Source: an uncultured Verrucomicrobiae bacterium
GTDB taxonomy: Bacteria; Verrucomicrobiota; Verrucomicrobiia; Opitutales; JABDGR01
Direction of reading: 5' to 3'
Length of the DNA: 64,000 nucleotides
Assembly (NCBI GenBank): GCA_963765205.1
Contig: CAVXVB010000005.1
Coordinates: forward strand, 64,001 to 128,000
Made by a program: the position numbers and the translations under genes. This document shows, in pieces, positions 1-64,000 of this stretch (position 1 is its first letter; each line of letters opens with the position of its first letter). Below the pieces are notes generated by a model. The model was not told the origin of the DNA, made no database searches, and saw only the letters and a list, made by a program, of their open reading frames with translations.

Positions 1-1060
1 TGACTGGAAGCCCCTGCATCGGTTCAATTTCTTGGACAATCCCCATTTACCAGATTCGGCCAAGGCCAAAATCGTCTGCGATGTGGCGGCGGCGATGGGC
101 CAGCGGAGTGAGCAAAGTTTCTTTCGTATGCAAGCCCAGGTGCAAATGGAATTTGTTTTCAAGGCTTTGCGCTTTGCCGACGTGCCGGTGACTTTAGCGA
201 ACACCTACGATTTCATTACCTCCGAAAGTCAGTTTACGGAGATAATGAACATGCTGAAAAAGAATCCTTCGCCCCAGGCGGAGTTGGTGGCCGATCACTT
301 CCGCGAGAATTTTTTGACGCAACCCGGAGAGCAATTGGGCGGCGTCAAGACCACAGTGGCAAACTACCTGAAGCACTTTACGGAGCCGGATATTGAAGAA
401 GTCTTTTGCCCGAAAGAGTCCACTTTCAATTTCGATGATATTGACCGAGGGAAAATCATCTGTGTTTCCATCCCGCAACGCTTCGCGGTGGAAAGGCGCT
501 ATATCAATACGCTGCTCAAGCTGACGTTTTACGCCCATGCATTGCGCCGTTTCGACCGGCCCGCCGTCGAGCGAGCACGCGACAACCTGATTATTTTTTG
601 GGCGGATGAGGCCCAGAAAATCGTCACGGCAAGTGAAGATGGCATGAGTGATTACAACGTGGTGGACGTATTGCGGGAAGCTCGCGCCACTGTGGTTGCC
701 GCAACGCAATCCTATGCGTCGCTGATTCCGCCGATGGGTGATGAAAAGAAGGCCAAGGTCTTTATCGCGAATATGGCCAACCGGATTACCTTCTGCGCGG
801 CGGATGAGGATTCCGCCAAAATTGCGGCCGATACCCTGGGCAAGCGCAAGGCCCGGCGTCGCACGGTAGGCTACTCGCTGGGGAAACGATCCACCTCCTA
901 CACGGATGAGGACAAATATTTTATCGAACCTTATGAACTGCGGCATCTGCGGAAATTCCAAGCCGTCGTACAACACTGCGATTTTGGATTTCGCAAAGTA
1001 ACCATTCCCGCCCTCGGCACGGACGGGCGGATGCCGGCGTGGTATCGCAAAAGACTTTAA
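1..1060 (+). CDS. Type IV coupling protein (VirD4/TraD-like), C-terminal part; 5' truncated by window edge
   Basis: Frame is open from base 2. Walker-B-like WADEAQ followed by REARATVVAATQSYASL, typical of T4CP C-terminal domains. Upstream of a VirB-like operon. Confidence 0.8.
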   Translation, partial: DWKPLHRFNFLDNPHLPDSAKAKIVCDVAAAMGQRSEQSFFRMQAQVQMEFVFKALRFADVPVTLANTYDFITSESQFTEIMNMLKKNPSPQAELVADHFRENFLTQPGEQLGGVKTTVANYLKHFTEPDIEEVFCPKESTFNFDDIDRGKIICVSIPQRFAVERRYINTLLKLTFYAHALRRFDRPAVERARDNLIIFWADEAQKIVTASEDGMSDYNVVDVLREARATVVAATQSYASLIPPMGDEKKAKVFIANMANRITFCAADEDSAKIAADTLGKRKARRRTVGYSLGKRSTSYTDEDKYFIEPYELRHLRKFQAVVQHCDFGFRKVTIPALGTDGRMPAWYRKRL

Positions 1061-1065
1061 TCGCC

Positions 1066-2037
1066 ATGTCCCCTGAAACCGCCACCATTCCATTTTCCTC
1101 CGCGATTGTGCGAGCTGAGAAATTGCGCGGTCTGCGCCCGCATTTGGAAGCAAACATTCGGGGCCAGCCGCATGTCATGGAGCGCACTACTTCGGTTTTG
1201 ACGCGCGGGGAATTGGGCCTATCCCATCCCGGAAGGCCCAAAGGTTCGTTCCTCTTTGTTGGCCCTACCGGCGTGGGGAAAACTGAGCTTACCAACGTCT
1301 TTACGTCCTACCTTTTCGGCGAGCGGAAGCCGATTCGGTTTGATATGTCGGAATACCAGAATCAGTCTTCGGTGGAAAAGTTGATTGGACAGGCTGCCGA
1401 TCAAACAGGGCTGTTAGGCCGGGCGCTCGATGGCATCGCGGAAGGCACGTTGCTTTTCGACGAAATTGAAAAGGCGCATCCGCTCGTCCTGGATTTGTTC
1501 CTGCAAATGCTCGACGATGCGAGTATCACGTTCGCCACGGGTGAGCGGAAGAATCTATCTCGGTTCTATACGGTTTTTACGAGTAACATTGGCTCGTCCG
1601 AGGTTATGCGGATGACTTCCGCGCCGATGGCGACGGTGGAACGAACAGTGCTGTCGCGCGTCGGTCAGCAACTTCGCCCTGAATTGGTCGGGCGCATAAC
1701 CGAAAAGTTGGTGTTCGGTCGCTTGGGCTTCGACACGCAACGCGAGATTTGCGAGCTGATGATTGAGCGGGAACGCGCCCGGTTGCGCAACTTGGGCTTT
1801 GTCCTGGAAGCAAATGGCGAAGTCGTGGAATTCTTAATTCGGCGCGGTTTCCACAAAAATCTCGGTGCGCGGCCCATGCGTGCCGCAGTCGAACGTCATT
1901 TGCAGGATGCCATCGCGGAGGGGATGCTTTGCAATGGAGAAGGCTCTGGGCGCGTAGTTGTGGATGAGCGAAACGAACGTTTAGTGCTTCACCCCAATAG
2001 CCCTCCAATTTGCGACGATACCGTGACGACGCCGTGA
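1066..2037 (+). CDS. Stand-alone ClpA/ClpB D2-type AAA+ ATPase
   Basis: GQPH, FLFVGPTGVGKTE (Walker A), RFDMSEY, LLFDEIEKAHP, FTSN, RPELVGRI and GARPM are Clp D2-module motifs. No D1 or N-domain. ATG at 1066 follows the T4CP stop. Confidence 0.85.
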   Translation: MSPETATIPFSSAIVRAEKLRGLRPHLEANIRGQPHVMERTTSVLTRGELGLSHPGRPKGSFLFVGPTGVGKTELTNVFTSYLFGERKPIRFDMSEYQNQSSVEKLIGQAADQTGLLGRALDGIAEGTLLFDEIEKAHPLVLDLFLQMLDDASITFATGERKNLSRFYTVFTSNIGSSEVMRMTSAPMATVERTVLSRVGQQLRPELVGRITEKLVFGRLGFDTQREICELMIERERARLRNLGFVLEANGEVVEFLIRRGFHKNLGARPMRAAVERHLQDAIAEGMLCNGEGSGRVVVDERNERLVLHPNSPPICDDTVTTP

Positions 2038-2145
2038 AAACACGGTGAACCTCTCTCTACAAATTTGAAACCAAGCCTAATGCAAGGTAGGTTAGGCAAA
2101 GTCACTTTTCCCCTCAAAAGCTTTTGACTCAAATGACTCCGCACT

Positions 2146-3072
2146 ATGAATGCCGTTTGCATCGAACTCGTCCCAACGCGCTCGCGGGCGGGGAGTCGAA
2201 ATGTTCAACGGCCAAATTTGACCATGCAGCCCTTTGGCCCGTGGCTTTGCCATGGTGAAGAAGTCAGTGTCTATTATACGAGGTTGAAGCCGAATAGTTG
2301 GCCGAAGCACAATCATAGGCACGCTGAACTGCTGCTTACCTTTGATTCGGCTCAGGGTGAGATTGTCTGGGAGAAAGGCGCGGATTGCACGCGGCGGCAA
2401 CTGCTGGGGCCGCATCAATTCTGTTTGATTCCACCCAATGTGCCGCACGCTTGCGAATGGAAGCGTGCGGCTGATGTCGTGGTGGTGTTTTTTGGCGAAG
2501 GGCTGCTCAAATCGCAAGTGCGCCAGCCGCAAGGCAACGTGGTGGTGGGTGATTTTCGACCGCTTACCCGATTGGATGGATGCCTATGGTCGTTGGGGTG
2601 CATTTTTCACGATTTGTGCCACAAAAAGGAAAGACCGTCTGCCGACTTCATCGAAGGTGTCGGAACCGCCTTGGCCTCGCGCACGCTTGAATTGCATTTT
2701 AACGCTAATCAACGGGGTGTAAGGCCGCAACCCGGATTGCCGGACCATGTGCTGCATCGGGTGGTCACGTATATTGACGGGCATTTGAACGAATCCATCA
2801 CGGTAAGCGATATGGCCCGTCAAGCGGCATTGGGAGTTGATCGCTTCACCCAACTCCTGAAAATCACCACCGGCGCGTCGCCGCTGCAATTTCTTTTGAA
2901 ATGCCGGGTTGAAAAGGCGCTGGAACTTTTACGCACCGGAAAATTTCGCGTGGGGGAAGCGGCCTGCCAGGTGGGATTCTGCGACCAAAGCCATCTCGAC
3001 CGGCACTGCCGAAAAATTTTCGGATGTGCGCCTAAGACGGCGATTACAGCACATGAACGGGAATCGTTCTGA
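2146..3072 (+). CDS. AraC-family transcriptional regulator (cupin + double HTH)
   Basis: N-terminal HNH..E / IPPNVPH cupin motifs. C-terminal RVEKALELL...GFCDQSHLDRH..IFG.AP AraC signature. Confidence 0.9.
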   Translation: MNAVCIELVPTRSRAGSRNVQRPNLTMQPFGPWLCHGEEVSVYYTRLKPNSWPKHNHRHAELLLTFDSAQGEIVWEKGADCTRRQLLGPHQFCLIPPNVPHACEWKRAADVVVVFFGEGLLKSQVRQPQGNVVVGDFRPLTRLDGCLWSLGCIFHDLCHKKERPSADFIEGVGTALASRTLELHFNANQRGVRPQPGLPDHVLHRVVTYIDGHLNESITVSDMARQAALGVDRFTQLLKITTGASPLQFLLKCRVEKALELLRTGKFRVGEAACQVGFCDQSHLDRHCRKIFGCAPKTAITAHERESF

Positions 3073-3119
3073 AAAATCCCGGAATCATCCAAGACGGTTT
3101 AAGTGAAGTGAGGTAGGTT
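3058..3119 (+). promoter_or_regulatory. Putative AraC-activated promoter of the T4SS operon
   Basis: GGAATCGTTCTG (3060) and GGAATCATCCAA (3081) are direct repeats 21 bp apart. A possible -10 TAGGTT lies at 3114, just upstream of the pilin gene. Confidence 0.4.
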
Positions 3120-3133
3120 TGGGCACATTCGCC

Positions 3134-3460
3134 ATGAAAACTATCCTAAAACTTATTCCTGTTTTGATTTCGCTCCAGCCGCTGCAAAGCCGCGCCGGGG
3201 TGCTGCCAGCACCGATGCTGGCGCAAGTGTCGGGCACGCTCAAGCAATCCATGCAAGCCGGGTTGGGCGTGATGTTCCTCTTCGGCTTCCTCTGGGGTGT
3301 CGTCAAAATCTGGTCGGGTGCAGATCGAATGTCGAAAGGGGACGTGGATGGGAAAATGGGCATCGTTGCCGGTATTATCATCGCGGGCGCCGCCGCCATC
3401 ATGGGCGCTCTGTTCGCAATTTTCGGCATGGGTGACGGGGTGTTGACGCCACAATTCTAG
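3134..3460 (+). CDS. VirB2/TrbC-like pilin
   Basis: Signal-like N-terminus plus two hydrophobic helices. First gene of the T4SS operon, ahead of VirB3/VirB4-like genes. Confidence 0.65.
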   Translation: MKTILKLIPVLISLQPLQSRAGVLPAPMLAQVSGTLKQSMQAGLGVMFLFGFLWGVVKIWSGADRMSKGDVDGKMGIVAGIIIAGAAAIMGALFAIFGMGDGVLTPQF

Positions 3461-3471
3461 CCTCACTCGCC

Positions 3472-3813
3472 ATGAGCGAATTGCGCATAACGGACACGAA
3501 TAGCGCAAACGACAGCAAAGGGCGCGCGTTCGGATTGGAGGGCAACGATTTTATCTACGTCCTCGTGGCTTTCGTCACTTCCCTCGGTCTCTACATCCTC
3601 CTCACCGCCTTATTTGGCATCGGTAAAATTGCCGCATTAGTCCTCGTCCTACCCTTCCTGCTTGGCCCGCTGGCCTGGGTGCTGCTTCTGCGGCACAACA
3701 AACCGGAAGGCTACGCGAGAGATTGGTTTGATCAAAAATTCAACGGAGAAGGCTGGTCGTTTGTTGTTCAAACGCAACCCGCCCCCCACCAACGCCGTGA
3801 ACGCCGCACCTAA
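3472..3813 (+). CDS. VirB3-like membrane protein
   Basis: 113 aa with two TM segments, located between the pilin and the VirB4-like ATPase. Confidence 0.6.
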   Translation: MSELRITDTNSANDSKGRAFGLEGNDFIYVLVAFVTSLGLYILLTALFGIGKIAALVLVLPFLLGPLAWVLLLRHNKPEGYARDWFDQKFNGEGWSFVVQTQPAPHQRRERRT

Positions 3814-6415
3814 TGGATATTTTGCCGATGGGCTGATACTCTTCGGCTCGCTGGAGAAAGGCGGCTGCGCGGCCAAAGGCTACGTCCTCCAGCCGCCAGA
3901 CTTGCGGGGCGGCAGCGTGTCGAATCTGAATGCCTACCAGGACAAGATTCGTAGTTTGCTGGCGAACGTCTCGGTCGGAATGCGGGTGCAACTCCAATGG
4001 ACGTGCAATTGCGATTACAAGAAGGAGCTAACCCGGTATTTCCGGGAAACGGAAAAGGTAACTCATCCGCATATCAAGCGGGTGCGCACGGAACGGTTTC
4101 AACGGTTTTGGGACAGGATGCACCGCCGCGAGCTGCGACGGGAAAATTTGGTGCTTTTCGTAACGACGGCAATTACGAGTTATTCGGGAAATGTCAAAGG
4201 TCACGATGCGTTGTTGCGCTATTACGAAAAGCTCTTGGGACAACTGCGCGGCCAGTTTGACGAATTGACGGGCACGCTGCGAACGATTTTCGGCGGCGAT
4301 ACCCCGGTGACGCCGATGGGCGATATTGAGCATTACGTTTACTGCAAGAAATTCCTCAATCCGTCGCTGGCGGATCGTTTCGACGTGGATTTTGAGGCGC
4401 AATTCAACCCGGCTTTGTCGCTGCAAGAAAACTGCTGGAATTCGGACGGCGTAAGTCTGCCAAAAATCGGTTTTTATTTCGATGGCCTCTATCATACGAT
4501 TTACACGCTCAAGCGTTGGCCGAGTCGAACATACCCTGGCATTATTCACCGGCTAACCGGATTGTCGTTTCTCGACTATCAAATCACGGTCAACATAGAA
4601 CCGCTGCCCGCTAAGCGCGAAGTCGAGAAGGAGGAAAAGGCCATTGAACGGCTGCGCGGGGAATACGAAGATTCGGAGCGGCACTCGCTGTTGGTCGCCA
4701 TTGGGAAAAAGGAGAAGAAGATTGAATCGCTTTCGACCGGCTTCATCAATGCCTTCGCCGTTACTTACATTTTTCGCGTCTGGGATGAAAGCGAGTCGGC
4801 GTTAAGCGCGAAGTGTGCCGCGATCAAAAATGCAATCAATTCGATGGGTGGCGCACAGTATTACGAGTGCGCCCTTCCTTCGACGGCCAAAAAGCTGTTT
4901 TTCGCCTCCTGGCCGGGCTGGACTGGCTCCGATTACCGCTACCGCAACCTTTACGGGGAGGATGCCTACTTGGCGGACATGCTACCGTTTTCGGCCACGT
5001 TCACCGGGCATCTGGACGAGGCAGAAGCAATCTACGATGGCTCTCAAAACAATCTCGTCGGCTTGCGCACCTTCCTTGGCTCGCCGCCAACGCCGCAACA
5101 TACGGTTCTTATCGGCGCAACGGGCGCGGGCAAATCCGTGCATATGCGGGACTTTTTGGAGCAAACGGCCTGTTATTACGATTACACGGTCTTGATTGAA
5201 GAGGGTTTGTCCTACAAGGCGTTCACGCAAGCCCTGGGAGAGCGGCCAATCATCCTGCACCCGGATGGTGATTTGACCATTAACTATTTCGACACGGGCG
5301 GCTTGCCGCTCGGTCAATTGCAACTGGCGACTGCCGTGGCTCTGGTCGCCCGGATGATTGGCGAAGCGCCCGGTGTCGAGGCGCAGCAAATCCGTCAAGC
5401 GTTGCTGGCCCAATACATTACCCAGCTCTATGAGGATACTTTTGAGGAATGGGCGAAGCGGCATCGCGAGCTGGTGCCGGGCATCGAGCGGATGGCCTGT
5501 GCCACGCATCGTTGGAAGCTCGAAAAAATGGGATTGGGTGCAACGGAATTAGAAGCCTTCGCGGAACTGCGTGACCGTCAAAAGGCAAATGACGATGAGG
5601 CCCTACAATTCATCGCCGCGATTACTGAGGGGGAGATTACCAAGTTCCTCAAGCAACCTCAAACGGAACGTTCGGTGGTGGCAATGGCGCACGCGCATTA
5701 TCGCCGGGAAGATTTTCCGGTTCACGCGAGTCTCGTTGAATTGATGCAATTCTCCCGATTCCCCGAGCACAAGAAAGAGGAAATTGACCATTTGGCTACG
5801 TTGCTCTCCGCCTGGACGGCGCAAGGGCATTATGGCCGGCTGTTCGATGGCCCCACGAATGTTTCCCTTACGGGCAAGATTGCCCATTTTGAACTCGGTT
5901 ATATCCCGGAACAGGCCACGGAATTGAAAACCGCTGCGGGGCTGCTGGTCAGTGGCTTTGCTCGGCAGCATATCATCAGCCTGCCTCGGGCTCTCTGGAA
6001 ACGGGTGGTTTACGAGGAATTGGCGCGGTTTCTCGACGTGCCGGGCGGGGAGAAAATTGTCGCGGAGTCCTACGCGCAATTGCGCAAGTTCAACTGCTGG
6101 ACGGCCTCCATAGTCCAGCAATACAGCAAGTTCAAGGATACGCGGATTCGTCCGGTCGTCATTGGTAACAGCAAGCAATTCTTCTTGATGCGGCAGTTTG
6201 ACCGGGCCGATGTGGAAGACATTGCACTGGCGATCAATCTGCCGGAGTCGGTCTGCGCCTCCATCCAGAATTATCCCATGCCGGAGCAACAACCGACCGA
6301 CCGGAAATTCTCCAGCATCTGCTTTTTCAGCCCGGTCACAGATCCGCCGCTGTGCGGCACGGTGCGCAACGTTCAACCGCCCAAGGAGGTTTCCCATGAA
6401 AAAGTCGCGGTCTAA
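3797..6415 (+). CDS. VirB4-like conjugative ATPase
   Basis: About 870 aa. Walker A GATGAGKS, Walker-B-like VVYEELARF, AQLRKFN..IVQQ. The GTG start at 3797 overlaps the previous gene (start inferred). Confidence 0.85.
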   Translation: MNAAPNGYFADGLILFGSLEKGGCAAKGYVLQPPDLRGGSVSNLNAYQDKIRSLLANVSVGMRVQLQWTCNCDYKKELTRYFRETEKVTHPHIKRVRTERFQRFWDRMHRRELRRENLVLFVTTAITSYSGNVKGHDALLRYYEKLLGQLRGQFDELTGTLRTIFGGDTPVTPMGDIEHYVYCKKFLNPSLADRFDVDFEAQFNPALSLQENCWNSDGVSLPKIGFYFDGLYHTIYTLKRWPSRTYPGIIHRLTGLSFLDYQITVNIEPLPAKREVEKEEKAIERLRGEYEDSERHSLLVAIGKKEKKIESLSTGFINAFAVTYIFRVWDESESALSAKCAAIKNAINSMGGAQYYECALPSTAKKLFFASWPGWTGSDYRYRNLYGEDAYLADMLPFSATFTGHLDEAEAIYDGSQNNLVGLRTFLGSPPTPQHTVLIGATGAGKSVHMRDFLEQTACYYDYTVLIEEGLSYKAFTQALGERPIILHPDGDLTINYFDTGGLPLGQLQLATAVALVARMIGEAPGVEAQQIRQALLAQYITQLYEDTFEEWAKRHRELVPGIERMACATHRWKLEKMGLGATELEAFAELRDRQKANDDEALQFIAAITEGEITKFLKQPQTERSVVAMAHAHYRREDFPVHASLVELMQFSRFPEHKKEEIDHLATLLSAWTAQGHYGRLFDGPTNVSLTGKIAHFELGYIPEQATELKTAAGLLVSGFARQHIISLPRALWKRVVYEELARFLDVPGGEKIVAESYAQLRKFNCWTASIVQQYSKFKDTRIRPVVIGNSKQFFLMRQFDRADVEDIALAINLPESVCASIQNYPMPEQQPTDRKFSSICFFSPVTDPPLCGTVRNVQPPKEVSHEKVAV

Positions 6416-6824
6416 ATTTCTCTGGCTACTCTTGCTGCCCCTGTTCGCTTTAGCGGGCTGCGCGTCCGGCATGGGCGGCGCGGCGTCGGACATTGGGCTA
6501 ACCGGGGCTGGTGGCGCGGTCGGCTATGAGGTGTCCGGTGGCAAAATCGGGGGCACTGCCATTGGCGCGGGTGCTGGCTACCTCGCGTCAAAAATCGCGC
6601 AGTCGCAATTTGCGAATGCTACCCAGGAAGCGGACAAGGCCGGATTCGACCGCGCCATGAATCAAGCGGTGAAGCAGCAATACTGGATTATCCAAAACCA
6701 GCAAAAATCCACGGTCGTGGCTGATGAGCGGAATCCGCGTCTCGTGCCGGTGGTCATTCCTGAATCCAACATCAACGGCGTCGTTCAAAATTCCCATGTT
6801 GAATATCTATCCATCGAACCATGA
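6396..6824 (+). CDS. T4SS-associated lipoprotein with glycine zipper
   Basis: AAGGAGG RBS, lipobox LAGC, GAGGAVG...GGTAIGAGAG. Confidence 0.65.
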   Translation: MKKSRSKFLWLLLLPLFALAGCASGMGGAASDIGLTGAGGAVGYEVSGGKIGGTAIGAGAGYLASKIAQSQFANATQEADKAGFDRAMNQAVKQQYWIIQNQQKSTVVADERNPRLVPVVIPESNINGVVQNSHVEYLSIEP

Positions 6825-7603
6825 AAACTTACCTCTTACTTCTTTTTCTCGTGCCGGTAACGGCTTTCGGTCAATACCCGGTTTTCGACGGTGCCAATCT
6901 GGCTAACAATCAGTCGGCGCACGCCGAGGATATTGCCAAGTGGGTGCAAAGCATCGCGCAGTTGAAAACGCAAATAGACCAGTTGAACCAGCAAATCAGC
7001 ATCCAAAGCGATATTCGCCAGTGGCAGGGCGATCCGGTGGAAGCGGGCGCAAAGGTGGTGCTGGTGGGCCTCGGGCAGCAGGATTTGGCCCAGCAATACG
7101 GCCAGATAAAGACGGTTCTACTTAGTCTCGTAAACAGCGTGGCGTCGTTGACGAACACCGGCCAGGGCACTTACCGGCCAATCAACGATGTCGATTTAAG
7201 CGGCAACGCGTTCCAGCCGGACCCGTTGACGCATCGCCGCTATTCGGTATTGGACGCCGCGCAAGCGAACTCTGACCAAGTTACGGATGAAACGAAGGCT
7301 CGGGAAGATATTTTACAGGCCGATATTGCCGCCACACTCGCCCAATTGGCGACGGCCTCGACGGATGCCGAGGCGCAAAAACTGACCGCAAAGCTGATTG
7401 TGTTGAATGGGCAGCTTGCCCAGGTGGAGGCAACGCAAAAGCGGGAAGCGGATGCCGTCACATTGCAAAAGGTCGCGAACGATTCGCGCAAGGATGAGGA
7501 AATTCAGGCGGCGGCAGAACTTGAGATGCAGGACGATTATTTAGCGAACCAACGGGTCACGGCCTACATGCACACTATCAAACTGAGGACAACCACGCCA
7601 TGA
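6821..7603 (+). CDS. VirB5/TrbJ-like protein
   Basis: Signal peptide then YPVFD..N, Gln-rich coiled coil, located before the VirB6-like gene. Confidence 0.65.
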   Translation: MKTYLLLLFLVPVTAFGQYPVFDGANLANNQSAHAEDIAKWVQSIAQLKTQIDQLNQQISIQSDIRQWQGDPVEAGAKVVLVGLGQQDLAQQYGQIKTVLLSLVNSVASLTNTGQGTYRPINDVDLSGNAFQPDPLTHRRYSVLDAAQANSDQVTDETKAREDILQADIAATLAQLATASTDAEAQKLTAKLIVLNGQLAQVEATQKREADAVTLQKVANDSRKDEEIQAAAELEMQDDYLANQRVTAYMHTIKLRTTTP

Positions 7604-7860
7604 ACATAAAACGTCATATCACCGTTGTACTGCTGCTCGCCTTTGTGCTCGGCGGTGCCGCCTGCTCGAAAAAAGACGATACGAACGAGAAGCAGCGCCT
7701 TGCACAGGAACAGCAAGATGAGCGGGACGCTGCGATAGCGAACAAGGCGATTTCGGACAACAATAGGAACGCCCTTGGGCGCAAGCCGCCAAATTTTGAT
7801 TTGGGCTTACCGCCCGTGATGGACAACGGGACGGCGCAAACTCAAACGCAACAACCTTAA
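7600..7860 (+). CDS. Small lipoprotein, candidate entry-exclusion (TrbK/Eex-like)
   Basis: Lipobox GAAC, 86 aa. Sits between VirB5-like and VirB6-like genes, as trbK does. Confidence 0.5.
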   Translation: MNIKRHITVVLLLAFVLGGAACSKKDDTNEKQRLAQEQQDERDAAIANKAISDNNRNALGRKPPNFDLGLPPVMDNGTAQTQTQQP

Positions 7861-7866
7861 ATTATC

Positions 7867-8817
7867 ATGGAAATCTTTCTTCCAACGCTGGAAAGCAAAA
7901 TGACGGCCATCGTGGTCGCCTTTCGTTTTGTCGTTTTTGCGATAATGGTGGCGGGATTGATTGGGTATGCCTCCACTGGTCGTGCGCAAGGGGCCGGACT
8001 ATTCGGGCCATTGTTCCGCGCCCTCATAATCGTTACGGCCATCGCATTTCAGGATACATGGTTTCCGCAAGTGGAAAATACCTTCCTCTCGGTCTCCGAG
8101 TATATTGACCCCGGCTATAACGCCAATCCAACTTCCTCGGCGGATGCCATACGCGAATCCACCACGACGAATCCGCAAGGCCAGTCGTGGTCATGGCGGC
8201 GGCTCAACCAATCCATCTACCAGGCGGTCACAAACGCGCTCGCGAATGTTTTCATTTACATCGGCACGCTGATTACGGTCCCGATGCTGATTCTCCAATA
8301 CGTCCTGCGTTGGCTGCTGTATATGCTGACGCCGTTTGCGTTGGCTATGTTTATGGTGCCGGGGTTTAGCGGGATAGCCATACGGTTCTTTCAACAATTA
8401 TTGGCGATTTTAGCGTGGCCGGTCGGATTCGCCATAACGAACCTCGTTGCTCTGGCCGTTTGGCAAGATTTTCGCAACGCGGTGGGAGCCAATCCACAAA
8501 CCGTCAGTGATGCCCTCTATTCGCCTCTTTTGACCTTCATGGGGGGAATCCTGGCTACGATTATGATTATCGTGGGGATGGTCTCGACGCCCATTGTCAT
8601 GCAGATGCTCTTTGCGCAAGGCCATGCCTTTACCGGGTCGTCGGGCAATCCCATTTCCATTATCCGCGGCAGTGCCAGTGTCCTTTACGGCGTCGGCGAC
8701 CGCCTGGTAGGTCGTCGCGGTCGTGGCGCCCTCCTCGCGCCGCAGCAGGGGGCTGCGCAACCGTCAACCCCGCCTAACCCGCCGCCGATGGGGGCTGATC
8801 CCCGGCCCGGAATATGA
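7867..8817 (+). CDS. VirB6/TrbL-like polytopic membrane protein
   Basis: Multiple TM helices, a low-complexity Gly/Pro C-tail, and synteny. Confidence 0.7.
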   Translation: MEIFLPTLESKMTAIVVAFRFVVFAIMVAGLIGYASTGRAQGAGLFGPLFRALIIVTAIAFQDTWFPQVENTFLSVSEYIDPGYNANPTSSADAIRESTTTNPQGQSWSWRRLNQSIYQAVTNALANVFIYIGTLITVPMLILQYVLRWLLYMLTPFALAMFMVPGFSGIAIRFFQQLLAILAWPVGFAITNLVALAVWQDFRNAVGANPQTVSDALYSPLLTFMGGILATIMIIVGMVSTPIVMQMLFAQGHAFTGSSGNPISIIRGSASVLYGVGDRLVGRRGRGALLAPQQGAAQPSTPPNPPPMGADPRPGI

Positions 8818-8830
8818 AGAAAGCTTTGCC

Positions 8831-9505
8831 ATGGATGCTGAAACCACCGCAACCGGCCTGCACGAAAGCCCCGTGGATCAAACCCGCCAGCTTCCGGCGG
8901 CCAAGCGTGCGCGTTTTTCGCCAGTGCGTCTCTTTGCGGACAATGCGTTTGCGGCACGCCTGTGGTTTCTTGTGGCCTGCGGCGCATTGGCGTTCTGTGT
9001 AATCCAACCCTACCTTATTATCTCGGCCTATCGGACAAGGGAGCGGGTCGTCGTGTTGGACGGCGCGGGAACCTTTTCAGTTTCGCCGTTGCTGGGCTTT
9101 GAGGAGGCCAAGGATTTGCATGAGGCCATCGCCCTGTGGGCCACGCTGGCGCTTTTTGAGCGCAATCCCAAAGACTTTGATTACCCGGAAATGCTGCAAC
9201 GCCTGTATCTCGCGGATGCCTTTCAAAAGGCGGAGGCTGACCGTGACAAGTCGCGGGACGAATTTGCCGTAAAGTCCATTCACCAAAAGCCGGAAGTCTT
9301 CAAGATAGACATTCTGCAAACCCGCGACAACCAGGTGCTCGTCAAGGTGGAAGGCCAATTGATTCGCACAGGCATTTTTGAAGGCCAGTCATTCGCGGAA
9401 TCTCCAAAATTTACGCTCACCCTTACTCTGGTGCGAAACCCGGACATGTTCGCCAATAAACGCTATCCCCTCGGTGTATGGAAATTCGACTACACTTTAA
9501 ATTAG
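8831..9505 (+). CDS. VirB8/TrbF-like protein
   Basis: Single N-terminal TM then VVVLDGAG. Ends VRNP...YPLGVWKF, resembling the VirB8 NPLG motif. Confidence 0.65.
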   Translation: MDAETTATGLHESPVDQTRQLPAAKRARFSPVRLFADNAFAARLWFLVACGALAFCVIQPYLIISAYRTRERVVVLDGAGTFSVSPLLGFEEAKDLHEAIALWATLALFERNPKDFDYPEMLQRLYLADAFQKAEADRDKSRDEFAVKSIHQKPEVFKIDILQTRDNQVLVKVEGQLIRTGIFEGQSFAESPKFTLTLTLVRNPDMFANKRYPLGVWKFDYTLN

Positions 9506-10353
9506 CGGCGCTGCTAATCCCGCTGCTTGCAACCGTTGCGCTGGCCGATCCGCCCGCGCCGCATCCAAGCGTCGTCAAGCAGTTCCCCTTGGATGAGCGC
9601 ACGGTTTACGAAATTCCCATCGGGCGTGACGTGCCTACCACGCTCATGTTCCCTTCGGCGATTTCCGCCATTGATAGCGCAAACGTGTCGGGCAATCCTG
9701 ATACCCCTGCGCCTGTGATGCTGGCCTATACGCCGGGACAGTATTTTTTCAGCGTGCGGGCAATGACGCCGGGGGCCAAGGGCGCGGTGAACGTGGTGTG
9801 GCACAATCGCACGTTTGTCATTCGGTTCGCGGAAGGCGCGGAGCCGTATGGCTCGGTGACGTTCTACGACGATGATTTCGCGGGCCGTGACCATGCGGTG
9901 CAAAAACGGGTCACGCCGGAAACCCTGTTGGGCCTGCTCGACCGCGCCAAGAGTTACCAATTGATCGAAATGCAATATCCCGAGGCTGTGCAGCAAATTG
10001 AGCACGCGGAGCCGGGCAGCATCAGTTATTACAAGGATTTTCAAGTGACGGTGGAAGAGGTCTTTCGCTTCGACCCCGAGGATACGCTGGTTTTCAAACT
10101 GAAATTGGAAAACATGGGCGATGTGGAAATCCATTACCAGCCGCAACGGCTGGCCGTCCGGGTTGGGCAAAACGTCTATTATGCCTCCATCGTGGATGCC
10201 TCCGGCATCATTCCGCCCAAAGCAGTAACGACAGCCTACTTTGCGGTTACCGGCAGCCCCACCGGGGGGCGAGCCAACCTGAGCATTAAGAATACTTTCA
10301 ACATCATCGTCACGCGCATTGAGCGTGACGTGAAACTTATCGTTCCCCAATAG
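9478..10353 (+). CDS. VirB9/TraK-like outer-membrane core protein
   Basis: Signal peptide, beta-rich, PTTLMFPSAI motif, located between VirB8-like and VirB10-like genes. Confidence 0.6.
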   Translation: MEIRLHFKLAALLIPLLATVALADPPAPHPSVVKQFPLDERTVYEIPIGRDVPTTLMFPSAISAIDSANVSGNPDTPAPVMLAYTPGQYFFSVRAMTPGAKGAVNVVWHNRTFVIRFAEGAEPYGSVTFYDDDFAGRDHAVQKRVTPETLLGLLDRAKSYQLIEMQYPEAVQQIEHAEPGSISYYKDFQVTVEEVFRFDPEDTLVFKLKLENMGDVEIHYQPQRLAVRVGQNVYYASIVDASGIIPPKAVTTAYFAVTGSPTGGRANLSIKNTFNIIVTRIERDVKLIVPQ

Positions 10354-10355
10354 CC

Positions 10356-11369
10356 ATGCGCGTCATCGCTTTTTTGAAGTCTCCAATGGGCAACCTGGCC
10401 CTCTTCTTCGGTTTCATCGCCGCGGGTGGTTTGTTGCTTTATCAAAGCAACGCGCGGGCGCGGGCACAATCGGCTCAAATGACGAAAATCGAGGGGGCTG
10501 GCCCTGCGATGTCGGCGGCGTCAATTTTCCGCACTTCAGTGCCGTTCAAGCCACCCGCAGCGGCGGCTGATGGCGACGCGGAGCCAGCCTCGGCAGCGGT
10601 GAAAGCAAAGGCCCCAAGTGGGCCAAAGCCGCTGCCCATTTCCCTTTTCATCGCGGGCAAAACGGCGCAAGACGCCCAGGAATTGTCGAAAAACTACGCG
10701 CCTTTTGGTCGCCTGATTCCCTGTGAGACAGTTATCACTTTGGAGTCTTCTAAACTTGATACGCCGGTTATCGGCCTCGTTACTGAAGATGTCTGGAACA
10801 ATGGACGGCTTATCATCCCGGCGGGTGCCGAGGTGCATGGTCGTGCGTCGCTAGACCACTCGCGCGATAGGATAGCGGCTTCCGGGAAGTGGGTCATTGT
10901 CTGGCGGGACGCCAGCAATTTGAACGGCACGGAATTGGTAGTCTCTGGCATCGCGCTCGACCGCGAAAAAGATGACACCACCGGCCAATTCGGCTTGCTG
11001 GATGGTTCGGCGGGCCTCACCGGGGCCATTATCAAGACCGACGATATGGAGGAAATAAAACTTTTCGCCGCGACATTTTTAGCCGGAATGGCGAGCGGGT
11101 TTCAACAACTGCAAACGCAAGTCACGCCGCTGGGCATCGCGCAGATTTCCACCGGCTCGGCCCGTAACGCGGCCCTGCAAGGAACTGCCAGCGTGCTTAA
11201 CCTGTATGCGCAACAAATCCAGGCGGCGATTGAGCAAGACGGGGTCTATGTGCGGGTGCCGACTGGCAAACAGTTTTATCTCTACGTCACCCAAACCGTA
11301 GATCAGGCGCAAGGGACGCGAGACAATCTGAGCAACCAAGAACTCTGGAGGAAAGACAATGCAAAATAG
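10356..11369 (+). CDS. VirB10/TrbI-like protein
   Basis: N-terminal TM, Pro/Ala linker, PVIGLVTEDV..G..IIPAGAEVHG, DGSAGLTG, C-terminal VPTGKQFYLYV. Confidence 0.8.
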   Translation: MRVIAFLKSPMGNLALFFGFIAAGGLLLYQSNARARAQSAQMTKIEGAGPAMSAASIFRTSVPFKPPAAAADGDAEPASAAVKAKAPSGPKPLPISLFIAGKTAQDAQELSKNYAPFGRLIPCETVITLESSKLDTPVIGLVTEDVWNNGRLIIPAGAEVHGRASLDHSRDRIAASGKWVIVWRDASNLNGTELVVSGIALDREKDDTTGQFGLLDGSAGLTGAIIKTDDMEEIKLFAATFLAGMASGFQQLQTQVTPLGIAQISTGSARNAALQGTASVLNLYAQQIQAAIEQDGVYVRVPTGKQFYLYVTQTVDQAQGTRDNLSNQELWRKDNAK

Positions 11370-11859
11370 AATCATCATCTTGCTTTCGATTTTCATTTTG
11401 GCGGGTTGCCAGACAGTGAAAAAGGCTCCCGCGCCGCCTCCGCTGGAGGTGCCACCGCCTGTTGCGGGCACGGAATTAGACCAAAACAACATGGAAAATG
11501 TACGGGTCAGTGAATCACTCAAAGCCTACCCGGTGGGGCGCTTTGTTGACCCCAATAATCCGAATGTCATGGACGAGGCGCATACGGTTTATCGCCGCGA
11601 AGCCGGGGCGGAGTGGAATTTGAATCCCAATGCTCCTACGGTGGTGCCGCTTGGCCCGGTGCTTGCGGTAGCGGACCCGGCCAAGGTGCCTAACCCGCTG
11701 CCGGCGGAATTGGAGCAGAAAATTGCGGAGCAGAATCAACTCATGGCTTCGCTGATTGAGCAAAATGAGGCTCTGGCAGCTCAACTGGCAAAACTAAACA
11801 AAGACATCGCAGACATGCGCGCGAGGCAATCCGTGCCGGGCGGGGAAGGCGGCAAATGA
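11359..11859 (+). CDS. Lipoprotein (T4SS accessory, TraV-like position)
   Basis: Lipobox LAGC, YPVGRFVDP motif, C-terminal coiled coil. Overlaps the VirB10-like stop. Confidence 0.55.
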   Translation: MQNRIIILLSIFILAGCQTVKKAPAPPPLEVPPPVAGTELDQNNMENVRVSESLKAYPVGRFVDPNNPNVMDEAHTVYRREAGAEWNLNPNAPTVVPLGPVLAVADPAKVPNPLPAELEQKIAEQNQLMASLIEQNEALAAQLAKLNKDIADMRARQSVPGGEGGK

Positions 11860-12122
11860 ATCTGGAACTAAAATCACCCCCTGAAGTGGAGGGTTTGACC
11901 GTGATCTTGCCTCCGCATTTGGCGGAAAAATTTGAACGGGCAGACCGCGAGTTGCGTGAGATATACGGCCAGAGTCCGGGTGCTGCGGTTTTGTTGCGGA
12001 TGTGGCTCGGGTATAGTTCAACCACACGTATTCGCCGTGAATTCGAGCACGCCGTTTTGGAAATAGAAAGTCGCAATCCCACCCCTAACGAGGAAGGGGA
12101 TTACGATGAAGACTGCCTATAA
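11856..12122 (+). CDS. Hypothetical protein
   Basis: ATGA-coupled to the preceding gene, 88 aa. Confidence 0.55.
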   Translation: MNLELKSPPEVEGLTVILPPHLAEKFERADRELREIYGQSPGAAVLLRMWLGYSSTTRIRREFEHAVLEIESRNPTPNEEGDYDEDCL

Positions 12123-12212
12123 CTTTGGGCGATATTCGCCCAAACAAGGTCAAGTGCCAATGGCGACCAGCCGCCTTGGTTAAATAATGGCTGGGGAAAA
12201 ACAGGAGGCATT

Positions 12213-12587
12213 ATGCCAACACTAAAACAGTCAATCGCCGAGAAAAAGGCGCAGGAACCGGGGCTTCGCAGGAATCCTGAAATTGATGCCAAGCTGGATC
12301 AATTCATTCAGGAAAACTCGAAACTCCGCGAGTTCTACCAGGGCCTGAGCAAGGAGGATCTGATCCGCAAGCTCATGCTCGCGAAAATGCAACGCAGCGA
12401 ATACACCAACGGCCGCAATCAGGAGATTCGGGCGTGGGTGGAAGAGCACCCCGAGATCAAGGCAAAGATCGAGGAGCGCATCCGCAACGTCCCGGAGGCG
12501 AAACGTGAACGCGCGTTCTTGAACGCCGCGAAAACGGAAGCCATGAACCAGACGGTGCGCGCCAACGGCAACGGCGTCCGCCCGTAG
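12213..12587 (+). CDS. Hypothetical helical protein
   Basis: Good AGGAGG RBS and followed by a terminator. Internal repeat NPEIDAKL / HPEIKAKI. Confidence 0.7.
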   Translation: MPTLKQSIAEKKAQEPGLRRNPEIDAKLDQFIQENSKLREFYQGLSKEDLIRKLMLAKMQRSEYTNGRNQEIRAWVEEHPEIKAKIEERIRNVPEAKRERAFLNAAKTEAMNQTVRANGNGVRP

Positions 12588-12604
12588 CTGCGGCGGTTCC
12601 GGAG

Positions 12605-12638
12605 GGCGGTGGGCGCTTTTGCGCCCGCCGCCTTTTTT
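12605..12638 (+). terminator. Rho-independent terminator
   Basis: GGCGGTGGGCGC-TTTT-GCGCCCGCCGCC forms a 12-bp stem (one G-U pair) followed by TTTTTT. Confidence 0.85.
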
Positions 12639-12832
12639 GATAACGCAATGGAGGATTAACCAATTACACAAGTACGGAAGAGCTTGATGTTCAAGGGGAA
12701 ACTTTCAATATACCCACGGATAGATTTCAATAAGGGTGAAAAGAACATTTTTATGCTTGCAGATGCTTACAACAGAGTTCATCGTGAATTTCCAAATTAG
12801 GGCAACAACACTTAACTTAATTTCATCCTCCC

Positions 12833-13264
12833 ATGAGCTTTCCTTCAATCAAAGAAAAGTTAACCACCTTCGCGGCTGGGCTCGGTACCGACCAGCAGAA
12901 CCAGCTTCAACGTATTTTAGAAGCCGCTGAGGCAAGTATAAAAAATCCGGCGTTAAAATCCGGGATGGCTCCAAAGAATCCCAAAATTCGCGAAGAAAAG
13001 TCGAATTCGGATCCTTACGCAGAAGCTGGCTTATATGTAAAGCCCATGTCGGCACACGAAGTTGTCGGTCGCGAGCACAAGCCAAATCCAGACCCCTATG
13101 AGCAAGGTGGTCTTTATACGAAGCCGATGTCAGCTCACGAACTTGTAGGCCACGAAAGCAAAACGAATGCTGACCCTTATGAGCAAGGTGGCCTTTATGT
13201 AAAGCCGATGTCGGCTCATGAACTCGTTGGACGCGATGACAAAACGGGTTCGGCTCAAGAATAA
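12833..13264 (+). CDS. Putative multi-core RiPP precursor peptide
   Basis: 143 aa: a helical N-terminal leader-like segment plus three tandem 27-aa repeats containing DPYxxxGLYxKPMSAHExVG. Directly upstream of modification enzymes. Confidence 0.75.
   Translation: MSFPSIKEKLTTFAAGLGTDQQNQLQRILEAAEASIKNPALKSGMAPKNPKIREEKSNSDPYAEAGLYVKPMSAHEVVGREHKPNPDPYEQGGLYTKPMSAHELVGHESKTNADPYEQGGLYVKPMSAHELVGRDDKTGSAQE
12989..13231 (+). repeat. 3 x 81-nt in-frame tandem repeat
   Basis: REEKSNSDPYAEAGLYVKPMSAHEVVG / REHKPNPDPYEQGGLYTKPMSAHELVG / HESKTNADPYEQGGLYVKPMSAHELVG. Many differences in the conserved motif are synonymous. Confidence 0.95.
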
Positions 13265-13463
13265 ACATTTAACAATCTGAGAACGACATGGTTAGTTGAA
13301 GCGCAGTTAATTACTCGCTGACCAGAAACAGGCCATCAAAACTAGAGATTATATGTGCTTTGCAGCACAAAATCGACCGTGCTGCAATACATTGAAGTAG
13401 TATTCTATTGGCTCGACCTAACCACTGGTCCAACGGGTAGACCAGATTGTTTGGATACCATCT

Positions 13464-14207
13464 ATGACTACGCCGATGTCAACAGATTTGAGCCGAGAAT
13501 TGAGTTTCTTCGCTAACACCTCACTCGAACCGGAGGAAAGAGAAACGGTTCGCTTGTGTCTTGGAACTGCTGTTGGTGAGTTTATCGACAAGAAAACATT
13601 AGAGCCGTTGCCCGACCGGCAAAATGCTGTGCGCGATATAAGCGGAACTCTTAATTTAATGAACCCGCTCGGGAATGTTATCCCACAGAGTGGCATATTA
13701 TTCACTGGTCGCCCAACTTTCATAACTGACGAACTTCTGCATTCACTAAAGGAAGAAGCCCGATTACAATATCGTAAGGCAATATTCAATTATTAACAGT
13801 ATTTGGGCGATGGCGGCCCAATAGCGATTAGCTTAAGTCGGTCCGCACGATTGCTCGGAATAATCTCAACGATTTCGCACTGCTCATTTATGCCAAATTC
13901 GGCGAGTTTTCTTTACTACAATTATCCTGGCTCTCGTGTTTTGCCCCATGTAGACAATAGGAGATTTTTTATCAATGTTCTTCTGATGATAGAGCATAAT
14001 GGGGTGCATGAATTAAGGCCTTCTTGCACGGTCGTTTACCCGCCGAACGGACCGCCACAATATTTCGACCTACAACCTGGAGAAATGTTAATATTTTGTG
14101 CCGCATACGTGCCCCATGCACGTAGTCCAGTAGCGGGCGACGAAACTGTCACGGTTTTGTCTCTCGGATATGAGTTGCAAACCGTTAACTTACAACCCGC
14201 AATTTAA
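13464..14207 (+). pseudogene. Fe(II)/2-oxoglutarate oxygenase interrupted by one in-frame TAA (13794-13796)
   Basis: ORFs 13464-13796 and 13803-14207 share a frame and together align end-to-end with the paralog at 16769-17512. PHVD (HxD) and distal PHAR motifs are intact. Confidence 0.75.
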
Positions 14208-14209
14208 CT

Positions 14210-16219
14210 GTGGTGTCGCGATCAGGTAACTATGTTCTTGGAATTCATTTAGGCCACGATGCGTCATGCGCAGTGGTGCGCGACGGTGTATTACTAGCCG
14301 CGGTTCAAGCAGAACGAATTACAAGAAAAAAGCATCAAATTCAGCACACCCTTTCGGACGCTCTTCCAATTAAAGCGGTCTTACGAGCTGCGGCTATTGA
14401 GTTGGCCGATGTTCGACTAATAGTTTCAAGTTTCCAAGGAATGGCTCCTGGCGGGTTTGGGTTACACACACCTCTTATAGACCCAGGTTTCAATTCTTTC
14501 GACCCTTTTGATGAAAGACATTTCTGTATTTCACATCATTTAGCTCATGCGTATTACGGGTTTGGAAGTTCGGGATTCTCAGATGCTGCGGTCCTTGTAT
14601 GTGACATGGCAGGGTCGTCGACGCACGATGGGAACGACTATTGCTTGCCTTTCCGACGCTGGCACGATGGGCTTACAAGCTTTGAAAAGGTGCCTGCCAC
14701 AAAAACAGAAACTCTCTCAATATACCATGCGACAATGAGCGGGATTGAGTTAAAGGAGCGACAGTTTTGGATAAGCCATGTTCAACCTCATTCTTATATC
14801 CAGAGCGCTACAACGTTATACGAGAATGTTTCATTTGCGGTGTTTCGTAGGCACAATTGCCATGGGCAGCTAATGGCGTTAGCCGCCTTTTCGGATGAGA
14901 AAAACGGTCTCGTCACTTGGGAATCAATTATAGACACGGATAGTGCTTGCGCCATACAATTCAAAAACAATTGGCAACATCGAATTCCGACTGAAATGAC
15001 CTTTAGCGCCTCCGCATCTTTAGCACATGCTTGCCAAATAGCATTTGAATATTGCATTTTAGCTCACGTTAGGAACGCTAAACGGTTGGTGTTGTCTGAT
15101 AATCTAGTAGGATCAGGAGGTGCGTTTTTAAATATTCCTGCGAACACAAAAGTTTACGACAGTCATGTTTTCAATCGTTACTTTGTTCCCAGCGCGCCTC
15201 ATGACGCTGGAATATCTGCGGGTTGCGCGTTCTGGGGAGACCGTTTTCTTCGACGTGAGCAATACTTTTTTGCAAATACGCCAGCGCCATGCAGAGCGAA
15301 TGATCGGCTTGGTGTTCAATATTCAAGAGTGGAGATATTAGATGCTTTACGGCGATTTGATTACTTTGTTGAATTTGAAGCCGCGTCCCCGACGGTAGTA
15401 GCTGAAAAACTCTTTGCTGGGCGTATTCTAGCCCGTTATTCAGGAAGAGCCGAATTTGGCCCAAGGGCACTTGGCGGTCGAAGTTTATTAGCATCGCCCT
15501 TGTTGGAAGCAACAAAAGTGCGAATGAATCACATAAAGGGGCGCCAACCTTGGAGGCCAGTGGCACCGGTAATACTGGAAAACCATGTCCACGAGTTCTT
15601 TGTTGGTCCAGCAAGTAGTCCCTACATGTTATTTTCATATCGGGTTAGACCCGAGGTTGTCGATCAATTACCCGCGCTGCATCACCCTGACAATTCAACG
15701 CGCCCGCAGACATTACAACGAGCAGATGATGAGGATTTGTACGACCTGATCTCTGCATTTTCCAAGCTAAGCGGCGTTCCCATTCTTGTAAATACCTCGC
15801 TCAATGGCGCTGGTGAAGCAATGATAGAAACGCCAAATGAAGCTGTGCAGTTCTTTCTCGACCATGAGGACGTAGATGATTTACTCATCGACGGCTGGAT
15901 GGTTTCGCGGCGGGGAACTTGGGACGATGAGCGCCTGAAGAATCTACGCTTGAGACTACCTAGCCATACGCGAATAGAGTTAGTTCTTGATGAAGCTGAG
16001 TGGACTGCATTCGTACATAACGGGCGTGTTTCCCAAAAGATGAGTTTGAAGCTTGCGGGTGTACTTGTGACATGCACTGGTAACGAAACAGCGGGAAGAA
16101 TTTTGCAGAAACTTGACGATGAAGCGACCCGGAATTTCTTATACAAGCTTCTCGCAATTGGTCTTGTCGAGGTGGATGGCGACCCGATGCCTATCGAAGA
16201 TAACGGAGGGACATTCTAA
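14210..16219 (+). CDS. NodU/CmcH/TobZ-family carbamoyltransferase with C-terminal RRE/winged-helix-like extension
   Basis: GHDASCAV, ERITRKKH, HHLAHA, EFGPRALGGRS, KGRQPWRPVAP, NTSLN. About 90 extra C-terminal residues. Confidence 0.9.
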   Translation: MVSRSGNYVLGIHLGHDASCAVVRDGVLLAAVQAERITRKKHQIQHTLSDALPIKAVLRAAAIELADVRLIVSSFQGMAPGGFGLHTPLIDPGFNSFDPFDERHFCISHHLAHAYYGFGSSGFSDAAVLVCDMAGSSTHDGNDYCLPFRRWHDGLTSFEKVPATKTETLSIYHATMSGIELKERQFWISHVQPHSYIQSATTLYENVSFAVFRRHNCHGQLMALAAFSDEKNGLVTWESIIDTDSACAIQFKNNWQHRIPTEMTFSASASLAHACQIAFEYCILAHVRNAKRLVLSDNLVGSGGAFLNIPANTKVYDSHVFNRYFVPSAPHDAGISAGCAFWGDRFLRREQYFFANTPAPCRANDRLGVQYSRVEILDALRRFDYFVEFEAASPTVVAEKLFAGRILARYSGRAEFGPRALGGRSLLASPLLEATKVRMNHIKGRQPWRPVAPVILENHVHEFFVGPASSPYMLFSYRVRPEVVDQLPALHHPDNSTRPQTLQRADDEDLYDLISAFSKLSGVPILVNTSLNGAGEAMIETPNEAVQFFLDHEDVDDLLIDGWMVSRRGTWDDERLKNLRLRLPSHTRIELVLDEAEWTAFVHNGRVSQKMSLKLAGVLVTCTGNETAGRILQKLDDEATRNFLYKLLAIGLVEVDGDPMPIEDNGGTF

Positions 16220-16767
16220 TGATACACCGTACCCCAATTACTTCAGAAACTCTAGTTACGCGCCGGTTACACCTGGAGTTTTTTAAGAAAGATCATGCCA
16301 TGTGTTTATTCAAGGGGTTACAGGACCCTCGAATTTATCTATTTATTCCTGATGATCCTCCGGCTGATTTAAGCGTGCTTCAAAAGAGGTATGAAATATT
16401 AGAAAAGGGGGTATCGCCTAACGGAGAGGAATTATGGCTTAATTGGGCAATCCAGTTGCAAAATGGAACTTATATCGGTTACGTTCAAGCGACTGTGTTT
16501 CAAGACGACACCGCATCGTTAGCCTATGTAGTCTTTCCTCAATTTTGGCGTAAAGGTTATGCGAAAGAAGCATGTCAACGAGTAGTAAACTTTCTATTCG
16601 AAGGCAAGCATGCCGCATTGATTACTGCGAACACGAATACGAAAAACGAAGCATCTATAGCGCTTCTGCATTCGCTTGGCTTTTATCATGTGCGGTCAAT
16701 ATCCAATGCTGAAACAATAAGGGGGGTTCCAAGCGATGAACATGTATTCCATCTCTCGAAAAGCTGA
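16219..16767 (+). CDS. GNAT acetyltransferase (RimJ/RimL-like)
   Basis: TRRLHL, FWRKGYAKEA (acetyl-CoA binding), NEASIALLHSLGF. TAATG-coupled to the carbamoyltransferase. Confidence 0.85.
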   Translation: MIHRTPITSETLVTRRLHLEFFKKDHAMCLFKGLQDPRIYLFIPDDPPADLSVLQKRYEILEKGVSPNGEELWLNWAIQLQNGTYIGYVQATVFQDDTASLAYVVFPQFWRKGYAKEACQRVVNFLFEGKHAALITANTNTKNEASIALLHSLGFYHVRSISNAETIRGVPSDEHVFHLSKS

Positions 16768-16768
16768 T

Positions 16769-17512
16769 ATGCAAGGCAAAGATGCCATGGAAGAGAAACA
16801 AGCCGGATCGACAACGCTTGCCGAGTCGCTATCGTCATTCGGCAATACACTAAACCCGGAAGAACAAAGCGCACTGCGGAAAGTTTTGGCGGTTGCTATT
16901 CCAGAGCTTATTCCAAACAATGGTTCACTTCCGTCTGAGCTAGATGCTGCTGTTAAATTTGCAACTGTTTGTGAATGTCTGAGGTCTCTTCAGCCATTCT
17001 CTCGTCGGATTCCTGAAAATGGAATTGTCTTTCACGGTCGCCCGTCATGGCTTACTGATACATTGCTGAGTAAATTACAGATTGAAGCTGAGGAAACTCG
17101 GCCTTCCGCTATTGTACAACACGGCCATTTTCTAGGAAAAGGTGGTTTGCTAGCAGACCAACTTGCTTTTGATGAAGGGGTGCTCCAATGGGTAATCAGG
17201 TATGCCGGAACCTCAAAACCGACTGGCATTGCCAGCTACATTCATTATGAGCAGGAAGGAGATGGGCTATATCCCCATGTTGATACAGATATTTTCGCCA
17301 TTAACGTATTAGTGATGTTGAAACACGTATACCCATCTCATGGTCCAGTGTCTGAAACGTGCGTTTATCCAAATGGGAATCGGGTTGAGAAATACGATCT
17401 AAAACCAGGTGAGACGATCATGATGTTTGGCGGCAGCGTCGTCCATGCGCGCCTTCCGCTTCAAAAGGGCGAAATGGTTCGTATCGTAACATTTGGCTTT
17501 CAGCCGATGTGA
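16769..17512 (+). CDS. Fe(II)/2-oxoglutarate oxygenase (intact paralog)
   Basis: YIHY..G..LYPHVD (HxD), VVHAR (distal His). Paralogous to 13464-14207. Start is 16769 or 16787. Confidence 0.75.
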   Translation: MQGKDAMEEKQAGSTTLAESLSSFGNTLNPEEQSALRKVLAVAIPELIPNNGSLPSELDAAVKFATVCECLRSLQPFSRRIPENGIVFHGRPSWLTDTLLSKLQIEAEETRPSAIVQHGHFLGKGGLLADQLAFDEGVLQWVIRYAGTSKPTGIASYIHYEQEGDGLYPHVDTDIFAINVLVMLKHVYPSHGPVSETCVYPNGNRVEKYDLKPGETIMMFGGSVVHARLPLQKGEMVRIVTFGFQPM

Positions 17513-17667
17513 AATATTATTTTGCTTGTGTGATGCAAAATGTTGCTGGTTCGCCTGAGAAGTCTTTCGACAATATAAACATTATGATCAATGCAGGGAA
17601 TCGCAACCGTTATGGCTGAGAATTCCCTTTGACTGGAAAATGCCCTTTCGATTACCTACGAATCACT

Positions 17668-17850
17668 ATGACAAAAAAATCCAGAAAACCACCTCAATCA
17701 GCGCGTGCCAAGGGCATGACGCAAATTTCCATTAGTCTTCCCGAGGGGCTTGTCGGGAAGATTGATGCGATGGCTGGCGCTGAAAATCGCAATCGCTCTA
17801 ATTTTATCGCCAATACGCTTCAAGCCTTGGCGACAAAATCGGGTGTGTAA
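17668..17850 (+). CDS. Ribbon-helix-helix (CopG/MetJ-like) DNA-binding protein
   Basis: TQISISLPEGLVGKIDAMAGAENRNRSNFI fits the RHH pattern. Confidence 0.75.
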   Translation: MTKKSRKPPQSARAKGMTQISISLPEGLVGKIDAMAGAENRNRSNFIANTLQALATKSGV

Positions 17851-17871
17851 TGCCGCTTTTGCGTGAGGCAG

Positions 17872-20800
17872 TTAGTGGTAGTTGTGCGATGCCTGTTCTG
17901 GCATTCCGTCGCTGGGCATCGCTGCGATTTTTTCGGCCATGACGTGAATTACTCCTTGCTCGTTTTGCAGTCGTCCGCTGATGATGAGTGCGGGCACTAG
18001 GTTGATAATCAAGCGGGCTTGTTCAAAAAGGGTTGGCCGCACGATGGCGTTGGCGTGCCCGGTTTCATCTTCTACAGTAATGAAGCAGAAGCCTTTCGCG
18101 GTGCCCGGCCTTTGCCGGGTGATAACTGCGCCCCCGATCTTTACCCGGCTTCCGGGGGGCAAGTTTTTCAAATCGGCGGCGGGGCATAGTCCATCCAGGC
18201 GGGAGCGAAGCAATTTCATCGGATGCGCTCCGGTGGTGAGTTCGGTGGTCGCGTAGTCCGCTTGCAATCGCTCTAAAAGGGACATGCGCTCAAGCGGAGA
18301 GAGTTCTTGCTCCTCGCCGGTCGCCGCTTGTTGGAAAAGCTCGTCCTCGGGGTGCATGGACTCGACATGCCAAAGCGCGGCTCGGCGATGTCCGGTCAAC
18401 GCATTAAGGGCGCCTGATGCTGCGAGCACCCGGCGCTCGTTGGGGTTAAAGGTCGTGCGCTGCAAAAAATCGGTGAGAGAAAGAAAAGGCCGGTCGCTGC
18501 GAGCGGCCAGTAATTTTTGCCGGGACCCGGCCTTCACTCCTTTCAATGAAATCAATCCGAGCCGGATAGTGTCGTCGCTTTCGACCTGGCATTTTTCGGC
18601 GGAAAGCTGGACGCAAACCGGCAAGGTGCGGATGCCGTGTCGTCGGGCGTCCTGCACTAAAGACGCGGGCGAGTAAAACCCCATCGGCTGATTATTGAGC
18701 AACGCGGCATAGAAGGCCGTTGGCCGATGCACCTTTAGCCAAGCCAAGGCGTAGGCGATTAGCGCAAACGAAATGGCATGGCTTTCGGGAAAGCCGTAGA
18801 GCGCGAATGACGCAAGCGATTTTAGAATGTATTCCACGGCTGGGTCGTTCACGTTGTTCTTCCTCAAAGCGTCGCCTAGCTTTGCCTTCACCCGGTCAAG
18901 GCGCTCCTGCGAGCGGGTAAAACCGATGGCACGCCGCAATTCGTCGGCCTCGGCTGCGCTAAAGCCGCCAAGCTCCATCGCCAGCCGCAAGATTTGCTCC
19001 TGAAATAAAACCACCCCGAGTGTGCGCTCAAGAATGGGCTTGGCGCGTTCGTCAGGATAGGTGACAGGTTCCTCGCCGGAACGCCGCCGCAAGTAGGGAT
19101 TCACGGCGTCGCCCTGGATTGGGCCGGGCCGGATGATTGCCACTTCAATCGCAAGGTCATAGAAGTTTTGCGGTTTCATGCGCGGCAGCGTGGACATCTG
19201 AGCGCGGCTTTCAATTTGGAACAGCCCGATGGTGTCGGCCTCCTGAATCAATTTGAACGTGGCCGGGTCGTCTTTGGGCAGCGCCGCCAAGTCCACCGGC
19301 TGGCCCCGCTGGGCACAGATTTCCAAGGAGTCCTGCAATGCGGCCATCATACCCAGCCCGAGCAAGTCCACTTTGATGATGCCCATATCCTCGCAATCGT
19401 TTTTATCCCATTGCAAAACGGAACGGCCCGGCATCCTCGCGTTTTCCAAAGGGACAAATTGGTCGAGGTTGCCCGCGCTCAAAACCATCCCTCCCGAGTG
19501 TTGACCCAGGTGGCGCGGAAGTTTATAAACTTGTCGGCACGTATCGAGCAATGGCACAAGTTGCGGATAGTCCCGCGTGACTCCCGCCGCCCGCAACTGC
19601 TCCTTTAATTTCATTGTGTGGGGATAGTCGCCGCCATGAAAAAGGCTGGAAAAACGGTCAAGCACGTCGTCGGGCAAGTTGAACACCTTGCCCACTTCCC
19701 GCATGGTGCTGCGGCCCTGAAAGGTGATTACGTTGGCGGTCATGGCCGCGCCGCGCCGGCCATAACGCCGATAGACTTCCTGAATCACGGCCTCGCGTGG
19801 ATCGCCGCTGGGCAAATCGAGGTCAATGTCGGGCCAGTCCGTCCGGCCTTCCGAAAGAAACCGCTCAAAGAGCAACTTGCTGCCGATGGGGTCAACGGCG
19901 GTGATTCCAAGCGCATAGCAGACGGCGGAATTCGCGGCACTGCCCCGGCCCTGCACAAGGTAGCCGCGCTCACGGGCAAAGGCGCAAATGTCCCACACAA
20001 TGAGAAAATAGCCCGAAAACCCCAACTTGGTAATGAGGTTTAATTCGCGTTCTAGCTGCTTCCGCACGTCGCCTCCAACGCTGCCATAACGCTGTTGCGC
20101 TCCGAAATAGGTCATCTTGCGAAGAAAAGTATCCTGCGATTCCCCGGCTGGCGCGGCGAAGTCAGGAAACCGATAGCCCAAATTGGTGAGCGTGAATTGA
20201 ATCCGCTCCGCGAGTCTTTCCGTGTTGGTAATCGCCTCCGGCAAATCAGCAAACAAAGCCGCCATCGCTTGCGGGCTTTTAAGATGTCGCTCGCTGTTTT
20301 GTGCCAGTCGTCGTCCGGCTTCGGTGAGGGTGGTATGTTCCCGCAAACAGGTGAGAACGTCGGCAACATGGCGAGCCTGTGGCGTGGCATGGAGCACGCC
20401 GTTGGTCGCGAGCAACGGCACGCCTGACGCCTGCGCCCAATCAATCAGGAATTCATTCTCGGCTTCCTCCTCGGGAATCAAGTGACGTTGGATTTCAGCA
20501 TAGAGCCGATTGAATCCGAAAACTTTCAAAAGCTTTGCTCCTTCCACCGCTGCGGCCTCGGTTCCTTGTTCACGCCAAGCTCGCCGGACCGGGCCGTATT
20601 CATCGCCCGTCAGGGCGATCAATCCATCATGGTCTTCGGCCAATTCCTGCCAGGCAACGCGGCCTTCACCTTTGGGTGCTCGCAAATGCGCGGTCGTCAA
20701 TAGGTGGCACAATCGCCGATACCCGGTCTGAGTTTCCACCAATACGGGGATAACGCTTTCGTCCTCCATCGTGAGTTCGCAGCCGACAAGGGCGCGAACG

Positions 20801-20973
20801 CCCGCTTCTTTTCCTGCCATGTGTGCTCGCACGATGCCATAAACTCCGTCGCGGTCGCAAAGCGCAACGGCGGGCAATTCCTGGCGGGCAGCCTCAACCA
20901 TAAGCGATTCGGGAAGCGAGCCGCCGCGTAAGAAAGAGAACGCGCTTCGCGCATGGAGTTCCGCGTAGGCCAT
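17872..20973 (-). CDS. dnaE2: Error-prone DNA polymerase III alpha (DnaE2/ImuC)
   Basis: YAELHARSAFSFLRG PHP domain, GRGSAANS, PDIDLD, YGFPESHA, C-terminal SHNYH (variant of the SRDFH motif). TAATG-coupled to imuB. Confidence 0.95.
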   Translation of the reverse strand: MAYAELHARSAFSFLRGGSLPESLMVEAARQELPAVALCDRDGVYGIVRAHMAGKEAGVRALVGCELTMEDESVIPVLVETQTGYRRLCHLLTTAHLRAPKGEGRVAWQELAEDHDGLIALTGDEYGPVRRAWREQGTEAAAVEGAKLLKVFGFNRLYAEIQRHLIPEEEAENEFLIDWAQASGVPLLATNGVLHATPQARHVADVLTCLREHTTLTEAGRRLAQNSERHLKSPQAMAALFADLPEAITNTERLAERIQFTLTNLGYRFPDFAAPAGESQDTFLRKMTYFGAQQRYGSVGGDVRKQLERELNLITKLGFSGYFLIVWDICAFARERGYLVQGRGSAANSAVCYALGITAVDPIGSKLLFERFLSEGRTDWPDIDLDLPSGDPREAVIQEVYRRYGRRGAAMTANVITFQGRSTMREVGKVFNLPDDVLDRFSSLFHGGDYPHTMKLKEQLRAAGVTRDYPQLVPLLDTCRQVYKLPRHLGQHSGGMVLSAGNLDQFVPLENARMPGRSVLQWDKNDCEDMGIIKVDLLGLGMMAALQDSLEICAQRGQPVDLAALPKDDPATFKLIQEADTIGLFQIESRAQMSTLPRMKPQNFYDLAIEVAIIRPGPIQGDAVNPYLRRRSGEEPVTYPDERAKPILERTLGVVLFQEQILRLAMELGGFSAAEADELRRAIGFTRSQERLDRVKAKLGDALRKNNVNDPAVEYILKSLASFALYGFPESHAISFALIAYALAWLKVHRPTAFYAALLNNQPMGFYSPASLVQDARRHGIRTLPVCVQLSAEKCQVESDDTIRLGLISLKGVKAGSRQKLLAARSDRPFLSLTDFLQRTTFNPNERRVLAASGALNALTGHRRAALWHVESMHPEDELFQQAATGEEQELSPLERMSLLERLQADYATTELTTGAHPMKLLRSRLDGLCPAADLKNLPPGSRVKIGGAVITRQRPGTAKGFCFITVEDETGHANAIVRPTLFEQARLIINLVPALIISGRLQNEQGVIHVMAEKIAAMPSDGMPEQASHNYH

Positions 20974-22424
20974 TAGTCCAAGACTCCCTCCACGCGCCAG
21001 CCGTCGTCGGAGTGCGTGAGTTGATATACGCCGCCTTCGCTGAGTTCGACGTGCCAGGTTTCGACTGCCCAGGCTTTGGGCCTCCACCATTCGCCCGATA
21101 CACGCCATGGCCCCGCCACGGCGCAAATCGCGCCGCGAATTTGTGTGCTGTCAATCGTCGCGGGGCGCTCTCCGGCCAATTCTACATGAATGGGCCAAGG
21201 TGGGCGAAAGCGGCGCAACCGCAAACCGCGCGGCGGATGTATCGGCGGCTCGGCGGGTGCGGGCACAAGCTCGGTCGGTTTGACCAAAATAAAGGCATCG
21301 GGTTTGTGTGTGTCGGCGATAACCGGGGTGCCGACACGTCCTTCTCCAACAATCGCACTGACTCGCGCAAGATTTTCCCAAAAAGCGGCGGGGTCGCGCA
21401 AACCGGTGTCGAATAGACCGCCTTGTTTCTCCGGTGCGCGGATGGGCTTTGCAACCAAGCGCACTCGGGCAACTCGCGCAGCCGTCCGCACAGTTTCCAA
21501 GTGCGAATTCAAGACTCGCAACCACGAATCCAAATCCGTGTTTGCTTCCGGCAATCGAAAATTCCGGCGATAGTCGGTCTCGTCCTCAAGAAACAAAGTC
21601 ATGGTGAGTTCTTCGGCGACAAGCTGCGCGGCCCGCAACTCCAGGGTGATGCGTTCGGCAAAAGCCCGCAATCGAAAGAAAAGCGGCTCAATGGATTCGA
21701 CGGGTGGTTCGTATTCCCATTCGGCTTCAAACGTCTGTGACGGTTCAACGAGCCGGAGCACGCTTGTTGTTTCACCTGCGGCGCGTTCCCAAAGCGTCAC
21801 GCCTTCGGTGCCAAGTCGCTGTGCGATGTCCGCCTTGGATAACGCGGTCAGGTCGCCAAGCGTTCGGATACCCCAGCCGGAAAGAATTTCGGCTTGGGTT
21901 GGTGTCGGGGCGGCGAAAGTCAACGGCAACGGGGCGAGAAAATTTCTGGTGTCGGTGACGATCAACAATGGCTCGGCGCAATGGGCGGCAATGTTGGCGA
22001 GCAAAGGCGTCGCGGCTGCGCCGATGCGAGCGGGAAGACCCACCTTGGTGAGTTCCCGGATGCAAAGCCGCATTTGAGTTTCCGTTTTCACGGCGTCTGC
22101 ACCCTGCAAATCCACTGTGCAACACCCTCCGGCAGTAGTCTCGACGCGCGGCGAAAGGCTAAAGGAGGTGGCAATCAAGATGCGTTGTGCCTCGACTTCG
22201 GCGGTGGGGTCGCGCGGACGCAACACGATGCCTGGGCATTGCGCCATTGCCAAGGTGACTGCGAGGCCGGGCGTCACGCCTTTGGCTTCGGGTGATGTCT
22301 CGGCAATGGTCGCCTTACGGCCCTCGCCAGAGATCAACGCGGTGGCACGGCCTGCCAGCGTTGCGTCGTTCCGGCGCAAGGCGTGTAACCGGAAATCGGG
22401 AACCCAAAGAACGCAGAATTTCAT
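20973..22424 (-). CDS. imuB: Y-family polymerase-like ImuB
   Basis: GVTPGL.V..A.A.CP, clamp motif QGGLFD, RLRRF, GPWRVSGEWW. Located between imuA and dnaE2. Confidence 0.9.
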   Translation of the reverse strand: MKFCVLWVPDFRLHALRRNDATLAGRATALISGEGRKATIAETSPEAKGVTPGLAVTLAMAQCPGIVLRPRDPTAEVEAQRILIATSFSLSPRVETTAGGCCTVDLQGADAVKTETQMRLCIRELTKVGLPARIGAAATPLLANIAAHCAEPLLIVTDTRNFLAPLPLTFAAPTPTQAEILSGWGIRTLGDLTALSKADIAQRLGTEGVTLWERAAGETTSVLRLVEPSQTFEAEWEYEPPVESIEPLFFRLRAFAERITLELRAAQLVAEELTMTLFLEDETDYRRNFRLPEANTDLDSWLRVLNSHLETVRTAARVARVRLVAKPIRAPEKQGGLFDTGLRDPAAFWENLARVSAIVGEGRVGTPVIADTHKPDAFILVKPTELVPAPAEPPIHPPRGLRLRRFRPPWPIHVELAGERPATIDSTQIRGAICAVAGPWRVSGEWWRPKAWAVETWHVELSEGGVYQLTHSDDGWRVEGVLD

Positions 22425-23074
22425 ACGGCCCTTTCCATCGCTTCGCTGACATGGCCGCGCGCGATTTCAACGGTAAGGTTGGCAGCAAGCTGCTCTTGGG
22501 ACATGCGCTTCGTCGCAAGTCCGTGTGAAGTGGACAAAACCAGCCGCCAAGATACGGCGGGCACAAGGGGGCATGGGCTTAGCACGAGCACTGCCGGGGC
22601 CGCGTGTTCAATCACGCGATGCAAACGATGCCAGGTGGTGCCGGGCTGATTCCTGAGCACCTTCTCGGCAACCCCGCGCAAATCAATCACGACGGCGGCA
22701 TAGTTGCCGTCGCGCACTAGCACGTCACCTGATGCAAGTGCATCCGCGAAGGCACGGCAACGCACCCAAACAAGGTGCCGCAAGGCGTCGGGGGAAATCG
22801 CGTGGGGCGCGAAGCCGTCTGCTGCATCTATCAAGGCAATCCTTTGCCGGGCCGTGCGTGTGGTCTCAAGGAATCGGGCTAGGACAAGCTGCCCGCCGCT
22901 GCTTGGGGCCGTTGAAACCAACTCTGTGAGTTGGCTGGCGGGGAGGCCGTCGCCTAGCGCCTCGTCAATGGCCGGCACTCCGGTTGGCACGCCGACGCCC
23001 TGCCGCCGCGCTTTTTGGGGAAACCGGGCGGCCACAAGCGACCGCAACGCGGCCATGGTGGCGGGTGGTGACAT
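22421..23074 (-). CDS. imuA: RecA-like ImuA
   Basis: PTGVPAIDEALGDGLP..LTE, degenerate Walker A, ALIDAADGFAP. Upstream of imuB. Confidence 0.85.
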   Translation of the reverse strand: MSPPATMAALRSLVAARFPQKARRQGVGVPTGVPAIDEALGDGLPASQLTELVSTAPSSGGQLVLARFLETTRTARQRIALIDAADGFAPHAISPDALRHLVWVRCRAFADALASGDVLVRDGNYAAVVIDLRGVAEKVLRNQPGTTWHRLHRVIEHAAPAVLVLSPCPLVPAVSWRLVLSTSHGLATKRMSQEQLAANLTVEIARGHVSEAMERAV

Positions 23075-23131
23075 GGCTGCTGGCGTCTTGCATCGGTTTG
23101 AATGCGGGCGGACTGGCCCCATTCCGTCAAT

Positions 23132-23151
23132 AAGTGCTCAAATGAGCACTT
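23132..23151. promoter_or_regulatory. LexA-type SOS box upstream of imuA
   Basis: Inverted repeat AAGTGCTCA-AA-TGAGCACTT. The core TGCTC-N4-GAGCA resembles the Verrucomicrobia LexA motif TGTTC-N4-GAACA. Confidence 0.65.
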
Positions 23152-23368
23152 TTAGAATTCTTGGCAAGTCCCAAAAATGAAACCTCTATCGCGGGTCGGT
23201 CGTATCGCGTACAAGTTTGTCGAGGCGTATCTCCGAAACGTCTGAGGCTTTCTCTACTTTCCCGCCCTTTCAGATCGCCCCAAACCGATATACTACTCAC
23301 GAGTTGCTTCTATGGATTAGAAGATGCAACATCGACAACAAGTCGAAAAATGAAGCCAAAGGCATTAT

Positions 23369-25219
23369 ATGTGGTCAGATAACGAAACAAATAGGGATTT
23401 TCTGAATTTCAGAACAGTGGCCGACACTGCTGCTGAAATGATTCATCGAGCCAACGGGAAGCCTCTTTCGATGGGGATTTCTGGAGGGTGGGGGGTGGGA
23501 AAGTCATCCATGGTGAAGCTGATCCGAGAATCCCTTTCAGAGCGATTTGGTGAAAAATTTGTCTTTGTTGAATTTAACGCGTGGCTCTATCAAGGCTACG
23601 ATGATGCAAAAGCGGCGCTCTTGGAAGTGATCGCTGATAGTTTGTTGGAATATGGAGAAAAGCATCAGAAGGGCATCGATCAAGCTCTCGGGTTTTTAGC
23701 GAGAATAAATTGGGTGCGTGCTGCTGGGTTTACCGCGCGAGTCACCGCGGCGGTAAAAACTGCCGGTGTTTCCGAGGTCGCCATTCGGTCTGCAATGAAG
23801 GCAGCAAGTCATGGAGAAATCAGCCAGGAAGAAATTGAAACCGTTGAGAGTAAAGGAAAGGACATAGCTGATTCGGCTAAAGGACTTTTGCGCCCAAAGA
23901 AGACTGAAACACCCCCAAAGGCAATTCAAGGCTTGCGTGATCATTTTGCGAGTCTTCTTAAGGAAATGGATGTAACCTTGGTTGTTTTTGTGGATGATTT
24001 GGACAGATGTCTTCCTGATACGGCAATTTCGACGCTCGAAGCCATGCGGCTGTTTCTTTTTATGGATAGGACTGCGTTCGTCATCGCGGCGGACGAAAAG
24101 ATGATAAGACAGGCTGTCAAAGCGCATTTTAAAGAGACTGACTTAGACGATGAACTTGTTACGAATTATTTCGACAAATTGATTCAAGTTCCCATTCGAG
24201 TACCGCCACTCGGAACGCAGGAAGTCCGGGCATATTTATTCCTGCTGTTCATTGAAGATAGCAATATACCTCAACATATAAAGGACGAGGCCAGGAAAAG
24301 CATTTGCAAACAGCTTGGCGAGACCTGGCTCGGGAAAAGAGTAGAGCGAAATTTTGTCGCATCACTAATTCCGGGATGTCCGGCACAATTATTGTCTCAA
24401 TTTGAGTTGTGTGACAGAATTGCCCCACTGATGACTTCGGCACCACAGATTCGCGGGAATCCACGGTTGATAAAGCGTTTTTTGAATACTCTTTATATTC
24501 GTCTTTCGACCGCTTCGGCACAACAGGTTACAGTGGATGAAGCCGCACTTGCGAAGATGCTTCTTTTCGAGCGCTGCGGTAAGGAAGCCGCCCACGCGCG
24601 TCTTCTCAAATACATAAACGAACACGATGACGGAAAGCCTGCATTTTTGAAGCCGTGGGAAGAGGCGGCAACAAAGGGTGAAGAGATTCCATCATTGGCT
24701 CCTGAATGGAGTGGAGATTTTGAGCGAGACTGGCTGGCGTTGTCGCCAATGTTGAATGATTTAGATCTAAGAGCCGTGGTTTATGTGAGTCGAGAGCACA
24801 TGCCAATAATTACAAGGGCCGATCAGTTGTCCGTCGATGCGGCAAAGCTACTTGAAGCGTTGTTAACGCTTAAACACGCCGCCGCCGTTGAATTGGTTAC
24901 ACAATTGAAGAGCGTTGGTAAACGCGATTTGACAATTATGATGGAAAGGCTACTGGTTCGGGCCAAACAAGTCCACGAATGGGGCACTCCACCTATTCTG
25001 CACGCTTGTTTGGCTGTGGTTGCGGCAGAAGATAGCCTCGCGGATAACCTAACCCGTTTTCTTGCCCTACTTCCTCCAAGCCAAATTCGGACTCCAATCA
25101 TCCCACTTTTGAAAGATAAGCAATGGTCTCAAGGTTTACTCGTCGGTTGGTCTAACCATGCTGAAACACAGAGCACCGTGAAAAAGGCGATTGTGGCAGA
25201 ACAGAAGGGAGCACGGTAA
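23369..25219 (+). CDS. qatA: QatA KAP-family P-loop NTPase
   Basis: MWSDNET..DFLNF start, GGWGVGKSS, VFVDDLDRC, NPRLIKRFLN. First gene of a four-gene operon. Confidence 0.9.
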   Translation: MWSDNETNRDFLNFRTVADTAAEMIHRANGKPLSMGISGGWGVGKSSMVKLIRESLSERFGEKFVFVEFNAWLYQGYDDAKAALLEVIADSLLEYGEKHQKGIDQALGFLARINWVRAAGFTARVTAAVKTAGVSEVAIRSAMKAASHGEISQEEIETVESKGKDIADSAKGLLRPKKTETPPKAIQGLRDHFASLLKEMDVTLVVFVDDLDRCLPDTAISTLEAMRLFLFMDRTAFVIAADEKMIRQAVKAHFKETDLDDELVTNYFDKLIQVPIRVPPLGTQEVRAYLFLLFIEDSNIPQHIKDEARKSICKQLGETWLGKRVERNFVASLIPGCPAQLLSQFELCDRIAPLMTSAPQIRGNPRLIKRFLNTLYIRLSTASAQQVTVDEAALAKMLLFERCGKEAAHARLLKYINEHDDGKPAFLKPWEEAATKGEEIPSLAPEWSGDFERDWLALSPMLNDLDLRAVVYVSREHMPIITRADQLSVDAAKLLEALLTLKHAAAVELVTQLKSVGKRDLTIMMERLLVRAKQVHEWGTPPILHACLAVVAAEDSLADNLTRFLALLPPSQIRTPIIPLLKDKQWSQGLLVGWSNHAETQSTVKKAIVAEQKGAR

Positions 25220-26070
25220 TGGGCACTCAAAGATCAAGCGACGGTCCGGGTGGCGGGGTTCCCTTGATTCCTTCTTGGGTGCAACCGGTGAGTGTGCCGG
25301 CAGAACCGGTCGTTGTTCAACCTGGTGAAAGCAACGGCGATATGACGCCAGAACAAAGTCAGCCGCCCGGTCAGTCTCCCGTTGCATCTATTCTCGCTCC
25401 ACCTGCACGGTTTAAGGCTGCTCGAACAAGTCTCGGGAGATTTGCAAATTCCGGGTATCGTCAGGACCTAAAATCAGGACTTGGGCATTATGTTCGGACT
25501 GGATTGGGTGGCGCAGTCCAAGGAGCTAGACGAATGGGTGGAACTGCAAGTGTCGCGGGAAAACTTTATGGTGGCCTGGAAGGCTTCCGCGCAGGCGAAG
25601 CTCGCCCGGCTGAACTTGGTCTCGACAAAGCTGCATTATCAGGAAAGCCCGCTCGGGAGGTCGGCGACCGCATAATCGATTCAGTTTGCCCTGTGGATGG
25701 AAGTCAGGACACAGAAGCGCGGAGAGATTCGCTCTCCCGCTCAATATCGGAACTTGCCGAGCAGTTTCCGAACCTGGATTTAACTGCGCTAACTCCAGAA
25801 CAGATCGACCTTCTCTTGGAACGTTTCGTGGCTTTTGACCTCTGCCATAGAATCGAATTGGATGTTGGGAAAGCAATTTTCTCAAAAGCTGCAAACCCCG
25901 CAATTGCCGTAAAGCGGATAGAGGAAATGCGCCAATATGTCAGAGAAAAAATATCCGCATTCTTTCGCGCAAAGGGAAAGCAGGGGCAAGGTCTGACGCG
26001 AAGTGCCGCCGCCGTTCTTACGGCTGGAGTAATTCAGGACACCTTGGCAGTCTTTGAGGGCTACGTGTGA
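25219..26070 (+). CDS. qatB: QatB
   Basis: MGT..S.GP..G.PLIPSW N-terminus. Coupled between the KAP NTPase and the QueC-like gene. Confidence 0.85.
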   Translation: MGTQRSSDGPGGGVPLIPSWVQPVSVPAEPVVVQPGESNGDMTPEQSQPPGQSPVASILAPPARFKAARTSLGRFANSGYRQDLKSGLGHYVRTGLGGAVQGARRMGGTASVAGKLYGGLEGFRAGEARPAELGLDKAALSGKPAREVGDRIIDSVCPVDGSQDTEARRDSLSRSISELAEQFPNLDLTALTPEQIDLLLERFVAFDLCHRIELDVGKAIFSKAANPAIAVKRIEEMRQYVREKISAFFRAKGKQGQGLTRSAAAVLTAGVIQDTLAVFEGYV

Positions 26071-27347
26071 TGAAAATTATTTGCACTCCATCGAAGGTTG
26101 CGGTCAAAGAGTCTTTTGATCTGCAATACGTACTATTTGGTCGCCCAATGGTGCCCACGCTCGGCGCATCTGGGCCAACCCTTTTTAAGGATATAGAACG
26201 TTTTGGAGTTGGTCCTCCTGTTCGGGCTTGGGATTTACTCAGTATTGCTCTTGCGGTAGGAGCCGCTGATGAAGGTTGCCTTCGCAATGTTAGCAGTGAT
26301 GGGTGGACGCGGGAGATTGAGCTGCACGTTGCGGTTCAAGATGTGACTTTTTGGCGGACTCAAGGAGAGCTTTTGGAGAAAATGCTTCGCTTTCTTACGG
26401 GCGACATTTGGAACATCGAATTCTTAAAAGGGGGGAGTTCACCTCCAAAACCCAAAAAAAAGAAGCTGCGGTCTTCGCAAGAAGACTGTGTATGCCTTTT
26501 GTCGGGCGGTGCCGATAGTTTGGTTGGCGCAATTGACCTCGTCGCGAGTGGTAAACATCCGTTACTTGTGAGCCAAATTGCCAATGGTGACAAAGAGCAT
26601 CAGCGGGTCTTCGCCAATGGAATCGCTGGCCCTGATCATCATCTCCAGTTGAACCATAACATTACGGAGCCTGGCATTGCTGAACGGTCACAAAGAGCAC
26701 GTTCAATGCTTTTCATTGCCTACGGGGTCATTGGAGCAACCTGCCTTGAGCGTTATGTCAAAGGTGAACATATCAAATTATACATTCCTGAAAATGGTTT
26801 CATCAGTCTTAACATTCCCCTTACCCCGCTTCGTATGGGAAGCCTTAGCACGCGAACCACGCATCCATTTTATTTGACGATGTTCCAACAGATTTTAGGC
26901 GCTGCTGATCTAAGGGTTGGTTTTGACAATCCGTATAGATTGAAAACAAAGGGTGAATTGCTGCGGGAATGCAAAAACCAAAACCAGCTTAAACAATTTG
27001 TTTGTCAATCTACCAGTTGTGGTCGCTTCGCAAGAATGGGTTTTGTTCATTGTGGACGATGCGTGCCGTGTATCATACGGCGAGCTTCCCTTCATGCGTT
27101 TGGAATAATAGATTCTACGGAATATCGCTATGAGGATTTGTCAATTAATGATCAAGAACACCGAAATTTTGATGATGTTCGGTCAGCATGTTTCGCTGTG
27201 CGGCAAGTTGAACGGCGAGGATTGAATGAATGGATCGGCGGAGCACTTTCAACTACGCAATTGGGCGAAACAAACGACTTTAGGGAATTGCTGGACCGCG
27301 GAATTAATGAACTAAAGTCATTTCTTACTCATTCTGGTGCGCTATGA
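26067..27347 (+). CDS. qatC: QatC QueC-like protein
   Basis: LSGGADS PP-loop, PENGFISLN, STRTTHP, SCGR...HCGRCVPCIIRR zinc site. Confidence 0.9.
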   Translation: MMKIICTPSKVAVKESFDLQYVLFGRPMVPTLGASGPTLFKDIERFGVGPPVRAWDLLSIALAVGAADEGCLRNVSSDGWTREIELHVAVQDVTFWRTQGELLEKMLRFLTGDIWNIEFLKGGSSPPKPKKKKLRSSQEDCVCLLSGGADSLVGAIDLVASGKHPLLVSQIANGDKEHQRVFANGIAGPDHHLQLNHNITEPGIAERSQRARSMLFIAYGVIGATCLERYVKGEHIKLYIPENGFISLNIPLTPLRMGSLSTRTTHPFYLTMFQQILGAADLRVGFDNPYRLKTKGELLRECKNQNQLKQFVCQSTSCGRFARMGFVHCGRCVPCIIRRASLHAFGIIDSTEYRYEDLSINDQEHRNFDDVRSACFAVRQVERRGLNEWIGGALSTTQLGETNDFRELLDRGINELKSFLTHSGAL

Positions 27348-28090
27348 TCGATTTTCATTGCCATATTGACTTGTATCCTGACCCTGCGGCGCTGATTCGT
27401 GAAGTTGGCGCTGACGGCATTTATGTTTTAGCTGTTACAACTACTCCAAAATCTTGGAGTCATTTACAACAATTGATTTGTGGACACAAAAGAATTAAAG
27501 CCGCTATTGGCCTACATCCTGAGCTTGTGGCGGAGCGTTTTGACGAGGTCGAGGAAGTATGCTCTATTGCTAAAGAAACCCGCTACGTCGGTGAAATTGG
27601 ATTGGATGGTTCTCCGAGTCTTAAAGATTCGTTTGCCCTTCAAAAGCAGGTTTTTGAGAGAATTCTGGAACGTTGCTGCGAGTTGGGAGGTCGAATTTTG
27701 AGCGTACATTCAAAACGCGCGGCGACCGAGGTTTTGAATTCCCTAGAAGCTTTTCCTAAATCCGGGAAAACTGTTTTACATTGGTTTTCTGGCACAAGGA
27801 CGGAACTCGAACGAGCAATTAAAATGGATGCTTGGTTCTCGGTCGGCCCAGTAATGCTAAGGTCGGCGAAGGGGCGTCAATTGATAAGCGCAATGCCTCG
27901 GTCGAGGCTTTTGACCGAGTCGGATGGACCTTTCGCCAGAATAGGCGCAAGTCCAATTATGCCGAATAACATGGTTGAAGCAGAGAGGGATATTGCAAAA
28001 ATATGGAACACTTCACCTGAAGATGTAAGGTCTGAGATTCACGAGAATTTTAAAAGCCTCGTCACCGGTGTTGAGAATTTCCGTGACTAG
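27344..28090 (+). CDS. qatD: QatD TatD-family nuclease
   Basis: DFHCHID, GLHP, VGEIGLD, HWF, LTESDGP. Confidence 0.9.
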   Translation: MIDFHCHIDLYPDPAALIREVGADGIYVLAVTTTPKSWSHLQQLICGHKRIKAAIGLHPELVAERFDEVEEVCSIAKETRYVGEIGLDGSPSLKDSFALQKQVFERILERCCELGGRILSVHSKRAATEVLNSLEAFPKSGKTVLHWFSGTRTELERAIKMDAWFSVGPVMLRSAKGRQLISAMPRSRLLTESDGPFARIGASPIMPNNMVEAERDIAKIWNTSPEDVRSEIHENFKSLVTGVENFRD

Positions 28091-28142
28091 ATTTACAAGT
28101 GAATTGATTGGGATCACCGCGTGAGTCTAGCCATCCAGTAAA

Positions 28143-28847
28143 TCACATACCCAGCTTCAATTCCGGTTCCGGGTCGTCCGGTGGTGCCAAGCAACCCGGA
28201 CCCTCGCTCCGGGGCTTGTTGCCGTATCGGTTGACCTCGCGGGCAACCATACGCTTACCAGCTATCGGTTGGCAAAGTTTCTGGATGGTTGATTCCGAAA
28301 GGGGCTGGTCGCCAAGCCAGCGGAGCATGTCTGCCGGGGTCAATACAACCGGCATTCGGTCATGCAAGGTGGCAATCAACTCGTTAGGGTGGGTCGTCAA
28401 CATGCTAAAACTTGGCGGTAGGTCGTCGGCCAAGCCCGGTTCCCATATCCCGGCGATTGCAAACGGTTCCTCGTCCTTCAACATGAACACAAAGGGGCGG
28501 CTGGACTTGCCCTGGGTAATTGACTCATAGAATCCGTTGGCGGGAATAAGGCATCGTCGTCGCTGCACGGCCTCGCGGAAACTAGGCAAAGTTGTGACCG
28601 TTTCGGAGCGGGCATTGTGCAAGAGTTTCTTCTTCGGATTGCCCCGCTGAAACGAAGGGACGAGCCCAAACATCATCGGCGCAAGGGTTATCTCGGCCTT
28701 TTGCTCCGCAAACACCGGCGCAACTTCGCTGATGCGAATGTTGAAACGGTCAACCAACCACGCCGGGCGGCGATACATCTGCCCGACGGCCTTGGCGACT
28801 GCCGCCAGTGCGGCATCGGATTTGTGTAGGGTATAACGGACACACAC
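28143..28847 (-). CDS. SOS response-associated peptidase (SRAP/YedK/HMCES)
   Basis: N-terminal (M)CVRY with catalytic Cys2, NARSET, RCLIPANGFYE, HDRMPVVL. Confidence 0.9.
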   Translation of the reverse strand: MCVRYTLHKSDAALAAVAKAVGQMYRRPAWLVDRFNIRISEVAPVFAEQKAEITLAPMMFGLVPSFQRGNPKKKLLHNARSETVTTLPSFREAVQRRRCLIPANGFYESITQGKSSRPFVFMLKDEEPFAIAGIWEPGLADDLPPSFSMLTTHPNELIATLHDRMPVVLTPADMLRWLGDQPLSESTIQKLCQPIAGKRMVAREVNRYGNKPRSEGPGCLAPPDDPEPELKLGM

Positions 28848-28935
28848 GCTATGAGTTCAACCGATTTTTGATCGCGCCGCAAGTCGGACATACCAGTGAA
28901 TCCGTAGTCAAAGAACCTCGTCGAGTGTTTCCGCC

Positions 28936-29154
28936 TTACCAGTCGGGGGCGACAACTGCATTTGGATCAATGCCAACCCAACGGCACACTTCCCGGTGGG
29001 TAGTTCTTCCGTAAAGGCGTGGCTGCCGATGCGGATAGAGGGTTCCGTCCAGAAGCGCCAAGGCAATCGCGTCTTTTTCAAGCGGGATTCCCGCCTTCGT
29101 CAAACAGTTGGCGGTTCGTCGGGTCAAGCCGTTCGTTAAGCGGATGGACTTCAT
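28936..29154 (-). CDS. Small protein resembling the RNA polymerase alpha C-terminal domain
   Basis: GLTRRTANCLTKAGI ... LYGRTTHREV parallels alpha-CTD LTVRSANCLK...NLGKKSL.EI. ATG at 29154. Confidence 0.5.
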   Translation of the reverse strand: MKSIRLTNGLTRRTANCLTKAGIPLEKDAIALALLDGTLYPHRQPRLYGRTTHREVCRWVGIDPNAVVAPDW

Positions 29155-29433
29155 GCCGATCAATGGAATTTGATCTTCGTTTGGCAGCCTGTCAAAAAGA
29201 AATCCCTTGCGTATGTCGTCGGGCCTAAAGCAGTCCCCGGACAAATGACTTCCAGGTGAGTTTACGCCGGGGTCTGCGACTGCACATCTAAAACGGGACC
29301 CGCAGTCCGGGGAGCAGACGGGCGGGAGGTGTATCGAATATGGAACGCCCATTCGGTCGCCGCCCCGGTCTGTGGGGCGTCTTGATTTCATTTTGACTCT
29401 TTTCCTTGCCGTAAGCAGATTGAATTGCTTGCT

Positions 29434-32400
29434 ATGCCCGCCACCGTCAATAACTCCGGCCTGCGCGACAATTACTCTCGTGGTAATGTCGCGGATTTCC
29501 TGCGCAACAAGGTTCAGGACGGGTCGCACCTCTCGGTCGTTTCAGCTTACTTTACAATATACGCTTATGATGCCCTCAAAGACTGCCTCGACCGAATAGA
29601 CCATCTCGACTTCCTGTTTGGCGAACCCTCCTTTGTCAATCGCCTTGACCCAGAAAAGACAGAGAAAAAGGCATTTATCATTGATGCCGCCGGACTTGAA
29701 TTAGCCAACAAGCTTCAACAAAGGCGCGTTGCGCGTGAATGCGCCGATTGGATTGAACGGAAGGTGGACATCAAGACGATCAAGCAGTCCAATTTGCTGC
29801 ATGGAAAGATGTATCACGTTGCCACGGCTGGAGTAGATGACGCCATTTTGGGCAGTTCCAATTTTACCGTGCGCGGCCTTGGCCTGGGAAGCGCTGGAAA
29901 TAATATCGAATTGAATCTGATCGTGGACAGCAATCGCGACCGGCAAGAACTCAAACAGTGGTTTGATGAGCTTTGGCTTAACCCCGCACTTGTTAAAGAT
30001 GTCAAGCAAGAGGTTCTCAATTACTTAAAGCAGCTTTACGAAAATAACACCCCTGAATTTATTTACTACAAGACGCTTTACCATATTTTTGAAAAGTTTC
30101 TCGGCGATGCAGGCAAGACCGATGCTGAATTGGGTCAAACAAGTCTATTTGAAACGGACATTTGGAAAACGCTCTTTGAATTTCAAAAGGACGGAGCCAA
30201 GGGCGCAATAAACAAAATCCTTCGCCATAATGGCTGCATTCTGGCCGATAGTGTCGGCCTGGGGAAAACCTATGAGGCTCTTGCGGTCATCAAGTATTTT
30301 GAGCTGAAAAATGAGCGTGTGCTCGTGCTATGCCCGAAAAAATTGCGCGAAAACTGGACGGTTTATAAAGCAAACAGCTTGCTCAATCCTCTTATCCAAG
30401 ACCGTTTCCGCTTCGACGTTCTCTCACACACTGATCTGAGTCGTGATCGGGGTATTTCTGGCGACATCAATCTTGAAACGCTCAATTGGGGTAATTACGA
30501 CCTAATCGTCATAGACGAATCGCACAATTTTAGAAACAACACGCCGGGCAAGCGCGATGACGAGGGTAACATAATCCGCAAGAGTCGTTACCAACGCCTC
30601 ATGGATGACATCGTCAAAGCCGGTGTTCGTAGCAAAGTCCTTTTGCTCTCGGCAACTCCCGTAAACAACGACCTCAAAGACCTTCGCAATCAAGTGTATT
30701 TTTTAACGGAAGGAAAGGACGAAGCCTTTTCAGAATCTCTCGGCATTGGCAGCCTCAAGGAAACCCTGGCAACCGCGCAGAAAGTGTTCACTCAATGGGC
30801 GCGCAAGCACTCCTCGGAACGGAAAACCAGTGAGTTGCTCGAGAAGCTTAATGCTTCGTTTTTTAAATTGTTGGATGAATTGACAATAGCCCGATCCCGA
30901 AAACACATTCAGAAATACTATAAGGAGACCATCGCTCTGCTAGGCGGTTTTCCTGAGCGAAAGAAACCCGTTTCTATATACCCCGAAATTGATTTGCGGG
31001 GCCACTTCCTCTCCTACGATAAGCTCAATGATGAAATCACGGGCTATAAGCTGTCGCTTTTTAGCCCTTCCAAATACGTTTTCGATGAATTCAAACCGCT
31101 CTACCAAACTCCCTCTAATGACCCTTTTACACAGGCAGACCGTGAAAAGTTCTTAATCGGAATGATGAAAATGAATTTTCTCAAACGCTTGGAAAGTTCG
31201 GTGAAGTCATTTGAGATTACGATGGAACGCACTATCGCAAAGATTGAAAGCCTGGAACGCAAAATCCGCAATTTTCAAACCCTTCCAAACCAAAACCCTG
31301 AATCGGATGAACTGGAACTTGAACTTGATGATCCCGGCCATGATGAGGAGTTGGAAGAGGCGTTGCTCGTCGGTGGAAAGTTCAAATATAAACTTCAACA
31401 TCTGCGTCTGAATGATTGGCTCAAGGAATTGAAGAAGGACAAAGACCAACTCCGCATTTTGTTTAACGCTGCACGGAATGTAAACCCCGCCACTGACGCC
31501 AAACTGCATGAACTCAAGAAACTAATTGCAGCTAAAGTCTCCGAACCAACCACAAATAAGCTCGGCGAACCAAACAAGAAAGTTCTCGTATTTACCGCGT
31601 TCGCAGATACCGCAACTTATCTTTACGAGTCGCTTCACGAATGGGCTACAAAAGAGAAGGGAATCAACATCGCATTGGTTTGTGGCGGCGGGGACACCCG
31701 CACAAACTTTGGCGAGCGTCCATTTGACCAGATTCTGACGAACTTTTCCCCGCGCTCCAAACATAGGAGCAAGATTCCGACTATGCCGCAAAATGGGGAA
31801 ATTGATCTCCTTATCGCCACTGATTGTATTTCTGAGGGGCAAAATCTTCAAGACTGCGACTATCTCGTCAACTACGACATTCATTGGAACCCCGTTCGCA
31901 TTATCCAACGCTTTGGTCGCATAGACCGAATTGGAAGCGCAAGTCACTCCGTTCAACTCGTCAATTTTTGGCCTACGGAAGACCTTAACAAATACATCAA
32001 CCTCAAAAACCGTGTCGAGGCACGGATGGCCCTCGTGGACATCGCTGCAACTTTTGAGGACAACATTCTTCAAAATCAGGAAATCGAGGAGCTAATCCAT
32101 GAAGACCTTCGCTATCGGGACAAACAACTCCTTCGCCTAAAAGATGAGGTGCTCGACATTGAAGACCTTGGCGATAGCGTTTCGATGAGTGAGTTTACTC
32201 TCGACGATTTCCGGCTGGAACTTCTGAAATACATCGAAGCCAACCGCGCTGCTTTGGAAGCGGCTCCGTTTGGCCTTTATACGGTGGTTCCGCCCCACCC
32301 GGAATATAAGGTCATTGCGCCAGGCGTCATCTTTTGCTTCAAGCAGGAGCAAAGCCAGCCTGTGGGTTCCGATGTGGCAGGCGTCGCGAAGTCTGCCTCC

Positions 32401-32766
32401 GCAGAGTCCATCAACCCGCTTCAACCACACTTTCTAGTTTATGTGCTTGATGATGGGAATGTTCGCTTTGGCTTTGCCCAGCCCAAGCAAATTCTCGATA
32501 TTTACCGCATCCTCTGTTCCGGGAGGGGTGAACCGTATGGCTCGCTCTGCGATCTTTTTGACAAACAGACTAACCACGGCGCGGAAATGAAGGCATACGA
32601 TGTGCTTTTGCAAAAAGCCGTGAATTCTGTCGCTGCCACTTTTCGCAAACGTGCCGCCTCCGGCTTGCAAACAGGCCGTAGTTTTGTTTTGCCCAATGAA
32701 CAAGCGCAAGTGATTGAAACAACCGATCTCGAACTCGTTACCTGGCTCGTCATCAAGGCCCCATGA
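29434..32766 (+). CDS. PLD-nuclease + SNF2-family helicase
   Basis: SAYFTIY, LHGKMY...GSSNFT (single HxK PLD motif), LADSVGLGKT, IDESHNFRN, LSATP, SEGQNLQ, QRFGRIDRIG. Confidence 0.9.
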   Translation: MPATVNNSGLRDNYSRGNVADFLRNKVQDGSHLSVVSAYFTIYAYDALKDCLDRIDHLDFLFGEPSFVNRLDPEKTEKKAFIIDAAGLELANKLQQRRVARECADWIERKVDIKTIKQSNLLHGKMYHVATAGVDDAILGSSNFTVRGLGLGSAGNNIELNLIVDSNRDRQELKQWFDELWLNPALVKDVKQEVLNYLKQLYENNTPEFIYYKTLYHIFEKFLGDAGKTDAELGQTSLFETDIWKTLFEFQKDGAKGAINKILRHNGCILADSVGLGKTYEALAVIKYFELKNERVLVLCPKKLRENWTVYKANSLLNPLIQDRFRFDVLSHTDLSRDRGISGDINLETLNWGNYDLIVIDESHNFRNNTPGKRDDEGNIIRKSRYQRLMDDIVKAGVRSKVLLLSATPVNNDLKDLRNQVYFLTEGKDEAFSESLGIGSLKETLATAQKVFTQWARKHSSERKTSELLEKLNASFFKLLDELTIARSRKHIQKYYKETIALLGGFPERKKPVSIYPEIDLRGHFLSYDKLNDEITGYKLSLFSPSKYVFDEFKPLYQTPSNDPFTQADREKFLIGMMKMNFLKRLESSVKSFEITMERTIAKIESLERKIRNFQTLPNQNPESDELELELDDPGHDEELEEALLVGGKFKYKLQHLRLNDWLKELKKDKDQLRILFNAARNVNPATDAKLHELKKLIAAKVSEPTTNKLGEPNKKVLVFTAFADTATYLYESLHEWATKEKGINIALVCGGGDTRTNFGERPFDQILTNFSPRSKHRSKIPTMPQNGEIDLLIATDCISEGQNLQDCDYLVNYDIHWNPVRIIQRFGRIDRIGSASHSVQLVNFWPTEDLNKYINLKNRVEARMALVDIAATFEDNILQNQEIEELIHEDLRYRDKQLLRLKDEVLDIEDLGDSVSMSEFTLDDFRLELLKYIEANRAALEAAPFGLYTVVPPHPEYKVIAPGVIFCFKQEQSQPVGSDVAGVAKSASAESINPLQPHFLVYVLDDGNVRFGFAQPKQILDIYRILCSGRGEPYGSLCDLFDKQTNHGAEMKAYDVLLQKAVNSVAATFRKRAASGLQTGRSFVLPNEQAQVIETTDLELVTWLVIKAP

Positions 32767-35700
32767 ATGATTTGGACATTAAAAAGTCTATCGAAGCTGC
32801 GCTCAAGAAATTTGAGACACAGCCGTTGGCTGCTGCTGCCTTTCATCTGTTTGAAGTGCTGGGATACTCCAGCCAAAAACGGTTAAAACTGACTCCAAAC
32901 ACTCTTGGGCAATTTCTTAACACTTTTGCCAATGGCAAGACTCTCAACGACTCAGTAGCGCTGCCCGATGAATGGAAGTCAATCGACTTTCTTTTTCAGC
33001 TTACCGATGATGAAATTCGCGCAAGCAGCAAACAGCAAATCCTTTTTGAAAGCAAAGGCTTCTATGCAGGGGCGTTCGTCAACTCCTACCTGTTTTTTGC
33101 CCTTGAATTGAAGGGCACCAATTATAGCCGCACCGCGCTCGCCGGTATTACCCGCGAGATAAATAAGCTCTTTGCGATGCCAGCAATTGTATTGTTTCGG
33201 CATGGCGGGACCGTGACCCTAGCTGTGATCCCGCGTCGCCAGCATAAGCGCGACGAGGGCCGGGATGTTCTGGAAAAGGTCACTCTGATTAAGGATATAG
33301 GCATCGGCACCGCTCACCGTGCGCACATTGAAATTCTATTTGACTTGTCAATAGATGCGCTGCACGAAAAGCACAGTTTTTCTAATTTTGTTGAACTTCA
33401 AAAGGCATGGCAAAAGACCCTTGTAAGTTCGGAGCTAAACAAACGGTTCTTTCTGGAAATCTCCAACTGGTATTTTTGGGCGAGTGAGCACGTCTCATTT
33501 CCAAAACCGCCCGAAATTGAGAATTTGGAAGCCTATCAATCACTTAGCCTGATTCGCTTGATTACGCGGGTTATCTTTTGTTGGTTTCTGAAAGAAAAGG
33601 GACTAATTCCACGAGAGCTTTTTGATGAAACTCGCGTTCGTGATTTGCTGACCAGTGTTGCTCCTGGCGAGTCCACTTACTACCGGGCGATACTTCAAAA
33701 CCTTTTCTTTGCCACGCTGAGTGTGCCAATGAATGAACGGCGATTTATCGGAGGCTCATTCCAAGGCAAAAGCAACGACTACGGCAAACAATACGTCTAT
33801 CGCTTCGCCGATCATCTACGTGATCACGATGCCATGCGCAGCATTTTCAAAGATGTGCCTTTCTTGAATGGCGGCCTTTTTGAATGCTTGGACAAGGTTC
33901 CTAATGCTGATGAGCCTGACATTGTGGAATCGCGCATGGACGGGTTCTCTACCAAGGCAAAGAAGCAAGCGCATGTTCCAAATTTTTTGCTATTAGGGGA
34001 CGGTGCCACCGTTGACCTGCGCCAATCTTTTGGAGACGAGCCGCGCTATAGCCGGGTCAAAGTGCGTCCCTTAATTGAGATTTTCGACAGTTACAAATTT
34101 ACGGTAGCGGAAAGCACTCCGGTGGAAGAAGAAATCGCGCTCGACCCAGAATTGCTAGGCATGGTTTTTGAGAATCTACTGGCCTCCTTCAATGCAGAAA
34201 CCAAATCCACGGCCCGGAAGCAAACTGGTGCGTTTTACACTCCTCGTGAAGTGGTGGATTACATGGTGGATGAAGCCCTCATTGCCCATTTTAAGACGGT
34301 GCTGGTTAAGGCCCCGGAACTGGACGACCGCCTCCGTCATCTATTTGCCTATACCGAGGCAAAGCATCGTTTCACTGCTCCAGAGACACAAATTTTGCTT
34401 GATGCAATAGATTCCGGCACTTCAACCATTAAAATTCTCGATCCCGCCTGCGGTTCCGGTGCGTTCCCAATGGGTATTCTGCATCGGCTAGTTTTTTTGC
34501 TCCAAAAACTTGACCCTGGCAATGCGGGTTGGCGCGAACGCCAACTTGAACGCGCTCGCTCTCTTGACGTTGGCCGCGAAGCCGCAGTCAGTGCTGTCGA
34601 GGCAGCATTTGCTCGTGGAGAGGATGATTATGCTCGGAAGCTTTACCTCATAGAGAATTGCATTTACGGCGTGGATATAAACCCAATTGCATGTCAGATC
34701 GCCAAGCTTCGCGTTTTTATTTCTTTAATCGTGGATCAAGAACCGGATGAGACACGCGAGAATCGCGGTATCATGGCGTTGCCGAACTTGGAAACCAAGT
34801 TTGTCGCGGCGAATACACTTTTTCTCCTCTATCGGCGGGGCGGCCAAACCCTTTTGACAAGTGACGCAGTAAGAAAGAAGGTGACCACTCTTCTGCAAGT
34901 TCGCCACGACCATTTCAACGCTAGGCACTGGAAAGATAAACAAGTTCTTCGCAGAAAGGACAAGCGCCTCCGCGAAGAAATCGCCGATCAACTTCGCCAG
35001 GATGCCATTGTCCCAGGTCATGAGGCCGACCGCCTCAAGGATTGGGACCCCTACGCGCCAAACGACTACTCCGAATTTTTCGATCCCGAATGGATGTTCG
35101 GTCTGACAGTAGCCAAGCTTTCCAAGGCTGCCGCTGTAACTCTGGGTGGAAACCTCGCACTTATCAACGAGGCAGGCGGGCAACAGGAACTTCTTCCCCG
35201 ACAACAAACCGAGAGCGGTTTCGACATTCTCATCGGAAATCCTCCTTATGTTCGCCATGAAAGCATTAAGGAAATTAAATCTGAACTAAAAGCGGATTAC
35301 TACTGCTACAGTGGGACTGCTGATCTTTTCGTTTATTTCATTGAACGGTCATTAGACTTGCTCAAGACAGGCGGCATACTTTCCTTCATTACTTCCAACA
35401 AATATTTCCGTGCGGGTTATGGCGAACGCCTACGATATTTTGTTGGATATTCGAGCCACATTCTTCATTTAATTGATTTTGGAGACGCCAACGTCTTTAC
35501 GGCAATTGCTTACCCAAGCATAGTTATTGCGCAAAAGGTGAAGGAGACAAGGGACAAGGGGCTGCTTCCTGAACCTCCCGCCAAGAATGTCATAGAAAAG
35601 AATCTTAACAATTGCGTTGATACTCGTGTGCTGGTTTGGGAAATCGGCCCCTCAATTGAAGAATTTCCAAGAATTTTTCTTGAAAAGAGTTTCTTCATTC

Positions 35701-36776
35701 CACAGCAAAATCTTACTTCTGGAGGCTGGCGATTGCAAAGCACAGCGTTAGACCGACTCCTTGACAAAATTCGCAAAAGCGGCACCACACTAGGCGAATA
35801 TGTAAAAGCAGGACTCTATTATGGCATTAAAACTGGATTCAATGATGGCTTTGTCGTGCCGAAAGAAACTCGTGACCGTCTCATTTGCGAACACAAGTCT
35901 TCTGCTGAATTACTAAAGCCATTTATACGCGGTAGAGATGTGAAGCGTTGGGGATGTGAAGATTCAGAACAATATCTAATTCTTATCGAATCCTCTGAAA
36001 ACAAGGAACACCCCTGGTCGGACAAACCCGAGAAAGAAGCAGAGAGAATCTTTGCAAAGACTTACCCGGCGATTTACGCATTTCAAAAAGGCCACCGCCA
36101 GTCTCTCAAAGACCGGACTGATCAAGGCCGTTTTTACTGGGAATTGCGCTCATGCGACTACTGGAAGGAATTTGAGCATACAAAAATTCTATATCCTGAC
36201 ATTTATGAACATCAGAGTTTCTTTTGGGATGACGAGGGGCGTTATGCGGCAAATACATGTTATTTCATCCCGACTAATGAGAAGTGGCTAACCGCATTGT
36301 TAAATTCCTGGGTTGTAGAATGGTATTATTCCAATATTTCAAACCGAATACGCGGTGGATATTTACGGGCATTTTCTGACTATATGCGCCAAATTCCAAT
36401 TCCAATCGTAAGTCCTCACGAAAAACTCATTTTTGAAAACCTTATCAGTTACGTTCAATGGTCGAGGATGCATCTAAAGATTAAAGATGGCTCGAATCCT
36501 CGTGATCCGATCATGCTCGGTTGGTGGGAGAGAATTCTCAATGGATTGGTTTACGAACTATATTTCGCCGGCGAGCTTCACGACAGTGGCCTACATATTT
36601 TTGACCTAGTTGGTGACGCTAACTTTTTGGTCTTAGAATCCATACCGGAGTCGAGACGACTTGCATATGTTCGCGACCAATTTGAACGCACATACGCGTC
36701 CGACCATTCTATGCGCGGTGCATTACACACCCTAAGTTCGCTGGAAACCGTCCGGACTATTGAACGCGAAGCATGA
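32763..36776 (+). CDS. N6-adenine DNA methyltransferase, type IIG/Eco57I-like, with TaqI-like specificity domain
   Basis: FLNGGLF, GAFYTP, LDPACGSGAF (motif I), GFDILIGNPPY (motif IV), GIKTG, C-terminal TRD region. Confidence 0.9.
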   Translation: MNDLDIKKSIEAALKKFETQPLAAAAFHLFEVLGYSSQKRLKLTPNTLGQFLNTFANGKTLNDSVALPDEWKSIDFLFQLTDDEIRASSKQQILFESKGFYAGAFVNSYLFFALELKGTNYSRTALAGITREINKLFAMPAIVLFRHGGTVTLAVIPRRQHKRDEGRDVLEKVTLIKDIGIGTAHRAHIEILFDLSIDALHEKHSFSNFVELQKAWQKTLVSSELNKRFFLEISNWYFWASEHVSFPKPPEIENLEAYQSLSLIRLITRVIFCWFLKEKGLIPRELFDETRVRDLLTSVAPGESTYYRAILQNLFFATLSVPMNERRFIGGSFQGKSNDYGKQYVYRFADHLRDHDAMRSIFKDVPFLNGGLFECLDKVPNADEPDIVESRMDGFSTKAKKQAHVPNFLLLGDGATVDLRQSFGDEPRYSRVKVRPLIEIFDSYKFTVAESTPVEEEIALDPELLGMVFENLLASFNAETKSTARKQTGAFYTPREVVDYMVDEALIAHFKTVLVKAPELDDRLRHLFAYTEAKHRFTAPETQILLDAIDSGTSTIKILDPACGSGAFPMGILHRLVFLLQKLDPGNAGWRERQLERARSLDVGREAAVSAVEAAFARGEDDYARKLYLIENCIYGVDINPIACQIAKLRVFISLIVDQEPDETRENRGIMALPNLETKFVAANTLFLLYRRGGQTLLTSDAVRKKVTTLLQVRHDHFNARHWKDKQVLRRKDKRLREEIADQLRQDAIVPGHEADRLKDWDPYAPNDYSEFFDPEWMFGLTVAKLSKAAAVTLGGNLALINEAGGQQELLPRQQTESGFDILIGNPPYVRHESIKEIKSELKADYYCYSGTADLFVYFIERSLDLLKTGGILSFITSNKYFRAGYGERLRYFVGYSSHILHLIDFGDANVFTAIAYPSIVIAQKVKETRDKGLLPEPPAKNVIEKNLNNCVDTRVLVWEIGPSIEEFPRIFLEKSFFIPQQNLTSGGWRLQSTALDRLLDKIRKSGTTLGEYVKAGLYYGIKTGFNDGFVVPKETRDRLICEHKSSAELLKPFIRGRDVKRWGCEDSEQYLILIESSENKEHPWSDKPEKEAERIFAKTYPAIYAFQKGHRQSLKDRTDQGRFYWELRSCDYWKEFEHTKILYPDIYEHQSFFWDDEGRYAANTCYFIPTNEKWLTALLNSWVVEWYYSNISNRIRGGYLRAFSDYMRQIPIPIVSPHEKLIFENLISYVQWSRMHLKIKDGSNPRDPIMLGWWERILNGLVYELYFAGELHDSGLHIFDLVGDANFLVLESIPESRRLAYVRDQFERTYASDHSMRGALHTLSSLETVRTIEREA

Positions 36777-38686
36777 AACTGACCAAGATCACTTTGAAGG
36801 ATTTCCGAGGCTTTCCTTACGAGGAAAGCTTTAATCTTCCCGACGGCAAGAATCTTCTTTTGCATGGTGAGAACGGAAGCGGAAAGTCCTCAATCTATAG
36901 GGCATTGGTTGAGTTTCTTAATCAAGGTAAAGACGCGGCTCCGTTTTGGAAGCTTCGTAATTTATTCGCAGCCGGGATCGAAAAATCATTTGTAGATGGG
37001 CACGTTACCCTAAGTCTTCAAGATGGGTCGAAGCATGAGTGGCGGTGCCTTGGTCAGCGTCCAAATAGTGATGCTAATCTGCCACAGTTGACTCGTGAAT
37101 GGTGGGCCAATGCCGCCCAGCGCGCGTCACTTCTTGAATATCGCTCACTGCTACGTATGCATTATGGCAATAAGGCGATTCAAGAACAATTGTTTGACCT
37201 GGCGGTTACCACGCTGATTGCAAACATTCCCGTCGTGGGCATAGGAGGCAAGGAAAAGTCTGTTGCTCTTCTTTGGAAGGAACTCCAGGAGAGTAAACCA
37301 TACCGACATTCAAAATGGCAGTTAAGGAGGGTTGCTGAGGCAGAGAAGGCATTTAACGAAGGGGTGAGAGGCATTCTCCCCGATGTGCAAAAAAGGGCTG
37401 AAGAGCTTCTCGGATACTTTGCTGGAGTTGGACTTAAGTTGCATTTTGGATTGCCTGGTGTTCGTTACAATGGAAGGCCTCGCTCAACTCGTGATCGAAA
37501 ATTTGAAAACAAAGTATTAGAATTTGAAGTAAAACTGCATGAGGTTGTTTTGCCGGAATGGAATGATTTACTAAATGAAGCCAGACTTTCCGCGTTAGCT
37601 ATTTCCTTATATTTGGCAGGTGTGAGTATGAGCAATCCGGTAGTGCCTTCCGGTGTTGCACCACCGCTAAAGCTGCTGGTGCTCGATGACGTGCTTATCG
37701 GATTGGATTTATCAAATCGACTCCCGGTTCTTCGGATTTTAGAAGAACGATTTGCGGATTTTCAAGTGTTGTTGTTTACTCATGACCGTGTTTGGTACGA
37801 TATGGCGCAGTTAGCATTCAAGAATCCTGAAAATTGGATTTGCTATGAGATGCATAGCAAAGAGATTAGAGAGGGGGATTTCGTCTTTGATGCTCCCGTC
37901 CTAAAGCCACAAATTGGCAATCTTGCAGAATATTTTCTTAAAGAGGCTGAAGAGCATTTGAACGTTCAGCACGACACACGAACCGCAGCCCTTCATACGC
38001 GTGTTGCCTTGGAAGTAAAGCTGAAAAGCTATTGCAGTGATAAGAGGGTAAATGTCGCTTATGATTTAGATGGAAGGCATTTAGACACTGAGCACTTTCT
38101 TAGCGCAATTGAGCGCCGACTAAACTGGAGCGGGACTTTGAATTTAGCGCTTTTCCATCTACAGAAGATAAGACTCTTCCGTGCGGGTGTATTGAATCCG
38201 TTGGCGCACTTTCATCCTGTTTCATTAGCGCGTGGCGAGGTCGCTACCGCAATCGAGGCGGTTCGGAACTTATCTTTCCCTAAAGAGAATAGGGACTTCG
38301 CCAAAGAAACTGACCGAATTTTGGGGAAAAACAGTCTGTCTTCAGAAGAAGTAATTGACGCGGCCTGCTATCTGCGAACCGCTTTTGAAGTGGACGTTCG
38401 TTACTTGCTCAAAGCACGGGGAGGCAAGGTCGAATTTCGTGATGATTGGTCTAAAATTTCATTAAGTGAATTGTGGGAAGCTGCAAAGGTAACGATGCAT
38501 CGGGTGAATCCAATTGCGGCTACTTTATTGATCGCTGAAATTGAATCTCACTCATCCGTTTATCTTCGGGATTGGGGCTATGCCGAGGTATCTCGTTTTA
38601 CTAAGACAAACTTGGATGCTGCTTGGCTCATTCTTAGAGTACCACCTCCCTCGGTTGCCAAGACTCGTCTTTCAACGTTTTTCTAA
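36773..38686 (+). CDS. ABC/SMC-type ATPase with possible C-terminal HEPN-like domains
   Basis: MKLTKITLKDFRG, GENGSGKSS, LNEA (signature position), LLVLDD, FTHD. Helical C-terminal extension. Confidence 0.75.
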   Translation: MKLTKITLKDFRGFPYEESFNLPDGKNLLLHGENGSGKSSIYRALVEFLNQGKDAAPFWKLRNLFAAGIEKSFVDGHVTLSLQDGSKHEWRCLGQRPNSDANLPQLTREWWANAAQRASLLEYRSLLRMHYGNKAIQEQLFDLAVTTLIANIPVVGIGGKEKSVALLWKELQESKPYRHSKWQLRRVAEAEKAFNEGVRGILPDVQKRAEELLGYFAGVGLKLHFGLPGVRYNGRPRSTRDRKFENKVLEFEVKLHEVVLPEWNDLLNEARLSALAISLYLAGVSMSNPVVPSGVAPPLKLLVLDDVLIGLDLSNRLPVLRILEERFADFQVLLFTHDRVWYDMAQLAFKNPENWICYEMHSKEIREGDFVFDAPVLKPQIGNLAEYFLKEAEEHLNVQHDTRTAALHTRVALEVKLKSYCSDKRVNVAYDLDGRHLDTEHFLSAIERRLNWSGTLNLALFHLQKIRLFRAGVLNPLAHFHPVSLARGEVATAIEAVRNLSFPKENRDFAKETDRILGKNSLSSEEVIDAACYLRTAFEVDVRYLLKARGGKVEFRDDWSKISLSELWEAAKVTMHRVNPIAATLLIAEIESHSSVYLRDWGYAEVSRFTKTNLDAAWLILRVPPPSVAKTRLSTFF

Positions 38687-38692
38687 AAAACC

Positions 38693-40489
38693 ATGTCTAC
38701 TCAGCGCTATTCCGTTACCCCTCATCCGATTGAAACCCTGTTGACTTGGGTAAAATCGGGAGAGATTGCTATTCCAGAAATCCAGCGGCCTTTCGTGTGG
38801 GAAGCCACCAAGGTGCGCAACCTGCTAGACTCCCTTTACCAAGGCTACCCGGTTGGGTATCTTATCGCTTGGCGAAACCCCACTGTGCGGCTCAAGGACG
38901 GCACACATTCCGCTGGCAAGCGCATACTGATTGACGGGCAACAACGCGTCACCGCCCTCATGGCAGCACTGCTCGGTCGCGAGGTCTTAACAAAAGACTA
39001 TGAGACGGTTAGAATTCGCATAGCATTTCACCCGCTTGAAGAGCGCTTTGAGGTGACAAACCCCGCCATCGCCAAGGATTCCGCGTGGCTTTCCGACGTT
39101 GCCGCTGTGTTTCACCCCGATGCCAGCATTAGCGAGCTCACTGACATTTATTGTGATCGCAATACTACGGCCGACCGTAAAGGAGTTTCCCGAGTCTTGG
39201 AAAAGCTTCGTAAAGTCATCAACAACCACGTCGGAATTATCGAGTTGGCAGAAGACCTCGACATTGAAACCGTAACGGAGATATTTATTCGGGTAAATTC
39301 AGCGGGTTCGCCACTTTCCCAGGCGGATTTTGCAATGTCAAAGATCGCAGCAAACGAGACCTACGGCGGCAATCTATTGCGCAAAGCAATTGATTATTTT
39401 TGCCATTTGGCAATCGCTCCCGAGTTTTTCAGTCGCATCAAGGAGGGTGATGCAAAATTCGCCAAGTCGGAATTCTTCCCGAAAATGACCTGGATAAAGG
39501 ATGTCAACGATGACATTTATGACCCATCTTATACTGACATGTTGCGCGTGGCGTTTACGTCAGAGTTTGGCCGGGGAAAGTTGCAAGACCTTGTGGCGTT
39601 GCTCTCGGGACGTAATTTCGAGACCAAAAAGTATGAAGATGCAATCGTGGAATCGTCGTTTGCCAAATTGAAGCAAGGTATTTTGAGATTCATCAATCAA
39701 ACGCATTTCGAGCGTTTTGTGATGATACTGCGTTCGGCTGGCTTTGTTAGCCGGGAGCTTATGGGCGGACAAAATGCAGTCAATTTTGCCTACATACTAT
39801 ATCTACGCGGACGCACTGAAGGTATGCCGCCTGCTGAAATCGAAAAGCTAGTTCGACAGTGGTATGTAATGAGCGTGCTGACAGGCCGCTACTCGGGTAA
39901 CCCGGAGACACTTTTCGACACAGATATGCGACAAATTGAGAAGCTGGGGTTGGCAACTTATTCCAAAACCATCATCGAAACCCAGTTGCCGGAAAGCTTT
40001 TGGTCAGCCCTGTTGCCCCAGCAAATGGATACTTCGTCAAGCATTAGCCCTTACTTCCTCGTTTTCCAAGCTGCCCAAGTCAAGCTGGGGGACAAAGGAT
40101 TTCTCTCGCGGGATATTACCGTGCGCGACTTGATCTTGAATCATAGCGATGTTCACCACCTTTTTCCGAAAAAGCATCTCAAAGCACTCGGCCTGAGCAA
40201 AGGTAGCTACAACCAGATAGCGAACTACGCCATTGCTCAAAGTGAAATCAACATAGCAATCGGTGGTAAAGCACCAGAGAAATATTTCGCTGATCTTACC
40301 AGTCAATGTCAGAGTGGCACTGTAAAATATGGCGGAATTACTGAGCCGAATGAATTGCAAGCAAACTTGCGCGAACACTGCATTCCGGCTGGATTGCCAG
40401 GCCCATTATCGAGCGACTATGAAGCCTTTTTGTTAGAACGGCGAAAGTTAATGGCTGAAAAGATTAGAACGTATTTTTTGAAGCTATAG
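38693..40489 (+). CDS. DUF262 (GmrS-like) + HNH/DUF1524-like protein, GmrSD-related
   Basis: [33 protein letters not shown]. Confidence 0.85.
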
Positions 40490-40522
40490 TTTTCTGAATT
40501 GAGCAGATGGGGTGAGAGTCCG

Positions 40523-41593
40523 TTATGCGCTAATCGCACGCGGCCACTCGCTTATTCTGGCCCATTTCCGTTCGAGCCATGAAAGATATTTTTCAGGTCG
40601 TGGATTGGAATCTACTGCCCATTTCGATCCAAGTTTTTTGTCAGGCCATAAATGTAGGCGATTTTCAATTTCCAATTCCTTGCACAAATTCATTACTGTT
40701 TTGAGTGAATGAAGCGAATATTCCAACCAGCTTTCTCGGGTAGCAAATACCTCTGTGCGCAATTTAACGCCATGAAGACGTGCTTGCACGGCAATCCGGT
40801 CAACATTGTCCGCCCGGATATTGATAGGTTCATGGAAAATCGTCATCGGTTTGACGCCTTTTATCGCAATCAAAGTAGTTCTTAAATCTTGTTCATCGCA
40901 TTCAGGGTAAGTGGGCGCCATAGCCACATATAAATTGATTCCGATGTCCCTGGCTTTTTGCAATGTGGCGAGACGCGCCGATGGCGCTGGGGCCTTTGGC
41001 TCATATACCGTGGCTAGGTCGTTGCGCAAAGTCGGAAGGCTCATGCCAAACAACAAGCGATTTCCAAACGTCTTGAATAAGTCGAAATGTTGACGTGCAA
41101 GCGGGCTACGGGTCATTATCCTCACATTCAGTGTGGATTCGTCCCGAATGAGGACAAGTGCGCGGCGAACTGTGTCCATGCCTTGTTGAGTGAGTTGCTT
41201 TGCGCGGGCGGGGTCAGGGTGATGAAAAACTTGGTATGGGTCGGTGGTGGTGCAAAGCATAACCGCCCGGTTTCCGTCGGGGTTAAGTTGCAATTTTGGT
41301 GTCCTCTCTGCGGCTAAAAGTGATGCGCGAAACTTTTGTTCGTCCCAGGGTCGCAGTAAAACATAGGAACCCCATTCAGCATCCGGGTCTTCTACGCCAT
41401 ACCGCGCGAGGCTTCGGGCCTGTTTGTTCGTGGAGGCGCTTGGAACGTAGCAGAAACGGCAGCCGTGACCGCAGCCGATGGCGATGTTTAGCGACCAATT
41501 CGACAACGACTTGTGGACAAAGTTGTTCGGGGAAATAATCGCTGGATGCGACCAAAGCCCCACTGAGTTTTCGGTTGGTTCAATTGTTTTCAT
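40523..41593 (-). CDS. Radical SAM protein (spore photoproduct lyase-like)
   Basis: GCGHGCRFCY (CxxxCxxC), TTTDPYQ, TRSPL, EPKAP.PSARL. Confidence 0.85.
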   Translation of the reverse strand: MKTIEPTENSVGLWSHPAIISPNNFVHKSLSNWSLNIAIGCGHGCRFCYVPSASTNKQARSLARYGVEDPDAEWGSYVLLRPWDEQKFRASLLAAERTPKLQLNPDGNRAVMLCTTTDPYQVFHHPDPARAKQLTQQGMDTVRRALVLIRDESTLNVRIMTRSPLARQHFDLFKTFGNRLLFGMSLPTLRNDLATVYEPKAPAPSARLATLQKARDIGINLYVAMAPTYPECDEQDLRTTLIAIKGVKPMTIFHEPINIRADNVDRIAVQARLHGVKLRTEVFATRESWLEYSLHSLKTVMNLCKELEIENRLHLWPDKKLGSKWAVDSNPRPEKYLSWLERKWARISEWPRAISA

Positions 41594-42474
41594 GGATTGC
41601 GGTATCCTTTGAAAATGTGGCTGGCGATCTTATCGCCAGTTTTGTTGTTGCTCGCAAAAAACAAGTAATAGACCACCGCATTTTGTGAATTTTTCATCGG
41701 GACCGGCTTTGGCACAAATTTGAATCCGCCAACCTCTTTCAGTCGTTTTTGAAAAGCTGCGACTAACGCTTCATTGTCATTCTTTTCAAGTTCCGGCGAA
41801 TTGTCAGCTAGGCCGGAAAGTGTGCCGTGGAAGTTACCTTGGGAGCTCGGTGCATACATCGCGGCGTGCCAGCTTTCATCGCCCCAAAACGCCGTCATAC
41901 GTCCTCGGTGGTCGGGGTCAATTTCCGCAATGTTCTTTTTCTTCGCGTTGCGATTGATGTCCATCACCGGAAAATTTAGAAAAATCTCAATGGATTTCAT
42001 TCCACCGGCAGTAGCCAACACGTTCCATTTGAGGCCCAGCCCATACGGGTCAAGAAAGCAGAGTGCACGGCGGTAGTCCTCAAATTTGAATTTTGGAAAG
42101 AGTTGGCTAAGAAGCACATCGTTACAATCACCCAGAATGACATGGGCGTTCGCTCGATCTTCGCACATCTTCTTTAAGCGTTGAACTCGCGCCGGGTCTA
42201 AATCGATGAAATAATACTCATCGAAACGATTTGCCAAATTCAAGGCGTTAAGTGGGCTGCCAGCAACGATTTCGCCGGTATTTTTATGAACATGTTCTCC
42301 CGCGCCAGCAAATCCGTCAATATATCCAAAATGAAATTTCTGCGTGTTGCCGCGACCAGCCCCCTGGCTTTGCAAGATGGTGGAGTATTGTCCGGCGTAA
42401 GCCTTGACAATATTGAGCTTTGCGACTGACCAATCGCCGATCTCGTCGAGATTCGATGTTTGGGTCTTTTTCAT
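41590..42474 (-). CDS. tcmP: Three-Cys-motif partner protein (TcmP, methyltransferase-like)
   Basis: IGDWSVAKL, YIDGFAGAG, GSPL, GDCN, FLDPYG, YYLFFAS. Coupled to a radical SAM gene. Confidence 0.8.
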   Translation of the reverse strand: MKKTQTSNLDEIGDWSVAKLNIVKAYAGQYSTILQSQGAGRGNTQKFHFGYIDGFAGAGEHVHKNTGEIVAGSPLNALNLANRFDEYYFIDLDPARVQRLKKMCEDRANAHVILGDCNDVLLSQLFPKFKFEDYRRALCFLDPYGLGLKWNVLATAGGMKSIEIFLNFPVMDINRNAKKKNIAEIDPDHRGRMTAFWGDESWHAAMYAPSSQGNFHGTLSGLADNSPELEKNDNEALVAAFQKRLKEVGGFKFVPKPVPMKNSQNAVVYYLFFASNNKTGDKIASHIFKGYRNP

Positions 42475-42724
42475 CGGGTAGTTCCGGCGACTATGAAGGT
42501 TGCTCGCGTTTTTAGCGAGGTAGATTTGTCGGACAGGGAAGTCCTTAGCCAAACGATTATCATGTGAGTTCGCGCGGGGTCTGCGATGGCCCGTTGCCAC
42601 TTACGGAATCGCAGCCTAGGGCAGCGGGCGGACGATAAGTGTGGTGAGGCGAAATAGACACCAAGTGGCATTGAGATTTTGATAGTTACCGCCGAATGGT
42701 GCGGCAAAAAAATCCGATTTTAAA

Positions 42725-42822
42725 TTGCCCAAAGTTGCCCAAAAAATCCTGATTCTTTGAAAAATAAATCGGCGGCAGGGCGCTATACCCTGCTACCTAA
42801 AGTTGCCCAAAAGTTGTCCAAA
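42725..42822 (+). repeat. Integrase arm-type direct repeats TTG(C/T)CCAAA
   Basis: Copies at 42725, 42735, 42803 and 42814, plus an inverted copy TTTGGACAA at 42971. Confidence 0.55.
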
Positions 42823-42938
42823 ATGTTGTTTTTAGTTGCTTTTTCTTGGAACTGCATGTATCTTGGTTCTTGTTCTAAATCATTAACAATCAACTAAGTC
42901 CGCGTTTATTAGGGACTTAGTTTCGCGGGGGAAATTAT

Positions 42939-42962
42939 GTTCGAGTCCCTGTTCTCCCACCA
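42939..42962 (+). mobile_element. att site: duplicated tRNA 3' end (T-loop to CCA)
   Basis: GTTCGAGTCCCTGTTCTCCCACCA fits tRNA positions 53-76 exactly. The upstream sequence lacks the matching T-stem strand and D-arm, so this is not a whole tRNA. Confidence 0.75.
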
Positions 42963-43197
42963 CTTTCAGTTTTGGACAATCTTGGACGGCCAGGGACGGC
43001 AGTGGATAAACTGCCTCATTTTCAACGGGTTGTGAACCCACCGTTAAGTTTTGAGAATTTTTAGGATGGACATCTATTTCCTTAAAAACCCCTTTTTGAC
43101 CACTTTTTAGTGGCTGAGGAAGTGAAACTGGCGCGGGGTTGGGGGTGCCAACTTTGACGAGGTTTGCCAGCATTTCGATGCCCTCCCGCAAGGGGAA

Positions 43198-43290
43198 CCG
43201 TTTTGACGCTTTTACGCAGCAGTTTCGCCACCTCTGCTAGAGTAAGCGGCGGCTCAAAGTTGGTGGGAAGGGGAGTGTTAGCGTAAGCAC
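43198..43290 (-). pseudogene. Excisionase-like HTH remnant
   Basis: EPPLTLAEVAKLLRKSVKTV then loss of similarity, about 240 bp from the att site. Confidence 0.45.
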
Positions 43291-43307
43291 CAACATTAGA
43301 TGAGGAC

Positions 43308-44000
43308 TTAATTATTTGATGGGCTCGAAACGGGAATAGGCGAATGCATAAAGGCATTTTTCTCTGCGGCCCGCAGCAACTCGCGCACTTCTTCGTCCGT
43401 GGTTTGGGAAAAATCTACATACCATTCGCCGACGCTGGAAAATTTCTCGGGAGTAATCAGCGCGACGACTTCGTCCGCCTCCGTGCGCAATTTACGGCAG
43501 GTTGCCTCCGCCGCGGTGGGCACGGCAACGATGATGCGCCGCGGTTTCTGTTTGCGCACGGCGGCAACGGCGGCGCACATGGTGGCGCCCGTCGCCAAAC
43601 CGTCATCCACCAAAATGACGACTTGTCCGGCAACTTGGGGAAACGGGCGGTGGTCGCGATAGGCTTGCTGGCGGCGGGTCAGTTCATGCTCTTCGCTGGC
43701 AGTTGCGGCCTCGATTTCAATGGGCGAAATTTGCAGTTCCCGGATCACTTCCTCGTTTAGCAGCCGGCCGCCACCGGCGGCAATGGCCCCCATCGCCAGT
43801 TCCTCATGGCCGGGCACGCCCAGTTTGCGCACGGCAATAATGTCCAACGGGGCTTGCAAGCGCTGGGCCACGGCAAATCCCACGGGCACACCCCCGCGCG
43901 GCAGCGCCAGCACAATTACATCTGCACGATGGGCGTAATTTCTCAGCTTTGTCGCCAAGAGCTGTCCCGCTTCGATTCGGTTGCGAAATCGCATATTCAT
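43308..44000 (-). CDS. Type I phosphoribosyltransferase family protein
   Basis: FRNRIEAG, LALPRGGVPV, VILVDDGLATGAT. Confidence 0.9.
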   Translation of the reverse strand: MNMRFRNRIEAGQLLATKLRNYAHRADVIVLALPRGGVPVGFAVAQRLQAPLDIIAVRKLGVPGHEELAMGAIAAGGGRLLNEEVIRELQISPIEIEAATASEEHELTRRQQAYRDHRPFPQVAGQVVILVDDGLATGATMCAAVAAVRKQKPRRIIVAVPTAAEATCRKLRTEADEVVALITPEKFSSVGEWYVDFSQTTDEEVRELLRAAEKNAFMHSPIPVSSPSNN

Positions 44001-44036
44001 GATGGAGCCTTTTGTTGTCTGACAATTTTTGAAAAG

Positions 44037-44801
44037 TTAATCCCGTTCGTTTAAATAACGTTCAAACCATCCTGCGGCCAAGACAGCCACCTGTTCCAGG
44101 GCTCCCGGCTCCTCAAATAAATGGGTTGCGCCCGGAATGATTTCGAGTTGCTTTTCACAGGTCAATTGGGCGTAGGCTGTCCGATTCAAGTGCAATACTT
44201 CTTCGTCGGCCCCGCCCACAATGAGCAAAGTCGGGCTGCATACTCCCGGCAATGCGCTCCCGGCCAAATCTGGACGACCACCGCGGGAAACCACGGCTTC
44301 AACAACCAAGCCCAATTCCGCCGCCGCCACCAAGGCCGCCGCTGCGCCGGTGCTTGCGCCGAAATATCCGATGTCCATCTGCCGGGTGGTGGGCTGCCGG
44401 AGAATCCATTGCGTGGCTTGGGACAAGCGCTCCGCGAGCAAATCGATGTCAAAGCGCAGATGCCCATCAATGGCGTCGGCGGCTTCTTCGTTTGGCGACA
44501 ATAAGTCGAATAGCAATGTGGCGAGACCAGCGGCTTGAATTGTCCGCGCCACAAACTGGTTGCGGGGGCTGCGACGGCTGCTGCCGCTGCCGTGGGCAAA
44601 CAACACCACGCCGACTGCGCCAGCCGGGATGATGAGGTCACCCGCCAGCGTCGCTTCCCCCGCCGGGATGGTAACGGAACCGGGCCAGTGGTTCAAGCTG
44701 GCTCCGGCCTCGCCTCGGCTGGGGGCCTGGACGCGCGGGTTTCCGCTCAGATAGGTTGGGCGACAATTCCATGGGTGTTCTCCATGTCTTTCCGTTCGCA
44801 A
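44037..44801 (-). CDS. Dienelactone-hydrolase-like alpha/beta hydrolase (start uncertain)
   Basis: FAHGSGSSR.SPRN, GYFGASTG, VSRGGRPD, GATHLFEE. Confidence 0.85.
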   Translation of the reverse strand: MRTERHGEHPWNCRPTYLSGNPRVQAPSRGEAGASLNHWPGSVTIPAGEATLAGDLIIPAGAVGVVLFAHGSGSSRRSPRNQFVARTIQAAGLATLLFDLLSPNEEAADAIDGHLRFDIDLLAERLSQATQWILRQPTTRQMDIGYFGASTGAAAALVAAAELGLVVEAVVSRGGRPDLAGSALPGVCSPTLLIVGGADEEVLHLNRTAYAQLTCEKQLEIIPGATHLFEEPGALEQVAVLAAGWFERYLNERD

Positions 44802-45184
44802 CCGGTTTGATGGTGCGAGAATTGAGGAATATGGATCAAAATTTCGTTTCCGTCTGGATGCAGATTTTCGCCCAACGCCCAGTGGGTGTCGTTCAGCGTG
44901 AATTTGAATGCTTTGGGCGGGCTATCCGCCGGATAAGCATAGACCCAGCGGTCGTCTCCAACGCAGTATAAGGGTGCGCCCATATCCCAGCTTAGATTTC
45001 CACCCTCGCCGCGAATATAGACGCTGTTACCCCAGCCAACATTCGCCAAGGCAACAATGTGATGCAGTGGTTTCGGTGCCGGAGAATCCTGCACGACTGA
45101 TTCTGGCGAAGCAGGCAACTGTTTTGGTTGCCGGCGATCCCTTCTGGGCATTTTAGCCGGTCTTTCGATGGTTGCTGTATTCAT
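44747..45184 (-). CDS. Hypothetical protein with CBM20-like beta domain (paralog 1)
   Basis: ANVGWGNSVYIRGEGGNLSWDMG...FKFTLND..W..GEN. Confidence 0.6.
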   Translation of the reverse strand: MNTATIERPAKMPRRDRRQPKQLPASPESVVQDSPAPKPLHHIVALANVGWGNSVYIRGEGGNLSWDMGAPLYCVGDDRWVYAYPADSPPKAFKFTLNDTHWALGENLHPDGNEILIHIPQFSHHQTGCERKDMENTHGIVAQPI

Positions 45185-45593
45185 TGTGAATGTCCTCGCT
45201 TTATTTGGTGATTAGAAAGCTTCTCCATTCATCGCAAAGTCCGGCAATGCCGTTACACCGCCCACCAAGATTGGAAGCCTTGACCGCCTCGAGAAAGATG
45301 GTGGCGCAAACGCTGTCGTGCGCCCGAGGCGGCAATATCGGCCCGAAAATCGTGGGCGCTCGTGGGTTGGTGATGGCATTGCACGGGAAAACCATGCCGT
45401 TCGGCGATAATATGGCGAACGGACGGGTGAAATGGCGACGTATGGCACCACGGCGCGGGACTCGCCATCAGGCGGGCGCGTTGCGGCCCAAACCGGGCGT
45501 TAAGTTGATGTTCGGTGAAGGGCATGGTCAGTGTAAGATAGATTTTGGGTTTGGGTGACGTAAGGCTTCCGGCGACTTTTGGCCCATTCGGCA

Positions 45594-46010
45594 TCACGGA
45601 AATTCCGGCATAAATGTCGAGAATTCCTCCACCGAAACAATGCAATTATCCCCGAACGCCCAGTCTTTATCGTTGCGCAAAAACTTAATTTCACGCGGCG
45701 CATTTTCTTCCGGAAAAGAAATAACCCAATGCTCGTTCGTGAGGCAATCTAGTGGCATGCCGACATCCCAACTCAAACCTCCGCCGTCGCCGCGTAGGTA
45801 GATCGCATTACCCCAGCCAACATCGACATGGGCGATAATGTGCTTACGTTTCTTTTTGGGATGAATATAGTCCGGCATTCTCTTGGCCAGGGCGGTTTGC
45901 TGAGGAGCACGAACTGCCGATACGGGCTTGGCTTTGTTGGCCGGAGACTTGGCGGAAGTCGTGGACGGTTTGTGGGCGGTCTTTTTGGGGGCTGTAGTGG
46001 TTGTGTCCAT
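45594..46010 (-). CDS. Hypothetical protein with Lys/Ala/Pro-rich N-tail and CBM20-like domain (paralog 2)
   Basis: VDVGWGNAIYLRGDGGGLSWDVG...KFLRND..W..GDN. Confidence 0.65.
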   Translation of the reverse strand: MDTTTTAPKKTAHKPSTTSAKSPANKAKPVSAVRAPQQTALAKRMPDYIHPKKKRKHIIAHVDVGWGNAIYLRGDGGGLSWDVGMPLDCLTNEHWVISFPEENAPREIKFLRNDKDWAFGDNCIVSVEEFSTFMPEFP

Positions 46011-46056
46011 GGCTGAAGCTTTAGTAATGAAAAATGAAAACAAATGTTCAGACGGG

Positions 46057-46398
46057 CTAACCAGCCAGCATGGCCTCAAAGCCAGAGCGGGCATGGTGGT
46101 TAATCGCCGTTTTTCTATTCTTGAACCGGCTGATTTTTTCCTTGAGTTTGGGCATGAGCAAATCCACGGCCTCGTAGGTATCCTGCGCTCTGGCTTCCGC
46201 ATGCATGACTTTGCCACCTGCAATTAAATTCACCTCGGCCTGAAAAATCAGGCCCGCATGATGATGCGGATCGCGATCAAAAAAAAAGTGGGCCTCGAGC
46301 GGGTGCATGAATTTTTCGAGCTGCCCCATGCGCCTTTGGACATACATTTGCAGGAATGTTGTCACCTCCAGATTCTTGCCTTTAATTGAAATGGTCAT
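46057..46398 (-). CDS. hpf: Ribosome hibernation promoting factor (HPF/RaiA)
   Basis: ISIKGKNLEVT..L..YV, AEVNL, AEA.AQDTYEAVD. Confidence 0.85.
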   Translation of the reverse strand: MTISIKGKNLEVTTFLQMYVQRRMGQLEKFMHPLEAHFFFDRDPHHHAGLIFQAEVNLIAGGKVMHAEARAQDTYEAVDLLMPKLKEKISRFKNRKTAINHHARSGFEAMLAG

Positions 46399-46464
46399 GG
46401 CTGGCCTTGGTTGAATAGTTGCCGAGTGAAAAGGCCCCGGGTACGGGGAAGGGCCGCGCGGCGG

Positions 46465-46497
46465 CCCTCACGGCGGAGATTTGATCCGCCGTGAGGC
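46465..46497 (-). terminator. GC-rich hairpin downstream of hsp20
   Basis: CCTCACGGCGGA-GATTTGA-TCCGCCGTGAGG perfect stem, but no adjacent U-tract. Confidence 0.45.
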
Positions 46498-46509
46498 CGG
46501 GGCGCACCT

Positions 46510-46962
46510 TCAGGCGATTTTAACTTCGATTTGCTTGGGTTTGGCCTTTTCGCCCTTGGGCAGATGGACGCGCAGCAGGCCGTCCTTGAATTCGGCGTTC
46601 ACCTTGCCGGCGTCCGCGTCATCAGGCACGCTGAAGCTGCGATAGTAGCTGCCGTAGGCGCGTTCGACGCGGTGATACTTCTTGCCCTTCTCCTCCTTCT
46701 CGAACTTGCGTTCGCCAGAGATGGAGAGCACGCCGTTTTCGACGTTGACGTGAACGTCTTCCTTTTTCACATCGGGCAATTCCGCCTTGATGGCGTATTC
46801 CTTGTCATCTTCGGTGATGTCCACCAACGGTGACCATTCAGCCACGGTCAGGGATTCCTCGTGGCCATTGCCAGGAGCTGAGGTGCGATTAAAGAGCGTG
46901 GAAAGACGATTTTGCGCGTCCTCCAGCTCGCGGAACGGATTCCAACGAACGAGTGTATTCAT
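46510..46962 (-). CDS. Hsp20/alpha-crystallin small heat-shock protein
   Basis: RWNPFREL, PLVDITE, AELP, LSISGER, ERAYGSYYRSF, A.FKDGLL.V.LPK. Confidence 0.95.
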   Translation of the reverse strand: MNTLVRWNPFRELEDAQNRLSTLFNRTSAPGNGHEESLTVAEWSPLVDITEDDKEYAIKAELPDVKKEDVHVNVENGVLSISGERKFEKEEKGKKYHRVERAYGSYYRSFSVPDDADAGKVNAEFKDGLLRVHLPKGEKAKPKQIEVKIA

Positions 46963-47004
46963 GGTTTTATTTTCCAGTTGAGGTGATACAAACAAAAATT
47001 GGGC

Positions 47005-47454
47005 TTAGGCTTTGCCGCCGAAGGTCACGAAATCGTCGAGATCCAGCAGGTCGAGCACGGTGACGACATCCTCGCGCCGGGGTGCCACCTCACTCTGCAT
47101 CTGTTGAAGGTGCGAACGCATGGCGACGCTCGACGGGGCGCGGGCTTCCAGAAACGCCGACCAGGCGGCGATTTCCTGCGGTGAATGTTTGTGTTTAGCA
47201 TGGGCTTCAACCCACGCGAGGATTTCGCCATCGCCTTTTCCTTTGGCCACTTCCTTTTTTAAAGCGGCGGCGGCGATGCCGGCAAAATTCAGGAAATTTT
47301 GATCCAGCGGGCAGTTGTATTGATATTCGCCGTTTTTATGAGCGAGAGTGGCGCGGCATTTGTCGAGCATCCGCGGCAGCGTAACGTATCCGCCAAGCCG
47401 GACACGGGGACCGCGCGGAGCGCGCTGGGTGAGATCGGGAGCGGAGTTAGTCAT
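47005..47454 (-). CDS. DUF5069-like protein
   Basis: PDLT..APR.P..RLGGY..LPRMLDK.RA, GEY.YNCPLD. Confidence 0.7.
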   Translation of the reverse strand: MTNSAPDLTQRAPRGPRVRLGGYVTLPRMLDKCRATLAHKNGEYQYNCPLDQNFLNFAGIAAAALKKEVAKGKGDGEILAWVEAHAKHKHSPQEIAAWSAFLEARAPSSVAMRSHLQQMQSEVAPRREDVVTVLDLLDLDDFVTFGGKA

Positions 47455-47577
47455 GGTGTTTTTTCAGTGGTGGTGAATGGCGTGAAGGTTTAGTCAGCCG
47501 TTTTGCGGTTCGAGAGTTATGGTTGGTGATGGAAGAAAATAATCTCAACTGGGCGATTGCGTCATGGACACTTTGCC

Positions 47578-48090
47578 CTAGCCGACCACATCCAGCCGTC
47601 CAGTCATCTCAATTTCTTCCTCCGGGTCGTCCTGCGGCGCGAAGAAATCCAGCCCCATGGCCTGGGCGGTTTTTTTCAAAAACTGGTAACGCGGTGAATC
47701 TGGCGCATCCAATCTTTCATTGGATGTGAGCAGGGCGACGATGGCCGCATGGCCTTTGCGGGGCTGAGTGGTGTAATCTTTAATCCATTTTTTAAGGGCC
47801 GCAGGCAAATCACCCGGTCCGTTAAAGGAGGCGATGACCATGTCCGCCACGCGGGCATCAAATAGGGCGTGGTCAAAACAAGCGGGGTCTTCCATGTAGT
47901 TAAACCGCATTGGCTGCACGTGTTGGCGCAGGCGGCCATTAAATTTATCACCGAGACGGTCGAGGGTTTGCGCCGCGCGCAAGGTGGCATGCATGTCATT
48001 ATAAATAATGACGACAGACAGGGGACAGGCGTCATTCGCCTTGCCCAAGAAGGAGGCATACTCGTTGGTGATTTGGGGTAAGCATTGCAT
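47578..48090 (-). CDS. Hypothetical protein
   Basis: 170-aa ORF, co-oriented with its neighbours and divergent from the esterase/ppsA operon. Confidence 0.55.
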   Translation of the reverse strand: MQCLPQITNEYASFLGKANDACPLSVVIIYNDMHATLRAAQTLDRLGDKFNGRLRQHVQPMRFNYMEDPACFDHALFDARVADMVIASFNGPGDLPAALKKWIKDYTTQPRKGHAAIVALLTSNERLDAPDSPRYQFLKKTAQAMGLDFFAPQDDPEEEIEMTGRLDVVG

Positions 48091-48302
48091 GATGCACCGA
48101 GCTTACCCTAAATTTTGAAAGTGTCTATTGGGCCTATGGATATGCTTCATTAGGGAAATTGCTTAGGGGGATAACCCCCAGGTTTGCTGGCCGCGATTAC
48201 CGCTGGCTTTACCCGATAGGGATTTTGCCTAGCGTGTTTCAGCCTTCGCTCCAATATACATCCCGGCCATTTAGGAGTAAGCTGGGGAAAAAGACAAAAT
48301 CC

Positions 48303-49649
48303 ATGCATGTTCTCGAACAAACGTTGGCTGAACGACTCCGCGAAGCGGCCCATCCGCTCACGGATAAAAAACAGGATTACCGGCCGCTATTAAGCCTCAT
48401 CGGTGATGCGCGTTTTGTCCTTCTTGGCGAGGCGACGCATGGGACGCACGAGTTTTATCGGGATCGCGCTCAAATCACCCAACACCTGATCGCTGAAAAG
48501 GGATTCAATGCTGTGGCGATTGAGGGCGACTGGCCGGATGCCTATCGGGTGAATCGTTTTGTTCGCCATGAAGGCGACGATCACGAAGCCATCGAGGCGC
48601 TGGCAGGGTTCAAGCGGTTTCCGCAATGGATGTGGCGGAATGCGGAAGTGCTCGAATTTGTGGAATGGCTGCGGTTGCACAACGACCGCATGGGCGGCAA
48701 CCATTACAAGGCCGGTTTTTACGGGCTGGACCTCTACAGCATGTATGCGTCAAAGGAAGCGGTGCTGTCGTATCTCGACAAGATTGACCCGTCAGCGGCG
48801 CACCGCGCGCGTGACCGCTATGCCTGCTTTGAACATTTCGGCAAGGACGAGCAAGCCTATGGATACGCCCTGCACGCCGGCCTTGCGCTTTCCTGTGAAA
48901 ATGAGGCCGTCAGCCAATTGGTCGAGCTGCGCTTGCGCGCTGCGGATTTGGCCAGTCGTGATGGACGGCTTCCACCCGATGCGCATTTCATCGCCGAGCA
49001 AAATGCCCGGTTGGTCAAAAATGCCGAGGAGTATTACCGAACCATGATTGGCGGACGGGTCTCGTCCTGGAATCTCCGCGACCGGCACATGGTGGAAACG
49101 CTTGACGCGCTCGACACCCATTTAAGCAATCGGGTGGGACGCAGGGCAAAGATTGTGGTTTGGGAGCATAATTCCCATTTGGGCGATGCAAGGGCCACCG
49201 AAATCGGCGCACAGGGTGAGCTAAACGTCGGCCAATTGGTGCGCGAACGTTATCGGCATGAGGCGGCATTGATTGGCTTTAGCACCTATACCGGCACGGT
49301 CACGGCGGCCTCAAACTGGGGCGGGCACGCGGAACGCAAGCATGTCCGCCCGGCCTTGCCTAACAGTTATGAAGCCCTTTTCCACGAAACCGGCCTGCCT
49401 CGTTTTTTCATCAACTTGCGACACGCCAAAAAGTCCATCCCCGAGTTTCATCAAGACCATCTGGAGCGGGCCATCGGGGTTATTTACCGGCCCGGAACAG
49501 AACGCGTCAGTCATTATTTCCGTGCCCGTCTGGCCGATCAATTTGACGGGGTTATTCATATCGACAAAACCTCCGCCGTGGTCCCTTTGGAGCAGGGAGC
49601 CGAATGGGGCGGCGGCGAAATACCCGAGACATTCCCCAGCGGGGTCTAG
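48303..49649 (+). CDS. Erythromycin-esterase-family protein
   Basis: VLLGEATHGTHEFY, AIEGDWPD, GFYGLDLYS, WNLRDRHM, VWEHNSHLGDARAT, ERAIGVIY. Confidence 0.9.
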   Translation: MHVLEQTLAERLREAAHPLTDKKQDYRPLLSLIGDARFVLLGEATHGTHEFYRDRAQITQHLIAEKGFNAVAIEGDWPDAYRVNRFVRHEGDDHEAIEALAGFKRFPQWMWRNAEVLEFVEWLRLHNDRMGGNHYKAGFYGLDLYSMYASKEAVLSYLDKIDPSAAHRARDRYACFEHFGKDEQAYGYALHAGLALSCENEAVSQLVELRLRAADLASRDGRLPPDAHFIAEQNARLVKNAEEYYRTMIGGRVSSWNLRDRHMVETLDALDTHLSNRVGRRAKIVVWEHNSHLGDARATEIGAQGELNVGQLVRERYRHEAALIGFSTYTGTVTAASNWGGHAERKHVRPALPNSYEALFHETGLPRFFINLRHAKKSIPEFHQDHLERAIGVIYRPGTERVSHYFRARLADQFDGVIHIDKTSAVVPLEQGAEWGGGEIPETFPSGV

Positions 49650-49706
49650 CGTCAATTGAACCATCCTATCGCAATCCAATTCTCTCGTCCTCAAAAAACT
49701 CTCCCC

Positions 49707-52136
49707 ATGACCCCATCCTATGCGCCGGAAAGTTACATCCGACCGTTTGCCTCCATCGGCCTCGCCGATTTGAAATATGTCGGCGGTAAGAATGCTTCCC
49801 TCGGCGAACTTTACAACCATCTGGCTTCGGCAGGCGTCGTCGTCCCCGATGGCTTCGCAGTTACCGCCAAGGTCTATTGGGATTTTCTGGATGAGAACAA
49901 GCTGCGCGAACCCATTGCGAAACTGCTCGCGGGCCTAAACCGCCAGGACTTTTCCAATCTCAAGGAAACCGGCGCGGCGATTCGCTTCCTCCTGCTCAAA
50001 GGCACTCTCCCACCGGACGCGGGAAAAGCGATACGAGAAGCATACATGCGAATGAACGCCAAAGCAGGTCGGATGGCTTCGGTTGCTGTCCGTAGCAGCG
50101 CCACGGCTGAAGACCTGCCCACGGCCAGCTTTGCGGGACAACATGAATCATATCTAAACGTGGAAGGGCCCGAAATGCTTCTGGAAAGCATTCGCAAATG
50201 CTTTGTTTCGCTCTTTAATGACCGGGCGATAAAATACCGCGAAGACAACGGTTTTCCGCACCTGTCAGTGGCGCTTTCCGTTGGCGTGCAAAAGATGGTC
50301 CGGGCCGATCTTGGTTCTGCCGGCGTTATCTTTACCTTGGAACCGGAAACCGGGTTCAAAGACATCGTGCTCGTAACCGGTTCGTGGGGGTTGGGGGAAA
50401 ATATCGTGCAGGGTGCGATCAACCCCGATGAGTTTTATGTGTTCAAGCCATCCTTCCGCCGGGGAAAAAAAGCCATCGTGCGAAAGCGGCTGGGCAGCAA
50501 GGCCAAGACTATGGGCTACGTCGATGGCGCAACGGGCACGGGAACGGTGAACCTTGACACTCCGCCCGACAAGCAAGCTGAGTTTGTGCTTTTAGATAAG
50601 GAAATCATTCAACTCACCAAATGGGCTTTGGCCATTGAACAGCATTATAAGCAACCGATGGATATCGAATGGGCCAAAGATGGCATGACCGGCGAGTTGT
50701 ATATCGTGCAAGCTCGGCCGGAAACCGTACAGCAACGCCGGAGTCCGTATGTTTCCAAGGAATACAGGCTGACAGCAAAGGGGAAAGTCCTCGCGGAAGG
50801 AAGCGCCATCGGCGGAAAGATTGTATCGGGAACCGCGCGCATTTTGCATGACGCTTCGCAAAGCGACAAACTGCAACCTGGCGACGTGTTGGTGACGGAA
50901 ATCACCAATCCCGACTGGGATGTCATCATGAAACGAGCCAGCGCCATCGTGACCAACCGCGGCGGGCGCACCAGCCATGCCGCCATCGTCGCACGGGAAT
51001 TGGGAATCGCCGCCGTCGTTGGCGCCACGGATGCGACGCAGAAAATCCGTGACGGCCAGGAGGTCACCGTCTGCTGTTCACAGGGAGAAAAAGGCGTCAT
51101 TTATGAAGGCCGGTTGGCTTGGAATGAAAAAGCCTACGATTACCGAAACATTCGCCAGCCCGAAACCCATCCGCTGCTGATTACGGCAGACCCCGACCAG
51201 GCTTTCCGCCTTTCATTTTTGCCTTCGGCTGGGGTGGGCTTAATGCGGCTGGAATTTGCCATCTCCAATTCCATCCGCATTCATCCGATGGCCTTGGTGA
51301 AATACAAGGAATTGAAAGACCCTGCGGCACGGGCGGAGATCGCGGCGCTGACCCGGCAGTATCCAGACAAAGAACAATATTTCGTGGAAAAGCTGGCTGA
51401 GGCCGTGGCCACGATGGCCTGCGCCTTTTATCCCCGTGAAGTCATCGTGCGCATGAGTGATTTCAAGACCAACGAATACGCCAACCTCATCGGCGGAAAA
51501 CAGTTCGAGCCGCAGGAGGAAAACCCCATGATTGGATTTCGGGGTGCCTCGCGCTACTACGATGACCGCTACCGCGAAGGGTTCCGCCTTGAATGTGAAG
51601 CCATGCGCCATGTGCGCAACGAAATGGGCTTGGAGAATGTCAAACTGATGATTCCTTTCTGTCGCACGGTCGCGGAAGGCAAAAAGGTGCTGGCGACCAT
51701 GGCCGCCTCGGGCCTCCGCCGGGGTGAAAACGGGCTGGAAATCTACGTCATGGCCGAGATTCCCTCGAATGTCGTGCTGGCGGACAAGTTCGCCGCCATT
51801 TTCGACGGTTTTTCCATTGGCTCGAACGACCTTACCCAGCTCACGCTCGGCATTGACCGCGATAACGCCACCATCAGCCATCTGTTCAATGAAAAGGACG
51901 ATGCCGCGAAAGCTCTTATAGCCCAGCTTATCGCCCAGGCCAAGCAAGCGGGGGTGCATGTCGGGCTTTGCGGCCAGGCCCCCAGTGATTTTCCCGACTA
52001 TGCCAAATTTCTCGTGGAATGTGGGATTGAAAGTATTTCCTTTAATCCCGATGCCCTCATCAAGGGCATTGAAAATATGCTGCTGGCCGAAAGCCAGTTG
52101 CAAAAGAAACCTTCGGCTTCTGCTCTCATTGCATGA
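49707..52136 (+). CDS. ppsA: Phosphoenolpyruvate synthase
   Basis: VGGKNASLGE, VAVRSSATAED, DIEWAKDG, GGRTSHAAI (phospho-His), FSIGSNDLTQ, GLCGQAPS. Confidence 0.95.
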   Translation: MTPSYAPESYIRPFASIGLADLKYVGGKNASLGELYNHLASAGVVVPDGFAVTAKVYWDFLDENKLREPIAKLLAGLNRQDFSNLKETGAAIRFLLLKGTLPPDAGKAIREAYMRMNAKAGRMASVAVRSSATAEDLPTASFAGQHESYLNVEGPEMLLESIRKCFVSLFNDRAIKYREDNGFPHLSVALSVGVQKMVRADLGSAGVIFTLEPETGFKDIVLVTGSWGLGENIVQGAINPDEFYVFKPSFRRGKKAIVRKRLGSKAKTMGYVDGATGTGTVNLDTPPDKQAEFVLLDKEIIQLTKWALAIEQHYKQPMDIEWAKDGMTGELYIVQARPETVQQRRSPYVSKEYRLTAKGKVLAEGSAIGGKIVSGTARILHDASQSDKLQPGDVLVTEITNPDWDVIMKRASAIVTNRGGRTSHAAIVARELGIAAVVGATDATQKIRDGQEVTVCCSQGEKGVIYEGRLAWNEKAYDYRNIRQPETHPLLITADPDQAFRLSFLPSAGVGLMRLEFAISNSIRIHPMALVKYKELKDPAARAEIAALTRQYPDKEQYFVEKLAEAVATMACAFYPREVIVRMSDFKTNEYANLIGGKQFEPQEENPMIGFRGASRYYDDRYREGFRLECEAMRHVRNEMGLENVKLMIPFCRTVAEGKKVLATMAASGLRRGENGLEIYVMAEIPSNVVLADKFAAIFDGFSIGSNDLTQLTLGIDRDNATISHLFNEKDDAAKALIAQLIAQAKQAGVHVGLCGQAPSDFPDYAKFLVECGIESISFNPDALIKGIENMLLAESQLQKKPSASALIA

Positions 52137-53119
52137 AAACACTGGTTTACAGCATCCATCAATTTGAAAAGCCGTTTCTGGCTGAAGCTGCGGCTGGCAA
52201 GCATGAGTTGAAACTGCTTGATGTCGCGCTGACGGCGCAAACCGCCCAGGCAGCGTCGGGCTTTGGGGCCGCAGCCATTTTCACGGCGGATGATGCCTCT
52301 GCGCTGGTGCTTGATTTACTGAGTCGCGCGGGCATCCGTTACATTGCTATCCGTGCCGCTGGCTATGACAATATTGACCTCAAGCACGCCGCCGCCCTTG
52401 GAATCAAGGTGGCCAATGTGCCGGCTTATTCGCCCAATTCCGTGGCCGAGCATACTGTGGCACTCATGCTGGCGCTGAATCGGAAGCTGGTTCTTTCCGA
52501 CCGCCAAGTTCATGCTTGGAACTTTTGTCTCGATAACCTCGTCGGCTTTGATTTGAGCGGGAAAGCCGTGGGCATCATCGGCACGGGCAGGATTGGCGCG
52601 ACTTTGGCCCGCATCTTGCATGGTTTCGGCTGCCGATTACTCGCCTACGATGTGGTGAAAAACGAGCAGTTGAGGATGTTCTATGGGCTCGAATACGTCC
52701 CATTGTCGGAACTATGTCGGCAGTCTGACATCATTACACTGCATACATCGCTTAATGCCAGCACCTGGCATCTTGTGGATGAGACACATATTGGCCTGAT
52801 GAAGAAAGGCGTCATGCTGATTAACACCTGCCGTGGCCCGGTATTGAAAACCGACGCGGTCATCTCGGCGCTCGAATCCGGGAAAATCGGCGCATTGGGC
52901 TTGGATGTATATGAATTTGAAAAAGGTATCTTTTTTGCAGACCAATCCAACCGTTCCGTGCGCGACGAACGCTTGGCCCGGCTCCTGGCCTTTCCCAATG
53001 TGCTAGTCACGGGCCATCAGGCGTTTCTCACGCGAGAAGCCCTGCAAAATATAGCCGTCGGGACGGTGCAAAATCTCGATTGTTGGGAAAAGGGGGCATC
53101 TTCTCCGAATGAATTGTAA
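52133..53119 (+). CDS. ldhA: D-lactate / D-2-hydroxyacid dehydrogenase
   Basis: VPAYSPNSVAEH, GIIGTGRIG, INTCRG, LGLDVYE.E, NVLVTGHQAFLT. Confidence 0.85.
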   Translation: MKTLVYSIHQFEKPFLAEAAAGKHELKLLDVALTAQTAQAASGFGAAAIFTADDASALVLDLLSRAGIRYIAIRAAGYDNIDLKHAAALGIKVANVPAYSPNSVAEHTVALMLALNRKLVLSDRQVHAWNFCLDNLVGFDLSGKAVGIIGTGRIGATLARILHGFGCRLLAYDVVKNEQLRMFYGLEYVPLSELCRQSDIITLHTSLNASTWHLVDETHIGLMKKGVMLINTCRGPVLKTDAVISALESGKIGALGLDVYEFEKGIFFADQSNRSVRDERLARLLAFPNVLVTGHQAFLTREALQNIAVGTVQNLDCWEKGASSPNEL

Positions 53120-53161
53120 ACCAAGGGTTGTTTGAAATTTTTCAAAAAAAGTGTTACTCCC

Positions 53162-53698
53162 ATGACCAAAAAGAATCTTCCGCTCTCTAAAATCTATGGC
53201 CTGCTCGAATCTGGTCCGGTCGTGATGATTACGACGGCAGCAAAAGGCAAAGCCAATATCATGACGATGTCCTGGCATACGATGATGGACTTTGAGCCGC
53301 CGCTGGTCGGTTTGGTTATCGGTGAAGGGAGCCTGACTTTCTCCAACCTATTGAAGGCCAAAGAATGCGTTATCAACATTCCAACTGTGGAATTGGCGAA
53401 CCAAGTCGTGGGTTGCGGAAACGCCTCCGGGCGAGATACTGACAAGATCAAAGTTTATCATCTGACAACTGCGGCGGCTTCCTGTGTCAAACCGCCTCTG
53501 ATTGACGAATGTTATGCCAATCTTGAATGTAAGCTCGTGGATTCCAAAATGGCGTCGCGATATAATTTTTTCGTCGTCGAGGTAGTCAAAGCATGGATTA
53601 ACCCTTCGTGTAAAAATCCAAAAACAGTTCACCACCTCGGCTGGGGCCACTTCATGGTCGCGGGCAAGACTATCAGGCTCCCCTCCCGGATGAGATAA
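53162..53698 (+). CDS. Flavin-reductase-family protein
   Basis: LLESGPVVMITT, NIMTMSWH, INIPT, PLIDECYANLEC. Confidence 0.8.
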   Translation: MTKKNLPLSKIYGLLESGPVVMITTAAKGKANIMTMSWHTMMDFEPPLVGLVIGEGSLTFSNLLKAKECVINIPTVELANQVVGCGNASGRDTDKIKVYHLTTAAASCVKPPLIDECYANLECKLVDSKMASRYNFFVVEVVKAWINPSCKNPKTVHHLGWGHFMVAGKTIRLPSRMR

Positions 53699-53826
53699 AC
53701 AACACTGTGAGAGATGGGCTTAATACAAAGCGAGCGAATGCACTTGAGGGCGAATTCTCCTGGAACTAATCTAATGCTTGCTAAGTGCCAGTGGAGTGAA
53801 ACACCCATCGCAAACTGGAGGCCAAA

Positions 53827-54189
53827 ATGCCCATTCAAATCAAAGATGAAAACGACGGGAAGATAATGGTCATTCACGTTACCGGAAAGGTAGTGAAGGC
53901 CGATTACGGGCCTTTTGTGCCCGAGTTCGAGCGACTTCTGGCCGCACACGGAAAATTGCGCGTGCTGTTTGACCTAACCGGCTTTCACGGTTGGGACGCG
54001 GGCGCGGCTTGGGAAGACATCAAATTCGACATCAAACATTATGCCGACATCGAACGGCTGGCGATCATCGGAGAAAAGAAATGGCATCATGGCATGGCGG
54101 TATTTTTCAAGCCGTTCACCAAGGCGACGATCCAATATTTCGACCACGCTGCTGCCGCTGAGGCAAGGAAGTGGTTGGAAACGGCGTAG
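53827..54189 (+). CDS. SpoIIAA-like (STAS/SEC14) domain protein
   Basis: V.GKV.KADY, GKLRVLFD, W.D.KF..KH..IERLAIIG. Confidence 0.8.
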   Translation: MPIQIKDENDGKIMVIHVTGKVVKADYGPFVPEFERLLAAHGKLRVLFDLTGFHGWDAGAAWEDIKFDIKHYADIERLAIIGEKKWHHGMAVFFKPFTKATIQYFDHAAAAEARKWLETA

Positions 54190-55659
<1,470 letters not shown>

Positions 55660-55660
55660 T

Positions 55661-56065
55661 ATGCCGCCAACCCTCATGAATCTTAAGGTGCTGCTGCCCT
55701 TCCAAATCTTCGTCGAAAAAACCGGCGTATTGCGCATCGTCACGGAGACGCGCGAGGGATCGTTTGGTCTCTTGCCGCACCGGCTCGATTGCGTGGCGGC
55801 CCTCACGCCCGGAATACTGCTTTATGAAACTGAAGCGGAGGGTGAGGTCTATCTCGCCGTGGATGGCGGGGTGTTGGTCAAGACCGGTCCGGAGGTGCTT
55901 GTTTCCGTGCGGCGGGCCATGGGCGGGGCGGACCTTGGCCAATTACGCAATGCGGTCGTGCAAGAATTTTTGACCCTGGATGAACATGAGCAAAGCATGC
56001 GCACAGTCATGGCGAAATTGGAAACCGGATTTTTGCGCCGCTTCGCAAAATTACAACATGAGTGA
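55661..56065 (+). CDS. atpC: N-type ATPase epsilon subunit
   Basis: EGSFGLLPH, LAVDGG, and its position after atpD. Confidence 0.9.
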   Translation: MPPTLMNLKVLLPFQIFVEKTGVLRIVTETREGSFGLLPHRLDCVAALTPGILLYETEAEGEVYLAVDGGVLVKTGPEVLVSVRRAMGGADLGQLRNAVVQEFLTLDEHEQSMRTVMAKLETGFLRRFAKLQHE

Positions 56066-56393
56066 CGAGCCAAAGCATGTCTCAAGAATCGCGCCAACCC
56101 TTGCCGGGCAGGTTGGCGCGAAGGCGGCGCGTAAGATAAAGGCGCAGCGCAACCCCATTCCCGGTGTCTGGATGGGATTGGGCCGAATGGGACTGATTGG
56201 CTGGTCCGTGGTTATCCCGACCCTGCTGGGTGCGGCGCTGGGAATCTGGCTGGACCGGCATTTTCCGGGAAGCCATTCCTGGACGCTGGCGTTGTTGGTT
56301 GCCGGACTCGTGATTGGATGTTTCAATGCGTGGCGTTGGGTCGCCAAGGAAGGCGAGGCCATGGAGGCGGAACAGGAGGACAACCATGAATGA
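56058..56393 (+). CDS. atpQ: AtpQ (AtpI/AtpZ-like)
   Basis: GLIGWSVVIPTLLG..LG.WLD, and its position in the N-ATPase operon. Confidence 0.85.
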   Translation: MSDEPKHVSRIAPTLAGQVGAKAARKIKAQRNPIPGVWMGLGRMGLIGWSVVIPTLLGAALGIWLDRHFPGSHSWTLALLVAGLVIGCFNAWRWVAKEGEAMEAEQEDNHE

Positions 56394-56700
56394 AACCCTA
56401 ACCTTGGTGCTGGCATGGGCGGCGGGCGTGATGCTCGGCGCGATTTTCTTTGGCGGCCTTTGGTGGACGGTTCGCAAGGGCATGGCGTCCCCGCGTCCGG
56501 TGCTTTGGTTCCTGGGCAGCCTGGTGCTGCGGATGTGCATGGTCCTGGCTGGATTTTATTTGGTTGGGAAGAATGATTGGAGGCGGCTGTTGCTGTGTCT
56601 TTTGGGATTCATCATGGCGCGTTTCGTGGTAATCAGGGTGACTCGGCCAACGGGGGAAACCCCCATGCGTCCGGCAAAGGAGGCCAGCCATGCGCCTTAG
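56386..56700 (+). CDS. atpR: AtpR
   Basis: GAIFFGGLWWTV..., SLVLR; N-ATPase-specific membrane subunit. Confidence 0.85.
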   Translation: MNETLTLVLAWAAGVMLGAIFFGGLWWTVRKGMASPRPVLWFLGSLVLRMCMVLAGFYLVGKNDWRRLLLCLLGFIMARFVVIRVTRPTGETPMRPAKEASHAP

Positions 56701-57385
56701 TCCCGACGAGATGATTTTCTGGCAACACGGCTTGCTCAAACTCAACGCCACCGTTGTGTTTACATGGGGACTGATGCTCTTGCTGACCATCGGCTCAATC
56801 CTTATTACCCGCAACCTTTCCACGGAACTGCAACGATCCCGCTGGCAGAATCTATTGGAAATCGTCGTCACCGCCATCGAGAAACAGATTGAAGACGTGG
56901 GCCTTCGCCAGCCCAAGAAATATCTTGGATTTCTAGGCACGCTCTTTCTGTTTATTGCCACGGCCAGCCTTTGCACCGTCATTCCCGGCTACGAATCGCC
57001 CACCGGCTCGCTTTCGACCACCGCGGCGCTCGCGCTGAGTGTATTTGTCGCCGTCCCATTTTTCGGCATCGAGGAACAAGGCTTGGGCGGCTACCTCAAG
57101 TCCTACGTGGAGCCGACGATCATCATGTTGCCATTTAACATCATCAGCGAGCTTTCACGCACGCTGGCGATGGCCGTCCGCCTCTTTGGCAATATGATGA
57201 GCGGGGCCATGATTGTAGGCATTCTGCTCACGATTGCGCCATTTCTCTTTCCCATTTTGATGACGGTGCTCGGTCTGCTCACCGGCATGGTGCAAGCCTA
57301 CATATTCAGCATTCTGGCCACCGTTTACATCGCGGCGGCCACGCGCACACGCCAGCCCAAGCTAGGGCAAGTGTCCGCAACTTGA
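56690..57385 (+). CDS. atpB: ATPase subunit a
   Basis: SRTLAMAVRLFGN, VQAYIFSIL. Confidence 0.95.
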   Translation: MRLSPDEMIFWQHGLLKLNATVVFTWGLMLLLTIGSILITRNLSTELQRSRWQNLLEIVVTAIEKQIEDVGLRQPKKYLGFLGTLFLFIATASLCTVIPGYESPTGSLSTTAALALSVFVAVPFFGIEEQGLGGYLKSYVEPTIIMLPFNIISELSRTLAMAVRLFGNMMSGAMIVGILLTIAPFLFPILMTVLGLLTGMVQAYIFSILATVYIAAATRTRQPKLGQVSAT

Positions 57386-57415
57386 AACGACAACCCATCA
57401 ACCCAAGGACATACC

Positions 57416-57697
57416 ATGGACAGCTTGACCCTCATTGCCGCCGCCTCAATCGTTACGGCGGGCCTCACGACTGGCGTGGGGTGCATGGCACCCGCGCTTG
57501 CCGAAGGCCGATCGGTGGCGACGGCGCTGACGGCGCTGGCGCAGCAACCCGACGCCTCCGCCACCATCACCCGGACATTATTCGTTGGCTTGGCGATGAT
57601 CGAGTCCACGGCCATCTACTGTTTCGTGGTCTCGATGATTCTCATTTTCGCCAACCCGTTCTGGAACCACGTTATTGCCCAAACTGCGGGAAAGTAA
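57416..57697 (+). CDS. atpE: ATPase subunit c with Na+-type ligand set
   Basis: PALAEG in helix 1, QQP loop, IESTAIY in helix 2. Confidence 0.95.
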   Translation: MDSLTLIAAASIVTAGLTTGVGCMAPALAEGRSVATALTALAQQPDASATITRTLFVGLAMIESTAIYCFVVSMILIFANPFWNHVIAQTAGK

Positions 57698-57700
57698 CCC

Positions 57701-58519
57701 ATGCTGATTGATTGGTTCACCGTCGGTGCGCAAGTGCTGAACTTCCTCATTCTAGTGTGGTTGTTAAAGCGCTTTCTCTACAAACCCGTCCTTGCCGCCA
57801 TTGACGCGCGGGAGCGGCGAATCGCCGCGGAAATTGCGGACGCGGACGCCAAGAAGGCCGAGGCCCAAAAAGAGCGCGATGAGTTCCAGCGCAGGAACTT
57901 GGAATTCGATGCGCAACGCGCCGTCCTCTTGAGCCGCGCGACTGACGAGGTGAAAGCGGAACGGCAGCGGCGCCTCGACGCGGCGCGGCAGGCAGCGGAC
58001 GATTTGAGTTCGAAACGACAGGAATCGCTGAGAAACGACGCCCAAAATCTGAATCAATCCCTTAGTCGGCGAACCCAGCAGGAGGTGTTTGCCATCGCGC
58101 GAAAGGTGCTGGCGGACCTTGCCTCCGCCAACTTGGAAGAACGGCTCGGCGAGGTGTTTATCAGCCGCTTGCGGGCGATGAACGGAAAGGCGAAAGAAGA
58201 CCTCGCCGCAGCCCTCAAGACCGCGTCTGGCCCCGCCCTTGTCCGCAGTGCCTTTGATCTGCCGGCGGGGCAACGCGCTGTGATACAAAAAGCGCTCAAT
58301 GAAACTTTTTCGGCTGATATTCGCGTCCGGTTTGAAACCACCCCGGACTTGGTCAGCGGAATCGAACTCACCACCAACGGACAAAAGGTGGCCTGGAGCA
58401 TCGCGGATTACCTCATATCGCTTGAAAAGGGCGTCGGTGAGCTCCTAAGCCAGCAAGCCAAGGTCGCGCCTTCATCCGAGGTCAAGACTGCGCCGCCAAC
58501 TATTCCCGCTGGCCAATGA
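57701..58519 (+). CDS. atpF: ATPase subunit b with delta-like extension
   Basis: [24 protein letters not shown], coiled coil, C-terminal LVSGIEL. Confidence 0.9.
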
Positions 58520-60105
58520 ACCCAATGCCGGAAAATTTGCAAAGTGTTTTCGACCGCACCTTCGCTGGAATAAGCCAGGTGCGGGCGACTATTATGCCGC
58601 AATTAACACCGCATGAGGTGGGCACCATAACGAATATTTCCACGGGTATCGCCAGAGTTTCCGGTCTTCCTAGCGTGGGGTTTGAGGAGCTGGTCAAATT
58701 TCCGGGCGATGTGTTTGGCATCGCGTTCAACGTGGACGAGGACGAAGTCGGCGTTGTGTTGCTGGGCGAATACTGGCATCTGAACGCCGGTGACGAAGTC
58801 GAACGAACTGGCCGGGTCATGGACGTGGCCGTTGGCGAGGGATTGCTGGGACGGGTCATTGACCCGCTCTGTCGGCCTCTCGACGGCAAGGGACCGGTGG
58901 TCGCCAACGAACGGCTCCCAATTGAGCGCCCCGCAGCACCCATTATGGATCGCGCGCCGGTCACGGTGCCTCTCCAAACCGGGTTAAAAGTCATTGACGC
59001 GTTAATTCCCATTGGGCGCGGCCAGCGCGAATTGATTTTGGGCGACCGGCAGACCGGCAAGACCGCCATCGCACTCGACACCATTCTCAACCAGAGGGGG
59101 CGGAATGTCATTTGCGTCTATTGCGCCATTGGTCAACGCGCTTCTGCGGTGGCGAAGGCCGTGGCGGTCTTGCGCGAGAAGGGTGCAATGGATTATACCA
59201 TCGTGGTCGTGACCGAGGGCAACGACCCGCCTGGTCTCGCTTTCATTGCTCCTTACGCCGCCACCAGCATCGCGGAGCATTTTATGGATGCGGGTCGCGA
59301 CGTGTTGATCGTTTATGACGACCTTACGCAACACGCCCGCGCCTATCGCGAGCTTTCCCTGCTGCTCCGCCGCCCGCCCGGCCGTGAAGCCTTCCCCGGC
59401 GATATTTTCTATATTCATTCGCGATTGCTGGAACGGGCCACGCATTTACGCACAGAACTGGGCGGCGGCTCGCTCACCGCACTACCCATTGTCGAGACTG
59501 ACGCGCAGAATATTTCCGCCTACATTCCCACCAACCTGATTTCCATCACGGATGGGCAGATTTACCTCTCGCCGTCGTTGTTTGAATTGGGGGTGCTGCC
59601 CGCAGTCGATGTGGGCCAATCTGTTTCGCGCGTGGGCGGCAAAGCCCAACTTGCGGCTTATCGCGCGGTGGCGGGTGACCTCAAGCTTGCCTATGCGCAA
59701 TTTGAGGAACTTGAGACTTTTGCCCGATTTGGGGCGCGTCTGAACGAAGACACCCGCAAGGTCATTGAGCATGGACGGCGAATCCGCGCCTGTCTGAAAC
59801 AATCGGAATTTTCCCCGGTTTCCGTGCCCGCCCAAATCGCCGTTCTCTTGGCGCTATCCGAAGGATTTTTCGACTTGGTGCCGATTGACCGAATGAGGGA
59901 AGCCGAGCACGCCGTGCATGAGGCGGCGGCGAGCATCCCGACCGATGTTTGCGCGCGACTTGAAACTGATGAAAAGTTGGATGAGAAAAACCGCAAAAGA
60001 ATAATCGAGATCGCGCGCTTGGCGCTTAGCAGATACCAACCTGAGTCGAAAGTCCAAACAGCGGTCAACCCCGGTCCCAAAACGGCATTGGAGGAGAATT
60101 CATGA
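58516..60105 (+). CDS. atpA: ATPase alpha subunit
   Basis: [36 protein letters not shown]. Confidence 0.95.
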
Positions 60106-60992
60106 GTGACACCACCGCCAGCCTGCGCCGCAAGATAACCAGTGCCGGAGAACTTCGATCCGTCGTCCGCACGATGAAAGCGATGGCGGCGTCAAGCATT
60201 GGCCAATACGAGAAATCGGTGCGTGCGTTGGCGGACTATTATCGGGCCGTGGAATTGGGATTGGGCGCGTGCTTCCGGGAAAGCGACCTGGCCGCCCTTG
60301 TAAGTGGGCGGGAGCGACAATCCGTTGCAAGTGAAATCGGCGCTGTCGTCTTTGGGTCTGACCAGGGACTGGTGGGGCAGTTTAATGAGGTGGTGGCCGA
60401 TTATGCAATCAGCACCCTTGCTACACTACCCGGCAAACCTAAAATTTGGGCGGTGGGTGCGCGCGTTCATGCGCACCTGGCGGATGCAGATTTTCCATTG
60501 GCAAGACTCTTTTCCGTCCCCAATTCCGTTCAGGCCATCACTTCGCTCATTGAACAGATTCAAATTGAATGCGAAGCGCATCGGGCAAAAAGCGAGAATG
60601 CGCGAGTTTATGTGTTCCATAATCGCCCGCGGTTTGGTTCGCTCTACGAACCGGTCAGCCAGCGGTTGTTGCCCCTCGACACGCCTTGGCAGCAAGGTCT
60701 CGCCAAATGCCGCTGGCCGACGAAAAACTTGCCCGAGGTGATGCGCGGAGGAACGGCGACGCTGCGCGCGCTCATCCACGAATATCTTTTTATATCGCTA
60801 TTTCGTGCGTGCGCCGAATCCCTGGCGAGTGAAAATGCCAGCCGTCTGGCGGCCATGGAACACGCGGAGAAAAATATCGAGGGGCTACTGGAGGGTCTCC
60901 ATGGCACGTTCAATCGTTTGCGTCAGCAAGGTATTGACGAGGAGCTTTTCGACGTGATTGCCGGCTTCGAGGCGCAAGTTGGACCGCGTTAA
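60102..60992 (+). CDS. atpG: ATPase gamma subunit
   Basis: [32 protein letters not shown]. Confidence 0.95.
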
Positions 60993-61129
60993 CAACGCAC
61001 CCAAATTGGATAGATAGGCGTAATGGAATGAACTCATAGTGCTTACCTAATTTGGGGACTTATATACAAAGTTACCCCAAAGGTAACGCATTAAGCCCGA
61101 AGGGCTTAGGGGGTGCGCTGTGAGCGCGC

Positions 61130-61414
61130 CTATTCCGCCCGATTCGACACAATCCACTTCTGCTCTTCGTCAAGGAAGAGCACCCGATAAGGCAATTCCA
61201 CGTCAGCAACCTTGCCCAAGGCCCGACTGGCTAACTCTAGGTCTTTTTCTAAGACTATCAGCCAGAGATTTTCGCCAAGCCTTTCGCTACCTTTGGCTCT
61301 TCGCAAAATGCCTTCCATGTGAACTACTAATTCCAGCCAATGCTGCCCTTTGGCGCGGCTGGCGTCGTGGTCGGGCTTTTCTACGACAAGCAAGAGGGAA
61401 TGAGGTTGCTTCAT
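61130..61414 (-). CDS. IS passenger hypothetical protein
   Basis: 94-aa ORF inside the TIRs, preceded by a TTGACA-containing promoter-like element. Confidence 0.55.
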   Translation of the reverse strand: MKQPHSLLLVVEKPDHDASRAKGQHWLELVVHMEGILRRAKGSERLGENLWLIVLEKDLELASRALGKVADVELPYRVLFLDEEQKWIVSNRAE

Positions 61415-61692
61415 GCCCGCCACAAGACCCTAAACCGCAAGGGTTGTCAAGTGTCAAAAACAAGACCGGGAAAATCGTAGGGATTTTCTTATTATGTTGC
61501 CATATTCGTTGGTAGCTTTGGGCTGCTGCTCCATTGGTTTTGACCCATCCGCCGTCCCCGACTGTCCATACAGCCGCCCAAAGGCCAACAAGGCCCCTAA
61601 AACAACAATGCTTAGCTTCATGCGACAAATTGGCACTCAATTACCCCTCGCGGCAACCACAAAAATAGTTCAATAAATCTTCAATCTACCAC

Positions 61693-61721
61693 TTGACAAC
61701 CCTAAGATTATGGGGTAATCT
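61693..61721 (+). promoter_or_regulatory. Sigma70-type promoter of the transposase
   Basis: TTGACA-17 bp-TAATCT, ending about 10 nt before the ATG. Confidence 0.7.
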
Positions 61722-61730
61722 ACTACCAGA

Positions 61731-62654
61731 ATGAATAACCTATTCGAGTTCAAAACACTGACCGACTTCACGGATTACTTCCGGGATGAGGCCACTTGCG
61801 TCGCCCACTTCACCGCCACGCGCTTTGCTCACGGCGAATACTGCCCCCATTGCGGACACGGCAAGATTCACCTGTTCGCCAATGGCAAGCGTTACCGTTG
61901 CGCCGGTTGCAAGCAGGACTTCACCATCCGCACCAACACCGTCTTTGGCGAGAGCAAGCTGCCGCTCCGCAAGTGGTTTATGGCGGTCTATCTGCTCTCC
62001 ACAACGAGCAAGGGCATATCCTCGGTTCAACTCGCCAAGCACGTCGGGGTGACGCAAAAGACAGCGTGGTTTATGGCCCACCGTATCCGCAAGGCCCACA
62101 ATCAGAACAAGGGCCAGCTTTTCGGGCGCATTGAGGCGGACGAAACCTACGTTGGCGGCAAAGAAAAGAACAAGCACGCCAGCAAGCGCAGTCACGCGGG
62201 CCGGGGTGGCGTCGGCAAGGCAATCATCTTTGGCGCGAAGGCGCGGGATGGCGAAGTCCGGGCCAGCGTGATTCCCTGCGCGGACAGCTACCGCTTGCAA
62301 AACGCGGTCAGTGAAAACGTCGCCAAGGGTTCGTCTCTCTACACTGACCAACATCGCGCCTATCAGGGCATCAAGGGCGTGCGGCATACGGTGGTGAACC
62401 ATAGCGACGGCGAATATGTCCGGGGCAACGTGCATACGAACGGCATTGAGTCCTTCTGGGCCTTATTCAAACGCGGTTATCATGGCGTATATCACAAGAT
62501 GAGTCGCAAGCACCTACAGCGTTACGTTGATGAATTTACCTTCCGGTTCAACCGCCGCGCCGACAAGATGCAGAGCGTTTTTGCCGACGTGGTAACGGGG
62601 ATTGCCGAAAGCACGAAACTGCCTTATAAAACCCTCACCCAAAATCCTGCATGA
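61731..62654 (+). CDS. IS1595-family (ISXO2-like) DDE transposase
   Basis: Zn ribbon CPHC...C..C, HTH, IEADETYVGG, LYTD, HTNGIESFW, YVDEF.FRFNRR. Confidence 0.95.
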   Translation: MNNLFEFKTLTDFTDYFRDEATCVAHFTATRFAHGEYCPHCGHGKIHLFANGKRYRCAGCKQDFTIRTNTVFGESKLPLRKWFMAVYLLSTTSKGISSVQLAKHVGVTQKTAWFMAHRIRKAHNQNKGQLFGRIEADETYVGGKEKNKHASKRSHAGRGGVGKAIIFGAKARDGEVRASVIPCADSYRLQNAVSENVAKGSSLYTDQHRAYQGIKGVRHTVVNHSDGEYVRGNVHTNGIESFWALFKRGYHGVYHKMSRKHLQRYVDEFTFRFNRRADKMQSVFADVVTGIAESTKLPYKTLTQNPA

Positions 62655-62983
62655 GTCGCCCACAAAAAATCATCCCGCCCGTCAAGGGCAGCTTTCAAAA
62701 CATCCTGACCTCCGTTGCCTTGGGCAGCGGTGGCGGGAAACAAGCGGCTATCCGGCTGGCCAGCCAAGCCCCGGCGTCAAATCTTGCGCAGCCTAAGCCC
62801 GCTGCGCCCCAACCCCGCAAACCATAGACCATTTATGCAGACCGCGAACACAACGCCGCTAACGGCCAAGGGTAACATTGTAAGTAATTCCCCTAATTTG
62901 CCGTATGGCTCCTGACGCAGCCAGCCGTAGGCCGAATTGATTAATCGCGACCGACGCACTTGCGCCTACAAGCCATCGGTGCC

Positions 62984-63820
62984 TCACGGTTGCGGTAAAA
63001 ACCGCGCCCGCATGAAGTCAATGTAGCCTTGGTCGGAGCGCTCGCGTTTGGCTTGCACGAAGCTGCCCGCGTCCTCACCGGTGAAATAGCGCAGGCGGCT
63101 CGTGCCGTCCGTGGCGGCGTTGTAGATGACTTGCGCCACTTCGTCGGCGCTCGTTTTGCGGGCCGCACCCATGCTGGCGAAGGCGGCGCTGGTGCGGGCG
63201 ACGAACGCGTTGTAATCGGGCGGCGTGGCCCCCTGGTCGGCTCGCTCCCGGCCCATGCGTTCGGAAAAATTGGTGCCCGTCACGCCGCCGCTCGGCTCGA
63301 TGATTTTGACGATGATGTTTTGCGAGGCGAGTTCGTAGGCCAGCGATTCCGAAAAGCCCTCCACGGCGTATTTGCTCGCGCAATAGAGCGAGATCATCGG
63401 CAGGCCGACCAGGCCGCCGCGCGAGCTGAGGTTGAGGATCAGCCCGCCTTTGTTTTCGCGAAAGTGCGGCAGCAGCGCGCGCGTCACGTCCATGACGCCG
63501 AAGACATTGACCGCAAACTGCTCCTCGATTTTCTCGCGTGCAATCGCCTCGAACACGCCGAACAGGCTAAAGCCCGCGTTGTTGAGCAACGCGTCAATTT
63601 TTCCGAAGCGCGCGAGGCCGGCCACAATCGCCGCGCCGATGCTGGCGCGGTCCCGGACATCCAGGCGCGTCACCAGCACATTGCTGCGGTCGGCCAGCTC
63701 GGTGGCCCGGCCGGGCTGGCGCATCGTGGCGATGACATTCCAGCCCCGGTCGGCGAACAACTTGGCGGTGGCGTGGCCGATGCCGGAGGAAGCGCCGGTA
63801 ATGAGAATCGTCTTATTCAT
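62984..63820 (-). CDS. Short-chain dehydrogenase/reductase
   Basis: ITGASSGIG, NNAG, YCASK (YxxxK). Confidence 0.95.
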   Translation of the reverse strand: MNKTILITGASSGIGHATAKLFADRGWNVIATMRQPGRATELADRSNVLVTRLDVRDRASIGAAIVAGLARFGKIDALLNNAGFSLFGVFEAIAREKIEEQFAVNVFGVMDVTRALLPHFRENKGGLILNLSSRGGLVGLPMISLYCASKYAVEGFSESLAYELASQNIIVKIIEPSGGVTGTNFSERMGRERADQGATPPDYNAFVARTSAAFASMGAARKTSADEVAQVIYNAATDGTSRLRYFTGEDAGSFVQAKRERSDQGYIDFMRARFLPQP

Positions 63821-64000
63821 GGGTGGCGGGCGGCAGCCGGGCCTCGGAATTCTGGCGCAAAATGGGCCGGGCTGGCGGCTTTTGGAATAGACTTTGGACG
63901 GGGAAAATGCGAGAATCATCGTTCGATTTTACTCCCATGGCCCTATCCCGACACCTTTTGGTAATGCTGTGCGTAAGCCTGGTTTGGTTGCCCTTGGCGG

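Follow-up and report, generated by a model that had tools for sequence, protein, structure and literature searches.

Known RiPP enzymes read the leaders of their substrates via RREs, via clefts adjacent to the active site, or via separate partner proteins. The crocagin cluster encodes CgnA, the Fe/2OG dioxygenase CgnC and CgnI; CgnC hydroxylates the core and the product is carbamoylated, and the excerpted account (PMC10070186) gives as its own features a short cationic leader (CgnA), an Ile-Tyr-Trp core, delivery by CgnB/CgnE and the protease CgnD. In the selidamides, hydroxylation of Orn/Lys side chains (PhaI) is followed by GNAT (PhaN) acylation on a ribosomal peptide, with NHLP or Nif11 leaders, LanM and an arginase, according to excerpts of PMC8784127. 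Excerpts on the split borosins (10.1101/2021.12.24.474128) describe multi-core precursors and a helical docking domain carried by the precursor in type IV and by the enzyme in type V (RceM); the five-helix BBD, on either partner, binds the methyltransferase. NHLP and Nif11 leaders are folded and protein-like, and in the excerpts of PMC2887384 and PMC12537861 they stem from a piece of another protein, nitrile hydratase or Nif11, and not from the pathway's own modifying enzyme.

The window analyzed here, 64,000 nucleotides from an uncultured Verrucomicrobiae bacterium, holds an island (Table 1) with the crocagin-type pairing, by enzyme class, of Fe/2OG oxygenase and carbamoyltransferase. It probably represents an undescribed RiPP family in which Lys is modified by HxD oxygenases of the HalB/P4H fold, the leader docking like-with-like through a helix-hairpin that both partners carry.

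Table 1. Features of the island, with positions in the window
Feature	Position	Strand	Evidence
Putative precursor (143 aa) with a helical leader, a linker and three 20-aa repeats that are nearly identical, YxKPMSAH core	12833..13264	+	homologous ORFs upstream of oxygenases
Precursor module copy, aa 6-33	12848..12931	+	28-aa helix-hairpin; profile scores; interface in complex model
Three core repeats, aa 60-79, 87-106, 114-133, period 27 aa	13010..13231	+	sequence repeats
Fe/2OG oxygenase 1, HVDN type	13464..14207	+	in-frame TAA at 13794-13796 in this assembly
Oxygenase 1 module copy, aa 9-36	13488..13571	+	loop with one-residue insertion; PSSM score
CmcH/NodU/NovN-type carbamoyltransferase, 669 aa	14210..16219	+	Pfam PF02543, PF16861 above cut-off
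Carbamoyltransferase C-terminal winged-helix (RRE-like fold) domain	15926..16195	+	AlphaFold2 pLDDT 88.5; fold matches
GNAT acyltransferase (Acetyltransf_3), 182 aa	16219..16767	+	PF13302 E=4.7e-20; recurs in related loci
Fe/2OG oxygenase 2, HVDT type	16736..17512	+	AlphaFold2 pLDDT 92.6; fold matches
Oxygenase 2 module copy, aa 28-55	16817..16900	+	precursor-only HMM match; interface in complex model

The island and its relatives

The cluster family is apparently undescribed and widespread. Related loci number 59 and span at least four named phyla; 46 of them (the window included) possess, directly 5′ of the oxygenases, a homologous small ORF with a Lys-centered core, mostly [FY]xKP. In 11 of the remaining 13 the first oxygenase frame lies within 30 nt of the contig end; one has 215 nt upstream and one is fragmented. 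Seven loci missed by the core-motif rule were recovered with the hairpin profile. These loci thereby show the general RiPP layout, in which a small gene-encoded precursor with a conserved leader and one or more separate cores lies next to the modifying enzymes. The family appears to combine a precursor having one or several Lys-centered cores with a GNAT and, usually, two distinct Fe/2OG oxygenases; a carbamoyltransferase and an MFS exporter are each often present. The two oxygenases are of different HxD subtype at most loci; a single one is found within the DNA covered at L006, L007 and L014. An MFS-like transporter recurs beside approximately 10 loci (the L003 member was read from sequence), with none in the window's island. 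Carriers include the cultured and named Kosakonia oryzendophytica, Paraherbaspirillum soli, Niabella hibiscisoli and Metabacillus sp. The Kosakonia locus found no counterpart in E. coli genomes, and the oxygenase was not found in 40 relatives of the source genome or in 350 further genomes of the phylum of G044. PADLOC returned no match for P0001-P0003, and scans for promoters and terminators gave no more than expected from shuffles.

Neither the precursor nor the oxygenases matched a Pfam or NCBIfam family above cut-off. A single-sequence search with the precursor among 42 candidates found only itself, and the ESM Atlas matches of one single-core precursor were all under 0.9. Lys70 and Pro71 are invariant in the alignment of 25 precursors, and the Pro-less core variants (KTQS) at L052-L054 still keep the Lys; Lys70, Lys97 and Lys124 would likely be the residues modified in the core repeats of the window precursor.

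Single-core precursors look like small folded proteins, with a conserved helix-like tail beyond the KP site. No recurrent protease emerged from all-vs-all clustering of neighbor proteins or in the window's island, and one chain, P0119, fuses an AMP-binding enzyme, two modules, FLRPS and an oxygenase. These features would suit a small protein that is not a cleaved RiPP precursor: a carrier, reusable scaffold or regulatory subunit that is modified or loaded on its Lys and belongs to the oxygenase complex by virtue of its hairpin. Short repeated cores with spacers are, however, the usual layout of multi-core precursors, and the multi-core members here repeat their short motif 2-7 times (by motif count) between acidic or Gly-rich spacers; we consider the scaffold reading quite unlikely. 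RceA exemplifies the multi-core layout in the excerpted 10.1101/2021.12.24.474128.

Position 13794, in the in-frame stop of oxygenase 1 that the initial annotation passes over, is G (GAA) in the contigs of both runs that read it (two samples of one study, depth 3.4 and 2.8). The model of oxygenase 2 has N-terminal helices (28-36, 41-58, 69-84) followed by the double-stranded beta-helix and HxD...H triad (His181, Asp183, His237) of the Fe/2OG superfamily. Its closest solved folds are HalB (Z 17.7, rmsd 2.4, 163 aligned), HalD/BesD homologues and prolyl hydroxylases (P4H/PHD folds, Z 15-16), at 11-17% identity; these matches span only residues 88 to 258 or thereabouts, so that the three-helix domain falls outside them. 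In the ESM Atlas only unnamed clusters were found, the nearest named being 2OG-FeII_Oxy_3 (25%) and HalD. A quick-mode tree placed the window enzymes in no strongly supported clade, and nothing is therefore concluded from it. The radical halogenases BesD and HalB have an HxG/A iron motif with an open chloride site; here the triad is of the hydroxylase (HxD) type, H181 and D183 being invariant in 73/73 aligned oxygenases.

As a tentative scheme, the oxygenases would hydroxylate the Lys that is invariant, the Pro next to it, or both, the carbamoyltransferase would O-carbamoylate a new hydroxyl, the GNAT would acylate the Lys amine, and host proteases would free a small product.

A helix-hairpin shared by leader and oxygenases

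The initial annotation proposed that the precursor leader is copied onto the N-termini of both oxygenases, and the three segments it named are present exactly as given. Oxygenases 1 and 2 align over their whole length (local score 309 vs. a shuffle mean of 31; 34% identity); as whole-length paralogues, their mutual module match is not independent. In whole-protein local alignment the precursor scored 44 against oxygenase 2, a value reached by 25/1000 shuffles (p=0.025); a match to oxygenase 1 was not found (p=0.96). The likeness of the modules is confirmed, at the level of sequence, not from the window's three proteins alone but by family-level tests, which settle it.

A PSSM was built from 81 oxygenases, leaving out the window proteins. 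On it the window precursor scores 17.7 bits, reached by 0.03% of 20,331 genome chunks and by 0/1000 shuffles keeping the hydrophobic/polar pattern, so that the similarity is significant against shuffled amphipathic helices. The leader was matched in 24/25 non-redundant precursors at p<=0.01 against the same 20,331 chunks (L038 lacks the module), and in 22/25 at p<=0.01 against pattern-preserving shuffles. Carbamoyltransferase controls (168 chunks) attained a maximum of 5.4, compared with a precursor median of 21.1; among GNAT controls the top score (18.5) belonged to the L032 precursor, encoded in the same stop-to-stop frame as the GNAT, and the next was 11.2. The oxygenase 1 module reached 20.8 bits with one skip for its insertion (null maximum 14.4, 1500 chunks). 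Conversely, a PSSM from 23 precursors of other organisms, the window precursor held out, ranked the latter first (26.0) and oxygenase 2 second (24.1) among 71,202 six-frame ORFs. The sole other match of a precursor-only HMM in the whole genome was the oxygenase 2 module (E=0.0165); across five whole genomes the precursor HMM reached an oxygenase N-terminus in two, with one unrelated match (E=0.43). Comparison of independently aligned profiles gave a match confined to the module (E=8.7e-6, probability 83%). The shared hairpin is thus real and family-wide, and this sharing bears out the suggestion that it ties the peptide to the enzymes.

It must also be considered that the two proteins converged, each beginning with an amphipathic helix of generic type followed by an L-[ST]-x-x-E cap and another helix. 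The module motif includes a common helix-capping pattern, and five unrelated ORFs of this genome score at least the precursor's 17.7 on the enzyme PSSM, up to 22.8. In a genome-wide hmmsearch the short enzyme-module HMM, too weak alone, placed its own precursor 7th of 71,202 (E=10). No PDB sequence fell below E=0.05 with either profile; designed coiled coils topped the precursor profile's list, non-significantly, and a match to 'TvaLP' (8jsu) was at chance level (E=0.89). Precursor-enzyme identity averages only 7.3 of 28 module residues, yet identity within the classes (9.6 and 8.8) barely exceeds this, and register, loop length and the polar positions K4, E16 and R17 are common to both. Convergence, which fails to account for the 22 precursors exceeding their shuffles or for co-occurrence in neighboring genes at 24/25 loci, is very unlikely.

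The word "copied" holds in the sense of a homologous module and not literally: only 35/84 nt are identical between precursor and oxygenase 2, by which recent copying was rejected. Judged by the profiles, the likeness is old homology; leader and oxygenase N-terminus are shown to share an anciently duplicated helix-loop-helix, which has diverged into precursor and enzyme types. Lys occupies module column 4 in 96% of precursors and 30% of enzymes, and type scoring called 22/24 precursors precursor-like vs. 1/55 single-module enzymes. Precursors resemble the enzymes of their own locus slightly more (27.3 vs. 22.8, permutation p=0.0017), a difference confounded by kinship.

Of the 150 oxygenase-search matches examined, 65 show no module peak, many of these 65 being fragments or divergent (two repeat-protein false matches were dropped), and eight carried two modules, five of these with 38 aa spacing. 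The first copy is precursor-like in 5/8. In the single chain P0119 the order is AMP-binding enzyme, module, FLRPS motif, second module and oxygenase.

Predicted docking of the precursor on the oxygenase

Modeling of the precursor-oxygenase complex scored 0.83, compared with 0.43 for the best of three controls. The mark is reached by 116/157 solved complexes and 2/215 mismatched pairs, counts that are rough with our own alignments. Between runs, at least 43% of the contacts recur, and partner pLDDT is at least 52. The precursor hairpin is laid on the oxygenase hairpin in a pseudo-two-fold arrangement, with an identical set of 12 module columns forming the interface on each chain; of 17 module-module pairs listed, 12 lie on the axis or are mirrored (F35-F13, A54-A32). 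Interface columns are conserved (top-residue frequency 0.54 and 0.72 vs. 0.30 elsewhere). The core was placed without confidence, and the precursor still scored 0.43 against an unrelated protein, which indicates that the hairpin is sticky. Homotypic pairing of enzyme and precursor, as initially proposed, is supported by this one controlled prediction and by the eight double-hairpin oxygenases, five of which have a precursor-like copy; on the model, like-with-like docking is partly supported.

The symmetric interface could also stem from a homodimer signal in either alignment. The module may dimerize only within its class, as oxygenase 1/2 or homodimers, with precursors pairing among themselves to be stabilized or stored; the leader would then be enzyme-derived without docking. 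Homo-pairs are geometrically possible at such an interface, the differing HxD subtypes at most loci are as expected for a heterodimer, and the two module types separate cleanly. Against this stand the heteropair's score over its controls, the joining of precursor-type and enzyme-type copies in double-module enzymes, and the loci with a single oxygenase in the DNA covered; we regard exclusive within-class pairing as unlikely.

The initial annotation also raised a naturally fused activating leader, the enzyme's copy filling its own leader site and keeping it active while the substrate leader is optional or competing. Leader activation in trans is known in RiPPs (excerpts of PMC10070186), and in the model the enzyme's module is packed against helix 3 of its N-terminal domain. 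For the ordinary enzyme the idea is highly improbable: its copy is the receptor surface and not the ligand in the model, and precursors keep theirs more strictly (column 4), unlike an optional leader. It may nevertheless apply to double-hairpin enzymes.

An RRE takes up its leader as an extra beta strand and not as a helix pair. This weighs against the further proposal that the module is a tag read by a C-terminal RRE of the carbamoyltransferase, gathering the precursor and both oxygenases. Sequence searches on the tail gave no identification; fold comparison alone did. It has the RRE topology of three strands and three helices and resembles PqqD (Z 7.7, rmsd 2.7, 80 aligned) and PbtF (Z 7.7, rmsd 2.9, 78 aligned), but this fold is common to the non-RiPP NovN and GdmN, whose tails are its best matches (NovN, Z 10.1, rmsd 2.6, 85 residues; GdmN, TM 0.76) and whose substrates are non-peptide according to structure entry titles. 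Moreover, multi-core loci L004, L005, L009 and L018 keep the module and have no carbamoyltransferase in the locus DNA, which covers more than 5 kb downstream. Since the tail resembles non-RiPP carbamoyltransferases and four multi-core loci are without the enzyme, recruitment to this domain is disfavored and is the least probable of the readings weighed here, despite the RRE-carbamoyltransferase (PF02543) fusions noted in excerpts of PMC12710340.

In the favored reading of like-with-like docking, the two hairpins, of precursor and enzyme, are predicted to pack on each other about a pseudo-two-fold axis with the third helix of the enzyme as a cap, which would tether the flexible core(s) near the catalytic domain. 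The fold may have arisen as the enzyme's own dimerization element, the substrate docking by mimicking an enzyme subunit, so that each oxygenase could be loaded via the same handle. It is possible, and we offer it with reserve, that the leader and the modifying enzyme's own dimerization domain are paralogues and that the substrate is recruited in the guise of an enzyme subunit, which would be a new principle of RiPP substrate recognition. If true, exchange of an enzyme subunit for the substrate could activate the two oxygenases and set their order, double-hairpin oxygenases would be natural single-chain leader-enzyme fusions, and the 28-residue hairpin would be a symmetric docking tag that is portable and follows a pairing code common to the family.

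Comparison with described systems

As a marker, the 28-residue module finds precursors directly, and the family offers candidate peptide Lys/Pro hydroxylases with a small transplantable docking tag. Because cultured named carriers exist, product and mechanism are testable at once.

The island differs from crocagin in its Lys-Pro cores, its GNAT and a leader homologous to the oxygenase. The cores are internal [FY]xKP motifs and not C-terminal x-Tyr-Trp, and no CgnB/CgnE- or CgnD-like neighbor recurred in all-vs-all clustering run without Cgn query sequences. Selidamides would be the best precedent for the proposed chemistry; their NHLP or Nif11 leaders, LanM and arginase are not seen here (0/25 precursors matched NHLP/Nif11 families at E<=0.1 in Pfam or NCBIfam), and the excerpted account (PMC8784127) describes no carbamoyltransferase. 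The free-amino-acid halogenases and hydroxylases HalB/HalD/BesD and the prolyl 4-hydroxylases, the closest catalytic-domain folds, act on Lys/Orn or Pro, matching the KP core; unlike them, the enzymes here have an unaligned N-terminal three-helix domain and a putative peptide substrate. The borosin backbone N-methyltransferase is not among the enzymes of the island (two oxygenases, carbamoyltransferase, GNAT), and, unlike the BBD of borosins, which lies on one partner or the other, the module is present on precursor and enzyme alike and is predicted to mediate their pairing. As judged from the model, hairpin pairing would be an unusual way for an enzyme to recognize its substrate. If the first part of the enzyme gene was duplicated, the origin of the leader would have a concrete explanation open to testing. 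A leader homologous to the enzyme's N-terminal domain, pairing with it symmetrically, would add a further mode of recognition to those used by RiPP enzymes.

Gene island and its surroundings

The five genes listed between the two flanking blocks in the table lie on one strand and make up a low-GC island at approximately 12.7–17.6 kb (43–49% versus 53–64% in most flanking windows). The island is bordered by conjugation genes on one side and an error-prone polymerase cassette on the other, beyond which are found QatABCD and then restriction genes; given this position it looks like the cargo of an integrative element. No match to the oxygenase was found in 40 relatives of the window's genome.

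Features of the gene island and adjoining regions (window positions)
Feature	Position	Strand	Domains and remarks
Conjugative, type IV secretion-like gene run	3662-12587		TrbI, TraG_N-like; 917-aa ATPase-like ORF without Pfam hit
Putative precursor ORF, 143 aa	12833-13264
Oxygenase 1	13464-14207
Carbamoyltransferase	14210-16219		PF02543, PF16861
GNAT	16219-16767		PF13302
Oxygenase 2	16736-17512
Small ribbon-helix-helix gene	17629-17850		Adjoins the polymerase cassette
ImuA/ImuB/DnaE2-like error-prone polymerase cassette	17872-23122	-	IMS and Pol III alpha domains; presumably ImuA (no Pfam hit for the ImuA-like gene)
Defence island	23369-40489		Starts with complete QatABCD, then PLD-SNF2 helicase, type IIG restriction-methyltransferase, AAA ATPase, GmrSD-like gene (all from PADLOC and Pfam hits)

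Oxygenase 1 contains an in-frame TAA (13794-13796). GAA occupies this position in the contigs of 2/2 runs (two samples from one study, depth <5), so that the population probably carries an intact gene and the TAA probably reflects an assembly error or a minor allele. The truncated C-terminal half of this protein is a separate entry (P0138) in our protein collection.

Precursors and the shared module

The initial annotation held that the precursor leader had been copied onto both oxygenases, all three sequences sharing one pattern. In the window sequences alone, the precursor aligned with oxygenase 2 (p=0.025) and no similarity was found between precursor and oxygenase 1; the two oxygenases are paralogues along their whole length. 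Since these three sequences make a weak case, the whole family was collected. It comprised 327 oxygenase representatives at E<=0.001, the best 150 of which were examined, and 58 loci besides the window, from four named genomes (Kosakonia, Paraherbaspirillum, Niabella and a Kofleriaceae MAG), one Metabacillus plasmid and 53 metagenome contigs. The module played no part in defining precursors, for which the criterion was an [FY]xKP-containing ORF lying immediately 5' of an oxygenase on its strand. Such ORFs occur in 39 of the 59 loci, and 25 were kept after removal of three truncated leaders and 11 redundant sequences; at seven loci missed by this rule, precursors were recovered through the module profiles.

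The window precursor carries three 20-aa repeats, each centred on YxKPMSAH; across the family the core Lys is invariant and the Pro nearly so. Precursors of three loci (L052-L054) have a two-core variant, LLKTQS, without Pro, which leaves Lys as the one core residue that never varies in the family. Where a precursor has a single core and a conserved tail, a carbamoyltransferase is usually present, and multi-core FLKP(M/Q)Q precursors with long flanks occur alongside just two oxygenases and a GNAT; at the window locus a multi-core precursor is combined with a carbamoyltransferase. Multi-core precursors of L004, L009, L018, L025, L027 and L055 possess an extra conserved helix (KTIEELK-like) ahead of the module, absent from the window precursor, which starts five residues before it. 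Elsewhere the precursor shares an open frame with an upstream Thr/Gly-rich region of ~300 aa (L030, 4722-5891) or with an upstream GNAT (L032, 7-1008), and precursor P0162 has a signal-peptide-like start.

A PSSM built from 81 oxygenase N-termini matches the leader in 24/25 precursors (p<=0.01 versus 20,331 genome chunks), the sole exception being that of L038; at the same cut-off 23/25 pass against full shuffles and 22/25 against shuffles preserving the hydrophobic/polar pattern, so the resemblance withstands the comparison with shuffled amphipathic helices proposed at the outset. In most single-core precursors the match ends 15–18 residues ahead of the core. Comparison by hhalign of separate MAFFT alignments (25 precursors, 73 oxygenases) gave a match on the module only (E=8.7e-6, 83%). 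Conversely, when 71,202 ORFs of the genome are scored with a PSSM of 23 foreign precursors, the window precursor comes out on top with oxygenase 2 next, and at E<=1 a precursor HMM retrieves these two and nothing else from the window's genome; it found an oxygenase in one of four other genomes. Against the resemblance stand the common capping pattern contained in the motif and five unrelated ORFs of the genome that reach the precursor's score on the enzyme PSSM. We conclude that the shared module is a real, family-wide feature, with L1, K4, L5, L/F8, L12, E16, R17, L20, I/L23, L24 and A27 as the columns common to both groups. Precursor and enzyme copies are separable types (22/24 versus 1/55), and the nucleotide identity of the precursor and oxygenase 2 modules in the window is 35/84, which points to an old duplication; the "copied" leader thus holds as a shared module and not as a fresh copy.

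Oxygenase structure and proposed docking

In the AlphaFold2 model of oxygenase 2 (pLDDT 92.6), the module makes up the first two helices of an N-terminal helical domain, and a beta-helix comes after this domain. Structural matches to the catalytic part are HalB/HalD/BesD homologues and prolyl hydroxylases. With HxD...H essentially invariant among family oxygenases, hydroxylase-type rather than halogenase-type chemistry would be expected. Loci with two oxygenases typically pair an HxDT enzyme, a share inflated by the search patterns used, with another subtype (HxDN, HxDK, others), and the window likewise encodes one HxDT enzyme and one of a different subtype. The 2-oxoglutarate-binding base is usually located in the last strand of the fold. 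At that place (residues 237-249 of oxygenase 2) the oxygenase alignment contains no conserved Arg/Lys, and R239 and E246 are conserved at 99%, suggesting that the family may anchor its co-substrate differently.

Complex prediction for oxygenase 2 (20-258) and precursor (1-85) scored 0.83 against 0.43 for the best control, with run agreement of at least 43% and partner pLDDT of at least 52; the mark applied is reached by 116/157 solved complexes and 2/215 mismatches. Confident contacts set module against module, one of the arrangements that the initial annotation had offered, plus the third oxygenase helix. The identical 12 module columns form both sides of the predicted interface, and equivalent residues meet on its axis (F35-F13, A54-A32); these columns are the conserved ones in both families, a conservation that the hairpin's own core would also impose. 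The best explanation, in which we place moderate confidence, is that the leader would dock on each oxygenase through like-with-like module pairing.

Recruitment of the module proteins to an RRE hub on the carbamoyltransferase was also proposed initially. The tail of this enzyme does have an RRE-like fold, yet it is nearest to the tails of NovN and GdmN, and four module-bearing loci are without it in the DNA covered, which makes such a hub unlikely.

Independently of the complex prediction, eight of the best 150 of the 327 oxygenase hits carry two modules per chain (38 aa apart in five), the extra one being precursor-like in 5/8; we read these as putative natural leader-enzyme fusions. One of the collected homologues, P0119, runs from an N-terminal AMP-binding enzyme through module, FLRPS and module to the oxygenase, a precursor-like segment being embedded in the fusion. 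A C-terminal SAM methyltransferase is fused to the oxygenase in P0025 (Pfam) and, by eye, in P0154. Beside the L053 cluster lies a more distantly related 2OG oxygenase (556-1419, minus strand), transcribed divergently, whose C-terminal end bears a module of the enzyme type (28 bits); the module may therefore be a movable tag.

Relation to known systems

Full-text searches directed at the family and the mechanism, in a library with few subscription papers, listed no paper with either in its title or abstract opening. The RRE-carbamoyltransferase tables belonging to PMC12710340 could list family members; the main text of PMC7470986 does not mention "carbamoyl." Crocagin (PMC10070186) has an enzyme set like that of the window cluster, and selidamides (PMC8784127) undergo Lys/Orn hydroxylation and acylation, as proposed here; the window cluster lacks defining features of both classes, and we regard it as an apparently undescribed variant of RiPP kind. 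For recognition, the closest precedents are the borosin BBD (10.1101/2021.12.24.474128), located on precursor or enzyme, and NHLP/Nif11 leaders (PMC2887384, PMC12537861), which derive from unrelated proteins; beside these, the proposed recognition mode of the window cluster is plausibly new.
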